64,000 nt of DNA, taken from the IMG/VR virus record IMGVR_UViG_3300029922_000004. One strand, given 5' to 3'. Under the pieces are notes generated by a model. It saw only the letters and a list, made by a program, of their open reading frames with translations, searched no databases and was not told the origin of the DNA. Within the stretch, counting starts at the first letter, position 1; the number at the start of each line of letters is the position of its first letter. Of the stretch, positions 1-64,000 are shown piece after piece. The DNA comes from a virus. Position numbers and translations under genes: made by a program.

Positions 1-1
1 G

Positions 2-223
2 TGTGATAGTCACTCAAAAGGACTAGACACTCCGATAGATGTGCTTTATCAACTTGTCTTAACATTAAAGGAACTTAAAGAAAAAGCCGATGCGTTGGAT
101 TGGTTGGAGAAACCTGAAAACGATGCATTTGTAATGTGTATGGATAAAGGTATTTTATTGGACTGGGCGGTTAACGAAGGTAAAACACTCCTCTCCGCAA
201 TCAACCAAGCAAGAAAGGCATAG
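2..223 (+). CDS. hypothetical protein, probably 5'-truncated by the window edge
   Basis: Frame is open from base 2; the ORF track gives a GTG at 41. Confidence 0.55.
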   Translation, partial: CDSHSKGLDTPIDVLYQLVLTLKELKEKADALDWLEKPENDAFVMCMDKGILLDWAVNEGKTLLSAINQARKA

Positions 224-229
224 GGATTA

Positions 230-394
230 ATGAAACACCTATTAAAATTCACAGCAGTCATAACGATTATTGTCTTACTGTTTTCGGCATTAATGTCTTT
301 ATGTTATTACTCCGTAAAATTGGGAAAAAGTATCCTAATTTGTCTCATTGGAGTTAATTTTGGTTATTTTAGGGTCTCTATTTGGTTCTTCTAG
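230..394 (+). CDS. small hydrophobic (membrane) protein
   Basis: ATG230-TAG394, MKHLLKFTAVITIIVLLFSALMSLCYY...; below the ORF-track length cut-off. Confidence 0.55.
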   Translation: MKHLLKFTAVITIIVLLFSALMSLCYYSVKLGKSILICLIGVNFGYFRVSIWFF

Positions 395-407
395 GGTTGT
401 TTCATCA

Positions 408-516
408 GGTATCGGCTTTCGCGCGTGGCGGGCATTACAGCCATCCTAATCCCTTCCCCGTGATTTCGTCCGGCCAGCGGACTTCGGCGGCTTAAAACGC
501 AAGCGTGGAGGCTACC
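408..516 (+). ncRNA. candidate structured RNA A
   Basis: GCUUUCGCGC(415-424) pairs with GCGUGGAGGC(503-512) using three G-U wobbles valid only on the + strand; GGUA/UACC closing stem; inner hairpin GUCCG/CGGAC. Confidence 0.45.
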
Positions 517-969
517 AGAAAGAGGGTGTTTTAGAGTAGTTTTTAAGACAAATAACCCCATGAAAGGCTTGATTTTATTAGCTTTTTTTAATTTCTTGCT
601 TTTTCCCGAAAACTCTGCTAAACTCTTACCAATGAGTGACTTACATCACATAGACAAACAAGGGAGAATAACACTTTATTCTTTGGAGTTGAATTGCTTG
701 GATTTGATTTATTTGAATTTTTTGATTTATTTGAATTTTTTGGTCTGTCTTGCAAATTTATTTAAAATAATTCCAAATAATCACTCTTCTGTTTTCTCCC
801 TATGATTCCTCTACTATTTTTCGTGGCGATGGTGGTGATAATTCGCAGAAAACTCCAATAAACACAAGACAATTAAAAGAAATTAATTAAAATTATTTAA
901 TTAGAATTGGGTGTGTTTTCTCCTAGTATTTTGTTCTTGACTTTGGTGGAAAAAGGTGGTAAAGTTAGA

Positions 970-1080
970 GGGTCAAAGGCTCTCAGCCTACCAGCCGGGT
1001 TAGGTGGCGGGCGGGGTAAAACGAGTCAAAACGTCAGTTAAAGTTAGGACTCTGGTGGGCAATCCATCACCCTGTCCGCC
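970..1080 (+). ncRNA. candidate structured RNA B (75-nt three-way-junction core at 1006-1080)
   Basis: Own promoter TTGACT937-17-TAAAGT960; 12-bp stem 1006-1017/1069-1080 with G-U pairs; arms GAGUC/GACUC and GGUGG/CCAUC. Confidence 0.55.
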
Positions 1081-1284
1081 TGATTATATTTCCAAATTCG
1101 CTTAATACACACAAAATTAATTAAAATTATAATATTTAATTTAATGACCATTTCTTGGTTTGGGGACTAGCGAACCTGATTCACAAAATGGGTGTTTTCA
1201 GATGCTTCTGGGCTGGAGTTAATAGAAATCAATAAAATTAATTAAATTTCGCTAAATACACAAAATTTAAGTGTAAGTAATGAC

Positions 1285-1545
1285 ATGAACGAACAATCAA
1301 AACTGATAGCCAAAGCAATTGACGAGTGGTTTAATATCCACGCTAATGAAATAACAGACCGCAACTTCTGGGATAGGAACCCCGTAGCAAAGGTAATTAA
1401 AGCTGAATTGACCAAGCGCGACCATTGGAAGAATCGAAAACGGGGCAAGCCAAATAAGACCGCCGCCGACCTTATCCCCGCCAACCAAGCAAAAGAAGAG
1501 AAGAAAAATGAATTACCGCCAATAGTTGAAGATGATTTAATTTGA
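1285..1545 (+). CDS. hypothetical protein
   Basis: 86-aa ORF with protein-like composition. Confidence 0.7.
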   Translation: MNEQSKLIAKAIDEWFNIHANEITDRNFWDRNPVAKVIKAELTKRDHWKNRKRGKPNKTAADLIPANQAKEEKKNELPPIVEDDLI

Positions 1546-1591
1546 GTAAATTGTCTTGACTATTTTAGAATTTTGGGGGTAATATCTTTAT

Positions 1592-1730
1592 ACACGGTAG
1601 CCGAAAGGTCTAATGCAGAGTGGCTCACAGTTCGGGGAGGGTAGATTTGTGGCGCACCCACTTTAAAAACCATTGCGCCTACTATTCCGCCCAATCTAAT
1701 AAATTGGGGAAATAAGCCGAATACCGTGTG
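1592..1730 (+). ncRNA. candidate tRNA-like ncRNA C
   Basis: Promoter TTGACT1556-18-TAATAT1580; predicted +1 is the start of the ACACGGUA/UACCGUGU terminal stem; class-II D-arm-like GCCGAAAGGUCUAAUGC; followed by a T run. Confidence 0.6.
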
Positions 1731-1773
1731 TTTTTTTCTTGACTTTATTTGAGTAATTTGGTATAGTATTTGT

Positions 1774-1947
1774 GGATGGTGATGGCCGAGAATGTCAAGG
1801 TAAGAGGAAATCTATGACTCAATGCGATGAGTTGTTCATCATAGATATACTATTTAGTTAGTTCGCCGCAAGGTGTCAACGAAAATCTCTGTAAACTGCT
1901 ATGTCGCACAACTAACCAGCGCGGAAGTAACGCCCCGCTCATCATCC
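1774..1947 (+). ncRNA. candidate tRNA-like ncRNA D
   Basis: Promoter TTGACT1739-17-TATAGT1762; predicted +1 is the start of the GGAUGGUGA/UCAUCAUCC stem; D-arm-like UGGCCGAGAAUGUCAAGG; internal hairpins. Confidence 0.6.
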
Positions 1948-2095
1948 GAAAATTTCCATATACGCATTTCGGCGGGAGAGAATTTTCCTAACCCGATACG
2001 GTGTCATAAACCGCGCCTGATTATGGATTTCACTTGACACAAGCAGAAAAATCCGTTAATATTAGTCAGTTAAAACAACACAACCAATAAAATCT

Positions 2096-2515
2096 ATGAT
2101 ACTAACAGAAATCCTCCCCTTCTACGAAGCCCACAATCGCGGCGAAGTGGTCGAATGTCGTCTCCAATATGGGCAATGGCAGCGAGAATGGCAGCGAGCT
2201 AAGTATATTTTCAGGGCTAATTTGGAGAATATTGAAAAATATGAATTTCGCTTCCCGCCGAAGCCCAAACTGCGGGCGTGGAAGGCGTCGGAAGTTCCCA
2301 TCGGCGCGGTGATTCGTTTTAAAGACGAGAGAGGCGTTTCTACTTATTTGTGTTCTAGTACGGCGGTAATCTTGGGATTTAAATATGGGAAAATTTACGA
2401 CTCTACAATTAATAGCCCGTCCAACGCGTCCTATACTCCCGCGCGAGCTTTAGAAGAAATGGAATACTCCACCGACTTCGGAAAGACTTTTAAACCCTGC
2501 GGTATTCTCGAATAA
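2096..2515 (+). CDS. hypothetical protein
   Basis: 139-aa ORF; promoter TTGACA2034-17-TAATAT2057 and a CAGTTAAA leader. Confidence 0.8.
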   Translation: MILTEILPFYEAHNRGEVVECRLQYGQWQREWQRAKYIFRANLENIEKYEFRFPPKPKLRAWKASEVPIGAVIRFKDERGVSTYLCSSTAVILGFKYGKIYDSTINSPSNASYTPARALEEMEYSTDFGKTFKPCGILE

Positions 2516-2516
2516 T

Positions 2517-3071
2517 ATGAAAACAAAATTTAACGAAAAATGGCTCTTAGATGAATCTCCTTGTTCAGATGGATTAGTATTCGCCCGTTCATGCAATTTT
2601 GACTTCGCAAAGATTTATGATACCTGTGAACGTGGTGACTGGTTGATTTGGCTCTTGCGTAGAACGAAAAATTTATCTAAGCCTCAATCAGTTAAAATTG
2701 CAATTACTTGTGCAGAGCATGTTATTTCAATTTACGAAAAGAAGTATCCAAATAACAAAGCTCCTCGTAATGCAATCAATGCTGCGAAAAAATGGTTGAA
2801 AGAGCCCTCTGAAGAGAATAGGAAGGCTGCTTATGCTGCTGCTGATGCTGCTTATGCTGCTGCTTATGCTGCTGCTGATGCTACTGATGCTGCTGCTTAT
2901 GCTGATGCTTATGCTGCTGCTTATGCTGCTGCTTATGCTGCTGCTGATGCTACTGATGCTGCTGCTTATGCTGATGCTTATGCTGCTGCTGATGCTGCTG
3001 CTCGGTTATCAGAAAGAAAATGGCAAGCGAACCAAATCCGTAAGATTGTTCCTAACCCATTCACTAATTGA
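2517..3071 (+). CDS. phage protein with AAYAAADAA alanine repeats (Imm5-like region possible)
   Basis: N-terminus PCSDG...RGDWLIWLL, APRNAINAAKKW and an Ala-rich GCT-repeat tract resemble common phage Ala-repeat proteins. Confidence 0.75.
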   Translation: MKTKFNEKWLLDESPCSDGLVFARSCNFDFAKIYDTCERGDWLIWLLRRTKNLSKPQSVKIAITCAEHVISIYEKKYPNNKAPRNAINAAKKWLKEPSEENRKAAYAAADAAYAAAYAAADATDAAAYADAYAAAYAAAYAAADATDAAAYADAYAAADAAARLSERKWQANQIRKIVPNPFTN

Positions 3072-3178
3072 ATAAGCACCACCGAACGCCGTGAGGTAAA
3101 ATATAATAACAATCACATAGTGAAACAAACCCCTGCAAAGCTAATAGCTTTGTTTAACGAATAGAAAGGAATAAAAAT

Positions 3179-3394
3179 ATGAAAATCAACCAATCAAAGT
3201 CAAGAAACAAAGGAGATTCAAGCATAATTTATTTTGTATTTTTTGCATTTGTTTGTGCATTTTTTACGATTGGGGCTTATTGTGGCAGTGGTATTATACA
3301 AAACGAGGCTATTAAAGCCAACGTCGCCCACTATACTGTAAATCCCCAAACAGGCGTGACACAATTTGAGTGGATAACTAATTCCGTGAAATGA
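3179..3394 (+). CDS. small membrane protein
   Basis: One hydrophobic segment (IIYFVFFAFVCAFFTIGAYC). Confidence 0.7.
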   Translation: MKINQSKSRNKGDSSIIYFVFFAFVCAFFTIGAYCGSGIIQNEAIKANVAHYTVNPQTGVTQFEWITNSVK

Positions 3395-3606
3395 ACTTCC
3401 TTCAAAATCTACTAATTGCCGTCATTGCCCTATGTATCAGCTGGATTATCTGCCCGCATAGCGCATGGGTGCTGATTCAATACAAGTATTACCAGTTTAA
3501 ACGAATGGCGTTTCTGGCGGTAGGAGTCTGCCCCAAATGCAAAACGCGGGTGAACTATACGCCGAGTGGCCGCGCCATCTGCCCAAATTGTAGTGGGAGA
3601 AATTAA
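3391..3606 (+). CDS. membrane-anchored zinc-finger protein
   Basis: Hydrophobic N-terminus, CPKC...CPNC; 4-bp overlap with the upstream ORF. Confidence 0.7.
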   Translation: MNFLQNLLIAVIALCISWIICPHSAWVLIQYKYYQFKRMAFLAVGVCPKCKTRVNYTPSGRAICPNCSGRN

Positions 3607-3663
3607 ATGAATTTTAATTAAAATCTCCTTGACTTCCCCCGAACACTCTGCTATTATTAAATT

Positions 3664-3870
3664 ATGTTTAGATTAACTTGGCACAGAACAACAAGCAAGA
3701 ACAAATACGATGCTAATATTCGCTCCGAATATATTGGGTCAAGGGAATCGATTTGGGAATTGTGGTGGCTATTACACGAGCAATACCCTCACGTTGAGGT
3801 GTTCTCTTTGAATGGCTCAAAATGCGATATGAGTAAAGGGCTTAATGGAATGATTGGATATAATTTGTGA
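3664..3870 (+). CDS. hypothetical protein
   Basis: Leaderless promoter TTGACT3629-17-TATTAT3652-6-ATG. Confidence 0.75.
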   Translation: MFRLTWHRTTSKNKYDANIRSEYIGSRESIWELWWLLHEQYPHVEVFSLNGSKCDMSKGLNGMIGYNL

Positions 3871-4002
3871 ATTTTCTTAAATTATCTCTTTGGTTTGTCT
3901 TTGCTCTAGTGGCAATCTTCTGTCTGAACCTCCGCTATTGGATTACAGGGAAAGATGTGAATGATGAATACAGGGGAGAGGATTTTAATTAAGTTTGTGT
4001 AA

Positions 4003-4308
4003 TTGGAATGGATGCCGCGCCACATTCATTCAAGGGTAGTAATCAAAGATGCTCCGCGCGTATATTTTAAAGATTTATCGGCGGATGGAGTTGTGGGTTT
4101 AGCGTTTGACGAGGAACATAAAATAGTTATAGACCCATCACAATCCCCGCGTGAACTGTGGCTCACTATTTTTCACGAGTGCTGTCACGTCACACTGCCG
4201 AGTCTCAACGAAAAACAAATAGTTAAATTAGAAAAAACTATAGGAGTTCTTCTGTGGAAACAGTTTCTTCGGCTACAACGACAACAGGCAAGGCAACCCC
4301 GCCTTTAA
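4003..4308 (+). CDS. putative zinc metallopeptidase-like protein (HExxH)
   Basis: LWLTIFHECCHV motif; start codon uncertain. Confidence 0.6.
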   Translation: MEWMPRHIHSRVVIKDAPRVYFKDLSADGVVGLAFDEEHKIVIDPSQSPRELWLTIFHECCHVTLPSLNEKQIVKLEKTIGVLLWKQFLRLQRQQARQPRL

Positions 4309-5089
4309 TATTTTTAGCGTTTTTATCTAGGTTTCCAATATAGGTTTCATCTTGGCCATGTTGCATTGCTATTTTGGTTGTTGACCAAAGTGGTTGAAGG
4401 TTGGAATAATGGAAACACTCCATTTTTTGCTTTTCATCTTCTAAATTGAATAAATCACAAGGTTTTATGTGGTCTATATGCCATCCACCATTACCATAAT
4501 TACTCCACGTCATTTCTTTGGCGAACTGTTTTTCCAAATATCCCATCAGAAAACTTACATTACAACCAGTTAATTCTTTGGATGATTTTGTTTTATTTTT
4601 TATTGAGTAATTAATTCTGCTTAAAAGAGCGTGATAAATTTTTGATTGTAATTTAGTTTTATATTTTTGTTGAATAAAATTACTTTTATATTGCGGGGAC
4701 ATATTTTTCATAGCTTTAAAAGGGGTTTTCTTGGGTGGACTACCCTTTAGATAGAATACTCTCCCTAGAATAGAGGCCAGATTTTGTCTTTTGCGTTTGA
4801 GTTCAAAAACATATTTGATTTCGTTCATGGTCATTTTTTTATTGAAGTAATACTCAAGGGTAGTATTACAAATACAATCATATTCTTGCGCCGTGTCAAA
4901 ATCAATCAAGGTAAAAATTTTATCTTTATTATTGGGCGAAATATATCTTCCTAAAATATGTAGCCCCCTATCTATTTCTCTATTGGTTCTATGCTTCGTT
5001 TTTATTGACCGACACCATGCACGGATTCCTCCATCTTGAATTGTGAATGTCCGCTTCGTGATTATATCATAAATTTCTCTCATATCCAT
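4238..5089 (-). CDS. HNH/endonuclease VII-like phage endonuclease
   Basis: MTWSNYG..WHIDHIKPC..F..CFHYSNLQPLW signature; preceded by GTGTAAT. Confidence 0.8.
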   Translation of the reverse strand: MDMREIYDIITKRTFTIQDGGIRAWCRSIKTKHRTNREIDRGLHILGRYISPNNKDKIFTLIDFDTAQEYDCICNTTLEYYFNKKMTMNEIKYVFELKRKRQNLASILGRVFYLKGSPPKKTPFKAMKNMSPQYKSNFIQQKYKTKLQSKIYHALLSRINYSIKNKTKSSKELTGCNVSFLMGYLEKQFAKEMTWSNYGNGGWHIDHIKPCDLFNLEDEKQKMECFHYSNLQPLWSTTKIAMQHGQDETYIGNLDKNAKNIKGGVALPVVVVAEETVSTEELL

Positions 5090-5159
5090 GATTACACACG
5101 TTTAAGCAGCCTGCAAAAATAATCTTGACAAAAATTGAAAACCCTGTTAATATAAGTTT

Positions 5160-5440
5160 GTGATTGACTGTTGAAGCGGAACTATGTGTCCGTGGAGGTT
5201 ATCGGGATACAGTAGAAACGAGATATAGCATAACGTTTGCTACAATCATGGTTTGGGAGGAACGTTACTCGTCCCATTAAAATACAAGGTAATCGGATGT
5301 ATGTCTGATTACGGAACTTGGTAGCCGATAGCCTGACTCGGCGAAAAGTCTCACGGGACTTTACCATAAATCATGCAACTAGCGTCGTGGCGTGAGGTTG
5401 ACAAACCTGTTCGGGGAACAGCCTGAAAAAATCCCCTGCA
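5160..5440 (+). ncRNA. candidate large structured RNA F (about 280 nt)
   Basis: Promoter TTGACA5125-17-TAATAT5148; +1 begins the GUGAUUG/CAAUCAU stem; at least five further helical domains; no convincing ORF. Confidence 0.55.
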
Positions 5441-5445
5441 ATTTT

Positions 5446-5682
5446 ATGGACGAAACAAACATTGATTCCGCCGCCAAAACTATAGCAGACAAATTTGCTC
5501 ACGTTTTACACCGCCGCGCCCAACATACTTCAACGATGTTCCGCAAGTCTGAGCGCGGGACATTCGGACGCCGCAATACTCGAAAGCTAAATGATGCTGC
5601 GGTAAATAAGGCTCTTCTCAAAGCCGCAAATGATGCCAAAATTTCGGCGGAATTGAGCGAATTTCCAGTGATTTCGGCTTAA
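5446..5682 (+). CDS. hypothetical protein
   Basis: ATG5446 preferred over the upstream GTG5392, which lies inside the structured region. Confidence 0.65.
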   Translation: MDETNIDSAAKTIADKFAHVLHRRAQHTSTMFRKSERGTFGRRNTRKLNDAAVNKALLKAANDAKISAELSEFPVISA

Positions 5683-5725
5683 ATATAAGCTAAATAAGTT
5701 AATTTAAGTCAATTTTAGTAACTTT

Positions 5726-5977
5726 ATGGATACCCCAAAAATTCCTGCATCTGACCCAAATAAGCAACCCCAAACTTTAGCTGAGTTCTACGCCTTCTAC
5801 TGGAGCAAATTATTTAAAAAATTAAATAAAAATGTCCAAACCCACATCGAGGAAAATCGAATCAAACCCACTAAAATAATACGCGGCAGGGAAATGCGCG
5901 ACCCAATCGTGCGTGACTTCGTGAGAGAGGTGGCGAAACAGGCAGAAGAGGCGTTTGATAAAATTAAAATAATTTAA
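5726..5977 (+). CDS. hypothetical protein
   Basis: 83-aa ORF in gene-dense run. Confidence 0.7.
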   Translation: MDTPKIPASDPNKQPQTLAEFYAFYWSKLFKKLNKNVQTHIEENRIKPTKIIRGREMRDPIVRDFVREVAKQAEEAFDKIKII

Positions 5978-6023
5978 TTAAAATTGTCTTGACTTGGTTT
6001 GAGGGTTATAGTAGAGTTAGAAG

Positions 6024-6212
6024 ATGAAAATTACATACGAATCCAAAATCCCTCTTGAATGGAATCATCCTATCCATGTCGCTAAACGGGCCGCTTCTAA
6101 TCCCAAGAGGGCAACCAAACTCAAGGAGTATCTTATCCGTATCCAAGACGGAACGCGGGACAAACGCAGAGTCTATGACGCAGCCGAGAATCACACCATA
6201 GGGGAAATTTAA
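6024..6212 (+). CDS. hypothetical protein
   Basis: Leaderless promoter TTGACT5989-17-TAGAGT6012-6-ATG. Confidence 0.75.
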   Translation: MKITYESKIPLEWNHPIHVAKRAASNPKRATKLKEYLIRIQDGTRDKRRVYDAAENHTIGEI

Positions 6213-6270
6213 TTAAATTATTTATTAAAATTTACTTGACTTCAACCGAGCAAACTGATATTCTCTTCAC

Positions 6271-7257
6271 ATGACAAAAAACCTATTCGAGTCAGTCGTG
6301 GGTCAGGATGAAGCCAAGAAAAAGTTGGGCTTCTATATCAACGCCTACCACCAAACCCGTATCATGCCTAATCTCCTTTTCGCCGCTGCGAAGGGGAATG
6401 GGAAAAGCCTCATTGCCCGCGAAACGGCCAAACAACTTTTGGCTTATGGCGAAGATGGCAAGCCGCTAATGAAAGAGGATGGCGTCACCCCCAAGAAGAA
6501 AACCTTTTTGGAGATTAACGCCAGCACCATTAAATCAATTCGTCAATTCGTCAACTCTGTGCTTATCAATCATGTGGTGGATAAAGACGTGACGGTTTTT
6601 ATTGACGAGGCCAGCGAACTCAAAAACGACGTGACGATGAGTTTACTAACCATGCTCAATCCTAACGTCACCAACAAAAATACTTTCGTCTATGACGAGT
6701 ATGCGATTGATATTGACTTTGCTCGGCAGACCTTCATCTTCGCTACAACTGAATCGGAACAGATTTTTGCTCCGCTGCTCGACCGCCTAACACGAATTGA
6801 CCTGTGCGCCTATACCTATGACGACCTCGCAAAGATTATTCAAAAGTCCGCGCCGGAAGTTTCTTTCATTGAAGGAGTGTTGGAAGAAATGTCGAAAGTG
6901 GTTCGTGGTAACGCGAGAAATGCAATCAAATTAACTAACGATGTCAAGACATATCTTTGTCGCGAGAAAACTTTCGGGCGTAAATCGTGGGAAGATTTGA
7001 AAAACATTCTGTCCATCAAACCTTTGGGTCTTTCTCCCATTGAGATTTCGATTCTCCGTTTTTTGCAGGAGCGTTTAGAGGGGTCGAGTTTGACCAATCT
7101 CGCGGCCAAAACCGGACTTTCTCGAACTGCACTACAGGCTGATTATGAAAGCGTCTTACAAAAAAATTCGCTCATGGATATTCAGGCCGGAAAAGGGCGC
7201 ATGATTACACCGAGGGGCTTGGAGTATCTGAAAAATCTTGATGCTTGTCCTGCATAA
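6271..7257 (+). CDS. ruvB: RuvB-like Holliday junction branch-migration AAA+ ATPase
   Basis: VVGQDEAK start, Walker A AAKGNGKS, Walker B VFIDE, FIFATT, LLDRL arginine finger, C-terminal wHTH ending GKGRMITPRG. Confidence 0.85.
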   Translation: MTKNLFESVVGQDEAKKKLGFYINAYHQTRIMPNLLFAAAKGNGKSLIARETAKQLLAYGEDGKPLMKEDGVTPKKKTFLEINASTIKSIRQFVNSVLINHVVDKDVTVFIDEASELKNDVTMSLLTMLNPNVTNKNTFVYDEYAIDIDFARQTFIFATTESEQIFAPLLDRLTRIDLCAYTYDDLAKIIQKSAPEVSFIEGVLEEMSKVVRGNARNAIKLTNDVKTYLCREKTFGRKSWEDLKNILSIKPLGLSPIEISILRFLQERLEGSSLTNLAAKTGLSRTALQADYESVLQKNSLMDIQAGKGRMITPRGLEYLKNLDACPA

Positions 7258-7298
7258 TTTTACTTGACATTAACTGAAATTTAATATATTATTTAACT

Positions 7299-7547
7299 AT
7301 GAAACACACCAAAGTTCGTCGGGTCGGTTCGGGTCGCACGAAGGGTAGCTTTTCGTTCGTTCCTGTCACTCTTGGACAATTGAAAGCCAAATTTAACGAC
7401 GACAACATGAAGTTCCTGCTATCTCGAAAACAGGCGGCTTTATTTGGGTTTGAAAATCTCGTCACTGGCACGGTGGGGGAACTCACGCAATCAATCGCGG
7501 GTCAGGTTGAAGAGTCTGCCGCGAAAGTCAACATTACCGAACTCTAA
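7299..7547 (+). CDS. hypothetical protein (GSGRTKGS basic motif)
   Basis: Leaderless promoter TTGACA7264-17-TATTAT7287-6-ATG. Confidence 0.75.
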   Translation: MKHTKVRRVGSGRTKGSFSFVPVTLGQLKAKFNDDNMKFLLSRKQAALFGFENLVTGTVGELTQSIAGQVEESAAKVNITEL

Positions 7548-7590
7548 AATCTCCTTGACACCAACCGCAAACTCTGATATTATTTAACCA

Positions 7591-7761
7591 ATGAAAAAAT
7601 ACACAGTCATTTACCCCGAACAAGTAGGCTATAATCGCGGCCAGACCATAACAAGGTTTCGCCATGTTATAACCGACAACCTAGGGAAAACACTGGCAAA
7701 AGAATTTGGTTCTGATGTCTGGTTTGTTTTCGACGGTCACATCATCCCAACTGCTGACTAA
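7591..7761 (+). CDS. hypothetical protein
   Basis: 56 aa, below ORF cut-off; promoter TTGACA7555-17-TATTAT7578-7-ATG. Confidence 0.65.
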   Translation: MKKYTVIYPEQVGYNRGQTITRFRHVITDNLGKTLAKEFGSDVWFVFDGHIIPTAD

Positions 7762-7763
7762 TT

Positions 7764-7979
7764 ATGCGCTCACTTCACTTCCTCAAAATCCACAAACAGT
7801 CTTGGCAGCGTCTTTGGGAAACGCTTAACGGCGCAGACCAATCCATCGTTGCGGGGGATGATTTGTCCCCGCTGACTGTCTGGTTTCACGAGACGGTTCT
7901 AACCGAAGCCAAAAACAACTTTAACAATCCCGCCTTTGCTTACAACTCGCCGGATTCATTTAAGTATCAGCAGGACTAA
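7764..7979 (+). CDS. hypothetical protein
   Basis: Starts 2 bp after the previous stop. Confidence 0.65.
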   Translation: MRSLHFLKIHKQSWQRLWETLNGADQSIVAGDDLSPLTVWFHETVLTEAKNNFNNPAFAYNSPDSFKYQQD

Positions 7980-7983
7980 TTAT

Positions 7984-8298
7984 ATGCTAACAAACCAAGA
8001 AGCCAAAATCTATCTCGCGGAACAGTTGCCGGAGAAAATAACACTTACTCACACAATGCTCTGGTGTAAAGATATACCAGAAAACCCATATCCAACATGT
8101 CGTCCTGTCCTCGAAACCGAATGGCAACAAATTGCTCTATGGGTTGAGGAGAAGATGACGGATGAGCAGTCCGACAAATATCGCCCAAAATTGTTTGATT
8201 TGACACTATCAAATAAATACCCATATGGATGGGCAAGAGGGTATTTATCAGCATCCTACGCCACCCGCGCAACCGCAATGAAGGAGTCTGGGTTATGA
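7984..8298 (+). CDS. hypothetical protein
   Basis: ATG7984 follows the previous stop directly. Confidence 0.7.
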   Translation: MLTNQEAKIYLAEQLPEKITLTHTMLWCKDIPENPYPTCRPVLETEWQQIALWVEEKMTDEQSDKYRPKLFDLTLSNKYPYGWARGYLSASYATRATAMKESGL

Positions 8299-8614
8299 AA
8301 ATAAAATAGTGCAAGCAAAGAACTACAAAAACAGATAGATGCCCCGCACCTAACCCATTACAAATAAACAACTTATGAAAATACTCTACACCATATTCTG
8401 TGTCCTCACCGCGATGATACCATTCACGGGAGTATTTTTTGGTCTATCGTGGACTTCTTTTTTACACCGTTAGCATGGATTAAGTGGCTTATCTTGCATC
8501 AGGTCACAGAGACAGTAATCAGGCACACATTTGGATGGTTTTTTAACTGAAATTACTTGACACGCGCCGAAAAATCTGTTAGATTGATAGCAGTTAAATA
8601 ACACACACAAAATT

Positions 8615-9178
8615 ATGTCCACACATGCTAAAACAACAATTCGTGACGAGCAAGATAAACCCATTCTTTCATTCTACCGGCGATGTGACGGGTATTACTC
8701 TGGCATCGGTAAAGAACTCGCGGAGTTTTTGAAGGATTTCAGGGTTACAAACGGCTACGGTTTGGGCGACAACACCAAAACCGCGAATGGTATGAGTTGC
8801 TTGGCCGCGCAGTTGGTCGCACACTTCAAGACGGGAATCGGCGGGGTTTATATTTGCGGTCATAATGATAACGAGGAATACAATTACTTGGTGCGTTATA
8901 TCACGCCGACGAACGGCGAACGCGCGGGCAAAGTTTCTCTTATCGGTATAACCACAAGTGAAACGCGGGTGTTTCCGTTGTATGACGAAATAATCCCGAC
9001 CGTGATTAAAACCGTGTCCTTCGTGTATGACAAGGGCAGGAGCAGCGGCGAGGAACCGAAGTGGCGCACGATTGAAGTCATTCAAGAAACCGAAGATTAT
9101 ATTGACGGCTTGCAGAATGGTGAGTTTCGCCGGTTCTCGAAATGCAAAATCGTCGGTGGTAAAATAATCACCGAGTAA
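8615..9178 (+). CDS. conserved phage protein, N-terminal YRRCDGY domain plus C-terminal WYL-like SH3 fold
   Basis: SFYRRCDGYYSGIGKELAEFL; FVYDK..EPKWRTIEV..YIDG..FRRFS resembles WYL. Confidence 0.7.
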   Translation: MSTHAKTTIRDEQDKPILSFYRRCDGYYSGIGKELAEFLKDFRVTNGYGLGDNTKTANGMSCLAAQLVAHFKTGIGGVYICGHNDNEEYNYLVRYITPTNGERAGKVSLIGITTSETRVFPLYDEIIPTVIKTVSFVYDKGRSSGEEPKWRTIEVIQETEDYIDGLQNGEFRRFSKCKIVGGKIITE

Positions 9179-9209
9179 TTTAAGAATGTAATCCCGTTAT
9201 GCTTTATCG

Positions 9210-9413
9210 GTGAAAAAGCATCATTTTTCTATGCCCGCCGAAATACTCAAAACGCCCGACCAGTGGGCGATTCACTTCAAGTTGCACTCCTGCATCGGAA
9301 ATAAGAAGTTCGCCAAGCAAATAAAGGAAATTCAAGATAATGCAAAATCCGTTGGATGGGGCGAAGGCTACGAAGAGGGCTATCGCAGCGGATATAGTCA
9401 GGCGATTGATTGA
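9210..9413 (+). CDS. hypothetical protein
   Basis: GTG start; C-terminal G-x-x-E-G-Y repeats. Confidence 0.55.
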   Translation: MKKHHFSMPAEILKTPDQWAIHFKLHSCIGNKKFAKQIKEIQDNAKSVGWGEGYEEGYRSGYSQAID

Positions 9414-9456
9414 AATTTAGCTTGACTTTAATTGATTTATTTGGTAGTCTCTAAAT

Positions 9457-9606
9457 ATGAACGAAATCAACCAACTGATTCAGGCAATTTTCGACTACGA
9501 CGAGAAATATGGTCGTCCCATGGAAGGTAGTAACCTTCGCAGAGAGGCGTATGACAAGATAATTGCGCTGACCGAACGCGTGAACATTTCTGAAAATAAG
9601 TCTTGA
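9457..9606 (+). CDS. hypothetical protein
   Basis: Leaderless promoter TTGACT9422-17-TAGTCT9445-6-ATG; below ORF cut-off. Confidence 0.65.
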   Translation: MNEINQLIQAIFDYDEKYGRPMEGSNLRREAYDKIIALTERVNISENKS

Positions 9607-9637
9607 CTTTGATTGGTTAGTTTGGTAGGATTTGAAT

Positions 9638-9826
9638 ATGACAAAACAACACGCATACAACCTGATTCAAGACGATAAAGCAATCTTCATTAACGAATGC
9701 AATGTAGGTAAAGACGGTTGGGAGCAAACTTACGAAGCCGAAGGACACCGCATTAAAATCTGCGCCATTGGAGATGACAGATGGCTATTTGATGACGTGG
9801 ATAGCATAATAATTGAAAAGATTTGA
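9638..9826 (+). CDS. hypothetical protein
   Basis: Leaderless promoter TTGACT9603-17-TAGGAT9626-6-ATG. Confidence 0.7.
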   Translation: MTKQHAYNLIQDDKAIFINECNVGKDGWEQTYEAEGHRIKICAIGDDRWLFDDVDSIIIEKI

Positions 9827-9870
9827 TTATTTTACTTGACTTTAATTGATTCGTTTGGTATCTTATCTTT

Positions 9871-10035
9871 ATGAATAAAAACATCCTCGGCAAACAATAC
9901 GGTTATCGCAGCAGCGCAAACCGTGCAATTAAAAACTTTCGTGTGCGTTACTTCGCCACCATTCCAAAGGGCTTTCAATTTTGGGTGAATCGAATTGATG
10001 AGGGATGCCATGAGATAAATGGAGTAAAGAATTAA
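9871..10035 (+). CDS. hypothetical protein
   Basis: Leaderless promoter TTGACT9836-17-TATCTT9859-6-ATG. Confidence 0.65.
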   Translation: MNKNILGKQYGYRSSANRAIKNFRVRYFATIPKGFQFWVNRIDEGCHEINGVKN

Positions 10036-10080
10036 GAAAATTTACTTGACTTTGATTGATTTATTTGATAGGATTTGAAT

Positions 10081-10248
10081 ATGGAAAAACTCATTGCCGA
10101 ACTTGGCACTCAATTAAACAAAGCCATCCAAGTCATCACCAGCGAATATCCTGTTGAACAATGGCCGGAATATGGTGTCCCCGCTATGGAAGCCGCACTC
10201 GAAAAAGCAATTGCTTACGCCGAGAAGAAGAGTAAATTAAAGAAGTAA
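10081..10248 (+). CDS. hypothetical protein
   Basis: Leaderless promoter TTGACT10046-17-TAGGAT10069-6-ATG. Confidence 0.65.
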   Translation: MEKLIAELGTQLNKAIQVITSEYPVEQWPEYGVPAMEAALEKAIAYAEKKSKLKK

Positions 10249-10290
10249 ATTTTACTTGACTTTAATAGGACTCTCTGATAGTATTCTTAT

Positions 10291-10506
10291 ATGAGCAAAT
10301 ACGACATTTTTAATATGGAGCTTTTTGTTGGCGACGAAGTAGCCTTTAATCCACCAGTCTATAAGGGGCTTGTAATCGGGACAATCGTTTCATTCTCGGA
10401 CAAACAGGTTAGGGTATCATATAAACCCACTGGAAAACAAACTACAACCGAGGCTAGTGTCTATCCACGCAATGTGGCAAAACATCGCAGCATGGGATTT
10501 GATTAA
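10291..10506 (+). CDS. small SH3/KOW-like protein
   Basis: LFVGDEVAF..GLVIGTIVSFSDKQVRV; leaderless promoter. Confidence 0.7.
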   Translation: MSKYDIFNMELFVGDEVAFNPPVYKGLVIGTIVSFSDKQVRVSYKPTGKQTTTEASVYPRNVAKHRSMGFD

Positions 10507-10590
10507 ATGATTTTGATTATTTTTACTTGACTTTGCTTTCTCACTCTGATACATTGTCGGCAGTTAAACAACAAACAAACACAAAAAATT

Positions 10591-10851
10591 ATGGCAAACA
10601 AAAACCAAAAGCAGATTCGGGCAAAGCTGACTCGCAAGGGCGCAGACGGTTTTGCGGAACAAGTGCCAACCCACGGCTACCACAATAATGAGCATGGGGC
10701 TTTTGCTCCTCGCCGGATTGCGGCGGTTCACACTGGCGAATACAAACCCAAAACCATCAACGGCAAGCCAAGCAAGTTCCCGAAGGTCTGCGCGGAGTCT
10801 GACGAAATGCCTTTGTCACGCCAGCGTGAAATCTTCTACGGCGTCCGCTGA
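10591..10851 (+). CDS. hypothetical basic protein
   Basis: Promoter plus CAGTTAAA A/C-rich leader. Confidence 0.7.
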   Translation: MANKNQKQIRAKLTRKGADGFAEQVPTHGYHNNEHGAFAPRRIAAVHTGEYKPKTINGKPSKFPKVCAESDEMPLSRQREIFYGVR

Positions 10852-10947
10852 AAATTTGGACGGGGCGAACGGTGCGAGTCCGCTAAAAGAACACTCAACC
10901 CTGTCTTTTTATCTTGACATTCTCATTAACCCTGCTATACTACTCGT

Positions 10948-11397
10948 ATGAAAATTAAAAACTGGACAATACAAAATTACGGAACTAGCGTCTTGTGCTT
11001 CATTTCTGGCGCGAATGAGCAAGAGGCGTATGGTGATTATCTCGACCTTCTGAACTTTGGAGCCGTGGGGTCACGCAGCGAAGATGACAAGCCGAATTTT
11101 GTGGCCGACGCTACGATTGCCGTCTGGACAACCGCCGCGAAGTTGAAGCGTTATTTATTTTTCCGTAACGTCTTTCGTCTCGCTGATACCGCAAAAAAGG
11201 GAGACACTACCGTTAATCAACGCGCCCAAGAATTGGCCGAACAGCAATACAATTCCATTGCTACCGAAAGTTTCCGTTCAATCGGCGGGAATACCGAGGA
11301 ATACCAGTTTGGCACGATAACTGCTGAAAATCCCGATGACGATTTTAAGGACGAATGTTATAAATACGCCTTTGCCGCGCCGGAAAGTTCCAAATAA
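10948..11397 (+). CDS. hypothetical protein
   Basis: 149 aa; TTGACA10914-16-TATACT-6-ATG. Confidence 0.75.
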   Translation: MKIKNWTIQNYGTSVLCFISGANEQEAYGDYLDLLNFGAVGSRSEDDKPNFVADATIAVWTTAAKLKRYLFFRNVFRLADTAKKGDTTVNQRAQELAEQQYNSIATESFRSIGGNTEEYQFGTITAENPDDDFKDECYKYAFAAPESSK

Positions 11398-11417
11398 TAC
11401 TCCCAAATAACTCAAAT

Positions 11418-11443
11418 AAACCCCTGCTTCGGCGGGGGTTTTT
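11418..11443. terminator. bidirectional intrinsic terminator where the two early arms converge
   Basis: AAA CCCCTGC TTCG GCGGGGG TTTTT; UUCG tetraloop. Confidence 0.85.
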
Positions 11444-11465
11444 GTTGCCCAAATTAGGATTGATG

Positions 11466-11529
11466 TAAGTCGTTGATTATCAAGGGGTTACGTGCCGGAG
11501 CCTGTAAGTGGTTGATTATGAGGAATTTA
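11466..11529. repeat. 64-bp double-palindrome element copy 1 (core orientation A)
   Basis: TAAGTCGTTGATTATCAAGGGGTTA cgtgccggagcctg TAAGTGGTTGATTATGAGGAATTTA. Confidence 0.9.
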
Positions 11530-11854
11530 CAACTTTCGGAACCTGATTGTAAAGTTTTTCCACGTCTAAAAACCATCGGGAATCCTTGGCATATACTTTA
11601 TTCAGGAATTGAAAGTAATCGCCGCTACCGTCCCATTTTGCATACTCTTTTTTACAAAGCGCGATACATTTTTGCCGTGCTATCGCATCAGGCCAGCCAT
11701 GAATTACGCCATTAACGCGGTATTCGCATCCGTAGGGGTATTTTAGAGAGTTCTCGTGAACTTTGATACAGTCCGCGAGATGTTCAAAATCAATCGGCGC
11801 GGCGGTAACGTGGATTGCCGCGAATAGAATTGTTGCTATGAGTAATTTTTTCAT
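11516..11854 (-). CDS. secreted/periplasmic protein with signal peptide (possibly lysozyme-like fold)
   Basis: MKKLLIATILFAAIHVTAA signal; LADCIKVHENS..YPYG; fold assignment is a guess. Confidence 0.7.
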   Translation of the reverse strand: MKKLLIATILFAAIHVTAAPIDFEHLADCIKVHENSLKYPYGCEYRVNGVIHGWPDAIARQKCIALCKKEYAKWDGSGDYFQFLNKVYAKDSRWFLDVEKLYNQVPKVVNSS

Positions 11855-12036
11855 TCAAACATCACCTGTTGAAATTGTATCATCCCGCCGGACAAGTCTT
11901 TAATCACTTCCCGCGTTTCGGCGTCCACTGTTATTTTGCCAGTGAGACGTTGGACAAGTGCGGCGTCGGCCTTGTCTTTGATGTAGCCGAGTTTTTTGCC
12001 ATAGACTTCGCGGATGTAAAATTCGATAACTTTCAT
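11851..12036 (-). CDS. hypothetical protein
   Basis: Leaderless promoter TTAACA-17-TATTCT-6-ATG. Confidence 0.7.
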   Translation of the reverse strand: MKVIEFYIREVYGKKLGYIKDKADAALVQRLTGKITVDAETREVIKDLSGGMIQFQQVMFE

Positions 12037-12074
12037 GCTGATAGAATAGCAGAGTTAAACAGGTTTGTTAAGGA

Positions 12075-12428
12075 TTATCCGTAAATTACTTCGCCGAAAA
12101 TTGCCAACTGGACAAAGGCGTCAAAATCCATCGCGTCAGCCTGACCTAGCCATTCTTCCCACTCTTCCCAATTCGCGGAAATCGGCGGTTTGGTGCATCC
12201 CTTCGGCCACTTGTCGGTAAATATCAGGGGAAAAGTTTTGAGCAGAATATCCTTATTAAGCAGATATTCCTTATTATCTTCGCCATCGGAAAAGATAAAG
12301 CCCAAAGTTGAATACTTGAAACTTGTGCATATTAACGAGCTTCCATTGCTCGCTTCGGGAAAGTTGTCCATGATTCCACGGACGATTTTTTCAACCATTT
12401 CATTGGGTATTTCAATAGTAATTTTCAT
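12075..12428 (-). CDS. hypothetical phage protein
   Basis: C-terminus DAMDFDAFVQLAIFGEVIYG; leaderless promoter. Confidence 0.8.
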   Translation of the reverse strand: MKITIEIPNEMVEKIVRGIMDNFPEASNGSSLICTSFKYSTLGFIFSDGEDNKEYLLNKDILLKTFPLIFTDKWPKGCTKPPISANWEEWEEWLGQADAMDFDAFVQLAIFGEVIYG

Positions 12429-12463
12429 GTGAGTAATATAGCAGATTTGTTAGCGGTTGTCAA

Positions 12464-12601
12464 TTAAAATCCACCAAGAAAAGTCAAAATCCATCGGCGG
12501 GAATTATCTTCTTTAATTTCAAAAGTCGAGGTCGCGCCGGTGAAGTGTTTAAGAAACTCCGCGAGTTGTTCAAGACTGTAAAACGTAATTGTTCCATTCA
12601 T
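12464..12601 (-). CDS. hypothetical protein
   Basis: 45 aa; TTGACA-17-TAGTAT-6-ATG. Confidence 0.65.
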   Translation of the reverse strand: MNGTITFYSLEQLAEFLKHFTGATSTFEIKEDNSRRWILTFLGGF

Positions 12602-12717
12602 GCCGAAATACTATCATACCCGCCAAATAATGTCAAGCCAAATCTTTCCAAAATAGGGCTAAATAGGTGATTAGCCCGGTTTATGTCAAGCATAATGTTC
12701 TCTAATCATCACTTCTG

Positions 12718-12781
12718 TAAGTCGTTGAGCATGAGGGGTTTAGGTGTCGGAGCCTGTAACCCGCTGTATTACAACAGGTTA
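12718..12781. repeat. 64-bp element copy 2 (core A)
   Basis: 25+14+25 geometry, core ggtgtcggagcctg. Confidence 0.9.
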
Positions 12782-12792
12782 CAAGATTCGTG

Positions 12793-13026
12793 TTACGAAA
12801 ATTTCGGCGGGACTATTTCGTCACTCCATTTTGCGTTAATCACGTCGTCAAGATTGCATTGCCAGAATTTCGCAATCACGCGCGTAACCTTTTTACGCCG
12901 GAAAGAGTAATCGAAAACGACAGTGACAATTTCAGGACTGCAATCAGGCAAACCAGTTGTCGGATTGTAATTTTGAAGCCAATAGTTGCCGGTCGTTTTA
13001 GGTTTATCGTAAGTCATTACATTCAT
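12793..13026 (-). CDS. hypothetical protein
   Basis: 77 aa; own promoter. Confidence 0.7.
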   Translation of the reverse strand: MNVMTYDKPKTTGNYWLQNYNPTTGLPDCSPEIVTVVFDYSFRRKKVTRVIAKFWQCNLDDVINAKWSDEIVPPKFS

Positions 13027-13076
13027 GCGTTAAGTATGCCAGAAAATTATCAATTGTCAAGTAAAAACTTCTCTTA

Positions 13077-13140
13077 TAACTCCCTCATTATCAAAGGGTT
13101 ACACGCTCCGGCGCGGAAGTCGTTGAATTGCAACGGGTTA
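13077..13140. repeat. 64-bp element copy 3 (core B, inverted)
   Basis: Core cacgctccggcgcg; terminal TTA is the stop codon of the adjacent gene. Confidence 0.9.
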
Positions 13141-13383
13141 GCAATCATATTCAAGATACCGATTGAGAATTTCCGCATCTTGCGGGCGAGATTCGAGTTT
13201 TAATGAAACGGAGTTCCCCCAAGTTTGATAGGCGGCATTTTCTTCCCTGCCAATGCTGCAAAAACCAGCCGAAACTGGTATGCCGTATTCAACTTTAACT
13301 TCACTATGCTGCAACAATGGACTGAAAACAACCGCCATCTCAATATCCCTTTTTTCGAAAATTATGTATTTTGATTTGGTCAT
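13138..13383 (-). CDS. hypothetical phage protein
   Basis: KYIIFEK..AVVFSPLLQHSEV..VSAGFC..WGNSVSLKLESRPQD. Confidence 0.7.
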   Translation of the reverse strand: MTKSKYIIFEKRDIEMAVVFSPLLQHSEVKVEYGIPVSAGFCSIGREENAAYQTWGNSVSLKLESRPQDAEILNRYLEYDC

Positions 13384-13460
13384 TTTATTTGATTTTTGTC
13401 TTGACACAGTAAAGAATCGCCGCGATAAAAAGGCAGATTTCCATAAGTTTTGCTAATCGG

Positions 13461-14156
13461 TCAGATGACGAAACCGCTTGCATCAGTTTTCGCTTTGCCC
13501 TTTTGTTTCAAACCGACGACGACGTTGCGCGGGTCGTTAAAACGTAAATCACTTTCGTCGCCATTTACAATTTGCTTTCCAAGATATTCAGCTTGCAAAC
13601 TTTCGCGGAAAACTACCGCGACATTTCCGCCAGCAGCCAAAACCTTTTCAACATCGGCCTGATTTGATTCCGAACGGGAAAAGGTTAGATGATAATTTGC
13701 AGGCAATTCGCCGTTAGCATGACGCAAGGCGCGGGCGGATGATTTTGTGTAATCGTAAAATTGAATATCTGGAAAAATTTCCATGATATTTTTACCGTCA
13801 AATTTGATGCTTTCCCATGCTAAATCGCTTGTCCCATTTAATCTGCACGCGACTTTCATTTTCGCTTTTGCACCGCGTTTAATGAGCGCGGAAATTTCTT
13901 TAACTAATTGCTTCCCATATTCGGCGCGATTAGAGAAGAAAAGTTTTGTGCGATTGATACGTCCTTCATTTACAGCCTTGTAAATTCCGCCGAAACCAGC
14001 CGTAAAAAGACACACCGCTTTGCACCCTTCGGAAGCATTTGGGCAGGTATTTACGCCGCTTGCCATTGCGGGGGCAAGGTATTGAATACCCGTTAAGTAA
14101 CCGAGTTTTTCACCTTTGACAGTTTTGGCGTCATTTCCAACAGATAGTAATTTCAT
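13461..14156 (-). CDS. Gp88-like protein (radical-SAM-like Cys motif)
   Basis: NTCPNASEGCKAVCL, RLNGTSD, QFYDYTK, YHLTFS, GDESDLRFND motifs as in mycobacteriophage gp88-type proteins. Confidence 0.75.
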   Translation of the reverse strand: MKLLSVGNDAKTVKGEKLGYLTGIQYLAPAMASGVNTCPNASEGCKAVCLFTAGFGGIYKAVNEGRINRTKLFFSNRAEYGKQLVKEISALIKRGAKAKMKVACRLNGTSDLAWESIKFDGKNIMEIFPDIQFYDYTKSSARALRHANGELPANYHLTFSRSESNQADVEKVLAAGGNVAVVFRESLQAEYLGKQIVNGDESDLRFNDPRNVVVGLKQKGKAKTDASGFVI

Positions 14157-14343
14157 TCCCTAGAGAATATCAGACTACGCGGCCAATGTAAAGGAAATTT
14201 TGAACTTATTTTGGACTAATTTTTTCGCAACTTTCGTAATATGCGCGTAATATGGCACAATAATTGCTCAACTTTTCCCTAATAATGGTAATAAGAGTTT
14301 CTAATGTCATCACCGCGCGGGTAGTGCGCGAGTAATGCGTGGG

Positions 14344-14407
14344 TAAGTGCTTGATTATGAGGGGGTTACGCGCCGGAGCCTGTAAGTTCCTGAATATCAA
14401 TGGGTTA
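14344..14407. repeat. 64-bp element copy 4 (core A)
   Basis: Core cgcgccggagcctg. Confidence 0.9.
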
Positions 14408-14409
14408 TG

Positions 14410-14583
14410 TTAATCCTCGAAAGATTCCGGCAGGTTTTTCCAGATTCCATGAGTTGCTTCAACAGCCGCAAGCCGCTTTTGTTTTTGGCGGTCGCTTAAC
14501 TTTGTTTTGTCCGGCACGACGCGGACGGGATTAAAACCCCACGTTTTGCGGATTGATTTGATTGCTTGGAGTTGAGATTTCAC
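14410..14583 (-). CDS. small basic hypothetical protein
   Basis: GTG overlapping the upstream stop; IRKTWGFNPVRVVPDK. Confidence 0.6.
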   Translation of the reverse strand: MKSQLQAIKSIRKTWGFNPVRVVPDKTKLSDRQKQKRLAAVEATHGIWKNLPESFED

Positions 14584-14756
14584 AGCGGGGAAAATGGTTT
14601 TTCTTTAGCAATTTCATCGGCCAACGCCTTTTGCGCCAAGTCAGAATGAATATCGGTTGTCGGCAATTCGGCGATGGGATAGTATCCGTGACTGCCAGAC
14701 CAAACTAGCCAGACTTTTCCGGTTGATGTTGGCCAGTTGATGAGTTTGATTTCCAT
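14580..14756 (-). CDS. hypothetical protein
   Basis: 58 aa; TTGACA-17-TAATCT-6-ATG. Confidence 0.65.
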   Translation of the reverse strand: MEIKLINWPTSTGKVWLVWSGSHGYYPIAELPTTDIHSDLAQKALADEIAKEKPFSPL

Positions 14757-14787
14757 ATCAAAAGATTACCACATTCAGGCTACAATG

Positions 14788-15060
14788 TCAAGCACAATTT
14801 TTACCAATCATGCGGGTTTGATTTTGCATATTGGTTTTGATACGATAAACGCCGAGGCCAAGCGGTTTAATATCCACATATTCAACCTTGCCTTTGATAA
14901 TCACGGAAAAGTTTGTGATTAAAATGTATTCCGCCAAATCTTTTTTTACGCGAATTGCATCGTCTTTTGATTCACAGCGTCGATTAACGAGCCAAGAGCG
15001 CAAATCTCCCAAACGCTGTTCAATTGTCAGTTTGCGAGTTTTCACTAATGCTTCATTCAT
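14788..15060 (-). CDS. hypothetical protein
   Basis: TTGACA-16-TATTCT-6-ATG. Confidence 0.7.
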   Translation of the reverse strand: MNEALVKTRKLTIEQRLGDLRSWLVNRRCESKDDAIRVKKDLAEYILITNFSVIIKGKVEYVDIKPLGLGVYRIKTNMQNQTRMIGKNCA

Positions 15061-15166
15061 TCCAATAGAATATCATACCCGCGCTAAATGTCAAACCATT
15101 ATTTCATTCAATTATCAATTATTATCTTGACAAACCTTCTATGATATAGTAAGGATGGAATCTTCA

Positions 15167-15230
15167 TAACCCTTTGATTCTAAAGGGTTTATAGGCTCCG
15201 GCGCGTAACCCGTTGAAACTAAACGACTTA
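15167..15230. repeat. 64-bp element copy 5 (core B)
   Basis: Core taggctccggcgcg. Confidence 0.9.
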
Positions 15231-15298
15231 TGAAAGTGTTACCACAAAAGAAAAACGCCGCGCAGTTAAGCACGGCGTGAGGTGAGATGCTGCGGAGA

Positions 15299-15652
15299 TT
15301 ACGCGGCGGCGGCAACATGGCCGGAGTTGCGCCAAGTTGACTTAACATATTTCCGGGCTTTGGGCGTCAGGACTGTAAAGCCCGCGAAGTTCACGCTCAA
15401 AACTCGTTCAGAACGGAACGCGATAAACTTTTCGTGATTGTGCGCGGATAGCGCGGTGAACAACGTATTGCCCGCCGTTGATTTCCAAGCGCGGTTGCGC
15501 GGATTGCCGACGATGGTATATGTTTGAATTGGCCGGTTTGAATTGCGCGAGTCAATCGGGTTGTAAAGCACCTTGTAAGTAGGGGCAATGAAACCAGTTT
15601 TGAACGCGCCGATAATGGCGAGGATGAGGAGGGCGATGAGGAGTGTGAACAT
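15299..15652 (-). CDS. membrane-anchored hypothetical protein
   Basis: Hydrophobic N-terminus; CAGTTAAA leader. Confidence 0.7.
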   Translation of the reverse strand: MFTLLIALLILAIIGAFKTGFIAPTYKVLYNPIDSRNSNRPIQTYTIVGNPRNRAWKSTAGNTLFTALSAHNHEKFIAFRSERVLSVNFAGFTVLTPKARKYVKSTWRNSGHVAAAA

Positions 15653-15740
15653 AACTGTTTTTGTATTTTTTTGGGACTGTTTTTTTTGTTTGTTTTTGTT
15701 TAACTGACAGGGAATAGATTAACAGATTGCGCGGCGGTTG

Positions 15741-15989
15741 TCAAGCCTTTTCCGCCAGATTATCAAAGAAAATTTGCGGTTCAAGTTTTTGTGTAGAATA
15801 CTTTTTGCTGGCGAGCCATTGATTGATATGTTTTGAAGTCGTGCGGCTCCATTTCTTCCCTGTGATATAGGCAATACCGCCTAGGAGACCGCGACTAACA
15901 GCCGCAACGGGTGTTTGATAAGAAAAAAGGATGTCCATTCCATCAATGGTTACTTCGGTTTGATTTGGCGCGAGTTGTTTTAATTTCAT
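15741..15989 (-). CDS. conserved phage hypothetical protein
   Basis: ILFSYQTPVAA..KKWSRTTSKHINQW motif. Confidence 0.8.
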   Translation of the reverse strand: MKLKQLAPNQTEVTIDGMDILFSYQTPVAAVSRGLLGGIAYITGKKWSRTTSKHINQWLASKKYSTQKLEPQIFFDNLAEKA

Positions 15990-16089
15990 ATGCGAAAACT
16001 ATATCAGATTGCCGTAAATAGTCAAGCCAATAAATAGCGGTTCTGCGACGTTTTTCTCTTGACATCTCACGCGTTTTCTGTTATGTGCG

Positions 16090-16153
16090 TAAGTCGTTGA
16101 ATTGCAGGGAGTTACACGCCGGACCCCGCAAGTGCTTGATTATCAAACACTTA
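16090..16153. repeat. 64-bp element copy 6 (core A)
   Basis: Core cacgccggaccccg. Confidence 0.9.
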
Positions 16154-16170
16154 CGGAAGTCTTGCGAACG

Positions 16171-16614
16171 TTACAATTCGACTTGCTTGATGAGTTTAAC
16201 GGCATCGGCCACAAAGTAATCTTTCCGGCGGCAATTTAACACTTTCACGCCGATGCTGCGAAGAAAATCCCAAAGTTTTTCATTCCAAAACTTGACGAGG
16301 TGTTCAACCGTGCGCGTTCTACCGAGCGGGATAAACTTGTATTGGCGGCGAACATTCATGGCGATTGCTTCCCAAACGATATAATCATTGCCGAGAATTT
16401 CAGAGTTGTTTCTGACAAAGCGGTTGGCTTGCTCGCGTGTTTTGCAGACAAAAATACCCGAACCGGCCAAACGGATATTTGGAATTGTCCACGTTTGCGT
16501 CGAATATGACAAGCCAAGAAAATTTTTGATTTCAATCGGCGTGAGGGGATAAGTCATAAGGCAGGACTGACACGCTTTGGTGGTGACTTTATAGACGGTA
16601 GTAAATGTTTTCAT
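16171..16614 (-). CDS. hypothetical protein
   Basis: ATG16614 after the CAGTTAAA leader. Confidence 0.7.
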   Translation of the reverse strand: MKTFTTVYKVTTKACQSCLMTYPLTPIEIKNFLGLSYSTQTWTIPNIRLAGSGIFVCKTREQANRFVRNNSEILGNDYIVWEAIAMNVRRQYKFIPLGRTRTVEHLVKFWNEKLWDFLRSIGVKVLNCRRKDYFVADAVKLIKQVEL

Positions 16615-16753
16615 GTTGGCGATATTGTTATGGTTGACGTTTAACTGTTGACAAGATACCAGATTGCCCGCGAGAGTCAAGGGAATAAATCGCCGCCTTG
16701 TGTTATTATTAGCTTGACAAAGGCGCGGGATTATGGTATGGATTGCGCCGTCG

Positions 16754-16817
16754 TAAGTTGTTGATATTCAACGAGTTAGCGGCTCGGGCGCGTAAACCCC
16801 TGATTATGAGGGGCTTA
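16754..16817. repeat. 64-bp element copy 7 (core B)
   Basis: Core gcggctcgggcgcg. Confidence 0.9.
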
Positions 16818-16898
16818 CGCCGGAATTATTTCCGCCGGAAAAACCATTTAATGCGCGTCAGGCCGTTGGAGTCAAAGTAGATGCAGATTTTCATGGTG

Positions 16899-17063
16899 TT
16901 AATCGCGCAGGTTTTCGATGTTGACAATCGCCGCCGGTATCTTGGAAAGTCCAACGTGCTTTTCCATGATTAAGTAACGCTCAACCGTGCCATAAGAAAC
17001 TTGGCCGGTGAAAGTGTGGCGGTAGGTTGTGCCGTTGAGTTTGTAAGTAAGTATTGTTTTCAT
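16899..17063 (-). CDS. hypothetical protein
   Basis: 54 aa; own promoter. Confidence 0.6.
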   Translation of the reverse strand: MKTILTYKLNGTTYRHTFTGQVSYGTVERYLIMEKHVGLSKIPAAIVNIENLRD

Positions 17064-17082
17064 GTGTGGATAATGTAACAGG

Positions 17083-17451
17083 TTAATTGTTGTTTGTCAA
17101 GATAAAAACCGCTAGGAGTTCTTTAATAAAATCTTGGTCATTGTCCAGCGTGATATTGTGATTCTGGCCGCCGGTATAATCAGAAAAATCTTTTGCCGTG
17201 CGAACGAGCATTGTATCTTTGAACCAGCGCAAATCGCTGATTGAAAAATAAAATATCCGCCCGTCAGACAATTTGAAAAACCCGCTGGCGTCAAAATGGT
17301 TAGGCTTGGAAACTTTAATATCGGTCACGCCGATTGATTTCAAAAACGCGGTAAATTCACGCTTGAAAAGTTTATGCCACGCCAGATATTGCGGCGTTCT
17401 ACCACTGGACAATTCAAAATTTTGTTTAGTTGCAAGGATGAGTTTTTTCAT
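17083..17451 (-). CDS. conserved phage hypothetical protein
   Basis: NHFDASGFF..YFSISDLR..MLVRTAKDFSDYTGGQN; TTGACA-17-TAGTCT-7-ATG. Confidence 0.8.
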   Translation of the reverse strand: MKKLILATKQNFELSSGRTPQYLAWHKLFKREFTAFLKSIGVTDIKVSKPNHFDASGFFKLSDGRIFYFSISDLRWFKDTMLVRTAKDFSDYTGGQNHNITLDNDQDFIKELLAVFILTNNN

Positions 17452-17461
17452 ATAAGAAAGA

Positions 17462-17815
17462 CTAGCAAAGATATTTGTTTTTGTCAAGGGTAAAATGAAT
17501 ATCATTTCGCTCATTAAGCCAGCAACTTTTCACGGTCGCCACGTCAAAATCAGGGAGCAAAGCAATCGCAATATCAAACCGCGAATCATAACCAATTCTA
17601 ATAACGATTTTGATTATTAAACCGGCGGGATTGGTTTCAACTTCAATAATGTTGGCGCGTGTGACTTCGACAACAAACGGCGGCTTTGAAATTATCCCAT
17701 ACCTGTCATTGATGCACGAAAGTTTTGCATGGTGGGAATATGTTAGGCGATACTTGCGCCCGAAAAAGTATTCCGCCGCTTTCGGCAAACCCAGTTGGCT
17801 ATGATATAATGCCAT
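17462..17815 (-). CDS. conserved phage hypothetical protein
   Basis: LTYSHHAK..DRYG..VKSCWLNERNDIHFTLD; own promoter. Confidence 0.75.
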   Translation of the reverse strand: MALYHSQLGLPKAAEYFFGRKYRLTYSHHAKLSCINDRYGIISKPPFVVEVTRANIIEVETNPAGLIIKIVIRIGYDSRFDIAIALLPDFDVATVKSCWLNERNDIHFTLDKNKYLC

Positions 17816-17920
17816 GAGGAAACACTAGCAGAACCGGGGAAAGAGTAAAGGAGTTTTTTAAGTTATTGTTATTTATTATCTTGACAAGGGGATAAGATTA
17901 TGGTAAGGATGAAAACTTCG

Positions 17921-17984
17921 TAAGTCGTTGATTCTAAAGGGTTTATGCGCTCCGGCGGGCAAGTGGTTGATAATCAAGGGGATA
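17921..17984. repeat. 64-bp element copy 8 (core B)
   Basis: Core tgcgctccggcggg. Confidence 0.9.
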
Positions 17985-18089
17985 TGAGATTGGCCGCGCC
18001 AGCGAACTTTCGTCCCCTTATTTATAACAACCGTTATCTTTGTGAAGTTTGGCCAAACAAGTCACAACATTACGGTCGGCGCGTTAAAT

Positions 18090-18165
18090 TGGTAACGGGT
18101 GGCCGAATCGAACGACCGAACTTTGCGTTATGAGCGCAACGAGATAACCACTTCTCCAACCCGTA
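18090..18165 (-). tRNA. tRNA-Met(CAU), initiator-type scaffold, encoded CCA
   Basis: UACGGGU UG GAG AAGUGGUUAU CUC G UUGCG CUCAUAA CGCAA AGUUC GGUCG UUCGAUU CGGCC ACCCGUU ACCA; 76 nt; 1:72 mismatch and A11-U24 as in fMet. Confidence 0.9.
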
Positions 18166-18169
18166 AAAT

Positions 18170-18236
18170 TCTAGTCTGTTACTCCGTTGTGCGTTTCGCG
18201 CAAGCGCGGACTAGCAACCCCGATTCACAGACAAGA
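18170..18236 (-). ncRNA. candidate structured RNA between the cloverleaf and tRNA-Met
   Basis: UCUUGUCUGU/ACAGACUAGA closing stem, UCCG/CGGA, UGCG-CGAAA-CGCA hairpin. Confidence 0.4.
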
Positions 18237-18246
18237 TTCTAAAATT

Positions 18247-18320
18247 TGGTGGACGTATCGTGCCGCCTACGCCGGATTTTTACCGGAGGTCAAAGGGACT
18301 TATTCCAGTAACCTAACACT
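18247..18320 (-). ncRNA. 74-nt degenerate cloverleaf ending in CCA
   Basis: Promoter TTGACA-17-TAAAGT; stems UGGA/UCCA, GUC/GAC, CCGG/CCGG, CGUA/UACG. Confidence 0.45.
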
Positions 18321-18618
18321 CTTAAAACTTTACACTATTTCTCAACTATTGTCAAGATAAAAAACATGGCGTATTATCGTTTTATATCACCGCGCCTACG
18401 GATTGCTGAAACGCATTACGGGTAATCCCATGCTCGAACTCGTGTCCCCGCTTTCTTTTCATCAGATAATTGTCAACTAATCGTTCGTTCCTACTAGAAT
18501 CGCTAACAACAAAGATATATTAGCAGATTGCCGCGAATACGCAAGGGAAAAACCTCACTATTTACGCTAAAAACTTCTTGACATTCTCCCGCGTTTGTGG
18601 TATAGGAGCAAAATCGCA

Positions 18619-18683
18619 TAACATGTTGTATTTCAAGGACTTACAGGCTCCCCCCGCGCAACCCATTGGTAATCAACGGGTTA
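18619..18683. repeat. element copy 9 (core B, 15-bp core)
   Basis: Core caggctccccccgcg. Confidence 0.9.
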
Positions 18684-18692
18684 CGCTGGCAA

Positions 18693-18908
18693 TTATTCGT
18701 TGAGATAATCGTCGGCTTCGCGGTCGTTGTAATCCTGCAAATCGTCTTCGCCGCTGCCCGCGCCGGAATAGTCGAGTTCGTGACGGTCTTCCCATGACGC
18801 ATCAAGATAGGCGTCTTCCGCGAACTCGGTTGTAAAATCCGGTGTTGACATTTGCGTCAGTGGCGTGATTTCAGACTCGCTCGGCAGATTCGTGAATTGG
18901 TTACTCAT
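18693..18908 (-). CDS. small acidic protein
   Basis: D/E-rich (EDAYLDASWEDRHE..EDDLQDYN); could be a DNA mimic (inference). Confidence 0.7.
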   Translation of the reverse strand: MSNQFTNLPSESEITPLTQMSTPDFTTEFAEDAYLDASWEDRHELDYSGAGSGEDDLQDYNDREADDYLNE

Positions 18909-18964
18909 ATGCGAATACAATATCAGAGTTGGAAATTTTGTCAAGAACTATTTTAACATTTTGC

Positions 18965-19028
18965 TAACTCGTTGAATATCAAGCGGTTATGCGCCGGGGC
19001 GCGTAAGCCGTTGTGGTTAAACAACTTA
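18965..19028. repeat. 64-bp element copy 10
   Basis: Core tgcgccggggcgcg. Confidence 0.9.
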
Positions 19029-19040
19029 CGCGGATTTGAT

Positions 19041-19259
19041 TTACGAAACTTTCACCGCTGCCGATTTAATTTCCGAAACATAAACGTCGCCCATTTCCGT
19101 GCAAAACGGTGAGGTTACGCTGCAAAACCATCTTGCGAACGGCTTATTGTCGTCCACTTGCCATTTCTTCAAGACTTTCCACGTCCAGCTTCCATCCAGC
19201 GTTCGCCAGACTTCGTAAGGGTTGGAAACCGGACGAGTTTTTGCACATTCATTTTTCAT
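19041..19259 (-). CDS. conserved phage hypothetical protein
   Basis: WTWKVLKKWQ..ARWFCSVTSPF.EMGDVYV; leaderless promoter. Confidence 0.8.
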   Translation of the reverse strand: MKNECAKTRPVSNPYEVWRTLDGSWTWKVLKKWQVDDNKPFARWFCSVTSPFCTEMGDVYVSEIKSAAVKVS

Positions 19260-19290
19260 GGTTGTATATTAGCAGAGTTGGGGTTGACTG

Positions 19291-19467
19291 TCAAGAGAAA
19301 ATTTGCTGCGTCCAAACAATGTCGCCATTGCAGAAAATTGTCACGGGGACTTTGCGGGCAACCATTGCATGAGCAAAACGCATCGCATCATCCAAACTGT
19401 CACGCGCGGACGGCGCGGGAAAGTGCATTGTGAAGTTCGGCGTTTTGGCGGTGTAAATCTTTTTCAT
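19291..19467 (-). CDS. hypothetical protein
   Basis: TTGACT-17-TATTCT-6-ATG. Confidence 0.65.
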   Translation of the reverse strand: MKKIYTAKTPNFTMHFPAPSARDSLDDAMRFAHAMVARKVPVTIFCNGDIVWTQQIFS

Positions 19468-19498
19468 GGTTAAAGAATAGCAGGGTGAAAGGGAAAAG

Positions 19499-19636
19499 TC
19501 AAGATAAAAGTTGCTCAATTTCAGTCCACCCCATAGAGCGCAATTCGTTGACAATCGCGGTGTCAGTTGGGGGAATGTTTTGAGCCATCAGTCTTGCGAC
19601 GATTGCCCGAATAATGTCAGCGCCATAAGTAATCAT
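19499..19636 (-). CDS. hypothetical protein
   Basis: 45 aa; TTGACT-16-TAGACT-6-ATG. Confidence 0.6.
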   Translation of the reverse strand: MITYGADIIRAIVARLMAQNIPPTDTAIVNELRSMGWTEIEQLLS

Positions 19637-19732
19637 TCGATAAGTCTATACTATTCCCGCCAATAGTCAAGGGATTTTATTTTTATTCATTATTTACTTG
19701 ACAAGGCGCGGGGATTATAGGCCGCGATGTTG

Positions 19733-19796
19733 TAAGTCATTGAATATCAACACGTTACAGGCTCGGGCGCGTAAACCCTTGGTAATCAAGAGGTTA
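19733..19796. repeat. 64-bp element copy 11 (core B)
   Basis: Core caggctcgggcgcg. Confidence 0.9.
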
Positions 19797-19806
19797 CGCT
19801 AACCGT

Positions 19807-20370
19807 TCAAAACTCGTTTGCTAGGTCGTTAAACTTTTGCACGTTATCCGCGCCGATTAACGCGGCGAGCTTGTGATACAGTCCGCCGCAATGGTCGTAA
19901 ATGTTTTTCGCTTTGATACTATCGGCGTCATAGTCGAAATTTGCAGCCCAATTTTCAAAACTTTCATCATGCGCGGCCAAGGCATCACGGCAATAAGACG
20001 CCAAAACTTCGTAAGACTTCGGCGTGACCTTTTGATTTTTCGCAAGTTGCGCGGCGGTGCTGGCGTGAAGTTGTTTGTTTTTGAATGACACGCTAGAATT
20101 GCGCTGGACGGCATAAACAACGTTCTCTTGGTCGGCGGATAAGTGATGAACAAAAGAGCTTGGCGTTTTGATTTTCCAATCCACATGACCCACGCCTAAA
20201 CGATACTCCAAAGACAACGGCGAATTTTGCCGCCCTGAAAATATCAAATGGAAAAGAATATGCGGCCAATCCCCTTGCACGTCACCCAAAGGCACGGAGA
20301 TGGACACGGTTAAATTTAGGGTTTCAAAAAGCTCTTTGGCTTTCTGGTTTGCGAGTTCGTAATCTTTCAT
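19807..20370 (-). CDS. conserved phage hypothetical protein
   Basis: YEVLASYCRDA..SFENWAANFDYDADSIKA motif; leaderless promoter. Confidence 0.8.
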   Translation of the reverse strand: MKDYELANQKAKELFETLNLTVSISVPLGDVQGDWPHILFHLIFSGRQNSPLSLEYRLGVGHVDWKIKTPSSFVHHLSADQENVVYAVQRNSSVSFKNKQLHASTAAQLAKNQKVTPKSYEVLASYCRDALAAHDESFENWAANFDYDADSIKAKNIYDHCGGLYHKLAALIGADNVQKFNDLANEF

Positions 20371-20477
20371 GCGAATAGAGTAGCAGAATTGCGGATAGAG
20401 TCAAGAGAATAAATCGTCGTTTTGGAGTATTTTTTCCTTGACTTTTGCTATATTCTCTGCTATAGGAAACATCGTTG

Positions 20478-20541
20478 TAAGCCGTTGATTTGCAAGGGTT
20501 TGCGGGGTCCGGCGCGGAAGTCGTTGAATATCAAGGGGTTA
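20478..20541. repeat. 64-bp element copy 12 (core B)
   Basis: Core cggggtccggcgcg; terminal TTA is the stop of the adjacent gene. Confidence 0.9.
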
Positions 20542-20712
20542 TGAATCTGATTGATGCAAGACTCCATCACGGGCGCTCGTGCTTAAGCGATAAACTTTTT
20601 TGCCGTTGGTTTGAAAAGTGTGGATTGTCACCCTGCCGTTGAGTTGGTCAACCTGAATAATGAGAGTGCCGAGTTCGGTTTTGATTTCAATAGGTGACTG
20701 GATTGTTATCAT
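20539..20712 (-). CDS. hypothetical protein
   Basis: 57 aa; stop lies in the element. Confidence 0.55.
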   Translation of the reverse strand: MITIQSPIEIKTELGTLIIQVDQLNGRVTIHTFQTNGKKVYRLSTSARDGVLHQSDS

Positions 20713-20713
20713 A

Positions 20714-20887
20714 TTATTCCATCACTCCTTTGATTGCTTCCCGCGCGGCACTCGCTGGTGTTGCACCGTCATCATACAAATCCCGATAGCAAATGTCCGG
20801 CAAATCCGCCGATGATAAACCGATGCTGTTTTCAATCACGCGGTCAACCGCGTCCATCCATTTGTCGAAGGTGTTATATTTTTGCAT
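20714..20887 (-). CDS. conserved small phage protein
   Basis: FDKWMDAVD..GLSSADLPDICYRDLYDDG; leaderless promoter. Confidence 0.7.
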   Translation of the reverse strand: MQKYNTFDKWMDAVDRVIENSIGLSSADLPDICYRDLYDDGATPASAAREAIKGVME

Positions 20888-20917
20888 AAAGTAAGATTAG
20901 CAGATTTCGCGGGAATG

Positions 20918-21082
20918 TCAAGGATTAAATCGCGCCAAAATCGCTTCGACATCAGCTTTCGACAAGTAACAAAGGCTGGTTTCGCTGTCAAATTCCAAGC
21001 GAACATCGCCGTCCTTGTCCGGCAAACTCACTTTGGTTTTCGGCAACTTGCCGACGGTGATTATGTGGGGCTTTTCATTCAT
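20918..21082 (-). CDS. hypothetical protein
   Basis: TTGACA-17-TATACT-6-ATG. Confidence 0.65.
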   Translation of the reverse strand: MNEKPHIITVGKLPKTKVSLPDKDGDVRLEFDSETSLCYLSKADVEAILARFNP

Positions 21083-21103
21083 GCGCGAAGTATAGTTGAA
21101 AGA

Positions 21104-21277
21104 TTAGAGAATGTCAAGGGTTAATTGTGAAGCATAAAAGTCAGCAATTCCGCCGTCATCGTCAAATTTTATCCAAACGACGTTAAAACCTTCCTCCAAG
21201 TCCACAACGACACCTTTGATTGTATCTTTGATTCCCACTGGTGCAATTACTCGGTCCCCAATCTTAAATTTTTTCAT
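21104..21277 (-). CDS. small SH3-like protein
   Basis: FKIGDRV..GVVVD..VWIKFD; TTGACA-17-TATATT-6-ATG. Confidence 0.7.
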   Translation of the reverse strand: MKKFKIGDRVIAPVGIKDTIKGVVVDLEEGFNVVWIKFDDDGGIADFYASQLTLDIL

Positions 21278-21313
21278 GGCTTAAATATAGTTTATTTTGA
21301 TTGATTTGTCAAG

Positions 21314-21436
21314 ACTTTTTCGCAACTTTTCTTAAATAGGGCTAAATAGTGTTTTACCCAACTTTTCGCCACTTTTCTCAAATAGTCGTAAATAGCGCAA
21401 GTTTTCCCAAGTTTTCTCAAATAGGGTCAAATAGTA
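21314..21436. repeat. three phased repeats TTTTC-N5-TTTTC-N2-AAATAG-N4-AAATAG
   Basis: Copies at about 21314, 21361 and 21400; sub-motifs spaced 10 bp apart. Confidence 0.8.
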
Positions 21437-21504
21437 AAATCCGCGCTCACGCCAGTTTCGCCCGATTCCGCCGCCTGACGTTATCGTTAAAGCCGGGGTT
21501 TTCG

Positions 21505-21605
21505 TAACCTGCTCTGACTCAACGGGTTACACGCGCCTCCCAGCGTTATCGTTAAAGTGTCCCGTTTCGGGACAGATTTGTAAGTTGTTGGTTTTCATCA
21601 TGTTA
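21505..21605. repeat. split variant of the element (two 25-bp arms whose starts are 76 bp apart)
   Basis: Arms 21505-21529 and 21581-21605, with CGTTATCGTTAAAG repeats and a TGTCCC/GGGACA hairpin nearby. Confidence 0.65.
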
Positions 21606-21742
21606 TGCGCGGCTAGTTCGCGGCTAGGGCTTGGAGTATTTTCCAGTTCGCGTGTGTTTTCTGGCGGATAAAAGCGCGGACTGCTTTGCGGAGTTTGCGG
21701 TTTATTTTCATAAGGTGTTCAATTTCAAGGGTTTGTGTGCGG

Positions 21743-21940
21743 CTAGTAGTCGTGGTGCGCGGGTTCGTTTTCGTTTAACTGGTTGCGATATTCACAAGCT
21801 GCGTCGTAGTCGCGGAAAACAAGCGGCGCATCTTTGCCGTCGCGCTCGTTGTCATAGACTGGGCGATTCGTCCGGCGGTCTATGATTTGCCAAGCGTCAA
21901 CCCGTGGATTGATTTGTTTTAGATAGTAGTTGTTTTTCAT
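21743..21940 (-). CDS. hypothetical protein
   Basis: CACTTATG start context. Confidence 0.65.
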   Translation of the reverse strand: MKNNYYLKQINPRVDAWQIIDRRTNRPVYDNERDGKDAPLVFRDYDAACEYRNQLNENEPAHHDY

Positions 21941-21951
21941 AAGTGCCTCAT

Positions 21952-22125
21952 TTATAGGGGTTTGGCGGCGGTTACTTGGCGCGGGTGATATATGCGAGCC
22001 ATTTTCGCAAGATGTCTTGCGGCGTGTCGGTAGGCTTTCGCCTTGTCTGGCGTGTCCATTCGGCGATGGAAGTTTGCAAGCCAGCGAAAATGTTTGATTG
22101 TTGTTAGTAAAGCGTCTTTATTCAT
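21952..22125 (-). CDS. small basic protein
   Basis: CCACTTATG start after a CA-rich leader. Confidence 0.6.
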   Translation of the reverse strand: MNKDALLTTIKHFRWLANFHRRMDTPDKAKAYRHAARHLAKMARIYHPRQVTAAKPL

Positions 22126-22156
22126 AAGTGGTTGTTGTTGTGGTGGTTGGTTGCGG

Positions 22157-22348
22157 TTACTTGGTGCAATCCCAAAGCGGTTTGAAGTTCGGCAATCCGC
22201 AAGCGGTGAAAAACTTTGCGGGGTCAAAGTCTGTGTTTTGCTTGGCTAGTTTGGCGGCGTTAAGCTCGGCCATTAGGCCGCGTTCGTGTTTGTTTTCAAT
22301 GCGGGCGATAACGTCCGCGATTTGCTGAAAGTGTTTGCGTGTTTGCAT
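22157..22348 (-). CDS. conserved small phage protein
   Basis: TRKHFQQIADVI..NTDFDPAKFFTACG. Confidence 0.75.
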   Translation of the reverse strand: MQTRKHFQQIADVIARIENKHERGLMAELNAAKLAKQNTDFDPAKFFTACGLPNFKPLWDCTK

Positions 22349-22379
22349 AAGTGGTTAATTTTGTGGCGGTTGTGTGCGG

Positions 22380-22688
22380 CTAGTTGGCGGGCTGTTCGTG
22401 TTGTTCTATGATGTCGAGCGCGTCAATCGGCGGCGCAATCTCGGCGTGAATGGTTGCGAGTAGTCCGGCAAGGTTTCCGCGTATGCGGGCGATTGATAGT
22501 TTTTCCGCAAGTTCGGTTGCGTCAATGCGGTTGTTTATCGGCTGGCGTAGGTTGTGCGCGGTTAGCTTGGCGTGATTGATACTGGGTGCGGGCGCGTCCT
22601 GCATAGCTTCCGGCGTCGTTTCTTCCGTCGTGGCTTGTGCTAGGCGGCTGATTGCGTCTTGGGCGTCTATTGATTGGAATTGATTCAT
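22380..22688 (-). CDS. hypothetical protein
   Basis: ATG22688 after a CA-rich leader. Confidence 0.6.
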   Translation of the reverse strand: MNQFQSIDAQDAISRLAQATTEETTPEAMQDAPAPSINHAKLTAHNLRQPINNRIDATELAEKLSIARIRGNLAGLLATIHAEIAPPIDALDIIEQHEQPAN

Positions 22689-22728
22689 AGTTTTCGTTAG
22701 TTGTTGGTTTTGTGGTGGTTGGGTGCGG

Positions 22729-23043
22729 TTAGTTGCAAAGTGATTCAAAGGCGTGCTTCTGAACATAATCGGCGCGAAAGTCCAGCTCGTTCAAAATCTC
22801 AAGCTCGTCGTCCGTCATGGCGCGTTCGTCGATGTCTGCGCTTTCAATGTACGCGTCGCAAAAATCGGGATAGTCGCGGCTGTCAACGTCGGCGAGCTGT
22901 ACGTTTGATATTTTGCCGGTCTTGGCAGCTGTTTCAACGGCGTGTTGCAATTCGGCGCGGGCGTCGGCTTGCTGTTCGCGGATTAAATCCATGTTCGCCG
23001 GAATGATTTTGATGTTGAATTGTTCGGGGTTGTTTGTTCTCAT
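22729..23043 (-). CDS. conserved acidic phage protein
   Basis: DVDSRDYPDFCDAYIESADID..MTDDELEILNE. Confidence 0.75.
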   Translation of the reverse strand: MRTNNPEQFNIKIIPANMDLIREQQADARAELQHAVETAAKTGKISNVQLADVDSRDYPDFCDAYIESADIDERAMTDDELEILNELDFRADYVQKHAFESLCN

Positions 23044-23079
23044 AAGTGGCTGGATGTTAATGGGTTAGGTGTTGGTGTC

Positions 23080-23244
23080 TTATTCTTGGACAGTGTTATC
23101 GTTGTCATGTTCGTTTTGTTCACGCTGCGCGGTTTGCTGTTCCGCCATTTGCGCGTTGCAATCGTCGTTATGGTCGTGCATTTTTTGGCGCGGTTTAATG
23201 GGCGTTATGTTGTAACCATCCGGCATGTTAAAGTTTTTTGTCAT
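23080..23244 (-). CDS. first gene of the leftward operon, hypothetical
   Basis: 54 aa; promoter TTGACG-16-TATCTT upstream. Confidence 0.5.
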   Translation of the reverse strand: MTKNFNMPDGYNITPIKPRQKMHDHNDDCNAQMAEQQTAQREQNEHDNDNTVQE

Positions 23245-23551
23245 ATTGTTTTCAGTGTTAAATTGTTAATCGTTACGCCCTAAAGATAATTCATACAGGG
23301 CAGGCGTCAAGAGAAAATCGTGTTTTTTATGAAGATTTATTTTCATTATTTACTTGACAAAGCCAAGCCGTATCACCCTTTTTTGAAAGAAATTTTTGCT
23401 CAAAATCGCGTATAAAACCGCTGGGTGGGGGTCTTCATTCTCCCCATAAACATTGAGCCAAACTAATAAACCACGAGGTTAAAAATCCGCCGGGGCTAAA
23501 TATTTTTCAAAGTATTTTCATTAATTGGTCATACCTAGTGTATAATATGGT

Positions 23552-24079
23552 ATGGAACAGTTATTGTTATTTAAAGAATGCGGTGAGTGTAGTAAAAAGA
23601 AACATAATAAAATCATTAAATTCCCTCATTGGATTTATTGGAAACACGATGAATGTGAAGGATGTAATCTAGTCTTAAGCATTAAAACCCTTAGTCAAAT
23701 ACATTCCTTTTTGCGGCAACGAGAATGGGACAGAGCTAAACTAAAGCGGTCTCCAATATTAAGATTGAAGCAAAACTTACGTAATCGGGTAAGAAAGATA
23801 TTAAAAACAACAAATCAACCTAAATTCAACATCAGTAAGTCAAAATTAACAGGATGTACCAATTTATTCCTTAAACAGCATCTTGAACCACAGTTTAAAG
23901 AGGGAATGACTTGGCAAAATTACGGTTCTGGAAACGATGAATGGAATGTTGACCATATTAAGCCCATGAGTAGATTTGATTTGTCTAAATTAGAAGATTT
24001 AAAACTTGTAAATCACTATACTAATCTACAACCAATGTGGGCAGAAGATAACGGTAGAAAAGGTGATAAATATGAGTAA
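23552..24079 (+). CDS. HNH/endonuclease VII-like endonuclease
   Basis: MTWQNYG..WNVDHIKPMSRFD..NHYTNLQPMW..NGRKG. Confidence 0.8.
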   Translation: MEQLLLFKECGECSKKKHNKIIKFPHWIYWKHDECEGCNLVLSIKTLSQIHSFLRQREWDRAKLKRSPILRLKQNLRNRVRKILKTTNQPKFNISKSKLTGCTNLFLKQHLEPQFKEGMTWQNYGSGNDEWNVDHIKPMSRFDLSKLEDLKLVNHYTNLQPMWAEDNGRKGDKYE

Positions 24080-24665
24080 AAAACAACAAATTAAAGAAAT
24101 AGTCTTATTTAAGACCTGCACCTCTTGTCTTATAGAGAAGCCTTATCAAGAGTTTAGAAATCAATCTAACACTAAAGACGGATTAACGTCTTATTGTCAA
24201 AAATGTATCCAAGACAAACGCAAAGTAAAATACGCCCAAGACCAAAATTACAAAGAGAAATGCGTCAAACAAGTAAAAGCATGGCAGTCTAAAAATCGAC
24301 CACACATGAAATCACAACAAAAACAATATTCTCAAAATAATCCTTGGGCCAGACTATCTGGTTCTTTAACTAAACGATTAAAACGTAAAACAGGTCTCAT
24401 CAGCAAAGTCCAATTGAAGCCCGCCGAATTCAAGGCCTACATCGAATCCTTATGGTTACCGGATATGACTTGGGAAAACTACGGTAAGCTATGGGAGGTT
24501 GTAAGAATAAAAGCGATTATTGAATTTGACCTGCATAATCCCGCCGAGGTTGTTAAAATTAACCATTATACTAATCTCACCCCCGATTACAAAGCCAACA
24601 GATTTGAAAAACAAAGAAAAAATAAAACCAATTCTCGACTTTTAAAATTACCCAAGATTATTTGA
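24063..24665 (+). CDS. HNH-like paralogue with a degenerate catalytic motif
   Basis: CTSC..CQKC zinc finger; MTWENYGKLWEVVRIKAI replaces WHxDHIKP. Confidence 0.7.
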   Translation: MINMSKKQQIKEIVLFKTCTSCLIEKPYQEFRNQSNTKDGLTSYCQKCIQDKRKVKYAQDQNYKEKCVKQVKAWQSKNRPHMKSQQKQYSQNNPWARLSGSLTKRLKRKTGLISKVQLKPAEFKAYIESLWLPDMTWENYGKLWEVVRIKAIIEFDLHNPAEVVKINHYTNLTPDYKANRFEKQRKNKTNSRLLKLPKII

Positions 24666-24940
24666 ATATCATACTACTAATAGTGGTATCTTATTTTTTG
24701 TGTCAATAGGTTGTATAAATCAAATCATTCAGGTCAAAAAATGGACGAGCCTAAAAATCTTTGAAAGTAAAGTGTCTCAAAATAAGACAAATTAACCAAA
24801 TTTAAGTAAAGATAAAAAAATTGTATTTTCCTATATGCTCTTCTATCTCTCTAAGGATGATTAAGGTAAAAATTGGCCGGAGGGTTTTAGATTTGTAAGC
24901 ATTTTTACGTAAGAAAGTCTAATAAATCAATATAATAAAT

Positions 24941-25514
24941 ATGACAAGAATATGTAATATTTGTAAACAAGATAAACCAATAGAAGATTTTTACTTAACG
25001 TCTAAAAAGAAGTGGAGACAGCGTAGTTGTAAGATATGTGCCAGTATAAAGAGCAACGAAAGATATCACAAACACCCCAATAAACAATTAATTATGGCGG
25101 CCATGAAGAATTGGAATATCAATAATAAAGACAAAATAAAAAAATATCGTGCAAAGTATATAAAATCTCCTGCGGGTAAGATAGCAACGACACTGAGAAG
25201 AAGAATCAAAGATATATTAAAATCCCCAGTTTCGTTTTTAATATCCAAAACGATTGGGTGTTCGCCGTCGGAATTGAAAATACATCTTGAATCTAAATTT
25301 AAGGAAGGAATGACTTGGGAAAATCACGCATTTTACGGCTGGCACGTGGACCACATCAAACCTATTAGTAAGTTTGATTTAAATAATCCAGAAGAAATAA
25401 AAAAAAATAAATCATTATACCAATTTACAGCCATTATGGTGGCAAGATAATTTACGAAAAGGAAATACTGAAACTCTATTCCTACTTGTTGCGACAGACA
25501 ATCAAAATAATTAA
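24941..25514 (+). pseudogene. HNH endonuclease with a frameshift in an A9 tract
   Basis: WHVDHIKP in frame; the conserved NHYTNLQPLWWQDNLRKG continues in the +1 frame from 25407 to TAA 25514. Confidence 0.7.
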
Positions 25515-25519
25515 AGCTA

Positions 25520-25963
25520 TCACTTGAGATGTCCAATCAGCTTGTCTGCCTCATAAAGTTTTGGCGTCCCCTCACGAATAAAGAGAATATACTTAATTTC
25601 GGGGGTATAATTTTCTTTTATGAATTTTAAGCAGTCTTGCATCTGGCGGAAAACACTAAAATCAATACTCACTGAATTAAAATTCAGATTAGGTTCCTTG
25701 TAGGCATTTTCCGTTACCACGAGATTAACGTTTGTGAAATCGGATACAAATATCTTATTCCATAGGATACAGATATTATCGTCAAAGTGAATATAGCCCT
25801 TGTAATTTTCCACGTTCTGTTGGAATGCGTCCAACGCCGCGCCTAGGGTATTTTCACGGATAATAAAGTTGGAAACGGGGTGATATTTCAGCATCAATTC
25901 TTGACACTTGACAAAAAAGTCCACCTTGACCTCTTGTGATAGAGATTGAAAAAGGACTGGCAT
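25520..25963 (-). CDS. hypothetical protein
   Basis: 147 aa, coupled to the upstream ORF. Confidence 0.7.
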   Translation of the reverse strand: MPVLFQSLSQEVKVDFFVKCQELMLKYHPVSNFIIRENTLGAALDAFQQNVENYKGYIHFDDNICILWNKIFVSDFTNVNLVVTENAYKEPNLNFNSVSIDFSVFRQMQDCLKFIKENYTPEIKYILFIREGTPKLYEADKLIGHLK

Positions 25964-25966
25964 AAT

Positions 25967-26491
25967 TTACTCCCCGCCGACTTCGATTGGTTTTCTGGAG
26001 GGAGATGACTCTTCTTGAAAAATTTTGAGCGCGGTTTGAGTATCAGTAACCCCGCCCGGTCGGTTATTTTGAGGCTTAAGACTCTGCCACGCGGCGTCGG
26101 AATATTGGGCTTGTTTTTTCTTGCTTTTCGGCGCGGAACCAACTACGCTTTCAACCATTTTTGTTCCCTCTTGAATTAAACCTTGCACTTTCTCCCCGCG
26201 AACGAGTTCGAAGCCTTTGATTTCGGCGTCCATAGCACCAATCGCAGAACTAATCCCCAAGTCAGCGAGACAGGTTGCATTTTCGTCATCAATATAATCA
26301 TCATCCCCGCCGCGAACTTGTCGGGGTGTAAATTGAGCATTATTTCTAATGGGTTGTTTGGCTTGGGCTTGTTCTGTCGGAGGTTTCTCTGAAAGTGAAG
26401 CTTGTGAACAGCCACACTGACCGCAGAATTTTTGCCCCACATTTAATTTGACTCCGCAGTTATGACAGAATTGCTGGACTAGATTACTCAT
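25967..26491 (-). CDS. zinc-ribbon domain protein
   Basis: CHNCG..KFCGQCG; GTGTAAT upstream. Confidence 0.75.
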   Translation of the reverse strand: MSNLVQQFCHNCGVKLNVGQKFCGQCGCSQASLSEKPPTEQAQAKQPIRNNAQFTPRQVRGGDDDYIDDENATCLADLGISSAIGAMDAEIKGFELVRGEKVQGLIQEGTKMVESVVGSAPKSKKKQAQYSDAAWQSLKPQNNRPGGVTDTQTALKIFQEESSPSRKPIEVGGE

Positions 26492-26573
26492 AGGATATTA
26501 TACAAAAATTACACCTTTTACTCAAATTAATTTAATTATTTTATAATTCTAATTGATTTTACTATTATAAACA

Positions 26574-27251
26574 ATGAAAAAACCACAGTCTTCTTTTGAA
26601 GAAAATTATGAAGTGATACGAACCGAAGTACAGAAACATCGAGGAAAATGGACGCTGAATAGTATCAACTGGATGGATTGGAATGATATATCATCCATCA
26701 TCATAATTCACATTCATAAAAAGTGGAATCAATACAATCAATCTAAACCACTAAAACCTTGGCTCTCTACTCTAATTACTAACCAAATTAAAAATCTAGT
26801 CCGCAACCACTACACCAACTATGCCCGCCCATGTCTCCGTTGTCACGCGGCGATTGACTCTGATGGTTGCAAGATTTACAAAACTCAGTGTGACGCTTGT
26901 CCTCTCTACGCCCATTGGCAAACAACAAAACAATCAGCTTCTTTTATTAAACTCCCTCTTTCAATAGAAAATCATACCAACGAAGTCCACGAAATGCAAG
27001 ACTACTCTGAATATAATCCCGCCGACGAACCCAAGTTCCATGAGGCGATGAAGACCACTTTAAAGCCCATCGAATTTACGGTTTATAGCGGCCTCTATAT
27101 TGACCACAAAGAGGAATCTGCAGTTGCCAAGGAAATCGGTTTCACCACGAATGAATTGGGCAGAGTTCCGGGGTATAAAAATCTCTTCCTTATACAGAAA
27201 ACCATCATTGAAAAAGCCCGCGAGTTCTTAAATGAAACTGGATTACATTGA
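26574..27251 (+). CDS. phage sigma-70-family (ECF-like) factor with a Cys-rich insertion
   Basis: Region-2-like KWNQYNQSKPLKPWLSTLITNQIKNLVRN; C-terminal HTH (AVAKEIGF); CLRC..C..C..CP insert. Confidence 0.65.
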   Translation: MKKPQSSFEENYEVIRTEVQKHRGKWTLNSINWMDWNDISSIIIIHIHKKWNQYNQSKPLKPWLSTLITNQIKNLVRNHYTNYARPCLRCHAAIDSDGCKIYKTQCDACPLYAHWQTTKQSASFIKLPLSIENHTNEVHEMQDYSEYNPADEPKFHEAMKTTLKPIEFTVYSGLYIDHKEESAVAKEIGFTTNELGRVPGYKNLFLIQKTIIEKAREFLNETGLH

Positions 27252-27371
27252 TAAAGTATACGTTTGCATAGAGTGCGGACATAAGCAATTATCTAAGTTT
27301 AGACTGCCTTACTGTTGGGATACATTCTGTTGCGGGTGTAAGAAACACAACGCCAAGTTTAAAACCGTTAT

Positions 27372-28496
27372 ATGCAAGAAGAAATAATTTTAACCCCAGA
27401 GCAGGAAAAATTGCTGCTAGATTTTTGGAATAAAGACCCCGCGAATCCGCCGAGTATTAAAGCTCTTACTCAAGAACTTGCGAAAACTATGCCTGATATA
27501 GAAGGGAAAAATCTTGATGGCCGTGGACCTCTCGGAAAAGCAGTTAAAAAAACTCTCGCGCGATTTAATATCAAGCCCCAAACTGCGGATGAGTATTCCA
27601 AGAAAACCGACAAGATAACTCTCACCGATGAACAGCAACAATTGATAGTTAATAACGTCTCCACGCAAACGGCGGTAGAACTCGCAAGGCTTGCATTTAA
27701 TAATCCATCACTGACAAGTCTATCTGCCGAAGCGCGGGTAGTAAACGCATTTATCAAAACCCTCGACACGAAGATTGTCTATAAGGAGGAACAAAACAAG
27801 GAAATCCCAGATGGGGACTATGAGCCGCCGAATAGTTTGGATAGGGTATTCCGCCGCGTAAATCAATACGTAAATTTTGCCCTAGATAAAGAGAAACTTA
27901 CCTCTCAGCAGAAAAAGGGGTTAGAGACATTAATTAATTATCTCCACACCTACCGCTTCATTAGACAGATTAATAGTTTCGATAAACAAGACGATAGGAA
28001 ATCTTTCGAAGATAATTTTATTCGTTATACTTATGACAAGCCCGATTTAACACAGGAAGAAGTCGACCAATATATTGAACTCTCTAATCAATTTGTACAG
28101 GGTATTAAAACATCCGCGCGTAAGAATATTTTAGAGGATAGGTTGGCGGATTCTAGCGGAGTAACAGACTCGGAAACTATTAAAGTGTCGATGGGGCTAG
28201 TAGAAGCAATAGGCAAGGCGGGGACTGAATATGACCAGTGTTTAAAGAGACAACAAAAACTCCTTGAGGATTTGAAGGAGAAGAGAAGTACCCGCTTAAG
28301 CAAGCAAATCAAAGAAAATGCAAGTATACTTAATTTGGTTACTTTATGGAGGGATGAGGAACAAAGAGCGAGACTATTACATTTAGGAGAGTTAGAGCAA
28401 AAGGCGGTCGCTAAAGAGTTCGACCATTTGATGAGCATGGATGAACTGCGCTGTAGAATACTCGGGGTAGATAGGGATAGTATTTTACTTGAATAA
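27372..28496 (+). CDS. hypothetical protein (upstream of terminase; possible small terminase subunit)
   Basis: 374 aa, helical/coiled-coil; assignment by position only. Confidence 0.7.
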   Translation: MQEEIILTPEQEKLLLDFWNKDPANPPSIKALTQELAKTMPDIEGKNLDGRGPLGKAVKKTLARFNIKPQTADEYSKKTDKITLTDEQQQLIVNNVSTQTAVELARLAFNNPSLTSLSAEARVVNAFIKTLDTKIVYKEEQNKEIPDGDYEPPNSLDRVFRRVNQYVNFALDKEKLTSQQKKGLETLINYLHTYRFIRQINSFDKQDDRKSFEDNFIRYTYDKPDLTQEEVDQYIELSNQFVQGIKTSARKNILEDRLADSSGVTDSETIKVSMGLVEAIGKAGTEYDQCLKRQQKLLEDLKEKRSTRLSKQIKENASILNLVTLWRDEEQRARLLHLGELEQKAVAKEFDHLMSMDELRCRILGVDRDSILLE

Positions 28497-28498
28497 TT

Positions 28499-29419
28499 AT
28501 GCCTATAATTTGTAAAGTTTGTTCTAACGTACTTGAAAATGACTTATTGTTTAATAAGCATCTAAAGTCACACAAAATTACTCAATGTGAATATTTTCAA
28601 AAATATGAGCCGCGCTACGATAGATATGATAGCTCTATTATCCTCTATAAAAATAAAGACTACTATTTTAATACCGAATTTAACTCAAAAACCAACTTCA
28701 AAAAGTGGCTTAAATTAGTCCCGCCGGAAACCGCTAGAGCTTATATCGTGAACTTTTTGAAACAAAGAAAGACAAAGAAAAATTTGACTTACGCTCCGAC
28801 ACAAGCCGAACTCCGCACTTTAATGTTGCCCGGATTAGTTTACATAGAGAAACACATTGGTAGTTATGGAAAAATTTGCGAAGAGGTCGGGTTAAAACAA
28901 CGATTTACTCAAGGTAAATTGAATGAAAGTTTATTTATTGATATTTCCAAAAAAGTTATATTCCAAGACACCCGCGAACAGAAGCCGCTGGAGTTTGATA
29001 ATCAGACCAGAACCAAGGGAATGAATTTCGGCGACTATAGATTAGTAGGGTCAAGTGTACGTATTGAGCGTAAAAGTATAGCTGATTTTTGGAGTTCTAT
29101 GACTGGGGGATTTAAGAGGTTCGAACGAGAAATTATTCGAGCAAAAGAGGCGGATTCTTATTTGGTTATTTTGATTGAGGGAACTTATGAAGAACTTGAA
29201 AATTTTCCGACACAGCGACAAGTCAGAAGTAAAATAAGGGCTTCCATTGAATTTTTAGCCCGTAATATGCGAGAATTATTATATAATTATTTAAATATTC
29301 AATTTTTATTTGTTAATGGTCGAGATGAGGCAAGTAGGGTTATTCAGAAGATATTTTCAGCCGGAGAACAGATAAAAAACCTTGATTTACAGAAAGAGTA
29401 TGATATAATTAATCTATGA
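28499..29419 (+). CDS. C2H2 zinc finger plus ERCC4-type nuclease
   Basis: CKVC..HLKSH; DTREQKP..GDY..IERKSIADF. Confidence 0.8.
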   Translation: MPIICKVCSNVLENDLLFNKHLKSHKITQCEYFQKYEPRYDRYDSSIILYKNKDYYFNTEFNSKTNFKKWLKLVPPETARAYIVNFLKQRKTKKNLTYAPTQAELRTLMLPGLVYIEKHIGSYGKICEEVGLKQRFTQGKLNESLFIDISKKVIFQDTREQKPLEFDNQTRTKGMNFGDYRLVGSSVRIERKSIADFWSSMTGGFKRFEREIIRAKEADSYLVILIEGTYEELENFPTQRQVRSKIRASIEFLARNMRELLYNYLNIQFLFVNGRDEASRVIQKIFSAGEQIKNLDLQKEYDIINL

Positions 29420-30369
29420 ATACTAAAAAATGTAATGTTTGTCATCAGGAACTATCATACTTTTTATTTTACAAAGATAAACGTAATAAAGATGGCTTCG
29501 GTGGAATATGTAAACCATGCACATCTATTAAATCAAAAGAATACGTTAAGACCCATACCTCGGAAATCAAGTCGAAACGAAAAGAACGCTATCTTGCAGA
29601 TAAAGAAGGGATGAAAGAAAAGTCTCGTGAATATTATCACAATAATAAAACAAAGGCTAAGGCTAAGATGAAAGCATATAGATTATCTCATAAAGATGAG
29701 CATAAACTTCGTTGCGCTAAATATTATAAAGAACATAAAAAAGAAATGTTGGGGGCGTGTAGAGTTTATCGCATAAAAAATAAAGAAAAGCTAAACAAAA
29801 CCCAAAGACTCAAAAGAAAAAAGAATATCGTTAAAATTCGCGAACAAGAAAAACAGGGTCGCATCAGAAATCGAGATAAACTAAAAATAAGAAAAAAACT
29901 AGACTATCAAAAAAATAGAAAAAAGCGCGATGCGACCAAAGATAAATGGATTAAGAACAACTACGAAAAGCATAGGGCTTATCATAGACAATATTGGAAG
30001 GATAGACGAAACAACGATATAAACTTTAGGTTACAAGAAAATTTTCGTCAAAGAATTAATAAAGTCATAAAAGGCGAATCAAAAAGCCTACACAGTGCCG
30101 AATATTTGGGCTGCTCCATAGAAGAATTCCTAAATCATATAAAGTCTCAATGGACTCAAGATATGTCTTGGAAGAATTATGGACATTATGGGTGGCATGT
30201 GGACCACATTATACCTCTATCTAATTTTGATTTTACCGATATAGAACAACAAAAAATAGCACTCAATTATAAAAATCAACAACCTCTTTGGGCGACAACT
30301 AAAATCGCAAGAAAACATGGAGATTTTACTAGAGAGGGTAACATAAACAAAGGTAATAAAATACTATGA
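29416..30369 (+). CDS. HNH/endonuclease VII-like homing endonuclease
   Basis: CNVC..CKPC; basic repeats; WHVDHIIPLSNFD..NQQPLW. Confidence 0.8.
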   Translation: MNTKKCNVCHQELSYFLFYKDKRNKDGFGGICKPCTSIKSKEYVKTHTSEIKSKRKERYLADKEGMKEKSREYYHNNKTKAKAKMKAYRLSHKDEHKLRCAKYYKEHKKEMLGACRVYRIKNKEKLNKTQRLKRKKNIVKIREQEKQGRIRNRDKLKIRKKLDYQKNRKKRDATKDKWIKNNYEKHRAYHRQYWKDRRNNDINFRLQENFRQRINKVIKGESKSLHSAEYLGCSIEEFLNHIKSQWTQDMSWKNYGHYGWHVDHIIPLSNFDFTDIEQQKIALNYKNQQPLWATTKIARKHGDFTREGNINKGNKIL

Positions 30370-32210
30370 TTTATTCTCCTTTAAAATATCAGAAACCAGT
30401 CGAGGATATTAATATTTATCTCAAAACTCTGAAAGGGGAGCTTAATGATAAAGAGGCTAGAATTACTTTAATTAAATTTTTGTATCGTAATCTGGGTTTT
30501 ACAGTTAAAGTCCTGACGGGGATTATTCTCGACCCGGACCAGATTATCATGCTTAAGGCAATGTTACAGAGTAATTATTCCTTATGTATTCTCTCTCGTG
30601 GCGCAGGAAAAACTTTTATTTCTGCTGTATTTTGTGTTTTGCAATGTATATTCCATCCTAATAGTCATGTCTTGGTGTGTGGCCCGACTTTTAGAACGTC
30701 AAGATTTATATTCAATAAAATTATCGAAATTAGTGATGGTAGACACGCCCAGCTCTTATATCAGGCATTAGGAACGATGGCGAGAAGAAATGACGAGTTC
30801 AAGTTAGAGATAAACGGCGGTAGTATTATTTCTATTCCTCTTAGTGGCGATAAGGTCCGTGGTTACAGGGCAAATGTTCTTGTTATAGATGAGTTATTGC
30901 TTATGCCGGAAGAAACAGTTGAGAAGGTCCTAATGCCGTTCTTGGTAGTCCCCCAAAATTTAACAGAAAGACAAATTATACGAGAAAGAGAAGATGAGTT
31001 AATAAGAAAAGGAGTTATTACCGAAAAAGATAGAATACAATTCCCCAATACCGCCAAATTTATAGGATTATCTTCTGCTAGTTTTACTTGCGAATATCTA
31101 TATAAAAAGTACGATGAGTTTGCTAAACAAATCTATAGTGCTGATATGCCGGTTAATAAAGCTAAGTATTTTGTAGCTCAAATGGCTTGGAATGCGATAC
31201 CAGAACATAGGATGGATAAAGCTATTATCGAATTAGCACAGGGTAACGAAGCTAATTCGGCGACATTTAAAAGAGAGTACATGGCGACCTTCATTGATGG
31301 CTCGGACAGTTATTTTTCAATGAATAAGATGCTAGCCTGTACGATTCCAGATTGTGAATCTCCTACTCTTACGCTGAAAGGTGAAAAGAATAAAAAGTAT
31401 ATTTTATCTATTGACCCTAACTTCTCTAATTCTGAAACTGCTGATAATTTTGCTATGTGTCTAATGGAGGTTGATGAAGAAAAGATGAATGAGGGTAAAA
31501 TAAGCGGGACCGTAGTCCATAACTACGCCAAATCGGGAAAAGACTTAAAAGACCATATTAAGTATCTATATTATCTTTGGAAGAATTTTGATATAGTGAT
31601 GATAATTATTGACTATGCTGGATATCAGTTTTTAGACGCCGTAAACGAGAACGAACTCTTTAGAAAAGATGGAATTGAATTTAAGATATTTGAATTTTAT
31701 GCCGAAAAAGACGGAGCAGAACTTGAACAACAATTAAAACTTGCCAGACGTGGTTATAACAGACAGATTAATAAAATTGTATTTACTCAATATTTTACTA
31801 CTGACTTTATCAGAAAAGGTAACGAACATTTACAAGGGTGTATTGATTACAAGAAAATTTGGTTTGGTTCCTCTATCAAAGCTGATGGTAACGCCTTTGA
31901 TAAGGCTGTGTCAGCGAATGTTAATTTGGATTGGGTTGGAGAAGAAAATTTAACCGACTTTATTGACCTTCAAGAGACGCTTATTAAACAAACGCGATAT
32001 GAATGTAGTTCTATTGAGGTAAAATCAACCTCCAAAGGGACTCAAAGTTTTGACCTACCCCAAATCTTTAGAAGAGACCAAACAAGTTCAAGAATGCGTC
32101 GAGATTCATATACTGCGCTTTTATTGGTCACATGGGCCTTGAAGCAATACAGTGATATTTTGAATGTCCCACCCGAAGACAACTCAGGCTTCACCCCAGT
32201 TCTTGTCTAG
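30366..32210 (+). CDS. terL: terminase large subunit
   Basis: Walker A SRGAGKTF, RGYRANVLVIDE, FKREYMATF, nuclease motif ILSIDP and C-terminal RDSYTALL. Confidence 0.9.
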   Translation: MIYSPLKYQKPVEDINIYLKTLKGELNDKEARITLIKFLYRNLGFTVKVLTGIILDPDQIIMLKAMLQSNYSLCILSRGAGKTFISAVFCVLQCIFHPNSHVLVCGPTFRTSRFIFNKIIEISDGRHAQLLYQALGTMARRNDEFKLEINGGSIISIPLSGDKVRGYRANVLVIDELLLMPEETVEKVLMPFLVVPQNLTERQIIREREDELIRKGVITEKDRIQFPNTAKFIGLSSASFTCEYLYKKYDEFAKQIYSADMPVNKAKYFVAQMAWNAIPEHRMDKAIIELAQGNEANSATFKREYMATFIDGSDSYFSMNKMLACTIPDCESPTLTLKGEKNKKYILSIDPNFSNSETADNFAMCLMEVDEEKMNEGKISGTVVHNYAKSGKDLKDHIKYLYYLWKNFDIVMIIIDYAGYQFLDAVNENELFRKDGIEFKIFEFYAEKDGAELEQQLKLARRGYNRQINKIVFTQYFTTDFIRKGNEHLQGCIDYKKIWFGSSIKADGNAFDKAVSANVNLDWVGEENLTDFIDLQETLIKQTRYECSSIEVKSTSKGTQSFDLPQIFRRDQTSSRMRRDSYTALLLVTWALKQYSDILNVPPEDNSGFTPVLV

Positions 32211-32240
32211 TGTAATTAAAGCATATTGGATTAAGGAAAT

Positions 32241-34670
32241 ATGTTTGATAGTTCTATACGTCTTAAGCAGTTAAATCAGCCAGAATTGAGCGGATATATT
32301 TCTGGTATCATCGCCGGTTTTCCAGAGGCGTCTACCACTGGAACTATAATCCCTTCGGGAAGTGGAATCTATAATCTCGGCTCACCTCAAAATCCCTATT
32401 CAAAAATCTACACCGAACAATTAAATGTTCCTTCTGGTTCGGGCATCAATTTCGGAAGCACATTTTTCAACGCTTATACTTCTGGCGGCGCAGCCTACAT
32501 TGATGTCGGGAGTTTTCAGATTAGTTCAAGCGGAAATTACATCTTTATACAAGGCCCAAGCGGTGTTGCGGGACCGAGTGGCGCTTTAGGACCAACTGGT
32601 CTTACTGGGACTAGCGTAACTGGTATTTACTATAATACGTCTAATAGTAACATCTACTTTCAGCTTTCTAATAACACCACAACCGGCTTTTACTTCCCGC
32701 CGTTTAGTGGAGCTAGTGGGGTTGGACTTACTGGATTTTTTCAGAGCGGTTATCGAATATTTCCGCAATTTAATCATTTTCAAGGAACGGGTGCGCCGTT
32801 AATTTTACCGGCGGGGCCAGCAGGACCTCCGGGTTCTATCAGCCTTTATTTCCAATCGGGGGATTTAACGGATTCGCTTTCGCAAGTTAATTTTCCATCC
32901 CAAGTGGATATTAACCCTTATTATTCTACTGGATATTTCCCGCCGATTTCGTTAATGCAAGGGATGGCATATACAATGGACTGTAGCGGTCTTAACACTC
33001 ACATAATTTCTACCGCCGATTACCAATTTTTGAGTGGGATATTTTCGGGGCAGATTAATAACGTTCCTAACCCCGGAACGTCAATGCCATATTATGAAGA
33101 CCCCGCGAATGGTACTGGATATTGGCGTTTGGTATTTTTTCCTAGTAGCACTCCTACTGGATTTTATTCTACCGCGAATGACTCATATAACATTTTTGGG
33201 ACATTAGAGGCTACCAATACTCAGGTTTATGGAAGTTCCTTAATTAACAATGTTTATAGAACTAATATTTCTTTCACTACAGAATTCACGGCATTTGGAA
33301 CTTATAACTATGGATTTATGGTCTACACTATCGGCGTAGATAGTTCTCAAGATGCTGTATTAACAACTCCGTCTACGGGATATGCTTTCGTGGTAGGTAG
33401 CGTTAATATTTCTTCTGGAATAGGTCCCGTCGGACCACAAGGCCCACAAGGTAATCTTGGTCCAGTTGGTCCCCAAGGTAATTTAGGTCCTCAAGGTGAG
33501 CAAGGTTCGATAGGATTAAGTGTTTCGTCTTACAATCAGCAACAGGTAGGAGCTAATAGTTATCAAATTCAATTTGTCTATTCCGACGGCTCTCTGGGGC
33601 CTTGGATAGCGTTACCTAGCGGCGGACCTTCTGGATTGCAAGGACCGAGTGGATTACAAGGGTCATTGATTAATTATTTCGCGGGAAATTATACAACGAC
33701 TGGAGTTTATCCTACTAATACCACTCTAGTACTAAGCGGTTCAAGCTATATTAATAAAAGCGGGTCTTCTATTTCTGGAATAGCACCACCCAGCGGTCCT
33801 TGGCAGTTAATAGCTCAACAAGGTGGTATTGGTCCAAGTGGAGCAACAGGATTCGCGGATAAGTATAGTTCTAGTTTTTCAGTCAGTTATAACAACACTG
33901 GAATTTTGGTAAACAACGTGAATTTTAGCGGTACGGGTGCAATATTTCAAGTTGGACAAACAGTTCAAATTAGCAATCCTAGTTTATCGGGCTACGCTTA
34001 TACGCCGCAGCAAAGTATTATCGTAGCGTCTAATAGTATTACGGGAAGTTATTTCTATGGTCTCATCAATTCATATAATTCAACTGGTGTTTTAAATTTT
34101 AACGTGACTAGCGGAGGGACTGGAATAATTAATAGTACGGTTAGCGGGAATTACTTTCTATATTACAATTATGGGAATGCTACGGTTAATCTAGGAGCGA
34201 ATTTAGTCAGTGGGGCAACTGGACCAGTCGGACCTATCGGACCACAGGGACCTTCTGGACAACCTTCGGTAATGAGAAACGGGGTCTATGTCGGAAATTC
34301 AGGAATGAGTTTCACTTTTGAGCCATCAGGTTTAGATGTGTTTAATTTGTTGATAACTGGGGATGGAACGCAATATTATGGAGGTAGTAGCGTATTAATT
34401 GACTTTGACTATAATTATTGGACCACTGGAAAAGCGGTAATAGTGAAAATTAGAAATTCGGGAATACCGTTCGGAAATGAAGAACCGGCCCTTTTTTATT
34501 TTCAAAGCCTAAACAGCGGAGTAAATAATTATACTAATCAAATTAAATGGCCGTCCAATACATACAGCCGCCCAGATGACGGAGAGGCTTTTTTATTTAC
34601 TCTGCTGAGGTTCCCCGATGAATTCGGAAGTCCTGCTATCTATGGGACCTACAGTAATACATATAGGTGA
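32241..34670 (+). CDS. collagen-repeat fibre protein
   Basis: Several G-X-Y runs (GPVGPQGPQGNLGP); N-terminus shared with 50969. Confidence 0.75.
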   Translation: MFDSSIRLKQLNQPELSGYISGIIAGFPEASTTGTIIPSGSGIYNLGSPQNPYSKIYTEQLNVPSGSGINFGSTFFNAYTSGGAAYIDVGSFQISSSGNYIFIQGPSGVAGPSGALGPTGLTGTSVTGIYYNTSNSNIYFQLSNNTTTGFYFPPFSGASGVGLTGFFQSGYRIFPQFNHFQGTGAPLILPAGPAGPPGSISLYFQSGDLTDSLSQVNFPSQVDINPYYSTGYFPPISLMQGMAYTMDCSGLNTHIISTADYQFLSGIFSGQINNVPNPGTSMPYYEDPANGTGYWRLVFFPSSTPTGFYSTANDSYNIFGTLEATNTQVYGSSLINNVYRTNISFTTEFTAFGTYNYGFMVYTIGVDSSQDAVLTTPSTGYAFVVGSVNISSGIGPVGPQGPQGNLGPVGPQGNLGPQGEQGSIGLSVSSYNQQQVGANSYQIQFVYSDGSLGPWIALPSGGPSGLQGPSGLQGSLINYFAGNYTTTGVYPTNTTLVLSGSSYINKSGSSISGIAPPSGPWQLIAQQGGIGPSGATGFADKYSSSFSVSYNNTGILVNNVNFSGTGAIFQVGQTVQISNPSLSGYAYTPQQSIIVASNSITGSYFYGLINSYNSTGVLNFNVTSGGTGIINSTVSGNYFLYYNYGNATVNLGANLVSGATGPVGPIGPQGPSGQPSVMRNGVYVGNSGMSFTFEPSGLDVFNLLITGDGTQYYGGSSVLIDFDYNYWTTGKAVIVKIRNSGIPFGNEEPALFYFQSLNSGVNNYTNQIKWPSNTYSRPDDGEAFLFTLLRFPDEFGSPAIYGTYSNTYR

Positions 34671-34777
34671 TATGTTTAAAATCCTATTGCCTTTTTCATG
34701 GTTTCCAATATAATTTTTATCTGCCCCGTGAGAATTAGTCACACTTTTAGTGTAATTTACTTATAATACCTAGAATT

Positions 34778-36934
34778 ATGGCTAAAAAGACTAAAAAGGA
34801 ACTCCCCGCAATCCAAATGATTGGAGCCGTCGGTAACAAGTCTTCGCTCAAGAACCCTCCTGTTAAGAAGTTGGGTAAAAAGTCTTTTATGCCAGAGGGT
34901 TTTTCAATGGCTTCTGAAGATGATGGCAACGGCGGGGGCGGAAGTTCTGGTGGGCGCAGAGACCGCGCGGGTAGCGTTTTAAGAACAGACCGTTATAAGA
35001 ATATTAGCGACGGGTTGGTTCCATTTCGTAACTCAAATGCCATATACGACAACGGTAGTTCGGGGGTTGATATTAGGGATGCTGTTATTTTGTGCCAAAA
35101 ATGCTATTGGAACTTCGCTCTCTTCCGTAATATCATTGACTTAATGACCGAGTTCTCAATTGACGATATTCTTTACGCGGGTGGTAATATGCAGTCACGT
35201 AAATTCTTTGAGGCCCTCTTCAATAAGATTAATATTTGGGACCTACAGGATAAATTTTATCGAGAATATTATCGTAGCGGTAACGTATTTATTTATAGAT
35301 TTGATGCATCGGTTGAACCCGGAGACGTTAAAAAAATTATAACAAGTCTAGCATCTAAAACTTCAGTTGGCAATCCAGTAATGGACCAAAATCAACCAAT
35401 GGGCGCTCCAGAAAATCATATGGGTTATCCCACTGGCTACCCTAAAAGTAAGGACGACATTGACAATAATCCTCTTCTACAAGACGGCCCAGTTAAGTTG
35501 GAGGTAGAGCCAATGAAAATGCCCGCGAGATATATTATTCTCAATCCTGCCGATATTAATATGTTGGGAACGGCGAACTTCTCATATGGTATCTATTACA
35601 AAATTCTAACCGAGTACGAAGTATCTCGTTTGCGTAATTTACAAACCGAAGAGGATATTGAGGTGTTTAATACTCTGCCGAAATTTACCCAAGACCAAAT
35701 TCGCGCGGGTGTCCGTAGCGTTTACATTCCCCTTGACACGAAAAAAGTCAAGATAGTATTCTACAAAAAACAAGACTACGAACCTTTTGCAGTACCAATG
35801 GGTTATCCCGTTTTGGAAGACATTAATGCCAAGATTGAAATGCGTAGAATCGATATGGCGATTTGCAGGACAATGCAGCAGATTGTATTGTTAGTGACCG
35901 CTGGAAACGAACCAGAAAAAGGCGGCATTAATCAAAAACATCTAGAAACTTTAACTAAAATTTTTAAGAATGAATCAGTTGGTAGAGTTTTGGTTGCAGA
36001 TTATACCACAAAAGCCTCATTTGTTATTCCTCAAATTGCTGACTTGCTTGACCCAGCGAAGTATGAAGTTATTGACCGCGACATTAATATCGGTCTTAAT
36101 AACGTGTTCCTTGGGGGCGAAAAGTTCGCCAATCAACAAAAGAAAGTCGAAGTATTTGTTAAGAGGCTTGAACAGGCAAAACAGTCATTTTTAAATAACT
36201 TTTTAATTCCTGAGATTAAAAGAATAGCAAAATCATTGAATTTCAAGTCGTACCCAACGCCATACTACGATTCTAACCAATTCAAAGACGACGTTTCCTA
36301 CGCTAAGATTTATACACAAATGGCCACGCTTGGTCTTATTACTCCCGAACAGTGCGTAGAAGCGATACAAAACAATAGACTCCCTGAGAGCGACACAATG
36401 GAACCGGCGCAAGAAGCTTACAAAACTCAACGTAAAAACGGCCTCTATGTTCCCCTAGTCCCACCGCCACCTGTACCCGGAGCAAAACCCGGAACTGCCG
36501 CGCCCGGACAAACTGGACGCCCACAGGGAACTAGTGGAATTCCTCAGGCTACTAAAAAGATTACGCCGATGGGTTCTAAAGGCAGCGCCGATATAAAAAT
36601 TAGTCTTCCTAAGATTAAAGACAACATGGTAATCGCTCAGGAAACTGAAAAAGACATCATTGCATTCCTTAAGAAAAAACACAAAGTCAAAAAACTCACC
36701 AATTTGCAAAACTCCGTTGCTTCTGGAATCCTTACTACGATTATGAGTAATGAAGAGAGCGATAAGTGGCAGTCTTCTGTTAAAGATTATTGTAATGAAC
36801 CAATGGATAAAAACTTGGAGAGGGTTTCGGCGGTATTGGATATGGCTTATGCTCACCAAGTTGACGGCTATCTCGGCGCGTTATTCTATTCAAGCAGAGC
36901 AACTGAAGTTCCAGAAGAACCGAAGGAGGCGTAA
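34778..36934 (+). CDS. portal protein
   Basis: 718 aa after terminase; LFRNIIDLMTEFS, DKFYREYYRSGNVFIY, VPMGYPVL; T4/SPO1-like portal pattern. Confidence 0.8.
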   Translation: MAKKTKKELPAIQMIGAVGNKSSLKNPPVKKLGKKSFMPEGFSMASEDDGNGGGGSSGGRRDRAGSVLRTDRYKNISDGLVPFRNSNAIYDNGSSGVDIRDAVILCQKCYWNFALFRNIIDLMTEFSIDDILYAGGNMQSRKFFEALFNKINIWDLQDKFYREYYRSGNVFIYRFDASVEPGDVKKIITSLASKTSVGNPVMDQNQPMGAPENHMGYPTGYPKSKDDIDNNPLLQDGPVKLEVEPMKMPARYIILNPADINMLGTANFSYGIYYKILTEYEVSRLRNLQTEEDIEVFNTLPKFTQDQIRAGVRSVYIPLDTKKVKIVFYKKQDYEPFAVPMGYPVLEDINAKIEMRRIDMAICRTMQQIVLLVTAGNEPEKGGINQKHLETLTKIFKNESVGRVLVADYTTKASFVIPQIADLLDPAKYEVIDRDINIGLNNVFLGGEKFANQQKKVEVFVKRLEQAKQSFLNNFLIPEIKRIAKSLNFKSYPTPYYDSNQFKDDVSYAKIYTQMATLGLITPEQCVEAIQNNRLPESDTMEPAQEAYKTQRKNGLYVPLVPPPPVPGAKPGTAAPGQTGRPQGTSGIPQATKKITPMGSKGSADIKISLPKIKDNMVIAQETEKDIIAFLKKKHKVKKLTNLQNSVASGILTTIMSNEESDKWQSSVKDYCNEPMDKNLERVSAVLDMAYAHQVDGYLGALFYSSRATEVPEEPKEA

Positions 36935-37680
36935 TGTCCTTCGGCACTTTTAATCTCTACAATTTTTTCCAAAGTCCTAATACCGGAGTTACTCCCGCAC
37001 CGGGGACTTACGATGTCACTTCAATCGTAGAGGGTGTTGGCGAATCTGGAAACATAGCGGACTTCAACTGGCCTTTCCCGTACGCTGGGACTTCTGTTCC
37101 AATAGAAATTGTCGAGGGCGTCGGCGGTGCATTCCAATTAAAATTATTCAGTGATTCATATGTCGGACTAAGGTTCGCTTCGGTTAATGAGGTTTTTTCT
37201 GGGCAGTTACAGGGAGATTCCGAAAATTCTCATTCCTCCACAACAATATCGGGTACATTTAATCCAATGGATTCAGGATTTCAGAATTCGTATGTTGTAT
37301 TTTCTGGATTAATAAGCGGCGCTCCCCAAGACTCTCCGGTTAATTACATTGTCCTAAGCGGCGTTATTACAGACCAACATCCAGATTTTGGGCTTCCATT
37401 CTTAGTGTTTTCTGGGCAGTCCCTGAATGACCAGCCAAACATAAGTGACATTGGTTATACTATTTCCGGCACAGTTTCTGACGCGGACTACTCTAATCCC
37501 ACTTTGAATATTACATTTAGTGGAACTTTTATACCCACAAATCAAGATACTGCGAATATTTCATATGGGTTTTATGGGATGGCGACGTATAATAATGTAA
37601 CCGTTACGAGTACCGGCTTTATAAATTCGGCCAATATAAAATATGGTTTTGCATCATTTATCAGCACTCGCGGGGCATAG
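36934..37680 (+). CDS. virion structural protein
   Basis: S/G/T-rich, beta-rich composition. Confidence 0.65.
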   Translation: MSFGTFNLYNFFQSPNTGVTPAPGTYDVTSIVEGVGESGNIADFNWPFPYAGTSVPIEIVEGVGGAFQLKLFSDSYVGLRFASVNEVFSGQLQGDSENSHSSTTISGTFNPMDSGFQNSYVVFSGLISGAPQDSPVNYIVLSGVITDQHPDFGLPFLVFSGQSLNDQPNISDIGYTISGTVSDADYSNPTLNITFSGTFIPTNQDTANISYGFYGMATYNNVTVTSTGFINSANIKYGFASFISTRGA

Positions 37681-37698
37681 TGTAATTAAAAGAAGGCA

Positions 37699-40467
37699 AT
37701 GAATTCAAGCATCAATTGTGGAATCAAAGGCAGTTACCAAGTCCAACTTAAAAGTGGGGGCAAGGTAGTTGAGGAAACTCCTTGGTTTAGTAACGACATC
37801 ACCAACGCAGGTCTTAACTATCCTTTTATTTATTCATTCGCGAACTGTTTCATGTTCCTTTCGCTAGGTGGTTCTGCTTGGGTTTACAGCTCTTTGAGAC
37901 AACAAAACACGGGAACAAATTCTCCCATTCAATCATTTCAAGTTTATGACCCGACATTCACTGGCAACGCTCAACAACCAAACGCGACCGGATATTACCA
38001 ACATACTGGACAGTATATAGGCTGGGAAGGATACGAAATCGGCGGTCAGCATAATTCAACTTTCGCGGGGTCTTTTTCTTCTACTTGCGGGACTAAGTTT
38101 ACTAATCAAGGAATTAATCTATATCGTGGGTGGACGATTCCTACCGGCGCTAATGAAAACGGAGCAGTTCTCGGACAGGCTTTGACCATCAACGGCTTCA
38201 TGGTGTCTCCAAGCAGCGGGGCAAACATAACAGGAAATCAAGCATTTAGTTTGGTAGATAGAACGGTAACTATTCCATCTGGATTTACCGCAACTATAAC
38301 TTATCAACTGAGCTTAAATTTCAATAATTATCAAACTTATACTTATTTTTCTGGTGTTCAGGGGGATTCTAACGGCTACTTTAATACTGGCAATGCGGCT
38401 ATTGGAACCAATGGTTCTGAATTAGGACTTTTAAGCGGCTGGAGTAATTTGAGTGGTATTTATAGTCAAATTTATCCGGGGGTTCAAATTGTTGATTCTT
38501 TAGGGGCATGTATCATTCCAGCGTGGGGAGACCAAGCGGAACCGATGTATTCTCAATGTCCCAACTTGTATTTTTATCTATCTCCCGATATTTCTGAATT
38601 TGCAGTAAGTCCATATGGTTCGACGGGCATTAGCGAATCTGGTGCGTATAATACCCCCGGAGTAATGGCCAATTATACAGAATTTGTTTCAAGTGTCGGC
38701 GGGGATTTAAGTGTTTATAGCACGGTGGAAAATTCTTGGCCCGCTAATCCTGTGGCGTGGTATTATTCGGGATTATCTAATGGCGGGTCTCAATCAAATG
38801 GGCCTTCGACTGTAACGTCGGTGACGATTCCTTCTAATATCCGATTGCAGAATTTACTTTCTATTCAAGACTATATTAATGATAGCCCGATTTCTCCATC
38901 GGCTTTTACTTACCAAGTGCAAGGATATGTTTCTCCGATTACCTCTCAAGAGCCAGTAGCGTTCGCAACGCCGGGAAGTTTAGGAATCAATTCTAGTTAC
39001 GCAAATTACGGCCAAAGAGCGGTTTACTCAACCTATCTCAAAAGATTACCGCCAACGGGTTCTACCTTAACTGGGGTTGGTGGCGTTGGTATTAGAAATA
39101 AAAAAGTCACCAAGTCCGCTCTCTTCTCTCCAATCCAAAGCGCTGGTACTAATAGCAGATACGGTTCTCTAGTATTAGGATATCTTTCCGCAGTGGGAAC
39201 AATAGGTAGCTTAACTTTCCAACCTTATGTTGATTTTCTTTTCTTTAATAATTCGGGCAGGGCGGCGGATACGCCTCATTATAGGTTGATTCCAGATATT
39301 TGCCTGACCGACAGGGGTAGCGGTGTCTCGCAAGTGAGATTTGATATTACTGGGGCTAATGGTTTAGCTCCAAGTTCGATTAATAACCTGTATAATGTAT
39401 ACGGTTTTATGGGTCCCGGTGTTGCGATTACCCCGACCACTGCTTCTGGGTTAGATATTAATCATCCCGAACTTCAAGCTGGCGGTTCTGGATATCTATT
39501 TACTGGGGAGATTTTAAATCAAGGCGTGACAGGAATGGAAAACTGTAACGGCGGAACTGGTTGGGGTGCTGTATATGGAATTATTACCGGCTGGAACTTT
39601 TTGGGGAGAGAATATGATACTTGCCTAATTGATAATACTCCTTGGTATACCACTGGGTTTTCTGGTTTTAGTGGTAGTTATGGGGTCGGAACTTATCCTA
39701 ATCCGACAGGGGATTCTAATCTTTTATACTGGCCAGTCAAAGGTTCTGGACTAGGTTTGAGAATTACTGGAATGCAATATTATCTTAATGGTTATGGTAA
39801 TATGTCTGACCCCTTTGATTATTTCATAACCGGTAATTATCAGATAATTAGTGATATAATCTATACTGGGTTTGCTTTAACTGGAACTAATGCCGTCACT
39901 ACTGACTTATATCAATATACAGGAAATTCAAATTTAATTTATTTTTCTGGAGCTGGAACATCTGATTTCCCGTTAAATATCTCTGATATTACAGGCAACC
40001 TTTCTCTTCAATATAACATTACTGGTAAAAGTTATAATTTTCAAATAGCGACGGGACTGGGTGCCAATCCAGTTCTATTTTCTGGCTTTAAAATACAAAC
40101 TGGGACATGGGGCTATGAACAAAACTGGACACCGGCAAACATACTAGCCTCTACTGGGAATTCTATAGTAGGGAAAGATACATCTAATCATAATATTACT
40201 TTGGTTTATTTTGATGGCTTTAATTATTGGCCTTTGACTGGAAATGCTAATTTTAGTTTGCTACCTACTCAATTTAAAAAACCCTCTGGCGTCATCCATC
40301 ATGTCGAAAATATAAATGGTTCTGGTAATAGACTTTTACCTAATTACGCCTATCCCAATAACCAAGGTATTAATTACTACTCTCCAGTTCAAGGCGGCGC
40401 TTATCCCGGTCTTTCGATGCAAAATGGAATGCAGGTATTTTTTGATTTCAACTGGTCGGGAGGTTAA
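37699..40467 (+). CDS. large virion structural protein (fibre/baseplate-like)
   Basis: N-terminus NDITNAG..FANCFMFLSLG paralogous to 40470; GTGTAAT upstream. Confidence 0.7.
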   Translation: MNSSINCGIKGSYQVQLKSGGKVVEETPWFSNDITNAGLNYPFIYSFANCFMFLSLGGSAWVYSSLRQQNTGTNSPIQSFQVYDPTFTGNAQQPNATGYYQHTGQYIGWEGYEIGGQHNSTFAGSFSSTCGTKFTNQGINLYRGWTIPTGANENGAVLGQALTINGFMVSPSSGANITGNQAFSLVDRTVTIPSGFTATITYQLSLNFNNYQTYTYFSGVQGDSNGYFNTGNAAIGTNGSELGLLSGWSNLSGIYSQIYPGVQIVDSLGACIIPAWGDQAEPMYSQCPNLYFYLSPDISEFAVSPYGSTGISESGAYNTPGVMANYTEFVSSVGGDLSVYSTVENSWPANPVAWYYSGLSNGGSQSNGPSTVTSVTIPSNIRLQNLLSIQDYINDSPISPSAFTYQVQGYVSPITSQEPVAFATPGSLGINSSYANYGQRAVYSTYLKRLPPTGSTLTGVGGVGIRNKKVTKSALFSPIQSAGTNSRYGSLVLGYLSAVGTIGSLTFQPYVDFLFFNNSGRAADTPHYRLIPDICLTDRGSGVSQVRFDITGANGLAPSSINNLYNVYGFMGPGVAITPTTASGLDINHPELQAGGSGYLFTGEILNQGVTGMENCNGGTGWGAVYGIITGWNFLGREYDTCLIDNTPWYTTGFSGFSGSYGVGTYPNPTGDSNLLYWPVKGSGLGLRITGMQYYLNGYGNMSDPFDYFITGNYQIISDIIYTGFALTGTNAVTTDLYQYTGNSNLIYFSGAGTSDFPLNISDITGNLSLQYNITGKSYNFQIATGLGANPVLFSGFKIQTGTWGYEQNWTPANILASTGNSIVGKDTSNHNITLVYFDGFNYWPLTGNANFSLLPTQFKKPSGVIHHVENINGSGNRLLPNYAYPNNQGINYYSPVQGGAYPGLSMQNGMQVFFDFNWSGG

Positions 40468-40469
40468 TC

Positions 40470-42329
40470 ATGCCCGGAACCAATCTAAAATTAAACGGCC
40501 AATTCAAATTTGACCTCTATACTCCCCAAGGTGAACTAATTACGGGGTCGAAATTTATAGATAATTTTATAACTAATTCGGGGGTGCTATATCCTTACCA
40601 TTTTGCGTTTGCAGATTGTTTCCGATATTTAAGCGTCGGGGTCGGAACTCTAGCCAACTCAATCGTAACTAGTGGTTCGTATCTACCAACTACTGGACTC
40701 TCTTCTCCGCTATCTCAATATTCTTATATAGGAAGTCGTCAGGCGTGGGATGGGGGTCAGAATTCTACTTATTATGCTACTCCGGGAAGTTTCGGTGCAG
40801 GATGTGGATATATCAATAATGATAATGGCGTCAGTCTAGTTAGACAATGGAATTTACCTGATAATACCGGCGGCGTGTTTAACTCTGCTCAGATATTTAA
40901 TGAGTTTATGGTCTCCCCCGGCCAGCCTTACGTTACGGGAGTTGGTGGGGTAAAGTTATGTACTTGCGCTGAAACTGATGGGGTAGCGACTACCGGCAAA
41001 GATTGCTCTTCAATCGCGGAATATTACGATTGGTTAGCAAGTACTTACACCTCTCAAAACCATTCGGTTAGATTAAGAATGTGTGATGCTAAAAATGCCT
41101 TCGCCCGCGTTTTACCGGCTGGCGGGGTTAGCGTGGTTTCTGGAAGTGTTTTAACCGTAACTTATCAATTAAACATAGTAGTAGACACGGGCATTCACTA
41201 TACGTCACTGGCGTATAATCGCGGGGATAATAATACCAACTGGAACTATCAACTTAACTCATTTAATACTATTACTAATCCCGGAGTTGCGTTAATTAAT
41301 GACGGAACGGTTTTCGGTATTACCGCGCCTAATGGAAATCAGCGACTTCAGCATTTTGACTATAATATTTCTGACGGCAGAACTTATACTTTCGCTAATG
41401 AATATGGTGAATCAATAATAGGGCCGTTTGGAGCGCCATTAGAGCCTTCTAACTTTTTTCAATTGAACCAACCTGCGAATCAAAATGTGGTTGTATATTT
41501 TTCCAACGACGATTTACAATTTATCGTGAGTCCAAATGGCGGGGCATTTACCGCTACTGGAAATTATTCTCCATGGAACATCTGGGCTGATGGTAATATT
41601 TCTGGAACATATTCTTATGGACAAATCGTATCTAGCGGCGGAAATTCTTATCAGTATATTAACGTAAATCCTTCAAGTGGAAATTTTTTAACCAACACGG
41701 CTTATTGGAGCAATATCGGCGCGGAGAATGACGTAACGCTTTCTACCAGTGGTTTAATGGGTTTTTCCAACAATAACGAAACCGCAATTATCAGCGGCGG
41801 CGGGTATTGGTCTGCAAGTCCAAACGCTTTTAATATCAGAACCTCTTCCGGTTTTGCCCCCAACCCGGGGGATATAACGCAAAACTCTGGTATGACAGCC
41901 TCTTCTTTTACTTCTGTGAAAGCCAGCCAACCCACGTTTTCATTGAGTTTTATAGGTAATAATGCCGCCAACGGAACAAGAAGCGGACAGGTTTCCTATA
42001 CTTATAGTTTTGAAAATTATACATTCTCCAACGGCTTGCAGGTCAAAAGTTTTGTCGCCGCTTATCAGGATGTAGCGTATGGTACAGCTTTTGGAATGGG
42101 TGATAACGTAAATTCAGTACCCTTTTTTGATTCGGTGTTTTCTGGAGTATCTGGTGCTGGGACTTTCTTACCCGGACTAGAATCTGTCACCACTGGAGTT
42201 TGGATTACTGGGATAGATAATTTGGATTATAACAATTTGCAAAGTCAGAGTAATTCTTTGTATCCAATACTTAATTTAACTTTGGGGTGGAATGTGCCGT
42301 GTCCATCTAATGTTGTGGGGTGCAGTTAG
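40470..42329 (+). CDS. virion structural protein, paralogue of 37699
   Basis: NFITNSG..FADCFRYLSVG; VLTVTYQL. Confidence 0.7.
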   Translation: MPGTNLKLNGQFKFDLYTPQGELITGSKFIDNFITNSGVLYPYHFAFADCFRYLSVGVGTLANSIVTSGSYLPTTGLSSPLSQYSYIGSRQAWDGGQNSTYYATPGSFGAGCGYINNDNGVSLVRQWNLPDNTGGVFNSAQIFNEFMVSPGQPYVTGVGGVKLCTCAETDGVATTGKDCSSIAEYYDWLASTYTSQNHSVRLRMCDAKNAFARVLPAGGVSVVSGSVLTVTYQLNIVVDTGIHYTSLAYNRGDNNTNWNYQLNSFNTITNPGVALINDGTVFGITAPNGNQRLQHFDYNISDGRTYTFANEYGESIIGPFGAPLEPSNFFQLNQPANQNVVVYFSNDDLQFIVSPNGGAFTATGNYSPWNIWADGNISGTYSYGQIVSSGGNSYQYINVNPSSGNFLTNTAYWSNIGAENDVTLSTSGLMGFSNNNETAIISGGGYWSASPNAFNIRTSSGFAPNPGDITQNSGMTASSFTSVKASQPTFSLSFIGNNAANGTRSGQVSYTYSFENYTFSNGLQVKSFVAAYQDVAYGTAFGMGDNVNSVPFFDSVFSGVSGAGTFLPGLESVTTGVWITGIDNLDYNNLQSQSNSLYPILNLTLGWNVPCPSNVVGCS

Positions 42330-43153
42330 ACTCGGTTTAAAACTTCGTGAGCTTTTTTATATTTACGGTCAAGATAGATATTTGCTTGACCATAAAGAAG
42401 CCGGAGAACATCTTTCACTTCGGATTGTGTCCCTATGTTAATAGTTCGATAAGTTTTATAATCGGAGATATAACTTCTATTGTTTTTAATTATATTATTA
42501 TCTTGGAAGTACTTTTCTATTTGGTTTAATATCTCTATAGAACTGCTTGTTATTGAAAAATTGGCGCATTGATATTTGTCTTTTCTAACATAAATGCATC
42601 CGTCGCCATCAGAATACCCTCTGATTATATGAGGCCATAGTTTTTTGTCAATAGTTTCTGGGATTCTAACTCTAAATGTTTTATTATTAACCATTCCATA
42701 TTTTCCAAGAGATTCTACCATATACTTTGAAGCGATACTTAATTCATAACAAGTTTTTCTTTTATCCGAATATATTGTTTTTATTGGGACGCTACTTTCA
42801 AGCGCAAGTTTTAATTTTTGTATAGCATCAAGGTCTATCAAGCGTAATTGAACGGACCAACTGGTTTTTTTGGCTGAAATATATCCGTCAGCCAACAAAA
42901 ATCCAAACCAATATGCCTTTTCTTCAGTATTAATAATATCGAAATACTTTTCGTTTGTCTGGTATTTCCTTGCTCTATCTCTCATATCATAAGACCAATG
43001 AAATCCAGCTTTTCGGAGAAGGACATTGAGATAACTGGTAGATATGTAATATTTAGTTTTTAAATCTTTTTTTCTCATGTGATTTTTATAGTCAATAATT
43101 AATTGATTTTTCTGGTCCAGTGTTAGAACTACCCTGCGTGTTTTAAATTTCAT
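42326..43153 (-). CDS. LAGLIDADG homing endonuclease (two-motif)
   Basis: YWFGFLLADGYI and IIRGYSDGDGCI. Confidence 0.9.
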   Translation of the reverse strand: MKFKTRRVVLTLDQKNQLIIDYKNHMRKKDLKTKYYISTSYLNVLLRKAGFHWSYDMRDRARKYQTNEKYFDIINTEEKAYWFGFLLADGYISAKKTSWSVQLRLIDLDAIQKLKLALESSVPIKTIYSDKRKTCYELSIASKYMVESLGKYGMVNNKTFRVRIPETIDKKLWPHIIRGYSDGDGCIYVRKDKYQCANFSITSSSIEILNQIEKYFQDNNIIKNNRSYISDYKTYRTINIGTQSEVKDVLRLLYGQANIYLDRKYKKAHEVLNRV

Positions 43154-43228
43154 AATATATATTACATCAGAAACAATAAATAGTATAAAGTATTTTGATT
43201 TATTTTTGTTTTTTGTGTAATTAAGGGC

Positions 43229-44779
43229 GTGATTAAGCCTAATTTTACCAGTATTTTTGCATCTTTGCCTGTGCGTTGCGTTATAGGAGATGAGAAAGAC
43301 AAATATTTATCATTGGCTTCATTGGCGAGTTTGAAGCCTTTTATTCCTTATGTTGACCCGAAAAACGTAGACCTACTTCCCATTGCCTTTGATAGTTGTA
43401 TAATCAACGTCTCAAATCTCAACGGGGATATTATTGATACAGAAACGGCTCTTTCTATCTATAAAACTTTCGAAAAGAAACAATGCAATACCGAGCATAA
43501 TCGCCATCATGTTGTAGGAGTTATTCTTACTGCTTCATTAAGTGAATATGGAACTAATAGATTACTCACTGAAGATGATGTGAGAGGAAAAGATATACCT
43601 TTTTATATTACTTTGGGCGGAGTTTTATGGAGAACAGTTAATGAAGAGCTATGCGATTTGATAGAAGACTCTAATATTCCTAGTTCAGAAAACTATTTAA
43701 ATTTTTCAGCGAGCTGGGAGTTGTACTTCAGTTCCTTCCTAATAATAGAGATGGAGCAAGGCAAAAAAAATCTGTCAGATGGAACTATCATTTCTAATCC
43801 TGAACAGATAGAGTCTCTGAAAAAATATCTCAAGTGCTTCGGCGGTTCTGGCGTTAAGGACGGTAAATGTTACTATCGTATGCCTAATGAAAATGTCATT
43901 GCCGCAGGTATCGGTCTCACAGAAAAACCCGCCGCAGATGTCAAGGGAATCGCGGTAAACATTGATGAACCAGAAAAGGTAATTACACCCGCTACTGCCC
44001 CTGCGGTGGCCTCTGCTGAAATTATTGCAGAAAATGTAGAAATTATTTCACAACCCCAAATTTTATGTGTAAAGAAAGAGGAATACATTATGAAACTCAA
44101 TTCAATCACCGATATCACGGACGAAAATTTGAAACAGTGCAATGCGTCTGTTATCACAGATTTTATTAAGTCAGAGTTGACTAAGGCTAGTGAAGGTTTC
44201 GTTTTGGAAAAACAGCAACAAGCTGAGGCTAACGAAAAATTGAAGGCGTCTATCGGACCCTTGACAAAGACCGTTGAAGAAATGCAAGCGACTATCGCTG
44301 ACTTCAAAAAGGCACAAGAAGCCCGCGCCGCTCTGGATACTTTTAACGCCCGTATGAGTGAGGTCCACGCCTCCTATACTTTGCCTGATGAAGTTGCGAA
44401 GTTTGTGGCTGATGATTTGAAGGCGTGTGCGACTGAAGAAGCGTTTGCTTCATGGAAAGCCAAAGCCGCAATTCTTTTGAAGCCTTATAGCAAGGCGAGC
44501 GACATGGGCGACGACGAGGCACAAGCCAAGAAAAAGGCCGCTGACAAAGAAAAAGCGGATAAAGACGCCGCCGATAAGAAAGCTGCCGACGACAAGGCCG
44601 CGACCGATGCAAAAGCCAAGGAAGCAATCGCATCAGTGGTAGAAGATGCAATTGACAATGCAAAGAAAGAAGCGGGCGGTCTTCCCAATAGTTCAGCCTC
44701 GGCTGCTAAAGGATTGAAAGAAAAGTATGCAACCGCGTTTGCAATGACAGTTGACGGAAGAGATGTAAAAGTCGACTAA
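43229..44779 (+). CDS. prohead protease/scaffold fusion
   Basis: NLNGDII..NTEHNRHHVVGVI..SWEL..GIGLTEKPAADV protease core; Ala/Lys/Asp coiled-coil C-terminus. Confidence 0.8.
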   Translation: MIKPNFTSIFASLPVRCVIGDEKDKYLSLASLASLKPFIPYVDPKNVDLLPIAFDSCIINVSNLNGDIIDTETALSIYKTFEKKQCNTEHNRHHVVGVILTASLSEYGTNRLLTEDDVRGKDIPFYITLGGVLWRTVNEELCDLIEDSNIPSSENYLNFSASWELYFSSFLIIEMEQGKKNLSDGTIISNPEQIESLKKYLKCFGGSGVKDGKCYYRMPNENVIAAGIGLTEKPAADVKGIAVNIDEPEKVITPATAPAVASAEIIAENVEIISQPQILCVKKEEYIMKLNSITDITDENLKQCNASVITDFIKSELTKASEGFVLEKQQQAEANEKLKASIGPLTKTVEEMQATIADFKKAQEARAALDTFNARMSEVHASYTLPDEVAKFVADDLKACATEEAFASWKAKAAILLKPYSKASDMGDDEAQAKKKAADKEKADKDAADKKAADDKAATDAKAKEAIASVVEDAIDNAKKEAGGLPNSSASAAKGLKEKYATAFAMTVDGRDVKVD

Positions 44780-44819
44780 AACAATTTTATTACAAAATAA
44801 TAAAGGAAAAAAATAAATT

Positions 44820-45440
44820 ATGGCAACATTCACAAATACCCCCAACGTCACCCTTCGTGGTTTGAGAGACTACGACGAGAAGGCCGTCATCAACATGTAT
44901 ACCTTTTCGGGGCAGTCAGGCACTACGCAAATCGTCCCCAAGGGAACCCTTGTGGCCATCGCGCCGCTTGTTGGTAGCTCTGGCTGGAGAAACGATGCTG
45001 ATGCGACCTACATCATGGGTTCATACGGCGACTTCTCGGTCAACAACGTTCAGGCTTTGCGTTATGGAACGCCCGCCACTACTACGTGGTATGGAACCGG
45101 CACTGGCCCTTCATTCAGCGGAGAATATCCGTTGGGCATTACCTTGTTCGATGTCCGTGAATTGGACGAAAACACCATTCCGCTTAAATACAACCCGCGC
45201 AAAGCTGCCGAGTTGGAAGCGTGTATTTCCGGTCAAACGGTTCCTATCGTTACTCGCGGTATGTTCCTTTACAGCGGTATTACTGGAACGGTTACGGCTG
45301 GTGCGCCGATTTACGGTGGACCTAACGGAACTATTGCGGCTTACACAGGTGGCGCAAGCGGCGGCAGTTTCCAAATCGGTTACGCCCTCGGTAACACTGG
45401 TGTCGATGGTTCGGCTCTAATCAAACTGAACATCAGCTAA
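44820..45440 (+). CDS. head decoration/cement protein
   Basis: Between scaffold and MCP; PLGITLFDV..GQTVPIVTRG..IGYALG. Confidence 0.7.
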   Translation: MATFTNTPNVTLRGLRDYDEKAVINMYTFSGQSGTTQIVPKGTLVAIAPLVGSSGWRNDADATYIMGSYGDFSVNNVQALRYGTPATTTWYGTGTGPSFSGEYPLGITLFDVRELDENTIPLKYNPRKAAELEACISGQTVPIVTRGMFLYSGITGTVTAGAPIYGGPNGTIAAYTGGASGGSFQIGYALGNTGVDGSALIKLNIS

Positions 45441-45476
45441 TCTTATCTATAACACATAAGGAAAAAATAAAATACT

Positions 45477-46652
45477 ATGCAAATTCAACTAAAAAACACC
45501 CCCGAACAGTGCGAGCTTATCAAGGCGATGGGTTCTAAGAATCCCGCCGTGGCTCGTGAAGCTACCGAGGCGATTGCCGCGTTTCTCGCGCCCGTCATCA
45601 AGAAGGTCCTTATGACCGCCGGAACTGCGTCCACGATTTATCGTGACATCGAGTTCGACGAAGATAGTGACCCGTCCATTCCGTTGGATTTGTTCTACAA
45701 TGAAGGTGCTGGTTACGTGTCGGTTTGGTCGCAGAGCCAAGCTGGTGGTATGCCTACCTCACAGGTTGCTGGTATGGCCGAAATCAAATTCGGAACTTAC
45801 CGTTTGGATTCCGCCGTTTCCTTCAACAAGAAGTACGCCCGCAAAAACCGTTTGGATGTCGTTAGCAAGGCTATCGAACGTATGGTCAATGAAGTTTTGA
45901 CCAAACAGGAACGTAATGCTTGGGCTGTTATCTTGAAAGCCCTCGCTGAAGCCTATACGCCGGTTTACGCTGGTGGTCAGGCTGTTCAGACTACTTATGG
46001 TCACACAGTTGCTGGCGTGAGCGCGGGAACGTTCTTGCTCCAAGACCTGAACAACCTTATCGTTCGTATCAAACGTATGAACGAATCATACAGCGGTAAC
46101 ACTCCGATTCAGCCTTATTCGCACGGGATTACCGACCTTTATGTGTCGCCCGAAGTTAAGTCTTACATCCGTGCGTTTGCTTACAATCCTATCAACACGG
46201 CATCATCTGACTCGACTGCTATCAGCGGTCCTCGTGGCCAGTTCTTGTCCGATAATCTTCGTGATGAAATTTGGAAGAGCGCCGGTATGCAGAGCATCTA
46301 CGGTGTGAATATCGTGGAACTTATCGAATTCGGTAATAACCAGAAGTATAACGGCTTGTTCCAAGCGTTCGCCGGTTCCGGTAACAGCGCGTCACAGGTT
46401 CAGGGACAAAACAGCGGTCCTACTTGGACTAGCACGGCAACTCAGCAAATTGCAGTTGGTATCGACAATACGCGCGGTGCGTTTGTTCGTCCAGTGGCAA
46501 TTCAAGCGGAGTCGGGTGGCACGTTCTCAGTGTTGCCGGATTCGAGCTTCGAGATGTATGGTCCTAGAGTGCAGAAGATTGGGTTTTTTGGTTTTCTCGA
46601 AGAATCCAGAGCATGCCTTGATGCGCGCTCGTGCGTGGGATTGGTTCTGTGA
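45477..46652 (+). CDS. major capsid protein
   Basis: 391 aa, strongly biased codons, position after protease and decoration genes, followed by a terminator. Confidence 0.85.
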   Translation: MQIQLKNTPEQCELIKAMGSKNPAVAREATEAIAAFLAPVIKKVLMTAGTASTIYRDIEFDEDSDPSIPLDLFYNEGAGYVSVWSQSQAGGMPTSQVAGMAEIKFGTYRLDSAVSFNKKYARKNRLDVVSKAIERMVNEVLTKQERNAWAVILKALAEAYTPVYAGGQAVQTTYGHTVAGVSAGTFLLQDLNNLIVRIKRMNESYSGNTPIQPYSHGITDLYVSPEVKSYIRAFAYNPINTASSDSTAISGPRGQFLSDNLRDEIWKSAGMQSIYGVNIVELIEFGNNQKYNGLFQAFAGSGNSASQVQGQNSGPTWTSTATQQIAVGIDNTRGAFVRPVAIQAESGGTFSVLPDSSFEMYGPRVQKIGFFGFLEESRACLDARSCVGLVL

Positions 46653-46664
46653 TTTAATAATCTC

Positions 46665-46694
46665 AAAGCGAAGAAGAAATTCTTCGCTTTTTTT
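46665..46694 (+). terminator. intrinsic terminator after MCP
   Basis: AAAGCGAAGAA GAAA TTCTTCGCTTT TTTT. Confidence 0.85.
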
Positions 46695-46730
46695 CTTGAC
46701 AAAGATGGAAGAGTAGTATAAGATACTGAT

Positions 46731-47600
46731 ATGAGTGATTATATATTGTGGTCAGCGTTAGAAATTAATATACTAACAAAACATGCTGGTCAAATGAGTT
46801 TTAGGGAAATGACTAAATTCTTCAATGGACGAACCGCGTCGAGTTTACAGAAAAAAGCTCTCAAGCTTGGTCTAACGAGCAAATGGAAGGCCACTAAAAA
46901 TACAGTCAATAAACATTTTTTTGATTTGCCTAATCTATTAAACTCATATTATATGGGTCACTTCGCGGCTGATGGGTATCTTAAATTTAGAGGGGGCAGC
47001 ACAGTATATGCTCTACAAATGAATACAAAGGACATAGAAATTATAAATAATTTTAAAAGAGATTGCGAATTTAGTGGCCCAGTGAGGTCTTATCAAAGAA
47101 AAAATTACAAAAAAGAAACCATGAAAGATGTTTCTTATATGTATATCTCAAACGTAACTGAATGGAGGGAGCCTCTTAAAAATAATTTTGGTATTATCCC
47201 CAATAAAACTTTAAGAATGTCTCCACCACCCCTAATGGATGAAAAATTTAAACACGCATATTTGATTGGTTATCTTGATGGAGACGGTTCTATTTTATTC
47301 GATAAAAAACTAGACAGAATTATTATAAAATATTACAGCAGCAACCTTAATATTATGAAATGGATTCATCAAGAGCTTACGTCTATTTTAACAAAATTAA
47401 ATTATAATTCTAGATTTACAATCACTAAAATTGAAAACTGTTATAGCCTTTGCCTTTTCGGTCGACTGGGAGCGGTAGTATTTAATTATCTAAAAGATAT
47501 TGATGTTCCTAAATTAAAACGTAAATGGTATAATCCAGATACTTTAGAATGTCTTGGAAGATACAAAGTGAAATACCCCGATTTGTTCAATAAAACCTAG
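46731..47600 (+). CDS. LAGLIDADG homing endonuclease (two-motif)
   Basis: YYMGHFAADGYL and YLIGYLDGDGSI; leaderless promoter TTGACA46696-17-TAAGAT-6-ATG. Confidence 0.9.
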   Translation: MSDYILWSALEINILTKHAGQMSFREMTKFFNGRTASSLQKKALKLGLTSKWKATKNTVNKHFFDLPNLLNSYYMGHFAADGYLKFRGGSTVYALQMNTKDIEIINNFKRDCEFSGPVRSYQRKNYKKETMKDVSYMYISNVTEWREPLKNNFGIIPNKTLRMSPPPLMDEKFKHAYLIGYLDGDGSILFDKKLDRIIIKYYSSNLNIMKWIHQELTSILTKLNYNSRFTITKIENCYSLCLFGRLGAVVFNYLKDIDVPKLKRKWYNPDTLECLGRYKVKYPDLFNKT

Positions 47601-47659
47601 GTTTTTTAGATATTGTTTAAAAACTTATATTTAATTTCCCTTTTTCCACTATAATACAT

Positions 47660-48019
47660 ATGCCTAAAACATCCAAAAAGAAACCCGCCCTAAAAGACCT
47701 CGCGCAAGCCAACGCCAAAGTCCCCACGATGGAACTCACGTCCCTCGACCAGATTTGGGGGTTCAGCGAAATCTCGCGGTATGGCACGACCGACGAGGGG
47801 GAATACAAACTGAAAATTTTCGACATGACCCGCGCCGACCTCGAAAATCACGCCCGCGCCGTCGGGTGCTTGGTTTTGGAAAGTTCGGAGAGGTTGCGTA
47901 ATGAACTTCTAAAACAATTCCGCGCCTACATCCTTTCTTTGAGGAAGCCCGCGAGTCTTCCGCAGGGAAAAATCAAAGTGTCCGACGCCGCTCAAAAGGT
48001 TCTAAACGAGGGGCGTTAA
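47660..48019 (+). CDS. hypothetical head-associated protein
   Basis: 119 aa in the late operon. Confidence 0.7.
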   Translation: MPKTSKKKPALKDLAQANAKVPTMELTSLDQIWGFSEISRYGTTDEGEYKLKIFDMTRADLENHARAVGCLVLESSERLRNELLKQFRAYILSLRKPASLPQGKIKVSDAAQKVLNEGR

Positions 48020-48083
48020 TCCCCCGCCGATTAAGTGCTTTTGGATGGTCAGGGGAATCCGATTCTTGTGTAATAGGATAGAC

Positions 48084-50681
48084 ATGAAGAATTTTTTAAT
48101 ATCGTTGCTTTTAATGGTGAGTTGTTTTACTGGTCTGGCGGGAACTTGGACCTCTTATCCGACGGTGACGAATTTGACTGGGCCGGAAACTTTTTTAACT
48201 ACTACCCCGAATCCCACTAATAATCAGCAGATTTCGTATGCGAATTTGGCTTCTGAGATACAGGCTGGAGGTTCAGCCACGGCGACGGCGGCGTCTTTCC
48301 TGTCTTCATCGAACCTCACGGTTGCAGCGACGAATCAGGCGGTTCTCACAGCCAACATCTACGCAATGCTGATTTCAAACGTGCTGAACTCTAAGATTGA
48401 TTTGAACAGCGGGAACGAAACGAATTTCACCTTGAGCACAAGCAATTCAATCACGGTGGCGGGCAATGCAGCGTTGGCAAATGTCATCACGAATCAAACT
48501 CCTAACACGTTTGTCCAGACGGCGACGAATGCCTTCAACGCGGCCACGGCGACGAATGTTATCAACAACGGCAGCACGCCATCTCTGTTTGTGGCGACCG
48601 TTGCCAATGGCGGCAATGATTCAAACATTGGTTCGCAGTCGTCTCCCTTTGCAACCGTTAACCATGCTGTGTCTGTGCTGTCTGGCCTCGGCGGCTCTGG
48701 AAGCATCTATATCGGTGGCGGGAATTACACGAATCAAATCATCAATGGGTCCTTGCTGAAAAATTTTCACATCAATGCGCAGGGAAATGCTCCGGTAAAA
48801 ATCATTGAGGGCGACCCTCTGAGCACTTGGACGCTGGTGAGCGGAAATGTTTATTCATGTCCGGTTAGCGGTCAGACATCGAACGATGTTGTGACACTGA
48901 TTGGACGTGGCGACCCGACTGCGGCCAACATGGGTATGCTGTTCGAGCAGGGCACTCCGCAGGGTTTCATTGACAATAATCAGATTGTGCCGATGCAGAT
49001 TCAACCCTCTGCCAACGCGCAGAACGGATGGATTACGAACCGCAATGACAACTATGCACTCTTGTATAACACGAATCTCGTGAACCTGACAGCCAATGGC
49101 GAATGGGCTTACACCAACAGCGGAGTTGGCAATGGCGGCACGGTATATGTCGTGTTTTCGGACGGTGGTGTCCCGAACAGTCGCACCGTCTATGTCATCT
49201 CAACGAACAATTTCATCTACAACTGCACTGGTTCAAATGAAGTTCAGGTGACTGGCATTGAGGTGGATTTTGGAAATAATGATTTTGATGTTTCATCCGC
49301 CGCAAAAGCGGAGTTCAACGGCTGCAAGGCCAGTGGTGGCTATGAAGGCATCCGCGCCAATCAGACAGGGGTTTTGAACATCAACGATTCGGAGATGCAG
49401 CAGTGCTACGATTGCGCCGTGGTGACAGAATACGGAACCGTTTTCAACGGAGCAGGAATGTATGCACACGACTCGGCCCGTGAAGGTTTTGCGCAGCATT
49501 ACAAGGTCGTGGCCAAAATCACGGACAGCGTCGGGGCATTCTGCGGCATTAATGGATTTGTGGATTTCGGGTCGAGCGGGACATATAACAACATCACGAC
49601 GATTTCCAACGGGACAGGCTATTCCATTTCAGCAGCGGCGCAGGGTCTTGGTGGTTACAAGGCAACAATTTCGAACTCCAAATTTTTGGGAGACCGCGTG
49701 GCGTCCGTCGCAACGAGTGGGACTAATACATCTGTGATTGTCAAAACCAGCAACCTCATGCCTAATCATGGCACTTTCTACTGGTATTATTACGCATACG
49801 GTGTCACAAATTACGCCGAGTTCGACAATTGCATCGGCTCTGGTCTGTGCAGCTATTATCTGGTTGACCCATCTGACAGCATCGTTTTCAATGCACTCAC
49901 CAACTCCTATGCTCTTGTTTCTCGGACGAACGCCACGTTGATTTACGGGACGGGTTCGCCAACTTATGTTGGCTACGCCGACCAAAACGGAAGCTCACCC
50001 ATCATCGGCCCGCTCACAATGTCAGGAGCGCAGGATTTTTCCACAAACTTTGTCATTGCCTCTACGGCCTCGACGATTGCCTCAAACGGCGGGAACGTCT
50101 ACGCCAACAATCTGGTTGCATCGAGCATAGGTGTTGCGGCAGGGTCAACCTTCGACTACCTCAATACATACATCGGCGACACGTCAATTTCGCAATCGTC
50201 CTCGTCCACATTGCAGGATAATTTCATTGGTGGATTTAACACAGGCACATTGGGAGGAGCGACAATTCCGAGCATGGTTGGGGATTTTATTTGGGCGGGA
50301 CACAACTACGCGACTGTCACAAACTCGCACAGTTGGGTCATGTCTGATGGGACGACATCAATTAATTCACTGTCAAACAATTACGCCCACTTCTACTACC
50401 AAAACGGTTATTTCCTTGACGGCGGGGCAATCACAGGTAACGGCGGCGGGTTGACGAACTTATCCACTCATGGCTTTGTCTATCTATCACATGGCAGTAA
50501 TCAAGTATCAACAGCAGCATTTGATACAAATAATCTTCCTATTTTAACATACGTCAGCACCAATGGGGTTTCAGCGCAGATTTTCTTAAATCCTTCAAAC
50601 TGGACGCAAAATGTATCATTTACAGTGTATAGCAGCAGCAGCACCGATACAAACCCATTTGCATGGCATATCATTCGATGA
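48084..50681 (+). CDS. signal-peptide-bearing right-handed beta-helix protein (depolymerase/adhesin-like)
   Basis: MKNFLISLLLMVSCFTGLAG; GNDSNIGSQSSPFATVNHAV..SIYIGGGNY pectin-lyase-like start; GTGTAAT at 48068. Confidence 0.7.
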   Translation: MKNFLISLLLMVSCFTGLAGTWTSYPTVTNLTGPETFLTTTPNPTNNQQISYANLASEIQAGGSATATAASFLSSSNLTVAATNQAVLTANIYAMLISNVLNSKIDLNSGNETNFTLSTSNSITVAGNAALANVITNQTPNTFVQTATNAFNAATATNVINNGSTPSLFVATVANGGNDSNIGSQSSPFATVNHAVSVLSGLGGSGSIYIGGGNYTNQIINGSLLKNFHINAQGNAPVKIIEGDPLSTWTLVSGNVYSCPVSGQTSNDVVTLIGRGDPTAANMGMLFEQGTPQGFIDNNQIVPMQIQPSANAQNGWITNRNDNYALLYNTNLVNLTANGEWAYTNSGVGNGGTVYVVFSDGGVPNSRTVYVISTNNFIYNCTGSNEVQVTGIEVDFGNNDFDVSSAAKAEFNGCKASGGYEGIRANQTGVLNINDSEMQQCYDCAVVTEYGTVFNGAGMYAHDSAREGFAQHYKVVAKITDSVGAFCGINGFVDFGSSGTYNNITTISNGTGYSISAAAQGLGGYKATISNSKFLGDRVASVATSGTNTSVIVKTSNLMPNHGTFYWYYYAYGVTNYAEFDNCIGSGLCSYYLVDPSDSIVFNALTNSYALVSRTNATLIYGTGSPTYVGYADQNGSSPIIGPLTMSGAQDFSTNFVIASTASTIASNGGNVYANNLVASSIGVAAGSTFDYLNTYIGDTSISQSSSSTLQDNFIGGFNTGTLGGATIPSMVGDFIWAGHNYATVTNSHSWVMSDGTTSINSLSNNYAHFYYQNGYFLDGGAITGNGGGLTNLSTHGFVYLSHGSNQVSTAAFDTNNLPILTYVSTNGVSAQIFLNPSNWTQNVSFTVYSSSSTDTNPFAWHIIR

Positions 50682-50890
50682 AAAACCTAATCTTTGTCGG
50701 ACTACTTTGCTGTTTGTTTCTGATTGGAATATCTGTTCATGCAGGTTTTCAATCTGATAGTGCATCGTTTGGAACGGCCACAGCCTCTACTTCGTTTGAT
50801 ACAACTGGTAATAGTAAAGGCAGTAATGCTTTTACAGGCGCACACTGGCTGATTGTTACAGCAGTAGAACCTATTGTTGCTTCATGCTAA
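50678..50890 (+). CDS. small secreted protein
   Basis: ATGA overlap; signal-like MKNLIFVGLLCCLFLIGISVHA. Confidence 0.55.
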   Translation: MKNLIFVGLLCCLFLIGISVHAGFQSDSASFGTATASTSFDTTGNSKGSNAFTGAHWLIVTAVEPIVASC

Positions 50891-50968
50891 TGAATATTTA
50901 ATAGGCACGGGTATGACTGGGAAAATTGTGCAATAATAATATGCCGCTGTAATGTGTAATTACCTTAT

Positions 50969-52972
50969 ATGGCGGCATTCGATAGCAGTGTGAGGCTGAA
51001 ACAGTTAAATCAGCCAGAGGTGAGCGGATTTATCCTTCAAGTAATTCAAGGATACTTATCTAATTCGGGTTCTCCTGTAGCTGCCACGGGACTTTTAAAC
51101 GAAGTTTTTTATCCATTAGAAAATAATCCGTCAGGATATACCATTTCCGGCGCGTTTATTTCTCAATCCGACCTAGATAGCGCTACAACACAAGTACTGT
51201 CCTATGTTGCAAATAATTATTATCCTGACACAAACCCTAGCGGATACGCATCATCATTGACTGGTAGCGGAGCTTACTATCCACTCAATAGTAATCCTAG
51301 CGGATATATAACCACAGGACAAACCGGTAACTTCGGCGGTGGTAGCTTTAATACAGGGACTTTAGTCGGAACGTTCTACTTAAACTCCAATCCCTCGGGC
51401 TATATCACAGGTCTAAATACTGGCTCATTTGTCACAACAGGACAAACTGGAAGTTTTATTACAACCGGTCAAACCGGAAACTTCGGCGGCGGTAGTTTTA
51501 ACACTGGAACTTTAGTGGGAACATTTGTCAGCGTCAATGGTGCCGAAGAAATCTACGGCCAAAAAATTTTTAATCCAACAACAATTTTCAACAATGGTAT
51601 CTTGGCCTATGTAAATGGTTATCTCCAAAATTATACGGGGTCATCAACCGCCGGACAAACCACGCTAGATTGGCTAAGTCGTGTTACTTATGATTCCTCA
51701 AATAATACTTCAATAGACTGGCAAAATCGACAATTAAAAGCTGGCTCCCTGACAATAGTAGACTGGTCGAATGGAATATTAAGCGGTACTTGGCAAGCTC
51801 AAGGATTAACGATTAGCGGACATAGCGTAGTTACTGGCGGGCCATATTACTTGAACAGTAATCCGTCGGGCTATATTACAACGGGTCAAACCGGAAACTT
51901 TGGCGGCGGCAGTTTTAATACTGGGACACTTGTAGGAACGTTTTACTTGAATAGCAATCCTTCGGGTTATATTACTGGAGTAAATACTGGTTCTTTTGTT
52001 ACAACCGGACAGACAGGAAACTTCGGTTTTAACAGCGGCTCATTAGTGGGGACATTTTCTCTTAATACTGGCGTTGTTCATATAACCGGCAATGAAACGG
52101 TTTCGGGGTTAAAAACATTTGTTTCTGGAATATTTTCCGCAGGATTCAGCCAAGCAATTAAAACCCAATCATCCAATTACAACCTAACCAATCTCGACAG
52201 TTCAATTCTATTCAGTGGCAATAACCTCACGGGAACTCTTCCTTCTGCGGCGACTTATTCCGGGCAGGTTTACAACATAAAATTATTAACAGGTTCCTTG
52301 ACAATAACTGGCGCTCAAAAGATAGACAACAGCAATACTTATAATTCATTTACCACGGACAAAGGTATATCAGTCCAAAGTGACGGAACTCAATGGTGGG
52401 TGATTAATCATTCTCCAACGGGGCTTTTAACTGGAAGTTTTTATCCATTGACGGGAAATCCTAGCGGGTATATTCAGGATTTTACCAGCGGGGAATTAGA
52501 AGTATTTTGTGACGGGTCAATTGCTCTAATGCCGGGGCAGGGTTTGTTATTGGACATGGCTGGTAGTCCTATTTTAGATGGCGCGGGGAATTATATCTAT
52601 ACCCCGTCTTCTGGAAATGTCGGCATCAATAATTTAAATCCACAATATACTCTAGACGTAAGCGGCGTAGGTAATTTTACAAATGGTTTGATAGTAAGCG
52701 GGGTAAGTGTCTCAACTGGTCTCAATAATTACATTAACAACCAACAAAGTTTTATTTACAACGTTTCTACTACTGGCAATAATAGTTACTTTGTGCAGTT
52801 TCCGTTTAACTTCCCCGCCGCGCCTAGGGTAAGCCTGACTCTTGAAATAACGGGGACTTATGTTTACGCCGTAGCCGTTTCCAACAGGACAATAAGTGGA
52901 TTTACTGCTTTATTCAGCGATATAATACAAGAATCGGGGGTTAGTTTGGATGTTTTCGCATCCCTCAATTAA
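50969..52972 (+). CDS. tail fibre with NPSGY repeats and C-terminal H-type-lectin-like domain
   Basis: Repeat YPLNSNPSGYITTGQTGNFGGGSFNTGTLVGTF; C-terminus FVQFPFNFPAAPRVSLT. Confidence 0.75.
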   Translation: MAAFDSSVRLKQLNQPEVSGFILQVIQGYLSNSGSPVAATGLLNEVFYPLENNPSGYTISGAFISQSDLDSATTQVLSYVANNYYPDTNPSGYASSLTGSGAYYPLNSNPSGYITTGQTGNFGGGSFNTGTLVGTFYLNSNPSGYITGLNTGSFVTTGQTGSFITTGQTGNFGGGSFNTGTLVGTFVSVNGAEEIYGQKIFNPTTIFNNGILAYVNGYLQNYTGSSTAGQTTLDWLSRVTYDSSNNTSIDWQNRQLKAGSLTIVDWSNGILSGTWQAQGLTISGHSVVTGGPYYLNSNPSGYITTGQTGNFGGGSFNTGTLVGTFYLNSNPSGYITGVNTGSFVTTGQTGNFGFNSGSLVGTFSLNTGVVHITGNETVSGLKTFVSGIFSAGFSQAIKTQSSNYNLTNLDSSILFSGNNLTGTLPSAATYSGQVYNIKLLTGSLTITGAQKIDNSNTYNSFTTDKGISVQSDGTQWWVINHSPTGLLTGSFYPLTGNPSGYIQDFTSGELEVFCDGSIALMPGQGLLLDMAGSPILDGAGNYIYTPSSGNVGINNLNPQYTLDVSGVGNFTNGLIVSGVSVSTGLNNYINNQQSFIYNVSTTGNNSYFVQFPFNFPAAPRVSLTLEITGTYVYAVAVSNRTISGFTALFSDIIQESGVSLDVFASLN

Positions 52973-52976
52973 TCTA

Positions 52977-53050
52977 GTCAACAACATCTAGGCTAAAGCC
53001 GTAGATGCTTGTAAGTGAGAACCACCTACGATTGGCGAGTTGACTTTCGC
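52977..53050 (+). mobile_element. IS200/IS605-family (IscB/omega-RNA-like) terminal remnant
   Basis: GTCAAC..ATCTA GGCTAAAGCC GTAGAT GCTTG..GTTGAC; the GGCTAAAGCC hairpin and GTCAAC/GTTGAC closure resemble IS605/IscB ends. Confidence 0.6.
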
Positions 53051-53146
53051 CTGCCCATAATTAAAAGGATAGCGGCTACGGGAATTTTTGTGTAATAACA
53101 ATGCGTATTAGTGCGGAAAGCCGCCAGTTTGGGAAACCAACAATGT

Positions 53147-54469
53147 ATGGCACAAAGATTTAGAACTGAAACACTTATTTTAAGCGGACAGGACGTAACC
53201 GGGATATTTTATCCATTAACCGGCAATCCAAGCGGCTTTGTTTTATCTTCACAAACGGGTTCGTTTATTACCACCGGCCAGACGGGTGTTTTTGGAGCAA
53301 GCGGAAATTTTTATCCTCTCAACTCGAATCCTTCGGGGTATATAACTACGGGGCAAACTGGAAACTTTGGCGGCGGCAGTTTTAATACTGGCACGTTGGT
53401 AGGAACTTTCTACTTAAACTCCAACCCTTCTGGATATATAACGGGCGTAAATACCGGTTCATTTATTACTACTGGACAAACCGGCGCTTTCTACCCGCTA
53501 GGATTCAACCCGTCAGGATACATTACCGGCGAAGCTCTTTTTACAGCGAATAGTGGAAGCTATGTAACGATTACGCAAAGTGGGTTATTGACGGGTTCAT
53601 TTTATCCGCTTACAGGAAATCCAAGCGGATTTATTCTACCCTCTCAAACCGGTGGGTTTATTACAACCGGTCAGACTGGAGCATTTTATCCTTTAGGATT
53701 TAATCCCAGCGGTTACATCACCACTGGACAGACAGGAAATTTTGGCGGCGGCAGTTTTAATACTGGCACGTTGGTTGGAACGTTTTACTTAAACTCTAAT
53801 CCATCGGGTTATATAACAGGTTTAAATACCGGTTCATTTATTACTACTGGACAAACCGGCGCTTTCTACCCACTAGGATTCAATCCGTCTGGATATATTA
53901 CCACAGGGCAGACTGGGAATTTCGGGGGTGGCTCTTTTAACACGGGAACTCTGGTGGGAACTTTTGCCCAACTTAATACTAATCAAGCGGGGAATTTAAA
54001 TATCAGTGGTTCTGGAAATTTTATTAGCGGGCTTTATCTAAGTGGGAATCAGGTCGTCACAGGTGGGCCATATTATCTTAATTCCAATCCTTCGGGATAT
54101 ATCACTACGGGACAGACCGGCGCATTCGGAGGCGGGGGGGTTACTAATCCAGCATGGGGAAATTTAACTTTTGGGGCGACAACCACATGGAATACGGCAA
54201 GTAATGTCTGCGAAGATAAACAGAGATTGACTTTAACTGGCTCTTCCACTTTGGCCATTTCCGGTTTATACAATGGATGGGCTGGTCTTCTTCAAACAAT
54301 ACAATCGGGCAGTGGATATAATCTTACTTTGCCTTCTGGAACCAAGGTAGCCTACAATGGTTCTGGCGTTATTTCTTTAACAACTGGAATTTCAGGGGCA
54401 AGAGATATGGTTAGCTTCGTTTATGACGGAACTTATTTGTTCGCTAATATAGCCAATTATTTTAACTAA
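53147..54469 (+). CDS. fibre protein with NPSGY repeats
   Basis: Same repeat family as 50969; C-terminus DMVSFVYDGTYLFA. Confidence 0.75.
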   Translation: MAQRFRTETLILSGQDVTGIFYPLTGNPSGFVLSSQTGSFITTGQTGVFGASGNFYPLNSNPSGYITTGQTGNFGGGSFNTGTLVGTFYLNSNPSGYITGVNTGSFITTGQTGAFYPLGFNPSGYITGEALFTANSGSYVTITQSGLLTGSFYPLTGNPSGFILPSQTGGFITTGQTGAFYPLGFNPSGYITTGQTGNFGGGSFNTGTLVGTFYLNSNPSGYITGLNTGSFITTGQTGAFYPLGFNPSGYITTGQTGNFGGGSFNTGTLVGTFAQLNTNQAGNLNISGSGNFISGLYLSGNQVVTGGPYYLNSNPSGYITTGQTGAFGGGGVTNPAWGNLTFGATTTWNTASNVCEDKQRLTLTGSSTLAISGLYNGWAGLLQTIQSGSGYNLTLPSGTKVAYNGSGVISLTTGISGARDMVSFVYDGTYLFANIANYFN

Positions 54470-55137
54470 TGAGTACCTTTAGAAACATGGTCAAGCCACC
54501 AGTCACCAACGGTTTAATTTTGTGGTGGAGATTTAATGAATTATCCGGGACAATCTTACAGGATTCTTCTGGATATGGAAATATAGGGACATTAACAAAC
54601 GGTGCGACTTGGGTTAAAGGACCCTTTTATGGCAATGCACTCAATCTAAATGGAAGCAATCAAAATATTACCACTAATTTTAATATATCAAATAAATTAT
54701 CAAATAATTTTACTATAAATATTTGGGTAAATGTTTTGAATAATCAATCAAGTGGAACTGGGGCTTTTTTATGGTCTGCTTCTGTCTCTGGAGGAACCCG
54801 TTTCTATCTTGCTATACCAGACTCGACCGCCCTAACAAGTTCAAAAATAGGATTAAGTTCTTGGAATCCCATAGAAGCTAACACAATAAATCTAAATACT
54901 TGGAATATGTGGACCATTATTCTCTCTGGAGCAAATGGTTATTTTTATTTAAATGGCGCATTGAAAGATTCTCAAACTGGAATAACTGTATCTTTACCTA
55001 ACACTACTCTCTCAGTGGGACAACAAGCTGCTGGCTCGGAAGTGGGCTTCTTTAATGGTAATATCAACAATTTTCGTATATATAACCGCGCTTTATCAAC
55101 CTCTGAAATTTCAACGCTTTATCATGCTGGTGAGTAA
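54469..55137 (+). CDS. LamG/concanavalin A-like lectin domain protein
   Basis: GLILWWRFNE..DSSGYGNIGT..WNMWTI..YLNG..FFNGNINNFRIYNRALS. Confidence 0.85.
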   Translation: MSTFRNMVKPPVTNGLILWWRFNELSGTILQDSSGYGNIGTLTNGATWVKGPFYGNALNLNGSNQNITTNFNISNKLSNNFTINIWVNVLNNQSSGTGAFLWSASVSGGTRFYLAIPDSTALTSSKIGLSSWNPIEANTINLNTWNMWTIILSGANGYFYLNGALKDSQTGITVSLPNTTLSVGQQAAGSEVGFFNGNINNFRIYNRALSTSEISTLYHAGE

Positions 55138-55154
55138 ATAGTGTAATATATGTT

Positions 55155-55499
55155 ATGCCAGTCCAATACAATTTTGCCGTTTCTCAGGGTTCCGACATAA
55201 ACTTTTCGCTTATAGCGTCGGGTTCTTCTGGTTTGCCCCTTAATCTATCTGGATGTTCGGCGGTAGCGGGAGTAAAATATGGGTATGCTTCAACTGGATA
55301 TTTGATAAATCTGAATCCCCAAATAGATTCGAGTCTGGTTAGTGGCATTATCAATATTTATGTATCCGGCGTCTTAACGACTGGGACCCCCATAACCAAG
55401 GCTGTTTGGGATTTAGATATTATCAATACCGGGTCGGGGACTAATACGAAAGCGTTTTACGGTTATTGCGAAATTTACCCCCAAATATCTCTATTTTAA
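55155..55499 (+). CDS. BppU-like baseplate/adaptor small protein
   Basis: SQGSDINF..PLNLSG..GIINI..AVWDLDI..FYGYCEI. Confidence 0.65.
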   Translation: MPVQYNFAVSQGSDINFSLIASGSSGLPLNLSGCSAVAGVKYGYASTGYLINLNPQIDSSLVSGIINIYVSGVLTTGTPITKAVWDLDIINTGSGTNTKAFYGYCEIYPQISLF

Positions 55500-55500
55500 C

Positions 55501-56076
55501 ATGAAAAGCTGGAAACATATTCCTAGATTGCCGGGCGTTTATAAATTAACTAATAAAATTAATGGTAAAATTTATATTGGCAAGTCTATATCATTGAGAA
55601 GGAGATTAATGGAACATCAATACGAACGCCGTGATGCTTATCCAATAGAAAGGGCAATTAAAAAATACGGTATGGATAATTTTGAAATAGAAGTACTGCA
55701 TCAAGAAATAAATATAGACAACTTGTGTCTTTTAGCGATAGAATCCGCATATATTGAATTTTTCAATTCGACAGATAAAAACCTAGGATATAATGTCTTA
55801 CAGTTTGGAGGGGGAGATAGAACTGGTATTCCTCATTCGCAGGAAACGAAAAATAAAATCTCAATAGCGAACAAAGGTAAAGTATCACACAATAAAAGAC
55901 CCATCAAACAAATAAATATTACAACTGGAGAATTAATCAAAGTTTGGCCATCTATGAAAGAGGCCGCTGCTGGTATGGGTATTAGAAACTATCAGGAAAT
56001 ATACAGAGTATGTAAAAATATAAGACCTAGATGTCACGGATTTAAATGGCAATATGCCAAAGAGAAAAGTTTATAA
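55501..56076 (+). CDS. GIY-YIG homing endonuclease with NUMOD3/NUMOD1
   Basis: GVYKLTNKINGKIYIGKS; HSQETKNKIS; WPSMKEAA..GFKWQY. Confidence 0.9.
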   Translation: MKSWKHIPRLPGVYKLTNKINGKIYIGKSISLRRRLMEHQYERRDAYPIERAIKKYGMDNFEIEVLHQEINIDNLCLLAIESAYIEFFNSTDKNLGYNVLQFGGGDRTGIPHSQETKNKISIANKGKVSHNKRPIKQINITTGELIKVWPSMKEAAAGMGIRNYQEIYRVCKNIRPRCHGFKWQYAKEKSL

Positions 56077-56077
56077 T

Positions 56078-56581
56078 ATGAAAATTGTAACAATAGCAGA
56101 CGAGATTGTCCGCGAAAATGGGCTAAAGGAATCCTATATTACCTCTACGGCTTATTGGCTTCGTTCGAATGTCGGGAAGTTAAACCTTTTACTCTATGAA
56201 GACTTCTATGTAGACCCAGTGACTCTGGAGATTTTTAAGGACAAGGGGAATCCGTGTGAGATACATAAACTCGCGGCGGCAATATTTAAGCTGATGTATA
56301 GGTCATATTACTTCGACCTGCAAATTAGTAATACGATTTTCTCCATGAATGAGAATTCGATATTGTCCGCGAGTGATGAAGACTTTAAAGTGACCAAAAT
56401 CAATCGCTCAGAGGTGTTAAAGACTTTAGCCCAACTTAAAAAAGACACAGAAACAGAATTAAAATTTGCCGTCCATTATTATCGCTCAAATTACGGAATT
56501 CCACGGGGAGTTTCGGGTGATGATTTTGTCGAGGGCCACTATAATAGCGTGTATTCTCATGGTTACAAAAGAGACTATTAA
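56078..56581 (+). CDS. putative head-tail connector
   Basis: Position; helical protein. Confidence 0.6.
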   Translation: MKIVTIADEIVRENGLKESYITSTAYWLRSNVGKLNLLLYEDFYVDPVTLEIFKDKGNPCEIHKLAAAIFKLMYRSYYFDLQISNTIFSMNENSILSASDEDFKVTKINRSEVLKTLAQLKKDTETELKFAVHYYRSNYGIPRGVSGDDFVEGHYNSVYSHGYKRDY

Positions 56582-56583
56582 TT

Positions 56584-57627
56584 ATGGCAAGAGAAAAAAT
56601 ATGTGGAATTTATGTGATAGAGGCCATGTCTGGAAATCCAGATAAGATAGGGTTTAAGTACGTTGGGCAATCTTTAAACTGTAATAGGAGATTACTTAGA
56701 CATCAAAATGAACTAAAATTACAAAAACATTATAATCCAAAATTGCAAAGATATTATAATAAGTATGGAGTGTATTCATTTAAATTCTATATCATTAAGT
56801 CATATTTACAAAAGGAACTTGATTTTTGGGAAAGATGGTGGATAAAATGTTTTAATAGTCAAGAAGAAGGTTTTAATTTAACGAGTGGTGGTCATAGTGG
56901 GGAAGCAGCGAGAAAACCAATAACGCTTCATAATATTTACACTGGTGAAATTAAATCTTTTAAATCACAAACAGAATTTGGAGAGCAATATCATGCCTCG
57001 AGCGCTAATCTAACGGCCCTCTTAAAAGGTAAACAAAAGACTATCAAAGGGTGGTGTCTGCCCCAAAATATATCCCTCTATAAACCACAGCAATATTCTC
57101 TATACCATTCAATGCACGGAAAAGTCATTGTGTGTGACCTGAAAGAATTTAGACAAAAATACAACATCGGATACCCAGAACATCTTACGGAATTATTATC
57201 TGGTAAACGTTACTCGTGCGAGGGGTGGAAATTAGAAAACGGAAGAGAAAGGGATAATGCAAACGCCCATAAAAGATTCCATTTTAAGTTAATTAACAAT
57301 TCTGGTGAAATAATAGAGGGATTTAATCAAACTGAGTGCGCTAAAAAAATAGGAGTAACCCACCAACTTCTTTGGAACGTCCTACATGGTAAAAACATAT
57401 CATGCGCTGGTTGGAGATTAGTCAATGGAAGAGAAAAAAGCAATGGCAATGCTAATAAGAGATTTAAGTTTAAAATCATAAACGCAACTGGAAAGATAGT
57501 AGAGGGGTTTAATCAGACAGAATGTGCTAATAAAATAAATATACCAGTTAGGCAATTAAATAAGATATTAGTAGGGCAACGAAAAACTTGTCATGGTTGG
57601 AAACTCTTAGAAAGAGAGTATAAGTAA
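56584..57627 (+). CDS. GIY-YIG homing endonuclease with repeated C-terminal DNA-binding modules
   Basis: GIYVI..KYVGQS..GFNLTSGG; repeated L..LL.GK.K...GW.L. Confidence 0.85.
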   Translation: MAREKICGIYVIEAMSGNPDKIGFKYVGQSLNCNRRLLRHQNELKLQKHYNPKLQRYYNKYGVYSFKFYIIKSYLQKELDFWERWWIKCFNSQEEGFNLTSGGHSGEAARKPITLHNIYTGEIKSFKSQTEFGEQYHASSANLTALLKGKQKTIKGWCLPQNISLYKPQQYSLYHSMHGKVIVCDLKEFRQKYNIGYPEHLTELLSGKRYSCEGWKLENGRERDNANAHKRFHFKLINNSGEIIEGFNQTECAKKIGVTHQLLWNVLHGKNISCAGWRLVNGREKSNGNANKRFKFKIINATGKIVEGFNQTECANKINIPVRQLNKILVGQRKTCHGWKLLEREYK

Positions 57628-58085
57628 TGAATAATTGGATTTCTCAAACTGAACGCGAGGCTCTTTCTGGAGATTTTCAGAAAGTATTTAATTCCTTTGC
57701 TAGAGAATTTACGGTTTTTAAGGTCCCAATAGTTCAGGCATTGGTTTCTCCGTCATTAGTTCCACAGGGAACTTTTGGTTTTGGCGCAGCCCCCGTTCAA
57801 ACTCAAGAAATTTTTATTCCTGTTTCATCAGTATTTTCTGGATGTATTAGATATTATGGTCACAAACACTTGGGACAAGCAGCTCTTATACAAGATACTA
57901 ATACTATGACACCGGTAGGTCAGGTTCAAATTCAAGTGACGCCAGAAGCTCACGCCTATATAGAATCAGGTCAAACTGACGGATTTTTTTTCGACTCAAA
58001 AATGTTCTATTTCGTCGGAAAAGACCAAGCCTATCCCTTTCTCGGCGGGTTGTATTATAAGTATCAGTTAGCACCTAAAATCTAA
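57627..58085 (+). CDS. putative head-closure (stopper) protein
   Basis: Position and beta-rich sequence. Confidence 0.55.
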   Translation: MNNWISQTEREALSGDFQKVFNSFAREFTVFKVPIVQALVSPSLVPQGTFGFGAAPVQTQEIFIPVSSVFSGCIRYYGHKHLGQAALIQDTNTMTPVGQVQIQVTPEAHAYIESGQTDGFFFDSKMFYFVGKDQAYPFLGGLYYKYQLAPKI

Positions 58086-58711
58086 TGGCTACTATAAGTT
58101 TAAAATTCAATTCCGCAGAATTCCAAAAAAAATTCCGCGCCCACATTGATTCTGATATTAGAATTAAAACCGCCGTGAACAAGTATGCTAATAATATTTT
58201 TGGAGGGGCGAGAAAGGCCATGCTTAAAGAGTTTAATGACCATCCTATCACCAAGGAATTAAGAGAAGGGCCAAATGGGGACAATCTTTCTAATACGCTG
58301 AACGGGAAAGGAAACCTTTTTACATTCTTGGGATTTTATGCGGACCAAGACCCTGTAACACCAATAGAGCTTCTTCTTGAAATGACTAATATGCGTCGAA
58401 CGGTTGTTAGAGGCAATCATGTTTATTTTAAAATTCAAGCTCCAGATAAAAAGATGATTGAGAGCGTTACGGAGATGACTTGGGCTGGAATTTCGTGGGC
58501 TTTTGCAGTCGAAACGGGCGCGTTCGAGGGCGGCGCGGACTTAACGCATTTTATTTTTAGGACATTTCAAAGTGGTAGCCGAAGCGGGCGCGGTCTTCAA
58601 ACTACGGGGATTGCGAGAGAGGACGAGTTCGAACCAAAAATGTACATGAGTGAGATTTTGGGGAATTTCCAACTACGAATTAACTCCGCGAATTTGGGGC
58701 TAAAGTTTTAA
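58085..58711 (+). CDS. putative neck/tail-completion protein
   Basis: Position; WAFAVETG motif. Confidence 0.55.
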   Translation: MATISLKFNSAEFQKKFRAHIDSDIRIKTAVNKYANNIFGGARKAMLKEFNDHPITKELREGPNGDNLSNTLNGKGNLFTFLGFYADQDPVTPIELLLEMTNMRRTVVRGNHVYFKIQAPDKKMIESVTEMTWAGISWAFAVETGAFEGGADLTHFIFRTFQSGSRSGRGLQTTGIAREDEFEPKMYMSEILGNFQLRINSANLGLKF

Positions 58712-58732
58712 CGAGAAAATGATACAATAGAT

Positions 58733-59383
58733 ATGGATAATCGCTTAAAACAGACCGGTGTATATCGCATAGTTAATGAAATGAATGGGCATTATTATAT
58801 TGGAAGTACATCTGTATCTTTTCATGTCCGTAAAAATAGTCATTTGCGGGAATTAAGAAAGAATACTCACGAAAACCGACATCTACAAAATGCATTTAAT
58901 AAATACGGGGAAGAGGCTTTTACTTGGGATATAGTTGAGATTGTCCCGCCAGAGCAGTGCTTGACTAGAGAGCAGTGGTATTTAGACAATAAACCGTGCG
59001 AATATAATATTTGTCGTACGGCAGGGTCAACCCGTGGAGTAAAAGCTTCTAAAGAAACGCGAGCTAAAATTAGCGCCTCTAAAATAGGTAAAAAAGATTC
59101 TCCAAAAAGAATAGAACAAAAATCTCAACATATGTATGAAAGAAATTTAATTGGCGAAAGAAATTATATGTTTGGTAGAAGCGGTATACTCAATCCAGCG
59201 TCAAAACCTACCGTTTACTTTAATTCTAATACTAATATGATACATGAATTTGAATCTGTGACGGCTTTGGCAAAATTTTTAGATATTAGTGTTCAATATA
59301 CGAAAGATATATTAAAGGGGCAAAAAACTGGTAACTTTTTAAAAAAAACTGGAATTAAAATACAATATAAGGAGGTAATTTGA
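58733..59383 (+). CDS. GIY-YIG homing endonuclease with NUMOD3
   Basis: GVYRIVN..YYIGST..HENRHLQNAFNKYG; SKETRAKIS. Confidence 0.9.
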   Translation: MDNRLKQTGVYRIVNEMNGHYYIGSTSVSFHVRKNSHLRELRKNTHENRHLQNAFNKYGEEAFTWDIVEIVPPEQCLTREQWYLDNKPCEYNICRTAGSTRGVKASKETRAKISASKIGKKDSPKRIEQKSQHMYERNLIGERNYMFGRSGILNPASKPTVYFNSNTNMIHEFESVTALAKFLDISVQYTKDILKGQKTGNFLKKTGIKIQYKEVI

Positions 59384-60207
59384 CCCCCCAGTTAGATAAT
59401 TTTCTCTGTTCGTCTTTGCTTCTTTTTATTCAACATGAAGTATTAAGACAGGGCTGGGCGTATTCCAACCAGTCTAGTTTATTCTACCCAGACACAAATG
59501 AAATCCAAGGGCTGTATACTTATACTTCACCCTATCGTCCCCTAGTTAATGATGTTTCTATAAGTGGAGCGAATGTAATGTCTGGAGTTTTTGTAAATGG
59601 AAACTTTACCACCATCGGGTCTTCGGGATTATATTGTATAAACCACAGTCAAGGGTCAGTGACTTTTACTGCTCCGGTCAACGGAACAATCAGCGGAAAC
59701 TTCGCGGTCGCGGAATATAATTCGTGGATTTCAGATAGCAGTGACTACCACACTATATTTACCACAAAATATTCTTCCAATCCTCAGTATGCCGAAGTCG
59801 CAACTGGTCTTCAGGTAGAAGAAAAGACTTTCCCCGCAATTATTTTAGTTCCCAAAGTCCAAGAATTGCTCCCACTGTGTTTTGGGGGCCTTGATAACAA
59901 TTCATTAAGAGTCAGATGTATAGTAATCACGGACAGCGCATTTTCCAGAGTCGCGGTAATGAACATCCTTAAGAACCTCAAATTAAAACAATTACCTTTA
60001 GTTTTGTCAACCCCTTTTGATTATTTGGGTAACGCCACGGGAACTCAACCCTATAATTATACGGGATTGCCGTTCAATACCTCTCAAGTCCCACTAATTA
60101 TGTCAGCAAAAGCCGCCCAAATCCCTGAAAGCGATTCATTTTTAGATGCTACCAAGCAATTTGGCATGGTTGATATGGAAATCAGCACTTTTACCTCCCA
60201 CCAGTAA
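59380..60207 (+). CDS. putative tail terminator/structural protein
   Basis: Position before tail tube. Confidence 0.55.
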   Translation: MTPQLDNFLCSSLLLFIQHEVLRQGWAYSNQSSLFYPDTNEIQGLYTYTSPYRPLVNDVSISGANVMSGVFVNGNFTTIGSSGLYCINHSQGSVTFTAPVNGTISGNFAVAEYNSWISDSSDYHTIFTTKYSSNPQYAEVATGLQVEEKTFPAIILVPKVQELLPLCFGGLDNNSLRVRCIVITDSAFSRVAVMNILKNLKLKQLPLVLSTPFDYLGNATGTQPYNYTGLPFNTSQVPLIMSAKAAQIPESDSFLDATKQFGMVDMEISTFTSHQ

Positions 60208-60275
60208 ATTAAAAATAATTTCTTAAATCCTCAAATTTAAGTGTAATGAATTATAGAAATTAAACAATAAACTTT

Positions 60276-61175
60276 ATGCCCATCACACGCACAGCGTATT
60301 ACGCACAAACTGGTAGAATCACAACTCCTAATGGCACTTATCTTTTGCCGATAAGTTCCGCAAACGTGGAAGTTTCAAGTCCTGTGGAAGCGGTTCTTAG
60401 TTTCGGTCAATTCGGCTCTCTGAATCAGGCCCAAGCAAATCTCACGACTTGTAAATCCTCTTGGAAAATGCACATGGGTTCAGGAGTTAATATTACTGGG
60501 ATTTCGGCCACCGTTTTGAATGATTTGATTAATTGTACTCTTACTGGTTCCCCGTTTACCGTAGCGGTCGGCCCCGGTGGATTTACTATGACTGGCATTC
60601 TTGACAGTCTGGCCCTAGATATTTCAATGGGTGGGCTGGGAATGTGTGACTTGGGTTTTGCCGGAATCGGTCATCCTTATATTTCTCCTCCGACTAACCA
60701 AGGAACTGCGGTTAGTACGACCTACTCGATTTCACCAATTTCTACCATGTCGATATCCACAGGAGCCGGGGCTTTGAGTGGCGTTTTTGCTTCTTCGTTG
60801 AAATTCTCTTATTCATTACCTACAGATGTTCTGAGTGCTTTGGGAGATAATCCTGATGCATTCCAAGGCAACATGGCTAGTCAAATCGCTTCTAAAGCCC
60901 CCTACAAGGCAACTTTTTCCATAGATGGTGTGGGCGTAGACCCAACTACTATCGCGACCGGACTAGCGGGCCTAGCATACAATATAGGTGACATTTCTGT
61001 GACTCTTCCTCACGCTAAAATTATCTCTCGTGGATTTACAAACGCGGCTGGACAGGTTGCAGCGACGTTTAATTATACACTGGAAGATACAAGCGCGACT
61101 CTCGGCACTGTTGCTCTCGCGGCTTATGCTGACGTTAATACCAGCATGGGAGTTACTCCGACTTACGGCGCATAA
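60276..61175 (+). CDS. major tail tube protein
   Basis: GTGTAAT upstream; VLSFGQFGS; T/S/G-rich; upstream of chaperones and tape measure. Confidence 0.7.
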   Translation: MPITRTAYYAQTGRITTPNGTYLLPISSANVEVSSPVEAVLSFGQFGSLNQAQANLTTCKSSWKMHMGSGVNITGISATVLNDLINCTLTGSPFTVAVGPGGFTMTGILDSLALDISMGGLGMCDLGFAGIGHPYISPPTNQGTAVSTTYSISPISTMSISTGAGALSGVFASSLKFSYSLPTDVLSALGDNPDAFQGNMASQIASKAPYKATFSIDGVGVDPTTIATGLAGLAYNIGDISVTLPHAKIISRGFTNAAGQVAATFNYTLEDTSATLGTVALAAYADVNTSMGVTPTYGA

Positions 61176-61311
61176 CCCTAGTTTTTCAATTCAATTCAAA
61201 TCCATTAAATTCACTTTTAATGGATTTTTTGTTTCTGTCTCTCAATTAAAATCAATCAAATCTCCTCAATTAACCTAATTTAAGTGTAATACTATCTGGT
61301 ATAAGGACGCT

Positions 61312-61647
61312 ATGATAGAAAACAACCTCATTTCATTGCAGGTCGAAAAAGAGATTAAATCTCTCTTTAAATCCTACCTCGAATTATTGGAGCAAATCCA
61401 AGTTGACCACGATGCAATGCTGACAAAAATAGACCCCGAAACAGCAATTAAAATAAATTATTTAAATAAATCCAAACACGATAACCTCAGGAAGTTAATA
61501 CTTGACCGTTCTAATGACTCTATCAGGAATATATTGACATTTCTTGACTATTTTGACTTTCAGATTAACAAAGAAAAGGTAGAAAACGCTGCCAAGCAAA
61601 GACGCCTTTATTCTAAAACAATACTATCCCCGCCGGTCATCATATAA
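61312..61647 (+). CDS. hypothetical protein
   Basis: GTGTAAT at 61284. Confidence 0.65.
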   Translation: MIENNLISLQVEKEIKSLFKSYLELLEQIQVDHDAMLTKIDPETAIKINYLNKSKHDNLRKLILDRSNDSIRNILTFLDYFDFQINKEKVENAAKQRRLYSKTILSPPVII

Positions 61648-61653
61648 TATACT

Positions 61654-62499
61654 ATGGAAAAAACACCACAAAAATACCTCTACGAAACTTTTGTCAACAA
61701 GGAAATTGAAGAAAAAATCGTTGAAAAACGCCAAGAGAACGGCGCGGAAGTCGAAGTCTCTAAGACCGTCAAAACTCTTAAACCCGTCAAACTCGCCATC
61801 CTAAAACCTAATCGCAAAAAGTTCAAAGAGGCGGAAATCTTTTACGCGCAGAGCCTTTCATCCTATCTGAAAAAGGGTTTGCTTCCTCACTCCCTAGTTT
61901 CAAAACGCTATCTTAACGACGGCGGGCCGTTAAGCGAAAACGCCAAAAAGGTCGTCACGGTCATGCGCGAAAATTATACGAGTCTTCAAGTGGAATATTT
62001 TGGGATGAAGTCGCCTCTAACCGCCGAACAAACTAAACGTCGCGGGGAAATCCTCGTAGAAATGACCGACATTAATAAAGCGTTGCAGGAAATCGAAAAC
62101 AGTTACTCTGAGATTTTCGAGAATACCGCCGAAGCCAAGAGCCGCAATGATTTGATTGAGTGGTGGATTCTAACCCTTAGTTTAATTGAGGAAGAGAAGG
62201 ATGGCAAAAAGAATTACGTTCCGTTTTTCCCCGGCGAAGACACCGATGCTAGGATGGCTAAATTGGAAGAGCTTGAGGCTTTGGAAGATGATTTCACTAA
62301 TGAAGTTATTAAGAAGTTTTCTTATTTTATTAGTTTCTGGAGTCGCGCGGGGCTTGACGTGAAATTGGAAGATTTCAAATCCGCCGAAGAGAACTACAAT
62401 CTCAAAGTCACGGACTATAAGACAGAAGAAGCTTCGCCCGAACCCGCCGTAGAAACCAATACGGGTGATAAAGTAGAGGTAGAGTCCCCCGTCGTATAA
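61654..62499 (+). CDS. putative tail assembly chaperone
   Basis: Acidic helical protein before the tape measure. Confidence 0.55.
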   Translation: MEKTPQKYLYETFVNKEIEEKIVEKRQENGAEVEVSKTVKTLKPVKLAILKPNRKKFKEAEIFYAQSLSSYLKKGLLPHSLVSKRYLNDGGPLSENAKKVVTVMRENYTSLQVEYFGMKSPLTAEQTKRRGEILVEMTDINKALQEIENSYSEIFENTAEAKSRNDLIEWWILTLSLIEEEKDGKKNYVPFFPGEDTDARMAKLEELEALEDDFTNEVIKKFSYFISFWSRAGLDVKLEDFKSAEENYNLKVTDYKTEEASPEPAVETNTGDKVEVESPVV

Positions 62500-62500
62500 T

Positions 62501-63352
62501 GTGGACAAGAAGGTAATATCGGAATTGGATTGTCTTAAGTTGGTTTATTTTGAGATAATTGATGGTTATTCTCCCTGCTCCGACCTCGATTGCTACATTA
62601 AACACTTCTCCGAAAAAGAAAGCCATTTACTTCTACAAAAGAAAATCGAACTCCAAAAATTCTACTCTGAGGGTGGCGTTCCCCTCGAAGAAGAACTCCT
62701 AAAACAGCGCATAGAATCAGGGGATTGGTCTAAAGACAAAGAGGAACAAATCCTTCAATTAAAAGTTGACATCACGGATGCTGAAAACGGGCTTCATACC
62801 ATTCTCCCCGCACAACGCGGATTTCTTGAGGGTATACTCGCGGGCAAGCAAAAAGAATTAGGAGAACTTCGCTACGAAAGAAAAAACGTCCTAGGAAGAT
62901 GCGTAGAAGATTTAGTTGACGAGGATGTCAATGATTATGTATCCTATCTCTCTTGCTATAAAGACCCATCGCTTACTGAGCATATTAAAAAATCTTACCA
63001 AGACTTTCAAGAGCTTGAACAAGAGGAGACTAATAAGATAGCCATTATACTAAGTGAGAATTACAAACGATTCTCCGAGGAAAATCTTAAATTTTGTTCT
63101 GTTATGCCATTTTTCTTGAATAGATTCTCTTACTGCAAGGAGGATATACAAAGTTTTCTAGGAACTCCTGTTAATCAGCTTACCCATAATCAAAATTACC
63201 TTTTCTCAATGGGCGTTAGAAATCTTAATGTCCTTCAAAAAGCCGAGGGTAGTCCTCCTGACCTAAACCTCAACGCCACGCCTTTGTCAATCTCCAAATG
63301 GTACGACATCCAATACTCCATACAACTAGGTAAATCTAAACAGAAGAGTTGA
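62501..63352 (+). CDS. putative tail assembly chaperone-like protein
   Basis: GTG start; position. Confidence 0.5.
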   Translation: MDKKVISELDCLKLVYFEIIDGYSPCSDLDCYIKHFSEKESHLLLQKKIELQKFYSEGGVPLEEELLKQRIESGDWSKDKEEQILQLKVDITDAENGLHTILPAQRGFLEGILAGKQKELGELRYERKNVLGRCVEDLVDEDVNDYVSYLSCYKDPSLTEHIKKSYQDFQELEQEETNKIAIILSENYKRFSEENLKFCSVMPFFLNRFSYCKEDIQSFLGTPVNQLTHNQNYLFSMGVRNLNVLQKAEGSPPDLNLNATPLSISKWYDIQYSIQLGKSKQKS

Positions 63353-63422
63353 TTTGAATTAGTGTGATTACTCCCCCAGAATAAATTCCGGGGTTTTCCC
63401 GTTTGTGTAATTATAAAAGGTT

Positions 63423-64000
63423 ATGGCTGGAGAATATACACTAGATGTGTTGGTGAATCCTATCGAGAACCCCGCTGCGGCAAGAGCAATGGGGTCGAGA
63501 ATGGGAGACTCGTTCTCTGATGGATTTAATAAAGCCGCCAAACAACCCCTCGGCAGAATCACTTCTGACGTTTCTCAGTTCCAAAGGTCAATCGAAGCGT
63601 CCAACGCCCGCGTTATCGCGTTCGGAGCATCCGCAGGAAGCATTTATTTGGTTCAGGCGGCGTTTAGAAAACTTCTTTCCGACGCGGTTATTGTTCAAAA
63701 GAGCCTTACTGACATTAACGTAATCTTGGGGCTTGGTTCGACGGCCATGAAGTCGTTTTCGAATGAAATGTTCAAAGCCGCCTCTCAAACCGGCCAAACC
63801 TTTGAAACCGCCGGGAAAGTAGCGCTAGAATTCGCCCGTCACGGTGTTTCTGCGTCAGAAACAGCCAAACGTATGACTTCGGCGATGCAACTGATGAGAA
63901 TCTCTGGATTGGGGGCTACAGATGCCGTAAACTCGATTACAGCCGCGATTAACGCTTTTAGCAAGGAAGGCATCACTTCGGCGGATATCGTCAACAGGCT
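63423..64000 (+). CDS. tail tape measure protein (5' part; runs off the window)
   Basis: ATG63423; SLTDINVILG..FKAASQTGQTF..LEFARHG..AMQLMRISGL..SITAAINAF resembles the TP901-type TMP core; missed by the ORF track because it has no stop. Confidence 0.85.
   Translation, partial: MAGEYTLDVLVNPIENPAAARAMGSRMGDSFSDGFNKAAKQPLGRITSDVSQFQRSIEASNARVIAFGASAGSIYLVQAAFRKLLSDAVIVQKSLTDINVILGLGSTAMKSFSNEMFKAASQTGQTFETAGKVALEFARHGVSASETAKRMTSAMQLMRISGLGATDAVNSITAAINAFSKEGITSADIVNR

Follow-up and report, generated by a model that had tools for sequence, protein, structure and literature searches.

The early region of a large, uncultured phage from peat probably contains a gene for a small RNA, here called RNA1, which on the evidence of its sequence would represent a new and previously undescribed family of two members. 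On balance we lean toward the view that RNA1 is part of an array of promoter-driven non-coding RNAs, in which RNA1 is a genuine small RNA, the segment next to it (RNA2) is a lineage-specific and maybe decayed cassette, and neither one is a mimic of a tRNA, a tmRNA or a YrlA RNA. An earlier note on this DNA, made from its letters alone, had described the two as a tandem pair of RNAs with tRNA-like 5' ends. Below, "the window" is the whole 64,000-nucleotide stretch of viral DNA that was analyzed; L120 is a related contig, and the features discussed are listed in Table 1.

Table 1. Positions of the promoters, RNA units and related features in the window
Feature	Position	Strand	Description
Promoter and RNA0	promoter 937..965, unit to 1092, structured core 1006..1080	+	outside the RNA1/RNA2 finding
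Promoter P1	1556..1585	+	TTGACT 1556-1561, 18-nt spacer, TAATAT 1580-1585; drives RNA1
RNA1, 138-nt candidate small non-coding RNA	1592..1729	+	behind P1
T7 run	1731..1737	+	between RNA1 and the next -35 box; L120 has T5 there
Insertion relative to L120, ~1.4 kb	1737..3178	+	P2, RNA2, P3, 139-aa gene, Imm5-like 184-aa gene
Promoter P2	1739..1767	+	TTGACT 1739-1744, 17-nt spacer, TG-extended TATAGT 1762-1767
RNA2, 174-nt lineage-specific untranslated segment	1774..1947	+	closing helix 1774-1782/1939-1947
13-codon mini-ORF (MVMAENVKVRGNL)	1776..1817	+	ATG 8 nt past the P2 -10 box
Inverted -35 box and spacer start	1788..1800	-	ccTTGACATTCTC on the minus strand
Promoter P3	2034..2062	+	recurrent leader CAGTTAAAACAACAC; drives the 139-aa gene 2096-2515

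Promoters and leaderless genes of the window

The window is part of the genome of a large tailed phage with a tape-measure gene; it also carries a terminase gene (30366-32210) with tail-fiber and capsid genes downstream, and its DNA is seen in many peat metagenomes. We scanned it for promoters with the pattern TTGAC-N16-18-TAnnnT (family consensus cTTGAC-N16-18-TAnnnT). About 37 of the 47 matches are plausible promoters that are co-oriented with the genes, and each of these drives one small gene, usually as a leaderless mRNA; about ten others, located within long open reading frames, look like chance matches. An ATG is present 5-9 nt past the -10 box in 28 of the 47 (the spacer is usually 6 nt and reaches 8), and these 28 promoters give leaderless mRNAs. 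The leader CAGTTAAA(C/T)AACA is found at another five, and four, at 937, 1556, 5125 and 18355(-), have neither a near ATG (about +6 to +8) nor the CAGTTAAA leader. The early genes of this phage nearly all have leaderless mRNAs. Relatives found through their terminases have the same promoter family and architecture, and three of them (G001-G003) follow the leaderless rule too. In so regular a layout, where each gene has a sigma-70-type promoter to itself and most messages are leaderless, non-coding cassettes are easy to recognize. The earlier note had given RNA1 and RNA2 a sigma-70-type promoter each, and on this point it was right: P1 (at 1556) and P2 (at 1739) lie where it placed them and fall within the promoter family of the phage.

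Several other features of this layout were seen in passing. The arrangement of one promoter per small gene is found, for example, at 3629, 6236, 7264 and 9422-10914 on the plus strand and at 12463-21312 on the minus strand. The shared A/C-rich CAGTTAAA(C/T)AACA leader occurs at 2063-2095, 8586-8615 and 10556-10585 (+) and at 15715-15690 and 16652-16625 (-), a similar leader is present in relatives G002 and G003, and it may be of a translation-enhancer type. An A+T-rich motif, ACACAA and then AATTAATTAAAATTAT, recurs at 860-900, 1100-1140, 1230-1262 and 5965-5985; its copy at 860-900 is kept in L120, and the motif might mark another class of promoter or a site bound by a protein. Finally, at 700-745 (+) an A+T-rich unit of ~22 nt (GATTTATTTGAATTTTTT type) is directly repeated, and short, low-complexity RNA and DNA contigs of other organisms pile up there.

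RNA1, its conservation and its neighbors

RNA1 would be transcribed from P1 by the host's sigma-70-type RNA polymerase. Its 5' end, ACACGGTA (1592-1599), pairs perfectly with its 3' end, TACCGTGT (1722-1729), in a closing helix of 8 bp. The motif GCCGAAAG (1600-1607) comes immediately after the 5' strand of this helix, 9 nt from the 5' end, and the rest of the molecule includes a GC hairpin (1651-1656/1674-1679) with a loop of 17 nt and a CCCAAU/AUUGGG hairpin (1690-1708) with a loop of 7 nt (CUAAUAA). When the first 10 nt of each promoter's transcript were paired with the sequence 60-300 nt downstream, for all 47 promoter matches, the helix of 1739 ranked first (-14.2 kcal/mol) and that of 1556 second (-13.4), with the next best at -9.1; this ranking overstates the case, since most of the transcripts begin with A+T-rich coding sequence and the 5' ends of RNA1 and RNA2 are G+C-rich. 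As a control the real 5' ends were paired with the dinucleotide-shuffled downstream 246 nt in 1000 trials each, and an equal or better helix arose in 54 trials for RNA1 (p ~0.05) and in 88 for RNA2 (p ~0.09). Thus the terminal helices described in the earlier note, at 1592/1729 and 1774/1947, were correctly located, but both are only marginally better than shuffled controls. In folding of the whole molecules neither RNA1 (z -0.9) nor RNA2 (z -0.6) is more stable than its shuffles, and the minus strand of RNA1 scores better (z -2.6) than the plus strand, which counts against a structured RNA1.

These modest helix and folding values are among the points in favor of a different reading, in which the region has no RNA genes at all and is made up of tandem early promoters, spacer DNA and decayed cassettes, with RNA1 a recently exchanged promoter module and the closing helices due to chance. 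We consider that reading unlikely, and evidence against it comes from comparison with relatives of the phage. The flanking 139-aa, 86-aa and 71-aa proteins are known from this phage alone and are useless as anchors for such a comparison; the conserved 328-aa AAA/RuvB-like protein encoded at 6271-7257 was used as the anchor, and it led to many relatives, all of them at 74% identity or less. The only close relative found is L120, a 21-kb contig of an NCBI metagenome assembly, which is syntenic with the window over ~20 kb and whose coding blocks are 69-82% identical to it in nucleotide sequence. Among the relatives anchored in this way L120 alone carries RNA1 and the adjacent unit RNA0, and none carries RNA2.

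The block 1548-1745, which comprises P1 and RNA1, reaches 93% identity with L120 in an alignment of 199 bp, the best value of all long blocks, and RNA1 itself matches L120:657-794 at 133 of 138 positions (96%), with five substitutions and no indels. P1 is kept in L120, where it has a 17-nt spacer, with two substitutions and two indels within ~44 nt. Upstream of P1 the two sequences are unalignable, and downstream the similarity stops right after the 3' strand of the closing helix, apart from a generic next promoter. It is this near-identity without indels, in a setting of unalignable flanks and of genes that have diverged by 18-31%, that leads us to read RNA1 as a real non-coding RNA gene, and it speaks against the view that no RNA gene is present. 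The conserved block does take in the promoter and has sharp, module-like borders, as the latter view would have it, and the high identity of RNA1 might stem from a promoter module that was recently exchanged and not from selection.

The five substitutions in RNA1 all lie in unpaired columns of the RNAalifold consensus (39 pairs), a further point against chance helices; the probability of this is ~0.016 with 60 of 138 positions unpaired, for a structure that was fitted to both sequences, and the minus-strand fold accommodates the five changes equally well. The sole open reading frame that covers the changes (1620-1715) has the five substitutions in four codons, giving three amino-acid changes, two of which are within its 22-codon TTG core. 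Since the substitutions alter amino acids there, we see no sign of coding constraint in RNA1, and no frame of RNA1 or RNA2 has a protein-level match in the loci examined, a point that also speaks against the reading without RNA genes. RNA1 is known from two sequences only, between which no covarying pair is seen; its covariance model matches these two copies and nothing else. Searches for more copies of RNA1 with nhmmer, covariance models and pattern scans were negative, and covariance models gave no further copies of RNA1 or RNA0 in 20 loci or five viral records. The earlier note's description of both as promoter-driven non-coding units is, in our judgment, reasonable for RNA1, the best-conserved long block in 20 kb of synteny, and as a discrete RNA RNA2 is unproven.

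RNA0 is the best-supported structured novel RNA of the region. In its 75-nt core two hairpins branch from a 12-bp outer helix (1006-1017/1069-1080) to form a three-way junction, and this core folds at z -6.0 on the plus strand against -2.9 on the minus strand. Comparison with L120 finds real covariation: of 22 pairs none is broken, two have changed in a compensatory way and three have switched between G-U and G-C, and one hairpin loop is freely variable; these compensatory changes, so close to RNA1, are another argument against a region free of RNA genes. A metatranscriptome contig spans 1017-1156, and RNA0 has no Rfam match. A comparable unit occurs in L097, a 65.7-kb IMG/VR contig of the more distant relative G001, where a promoter is followed by a 130-nt RNA with a closing helix that starts at +1 (6088-6262). 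It folds at z -4.6 (none of 200 shuffles is as stable), lies upstream of a small Cys-rich open reading frame, matches nothing in Rfam and shows no sequence relationship to RNA1 or RNA2. RNA0 and the L097 unit indicate that this group of phages does carry cassettes of structured RNA behind promoters, which raises the prior for RNA1.

Two further units of the window have a promoter and no close ATG. The promoter at 5125 is followed by ~290 nt without an open reading frame (5125-5450, +), which fold at z -2.0 on the plus strand and -0.5 on the minus strand; only this promoter and the first 60-70 nt are kept in L120 (81%). In the tRNA-Met unit (18090-18355, -) the tRNA has its own promoter at 18355 and then a 155-nt untranslated leader, which nhmmer finds to be weakly similar to G002 and G003 (E 8e-5); the tRNA was found by ARAGORN and is absent from Rfam results at the gathering score. 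Shuffled sequences fold as well as the segments 408-522 and 18166-18322(-) do.

Other searches were likewise negative. At the gathering score Rfam has no match anywhere in the window; blastn of 900-2100 against 50,697 phage records gave no match, and blastn of 380-2100 against five related IMG/VR records gave chance matches only. Exact-pattern scans of IMG/VR and GTDB genomes with segments of RNA1, RNA2 and RNA0 returned chance matches or none, those for RNA2 falling in coding DNA. Seven metagenome contigs with the 139-aa gene offer no variation, since their identity across the region is 99.9-100%. A motif common to RNA1 and RNA2, GCCGA..GTC.AA, was set aside since it recurs in coding DNA across the window and is not RNA-specific, and readings of the inverted repeats as MITEs or attC sites were rejected, there being no target duplication and no R-box, and the conserved block running through the promoter.

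RNA2, transcription of the region and tRNA-like features

L120 has RNA1 and then directly a promoter and a homologue of the gene at 3179, so that the stretch 1737-3178 is an insertion/deletion difference between the two phages. RNA2 lies within it, and neither L120 nor the other loci examined hold an RNA2 homologue. The 9-bp closing helix of RNA2 includes one G-U pair. Its ATG at 1776 sits at the usual leaderless-start position of the phage (by rule 6-8 nt of spacing) and opens a 13-codon frame, so the earlier note's statement that there is no open reading frame was incomplete. In the segment 1784-1800 (GGCCGAGAATGTCAAGG) the earlier note saw a D-arm; in reverse complement this segment reads as the -35 box of the phage with the start of its spacer: the 13-mer GAGAATGTCAAGG (1788-1800) matches the promoter at 21117(-) exactly, that at 10914(+) in 12 bases and that at 20921(-) over 11 nt. 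There is no usable minus-strand -10 box at 16-18 nt from it, the nearest TAnnnT being 25 nt away, and we therefore read this inverted -35 box as a fossil. The leaderless-type ATG with its short frame, the fossil box and the position of RNA2 in a segment missing from L120 are the remaining points for the reading without RNA genes, and RNA2 may indeed be a decayed leaderless gene cassette and not a structured RNA. Three-frame translations of RNA2, compared as a pseudogene test, match nothing in the loci examined, and translation matches demonstrate no protein relic in it. A 59-aa open frame at 1858-2034 has two matches, both to repeat proteins (E ~1e-5) and without DNA similarity, and was rejected as a repeat-inflated chance match. 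Elsewhere in the insertion, the Imm5-like immunity-type gene (2517-3071, +) has an Ala/Asp/Tyr-rich repeat tract at ~2820-3000; metagenome contigs differ in it by indels of 3-9 nt, and its length varies among metagenome strains, with calls of 184, 161 and 157 aa (the last cut by a contig end).

RNA2 is probably transcribed. One metatranscriptome run contains a 270-nt contig (depth 11.9) with an exact match to 1737-1912, the only exact-match contig of its run among the matches listed in 8 kb. This contig includes P2, and so extends upstream of the predicted +1 of RNA2, and its first 94 nt are unlike the window; these 94 nt of foreign upstream sequence indicate that the P2-RNA2 module also exists in another sequence context, in an RNA library. 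It is possible that the contig comes from DNA carried over into that library. The RNA evidence as a whole consists of assembled library contigs, from which ends and strand are not readable. RNA runs X18 and X19 contain no contig over RNA1 or RNA2, which is not evidence of absence.

A contig that crosses P2 implies read-through, and this is one of the observations that would fit cis-acting leaders of the early unit, similar to the put RNAs of HK022, which act on the transcribing polymerase or on the stability of the transcript. RNA1 and RNA2 are directly behind strong early promoters, on the strand of the downstream early genes, and nothing that convincingly resembles a terminator lies in between. 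The search for canonical terminators was negative; the RNA1 closing helix together with the T7 run is suggestive, yet T-runs precede many of these promoters. Since such a T-rich element lies upstream of many members of the promoter family, the T7 run is not a clear terminator, and it is more likely a T-rich upstream element, or possibly the U-tract of a branched terminator. We nonetheless think a role as cis-acting leaders decidedly improbable: almost all of the downstream genes have promoters of their own, which makes read-through control seem unneeded, RNA1 precedes a different gene in L120, and inspection of RNA1 and RNA2 revealed nothing put-like.

The earlier note interpreted both RNAs as tRNA mimics of YrlA/Y-RNA or tmRNA type, which might be decoys for tRNA-targeting defenses or scaffolds, here considered as scaffolds for a Ro60-type protein. 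ARAGORN, run on the window for tRNAs and tmRNAs, finds only the tRNA-Met at 18090-18165 and nothing at RNA1 or RNA2. The comparison with Rfam that the earlier note had named as a check was made by cmscan of 300-2400 against all 4227 families at E<=10, with YrlA (RF02553) confirmed in the library; it gave three chance matches and no tRNA, tmRNA or Y RNA/YrlA. Neither ARAGORN nor the Rfam scan found a tmRNA with its tRNA-Ala-like end and tag frame. By inspection no T-arm, with its UUCRANY loop (T54-A58), adjoins the 3' acceptor strand: the 3' helix strand of RNA1 is preceded directly by GCCGAAUA, without a 5-bp stem, and the only UUCG run (1631-1637) lacks a flanking stem and has a G at the position of A58, an invariant A in tRNAs. 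The earlier note had itself recorded that CCA is missing, and indeed none follows either helix (that of RNA1 is followed by GUUUUUUU and that of RNA2 by GAAAAU). Of its two class II D-arms, compared here with the usual 3-4 bp stem and A14, G18 and G19, the one in RNA1, GCC-GAAAGGUCUAA-UGC, is laid out like such an arm and fits loosely, with one C-U mismatch and only one nucleotide between helix and arm; the one in RNA2 is the inverted -35 box, and its loop has no GG. The lesson is that visual likeness to a tRNA D-arm misled here, as the RNA2 motif is simply an inverted promoter box.

In YrlA RNAs the motif GNCGAAN0-1G lies near the 5' end, beside the stem in which the two ends pair; their central part has T and D stem-loops that hardly vary, a Ro60 (TROVE) gene is encoded on the same strand no more than 4 kb away, and YrlA genes are present in some phages (PMC4201824). 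In RNA1 GCCGAAAG fits this six-base motif, beside its closing helix, and RNA2 (GCCGAGAA) does not have it; together with the loose D-arm and the occurrence of YrlA in phages, this is what favors mimicry. In the predicted folds of RNA1 and RNA2 no T or D stem-loop of the YrlA kind is visible, and no TROVE/Ro60 domain was matched in Pfam among 11 open reading frames, the neighboring ones and nine large ones of the window, TerL and the tail-fiber frame being compared with PHROGs only. With RNA2 not conserved as well, we regard mimicry as extremely improbable; it is largely refuted by the sequence, and RNA1 and RNA2 are not supported as mimics of tRNA, tmRNA or YrlA.

Possible roles and comparison with known systems

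We propose that the region belongs to a series of non-coding units, each expressed early from a promoter, in a phage whose genes otherwise mostly have leaderless mRNAs from one promoter each. RNA1 would be a stable, trans-acting small RNA with both ends locked by the 8-bp closing helix, which would shield them and, with the U run, may aid formation of the 3' end. Its conserved 17-nt loop, its CUAAUAA loop and the GCCGAAAG segment would be the likely contacts for a partner, protein or RNA, early in infection. No perfect complement of at least 11 nt to RNA1, as might mark an antisense target, occurs anywhere in the window. RNA2, within its lineage-specific insertion, would be a probably transcribed unit that may be a decayed leaderless cassette. 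A bolder idea, which we consider quite unlikely, is that RNA1, RNA0, RNA2 and the unit at 5160-5440 form a battery of early, end-closed structured RNAs, which a lineage of large leaderless-mRNA phages would carry as exchangeable promoter-plus-RNA cassettes and use as decoys or sponges. If so, their targets would be defense nucleases, Ro60-type RNA quality control or RNA-binding regulators, and the battery would be an RNA counterpart of the protein anti-defense cassettes in the same region. To our knowledge phage-encoded small RNAs are few and most of them are without a known function; if those described here are stable early RNAs, they would offer a tractable entry to RNA-based host takeover or counter-defense in uncultured phages.

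Among described RNAs, YrlA/Y RNAs (RF02553; PMC4201824) are ~100-130 nt long with their 5' and 3' ends paired in a stem, and some are phage-encoded. RNA1 is like them in its paired ends and in the GNCGAAN0-1G-type motif (GCCGAAAG) near its 5' end, and unlike them in that the YrlA covariance model does not match it, T and D stem-loops are missing and no TROVE gene turned up in the window. The put RNAs of phage HK022 are cis-acting antiterminators of ~70 nt with two stem-loops that lie behind early promoters. RNA1 is similarly encoded immediately behind an early phage promoter on the strand of the early genes; however, it is predicted to be a closed multi-branch molecule, and different genes follow it in the two phages. 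The pRNA of phi29 (Rfam Phage_pRNA), of 120-174 nt, is made from an early promoter near one genome end and has paired ends and a central junction, and it belongs to small podoviruses with protein-primed DNA. It shares size, an early promoter near one genome end, pairing of the 5' and 3' ends and a central junction with the RNAs of the window, which differ in coming from a large tailed phage with a tape-measure gene and in having no pRNA match in the permissive Rfam scan. Finally, the stable RNAs C and D of phage T4 (species 1 and 2 RNAs) are encoded in its tRNA region, are ~120-140 nt long and contain no open reading frame; they are made early by the host polymerase and processed from the tRNA cluster transcript, and they have tRNA-like ends. 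We know of no function for them. RNA1 has its own promoter, no tRNA neighbor, no CCA and no sequence similarity to RNAs C and D, but it resembles them in being phage-encoded, in its similar size and in having no open reading frame.

Follow-up and report, generated by a model that had tools for sequence, protein, structure and literature searches.

A repeated 64-bp element with paired arm sites at early gene cassette boundaries of an uncultured large phage

Results and discussion

The early genes of an uncultured large phage (IMG/VR record IMGVR_UViG_3300029922_000004) are interspersed with twelve copies of a 64-bp element, at which gene cassettes have been exchanged, gained or lost between relatives. 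All twelve (E1–E12) lie between positions 11466 and 20541 of the window, by which we mean the whole 64,000-nt stretch analysed, itself part of a 186-kb genome. The reading we prefer, at a probability of roughly 45%, is that the element is a double-stranded, IHF-like protein-docking boundary module that would organise early transcription units, with crossover as a by-product. This judgement is drawn from sequence comparison, and we weigh it below against four alternatives.

Anatomy and gene context of the element

Each element consists of a 25-bp arm, a 14-bp core and a second 25-bp arm; only the copy at 18619 differs, with a core of 15 bp. Seen as a whole, it is two tandem quasi-palindromic sites of 25–27 bp, 39 bp apart centre to centre, with a GC-rich spacer between them. 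With up to one mismatch, the arm pattern TAA-N4-TTG-N5-CAA-N4-TTA matches the window at 19 places, where shuffles predict 0.62, and these matches are confined to 11466–21605. The twelve copies listed in a first-pass annotation are therefore far above chance, and the fixed spacing it described recurs in every one of them. To these we add a split thirteenth copy at 21505..21605, in which two arm-like sites (with two and one mismatches) are separated by a 51-nt linker with a small hairpin.

The core orientations given earlier, four forward and seven reversed, were also confirmed. It reads forward in E1 (11466..11529), E2 (12718..12781), E4 (14344..14407) and E6 (16090..16153) and reversed in E3 (13077..13140), E5 (15167..15230), E7 (16754..16817), E8 (17921..17984), E9 (18619..18683, the 15-bp core), E11 (19733..19796) and E12 (20478..20541), and it is nearly palindromic in E10 (18965..19028). 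The two arms of the window copies are mostly direct rather than inverted.

The surrounding region holds about 35 small leftward genes with their own promoters. In 10 of the 12 copies a leftward gene stops −14 to +17 nt from the element, in agreement with the proximity noted before; as also noted, the terminal TTA is itself a stop codon in two copies, E3 (gene 13138..13407) and E12 (gene 20539..20712). The last codons of gene 11516..11854 extend into E1, which lies opposite the rightward block's terminator, and E8 lies 105 nt after a tRNA-Met gene. A terminator search of the window found no terminator-like site coinciding with any element. The earlier statement that intrinsic terminators are absent thus holds for the elements themselves but not for their neighbourhood: a canonical terminator (15255..15278, minus strand) serves gene 15299..15652 and lies between that gene and E5.

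Arm sequence and the case for an IHF-type protein

The arm consensus is GTAAGTCGTTGA-WWW-TCAAGGGGTTAC. The pattern first proposed for the arms is real and enriched, but it is exact in only 6 of 24 arms, with one mismatch in 13 and two in 5. Nor do its N positions vary freely, as had been supposed: the left N4 tends to GTCG and the right to GGGG, and a G preceding the arm and a C following it are also conserved.

An exact match to the IHF-site consensus, the 13-mer WATCAANNNNTTR, occurs 19 times in the 9.2 kb from 11400 to 20600 and 9 times in the other 54.8 kb, an enrichment of about 13-fold. At least one exact copy is found in 33 of 48 arms across three phages. The claim that every arm half carries the consensus can be kept only in part: the motif is there and enriched, but its 19 occurrences leave most of the 48 half-arms without a full match. 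No HU/IHF gene was found in the records of five relatives, which fits a host factor.

Several observations sit less well with IHF. IHF sites are normally asymmetric, and in the IHF–H′ structure the protein kinks DNA at points 9 bp apart. The inverted TTGA/TCAA halves of the arm place two CA/TG steps 7 bp apart, so a single dimer cannot read both halves. IHF also does not explain the conserved GTCG and GGGG or the flanking G and C.

We propose the following arrangement. An IHF-type DNA-bending host protein, or alternatively another dimeric DNA binder common to the hosts of several phage lineages, would occupy the arms, and the stiff GC-rich spacer would hold the two arm sites apart. Occupied elements would then divide early transcription units from one another, each lying immediately behind the stop of a leftward unit, upstream of the next unit's promoter and often directly in front of a promoter-like site aimed into it. 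Recombination at the elements would be a by-product of dispersed conserved repeats, as for the PeSLs of T4, with no dedicated recombinase.

Promoter-like sites aimed into the elements

Promoter-like sites on the plus strand point into six of the copies. The site before E5 (15127..15155) consists of TTGACA, a 17-nt spacer and TAAGGA, with no T at −7, and ends 11 nt from the element; the sites before E7 (16714..16742, hexamer TATGGA), E8 (17881..17909, TAAGGA) and E12 (20438..20466, TATAGG) keep the same distance. Before E6 (16059..16087) the hexamer is TATGTG and stands 2 nt from the element, and before E9 (18578..18606) it is TATAGG, in a site that is kept in phage B, a diverged 194-kb relative. 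A seventh site, before E11 (19698..19726, plus strand), has TTGACA but is doubtful, since the sequence 17 nt further on does not resemble a promoter hexamer. The absent −7 T and a fixed −40 distance characterise the sites in the window and in phage B alike. Their transcription start is predicted 4–5 nt before the element, and arm 1 occupies about +5 to +30 relative to them. An element downstream of inward promoter-like sites is not in the classical IHF position, which counts against IHF as the occupant.

Motifs of the sigma54 type occur in the same setting. In the window, which has mostly sigma70-like sites, TGGCAC-N5-TTGC is found at 14253..14267 (plus strand), 77 nt left of E4; it is kept in phage B, which has two more such motifs beside EB4 and EB5, its own elements. 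In relatives, sigma54-type motifs stand in place of the promoter-like site, and many of them aim into the element with a predicted start a few nt from its edge. The element geometry was also found in three other phages, G001, G006 and G012. In G012, which has no tblastx match to the window, all six sigma54-like motifs fall in the same 5 kb as the elements, and in G006 13 of 15 fall within the 3 kb that hold its elements. Sigma54-type motifs co-cluster with the tandem paired sites in G006, G001, G012 and phage B.

An IHF-assisted sigma54 promoter is built as an upstream activating sequence, an IHF bend and a −24/−12 promoter. The clustering of IHF-consensus sites with TGGCAC-N5-TTGC in these four phages resembles that arrangement, as does the position of elements in G012 and G006, about 65–140 bp upstream of an outward motif. 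The resemblance is incomplete, however: many motifs aim into the element, the window is mostly sigma70-like, and no enhancer-binding protein (bEBP) was found in the relatives.

The same data raise an alternative that we regard as possible although unlikely, namely that a sequence-specific dimeric regulator other than IHF uses the arms as operators or enhancer sites. This could be a host enhancer-binding protein for the sigma54-type promoters or a phage early or shut-off regulator; an oligomer assembled on the two palindromes, 39 bp apart, would then control the neighbouring promoter-like sites. The palindromic arms with conserved positions beyond the IHF core, the co-clustering with sigma54-type motifs, the elements upstream of outward motifs in G012 and G006, and the location of arm 1 at a classical operator position all favour it. 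However, no Sigma54_activat (bEBP) gene was found in the five relatives' records, and the AAA+ protein of the window is RuvB- or clamp-loader-like, not a bEBP. Because the site is present in unrelated phages such as G012, a phage-encoded regulator would need to be common to them. The inner half-sites, 7 bp apart, would probably also be tight for helix-turn-helix dimers.

Sigma54-type sites and sigma70-like sites without the −7 T bind polymerase and open poorly unaided. It is tempting to speculate that the element and its inward promoter-like site form one undescribed device, in which polymerase would be parked against a protein-bent double site, but we hold the odds of this to be low.

The element as RNA or DNA

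It is improbable that the element works as RNA, whether as a terminator, as a pair of processing or stability hairpins in early mRNA 3′ ends or as a small RNA made from the inward promoter-like sites. Its location 0–17 nt past stop codons and the predicted starts just before it would suit such a role. So would phage G011 (L124), in which the arms make good hairpins with A and T runs on either side, as a bidirectional terminator does.

Against this, base pairing within the arms is 76.4%, compared to 76.1% in shuffles, that is, there is no covariation. The mean folding energy of the arms is −5 kcal/mol, often near zero, whereas a genuine terminator of this window reaches −15.8, and folds of the whole element are inconsistent on both strands. 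No window copy is followed by a T run, E5 already lies behind a canonical terminator, and an Rfam search gave no match. In most arms it is the plus strand that pairs better, and this strand is antisense to the genes. A different phage (L104/L119) keeps the conserved arm positions, yet its arms pair with each other and not internally. An intrinsic terminator, for which there was also no coinciding terminator-like site, is disfavoured, and the lack of covariation, the weak and inconsistent folds and the blank Rfam search together argue that the element acts as double-stranded DNA. The first-pass annotation had offered a recombination site or a protein-wrapped roadblock; protein-bound DNA does fit better than RNA, but an active recombination site is not supported, as described below.

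Conservation and cassette junctions in relatives

We compared the window with phage B and with a 96%-identical lineage (L283). Of nine pairs of window and phage B elements, eight have cores that are 86–100% identical, the ninth (E7/EB7) being at 71%. Those eight pairs have at least one arm at 84–96% identity, above many of their flanks, which are at the random level of 0.52; E4, for instance, is 91% identical with both flanks at that level. E6 has no positional counterpart in phage B.

The cassette between E2 and E3 has been swapped relative to phage B, which keeps arm 1 and the core of E2 but not its arm 2 or right flank, and the core and arm 2 of E3 but not its arm 1. Both junctions therefore lie at the border of core and inner arm. 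Elsewhere in phage B, a single E9/E10 hybrid element, EB9, replaces both E9 and E10, making the gene between them an indel. The 96%-identical lineage has an extra cassette, which joins at most 5 nt from the outer edge of E5 arm 1. The junctions thus vary by event between the outer arm edge, the inside of arm 1 and the core/arm border. Breaks in homology fall on elements in 8 of 21 cases, compared to the 11% of the region that elements occupy (P ~0.001), a statistic taken from HSP ends that is biased because conserved elements align by themselves as short segments. In the closest lineage one gene swap, at 14583–14759, lies away from any element. Nevertheless, the proposed role as a cassette boundary is supported by these swaps and indels, whose joints lie within elements or at their edges; gain and loss between relatives are bounded by elements, but the crossover position is not constant and one swap falls elsewhere.

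A site-specific recombination site of the attC, dif or lox kind, at which a recombinase would exchange or invert cassettes in the core, would account for the E2–E3 junctions, the hybrid EB9, the extra cassette joined at an element edge and the presence of the core in both orientations. The element also shares with attC, lox and dif the inverted binding arms round a spacer, the location at the cassette 3′ end and the cassette junctions. Yet an attC site is active as a folded single strand that has extrahelical bases, and the spacers of lox and dif are 6–8 bp; tyrosine recombinases use an overlap of about half the 14-bp core. Linker lengths in relatives vary (7, 12, 14, 25, 48 and 51), each gene has its own promoter, and the junctions take three positions rather than one fixed crossover in a 6–8-bp spacer. 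Core orientation is the same at all eight informative orthologous sites in the diverged phage B, which argues that the core is not an active switch, and no orientation variants were found in 100%-identical assemblies. We looked for recombinases in window ORFs and in relatives' records. None was found among the 30 window ORFs screened with Pfam, and neither Phage_integrase (tyrosine recombinase) nor Y1_Tnp/RAYT appeared in the five relatives' incomplete records. Unrelated phages carry the element as well. The active dif/attC-like or invertible site suggested earlier is thus not supported by these comparisons, and we consider this reading improbable.

Comparison with known repeats

BIME-1 elements (RIB/RIP) are IHF-binding REP doublets of enterobacteria (PMC3333891). 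Least probable of all is that our element is a selfish repeat of this REP/BIME kind, spread by a RAYT or an IS200/IS605-type enzyme acting on single-stranded hairpins. In its favour, the arms are imperfect palindromes of 25–27 nt in which a 5′ GTAA is conserved and a stem mismatch recurs, and they form extragenic doublets at gene 3′ ends with linkers of set but variable lengths; REPs also bind IHF and serve in insulation and at mRNA ends (PMC3333891). However, REP/BIME are chromosomal, RAYT-associated and built of stable GC-rich hairpins in inverse orientation, and their IHF site is in the linker. In our element, which is carried by a phage, the arms are AT-rich, weakly pairing, without compensatory changes and mostly direct; it is the arms that bear the IHF-type motif and the linker that is GC-rich. 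A diverged relative has its copies at conserved orthologous positions, no Y1_Tnp was found in the five relatives' incomplete records, and no GC-core doublets were found among 120 bacterial genome matches.

The boundary module that we favour has its closest counterpart in the promoter-early stem-loop (PeSL) cassettes of T4-type phages, which combine one terminator stem-loop with one promoter (Arbiol 2010, PMC2839356; Comeau 2014, PMC4122927). As in the PeSL system, short conserved regulatory repeats separate the small, functionally uncharacterised early genes of a hyperplastic region, adjoin near-consensus sigma70 promoters and are where indels and replacements between close relatives join (PMC2839356; PMC4122927), the swap at 14583–14759 being the counter-example. 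Unlike a PeSL, our element has two quasi-palindromes and a GC spacer in its 64 bp and shows no sign of a hairpin. Its promoter-like site aims inward without a T at −7, and in relatives that site is replaced by sigma54-type motifs.

Implications for phage early regions

It is mainly in their early regions that large phages store unknown, fast-changing genes, and to our knowledge the shuffling and insulation of such genes are understood for few systems, among them the T4 PeSLs. The early region described here appears to be a second solution, different in structure and with a clear anatomy: a conserved, predicted double protein-site and a companion promoter-like site seemingly built not to open. 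Its relatives provide direct comparative evidence of cassette exchange at the module, and the arm pattern with its fixed spacing gives a sequence handle on early regions and cassette borders in contigs of uncultured phages.

If the notion of a parked polymerase were true, the device would be a boundary for transcription or supercoiling, or a polymerase sink, between early units, and it would be common to unrelated phages of sigma54-bearing hosts. If instead the inward promoter-like and sigma54-type sites fire, part of the early programme would run on host sigma54 with IHF, a mode with hardly any documented case in phages.

Architecture of the elements

We confirmed the twelve copies of the 64-bp element (E1 to E12, from left to right), at the positions first described, as arm(25)-core(14)-arm(25), one of them with a 15-bp core. 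Allowing at most one mismatch, the arm pattern is found 19 times in the 64 kb against 0.62 expected, exclusively between 11466 and 21605, and this range includes a thirteenth copy (21505-21605) whose arms are split by a 51-nt linker. Core orientation is also as first described, forward in E1, E2, E4 and E6 and reversed in E3, E5, E7, E8, E9, E11 and E12; the core of E10 is nearly palindromic. The first-pass annotation had described the N positions of the arm as freely variable, which is wrong. Forty-eight arms from three phages give the consensus GTAAGTCGTTGA-WWW-TCAAGGGGTTAC, whose halves are not alike; the arm is therefore directional. Each half-arm had also been said to match the IHF consensus: the exact 13-mer does occur 19 times in the element region, where it is about 13-fold enriched over the remaining window, but under half of the 48 half-arms carry it.

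Genes here are leftward only, from about 23250 down to 11516, and for most of them a near-consensus sigma70 promoter of their own lies just a few bases upstream of the ATG. In 10 of the 12 copies the element begins between -14 and +17 nt from the stop of the right-hand gene, and in two its final TTA is the stop codon, in line with the original description. Equally, none of the copies overlaps a terminator-like site, and a canonical terminator at 15278-15255 precedes E5; for these reasons we rejected the idea that the element terminates the right-hand leftward gene.

Distribution in related phages

The window comes from a large uncultured phage whose contigs reach 186 kb. Its terminase large subunit (TerL) gene, at 30366-32210, has no cultured relative closer than about 25%, and megablast against cultured phages returned no match to the element region. 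Several assemblies from ENA, Logan and JGI contain the phage itself (99.7-100% identity), with no variant at the elements. One JGI assembly (L288) differs only by a single substitution and a 30-nt in-frame deletion at 18807-18836, within the gene 18693..18944.

Phage B is a diverged relative on a 194-kb contig (L296/L297), with roughly 70-85% nucleotide identity to the window over alignable stretches. The 20 kb analysed contain ten elements, with the geometry and core consensus seen in the window. More distant relatives that have structural genes in common with the window vary the theme: in G001 and G006 the geometry is 25-14-25 but the GC core is a different one, which again occurs in both orientations; in G010 (L103/L105) the linker is 25 nt long, and in L012 there are linkers of 7 and 48 nt. 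The unit is therefore the arm, and each lineage has its own linker. G012, a 77-kb phage with no tblastx match to the window, also has three clear GC-core elements of 25-14-25 geometry.

Most TerL-based IMG/VR loci end before the early region. Early proteins used as IMG/VR queries gave either no matches or unrelated phages without elements, and a core-specific pattern gave chance matches only. Among the 120 matches listed for the doublet pattern in 185,579 bacterial genomes there were no GC-core doublets; these matches, most of them from Bacteroidota, consisted of single AT-rich arms plus a few doublets with AT cores. The single arms, TAA-N4-TTGATNATCAA-N4-TTA, and the few AT-core doublets occur in Cytophagales and Saprospiraceae (L161, L172, L211 and others), and could be due to a host-protein site or to base composition.

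A candidate binding protein

On both strands the invariant bases of the arm (TCAA, four free positions, TTA) make up the core of the IHF consensus. Motif enrichment, occurrence in unrelated phages and sigma54-type motifs nearby favour an IHF-type host protein, and we counted the failure to find an HU/IHF gene in five relatives' records as pointing to the host as well. Arm symmetry and the extra conserved positions argue against such a protein, as do the two CA/TG steps 7 bp apart in the arm, whereas IHF kinks DNA 9 bp apart.

We favour reading the element as a protein-bent boundary module and put the probability of this at roughly 0.45. An IHF-type bender, or an equivalent host-range-wide binder, would occupy the two adjacent sites, which the rigid GC spacer would hold apart. 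The module would then close one early unit and organise the promoter region of the next, working together with a polymerase-binding site that faces it.

The arms could instead be bound by a specific dimeric regulator, a reading that arm symmetry would fit and that we consider unlikely. No evident partner for the element emerged among the window products with domain matches, namely an AAA+ protein (6271-7257, RuvB- or clamp-loader-like, with a C-terminal winged helix, kept in relatives), a 225-aa protein with a weak sigma70 region 2 match (26574-27251) and the products of four HNH/endonuclease VII-like genes that flank the early block (4238-5089 and 23552-25450). Genes for a Sigma54_activat domain (sigma54 enhancer-binding protein, bEBP), a tyrosine recombinase or a Y1 transposase were not found in the relatives' records searched. 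A 184-aa protein at 2517-3071 matches Imm5-like immunity protein families (Pfam E 2.6e-10).

Duplex DNA or RNA hairpin

The element acts as DNA and not as a hairpin. In the 48-arm alignment, a symmetric 12-pair arm helix is 76.4% paired compared with 76.1% in column shuffles, there is no excess of compensatory changes, and the middle four pairs are mostly mismatched, with recurrent G-G. Single arms fold at a mean of -5 kcal/mol, many of them near zero, against -15.8 for a real terminator in the window. RNA folding of all copies on both strands revealed no common structure, the folds varying between copies, and Rfam at gathering thresholds had no match in the whole window. Perfect hairpins do occur in some arms of the phage G011 (L124) but not in others, with the conserved positions kept; in the contigs L104 and L119 these positions are also kept, yet each arm has its pairing partner in the other arm instead of within itself. 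Conservation thus falls on positions at fixed spacing, which reads as the signature of protein contacts on duplex DNA, and an RNA function for the element is distinctly unlikely.

The G011 elements (L124 156-1623 and 4375-4438) are 25-14-25 and lie between A runs and T runs; several of their arms are perfect 8-bp hairpins, and they resemble bidirectional intrinsic terminators. L104 (4506 bp) and L119 (5442 bp) come from separate samples in IMG/VR, and each contig folds back on itself perfectly: it matches its own reverse complement at 100% identity, and exactly at the apex, the contig centre, sits a 25-14-25 doublet with a palindromic core. An assembly artefact, a hairpin end or a template-switch hotspot could each account for this arrangement. 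These contigs showed no protein similarity to the window.

Exchange of cassettes at the elements

The elements had been proposed to mark gene-cassette boundaries, and comparison with relatives supports this: swaps and indels join at elements, but some changes lie elsewhere. In eight of nine window/phage B pairs the cores are 86-100% identical (71% in the ninth, E7 and its phage B counterpart EB7), and in the same eight at least one arm is 84-96% identical, with many flanks at random level. At E2, phage B shares arm 1 and the core but neither arm 2 nor the right flank; E3 has the reverse pattern, and between the two phage B has an unrelated 199-aa gene in place of the window's 77-aa gene. Together, this conservation pattern and the gene replacement indicate that a cassette was exchanged along with its two inner arms. 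In phage B a single hybrid element, with the switch inside arm 1, stands in place of the window's E9, E10 and the gene between them. A 96% identical lineage (L283, L293 and L294) carries an extra unit, consisting of an element, a 116-aa gene and promoters, whose junction with the window sequence lies at the outer edge of E5, to within five bases, and which is also present in phage B. Overall, 21 homology breaks were counted between the window and phage B, eight of them within the elements plus 10 nt, which occupy 11% of the sequence (P ~0.001); the elements' own conservation inflates this count.

Elsewhere, a 58-aa gene (14583-14759) is replaced in L293 and L294 by an unrelated 65-aa gene, exactly from the start codon to the start of the next gene, with the promoter retained and no element involved. 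The E1-E2 unit, too, differs internally.

The junctions described above show recombination at the elements. Because junction positions differ, we read the exchange as homology-driven between dispersed conserved repeats. That the element is a dedicated site-specific recombination site is very unlikely, since recombinase sites have a fixed crossover and a short spacer, both absent here. Nor is the core an active invertible switch: its orientation agrees between the window and phage B at each of the eight informative orthologous pairs, so the two orientations are old and stable. Because the inner half of one arm is an inverted repeat of the inner half of the other, rare flips by template switching would be enough to explain the orientations.

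Promoter-like sites that point into the elements

The sequence TTGAC(A/T) stands exactly 40-41 nt to the left of E5, E7, E8, E9 and E12, and is followed after 17 nt by the hexamers TAAGGA, TATGGA, TAAGGA, TATAGG and TATAGG, respectively. We term these plus-strand sites, which point into the element, P+. E6 has a similar site at a shorter distance (hexamer TATGTG), and that of E11 is doubtful. None of the P+ hexamers ends in T (position -7), whereas those of the leftward gene promoters all do. The P+ sites (15127-20466 in the window, and the left flanks in phage B) combine a consensus -35 with a 17-nt spacer and, in many cases, a TG, and are placed back to back with the promoter that serves the following leftward gene (families D8 and D13); given the usual spacing, a start site would fall 4-5 nt before the element. 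The 20 kb of phage B contain five such sites at the same -40 distance, again without the T at -7 (TAATGA, TATGGG, TATAGG and TAAGGC). A tie between core orientation and P+ was considered and rejected: the core is reversed in six of seven copies with P+ and in one of four without, which is not significant, and E6 and G001 are counterexamples.

A further family of repeats, CAACTTTTC..AAATAG..TAAATAG, occurs at 21313-21434, 14218-14295 and 12638-12666 with a partial 10-bp phasing; it lies upstream of some leftward promoters and next to elements without P+. TAAATAG repeats also occur in G001 (L097 12100-12140).

Three sigma54-type motifs lie beside two of the elements of phage B. In G006, 13 of 15 matches to TGGCA(C/T)-N5-(C/T)TGC fall inside the 3 kb holding elements, as do three of five in the element-bearing stretch of G001, and all six sigma54-like motifs of G012 lie within the 5 kb holding its elements. 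Several phages have very good motifs of this type (TGGCACG-N4-TTGCT) clustered in their early regions, frequently paired back to back next to elements (L127 of G006, 399-2893; L097 of G001, 12265-13437; G012, 33037-37371; L296, reverse strand, 13788-14284; the window, 14253-14267). To our knowledge, sigma54-type promoters are barely documented in phages.

Relation to known systems

Among the nearest known systems in function are the promoter-early stem-loop (PeSL) cassettes of T4-type phages (PMC2839356, PMC4122927) and REP/BIME doublets, which bind IHF and insulate transcription (PMC3333891). The element lacks the stem-loop that characterises both, and a REP-like selfish repeat is the least probable of the readings considered. 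The element belongs with the regulatory repeats that border and shuffle early cassettes. Its unusual companions, the inward-pointing, opening-deficient promoter-like sites, could prove more novel than the element itself.
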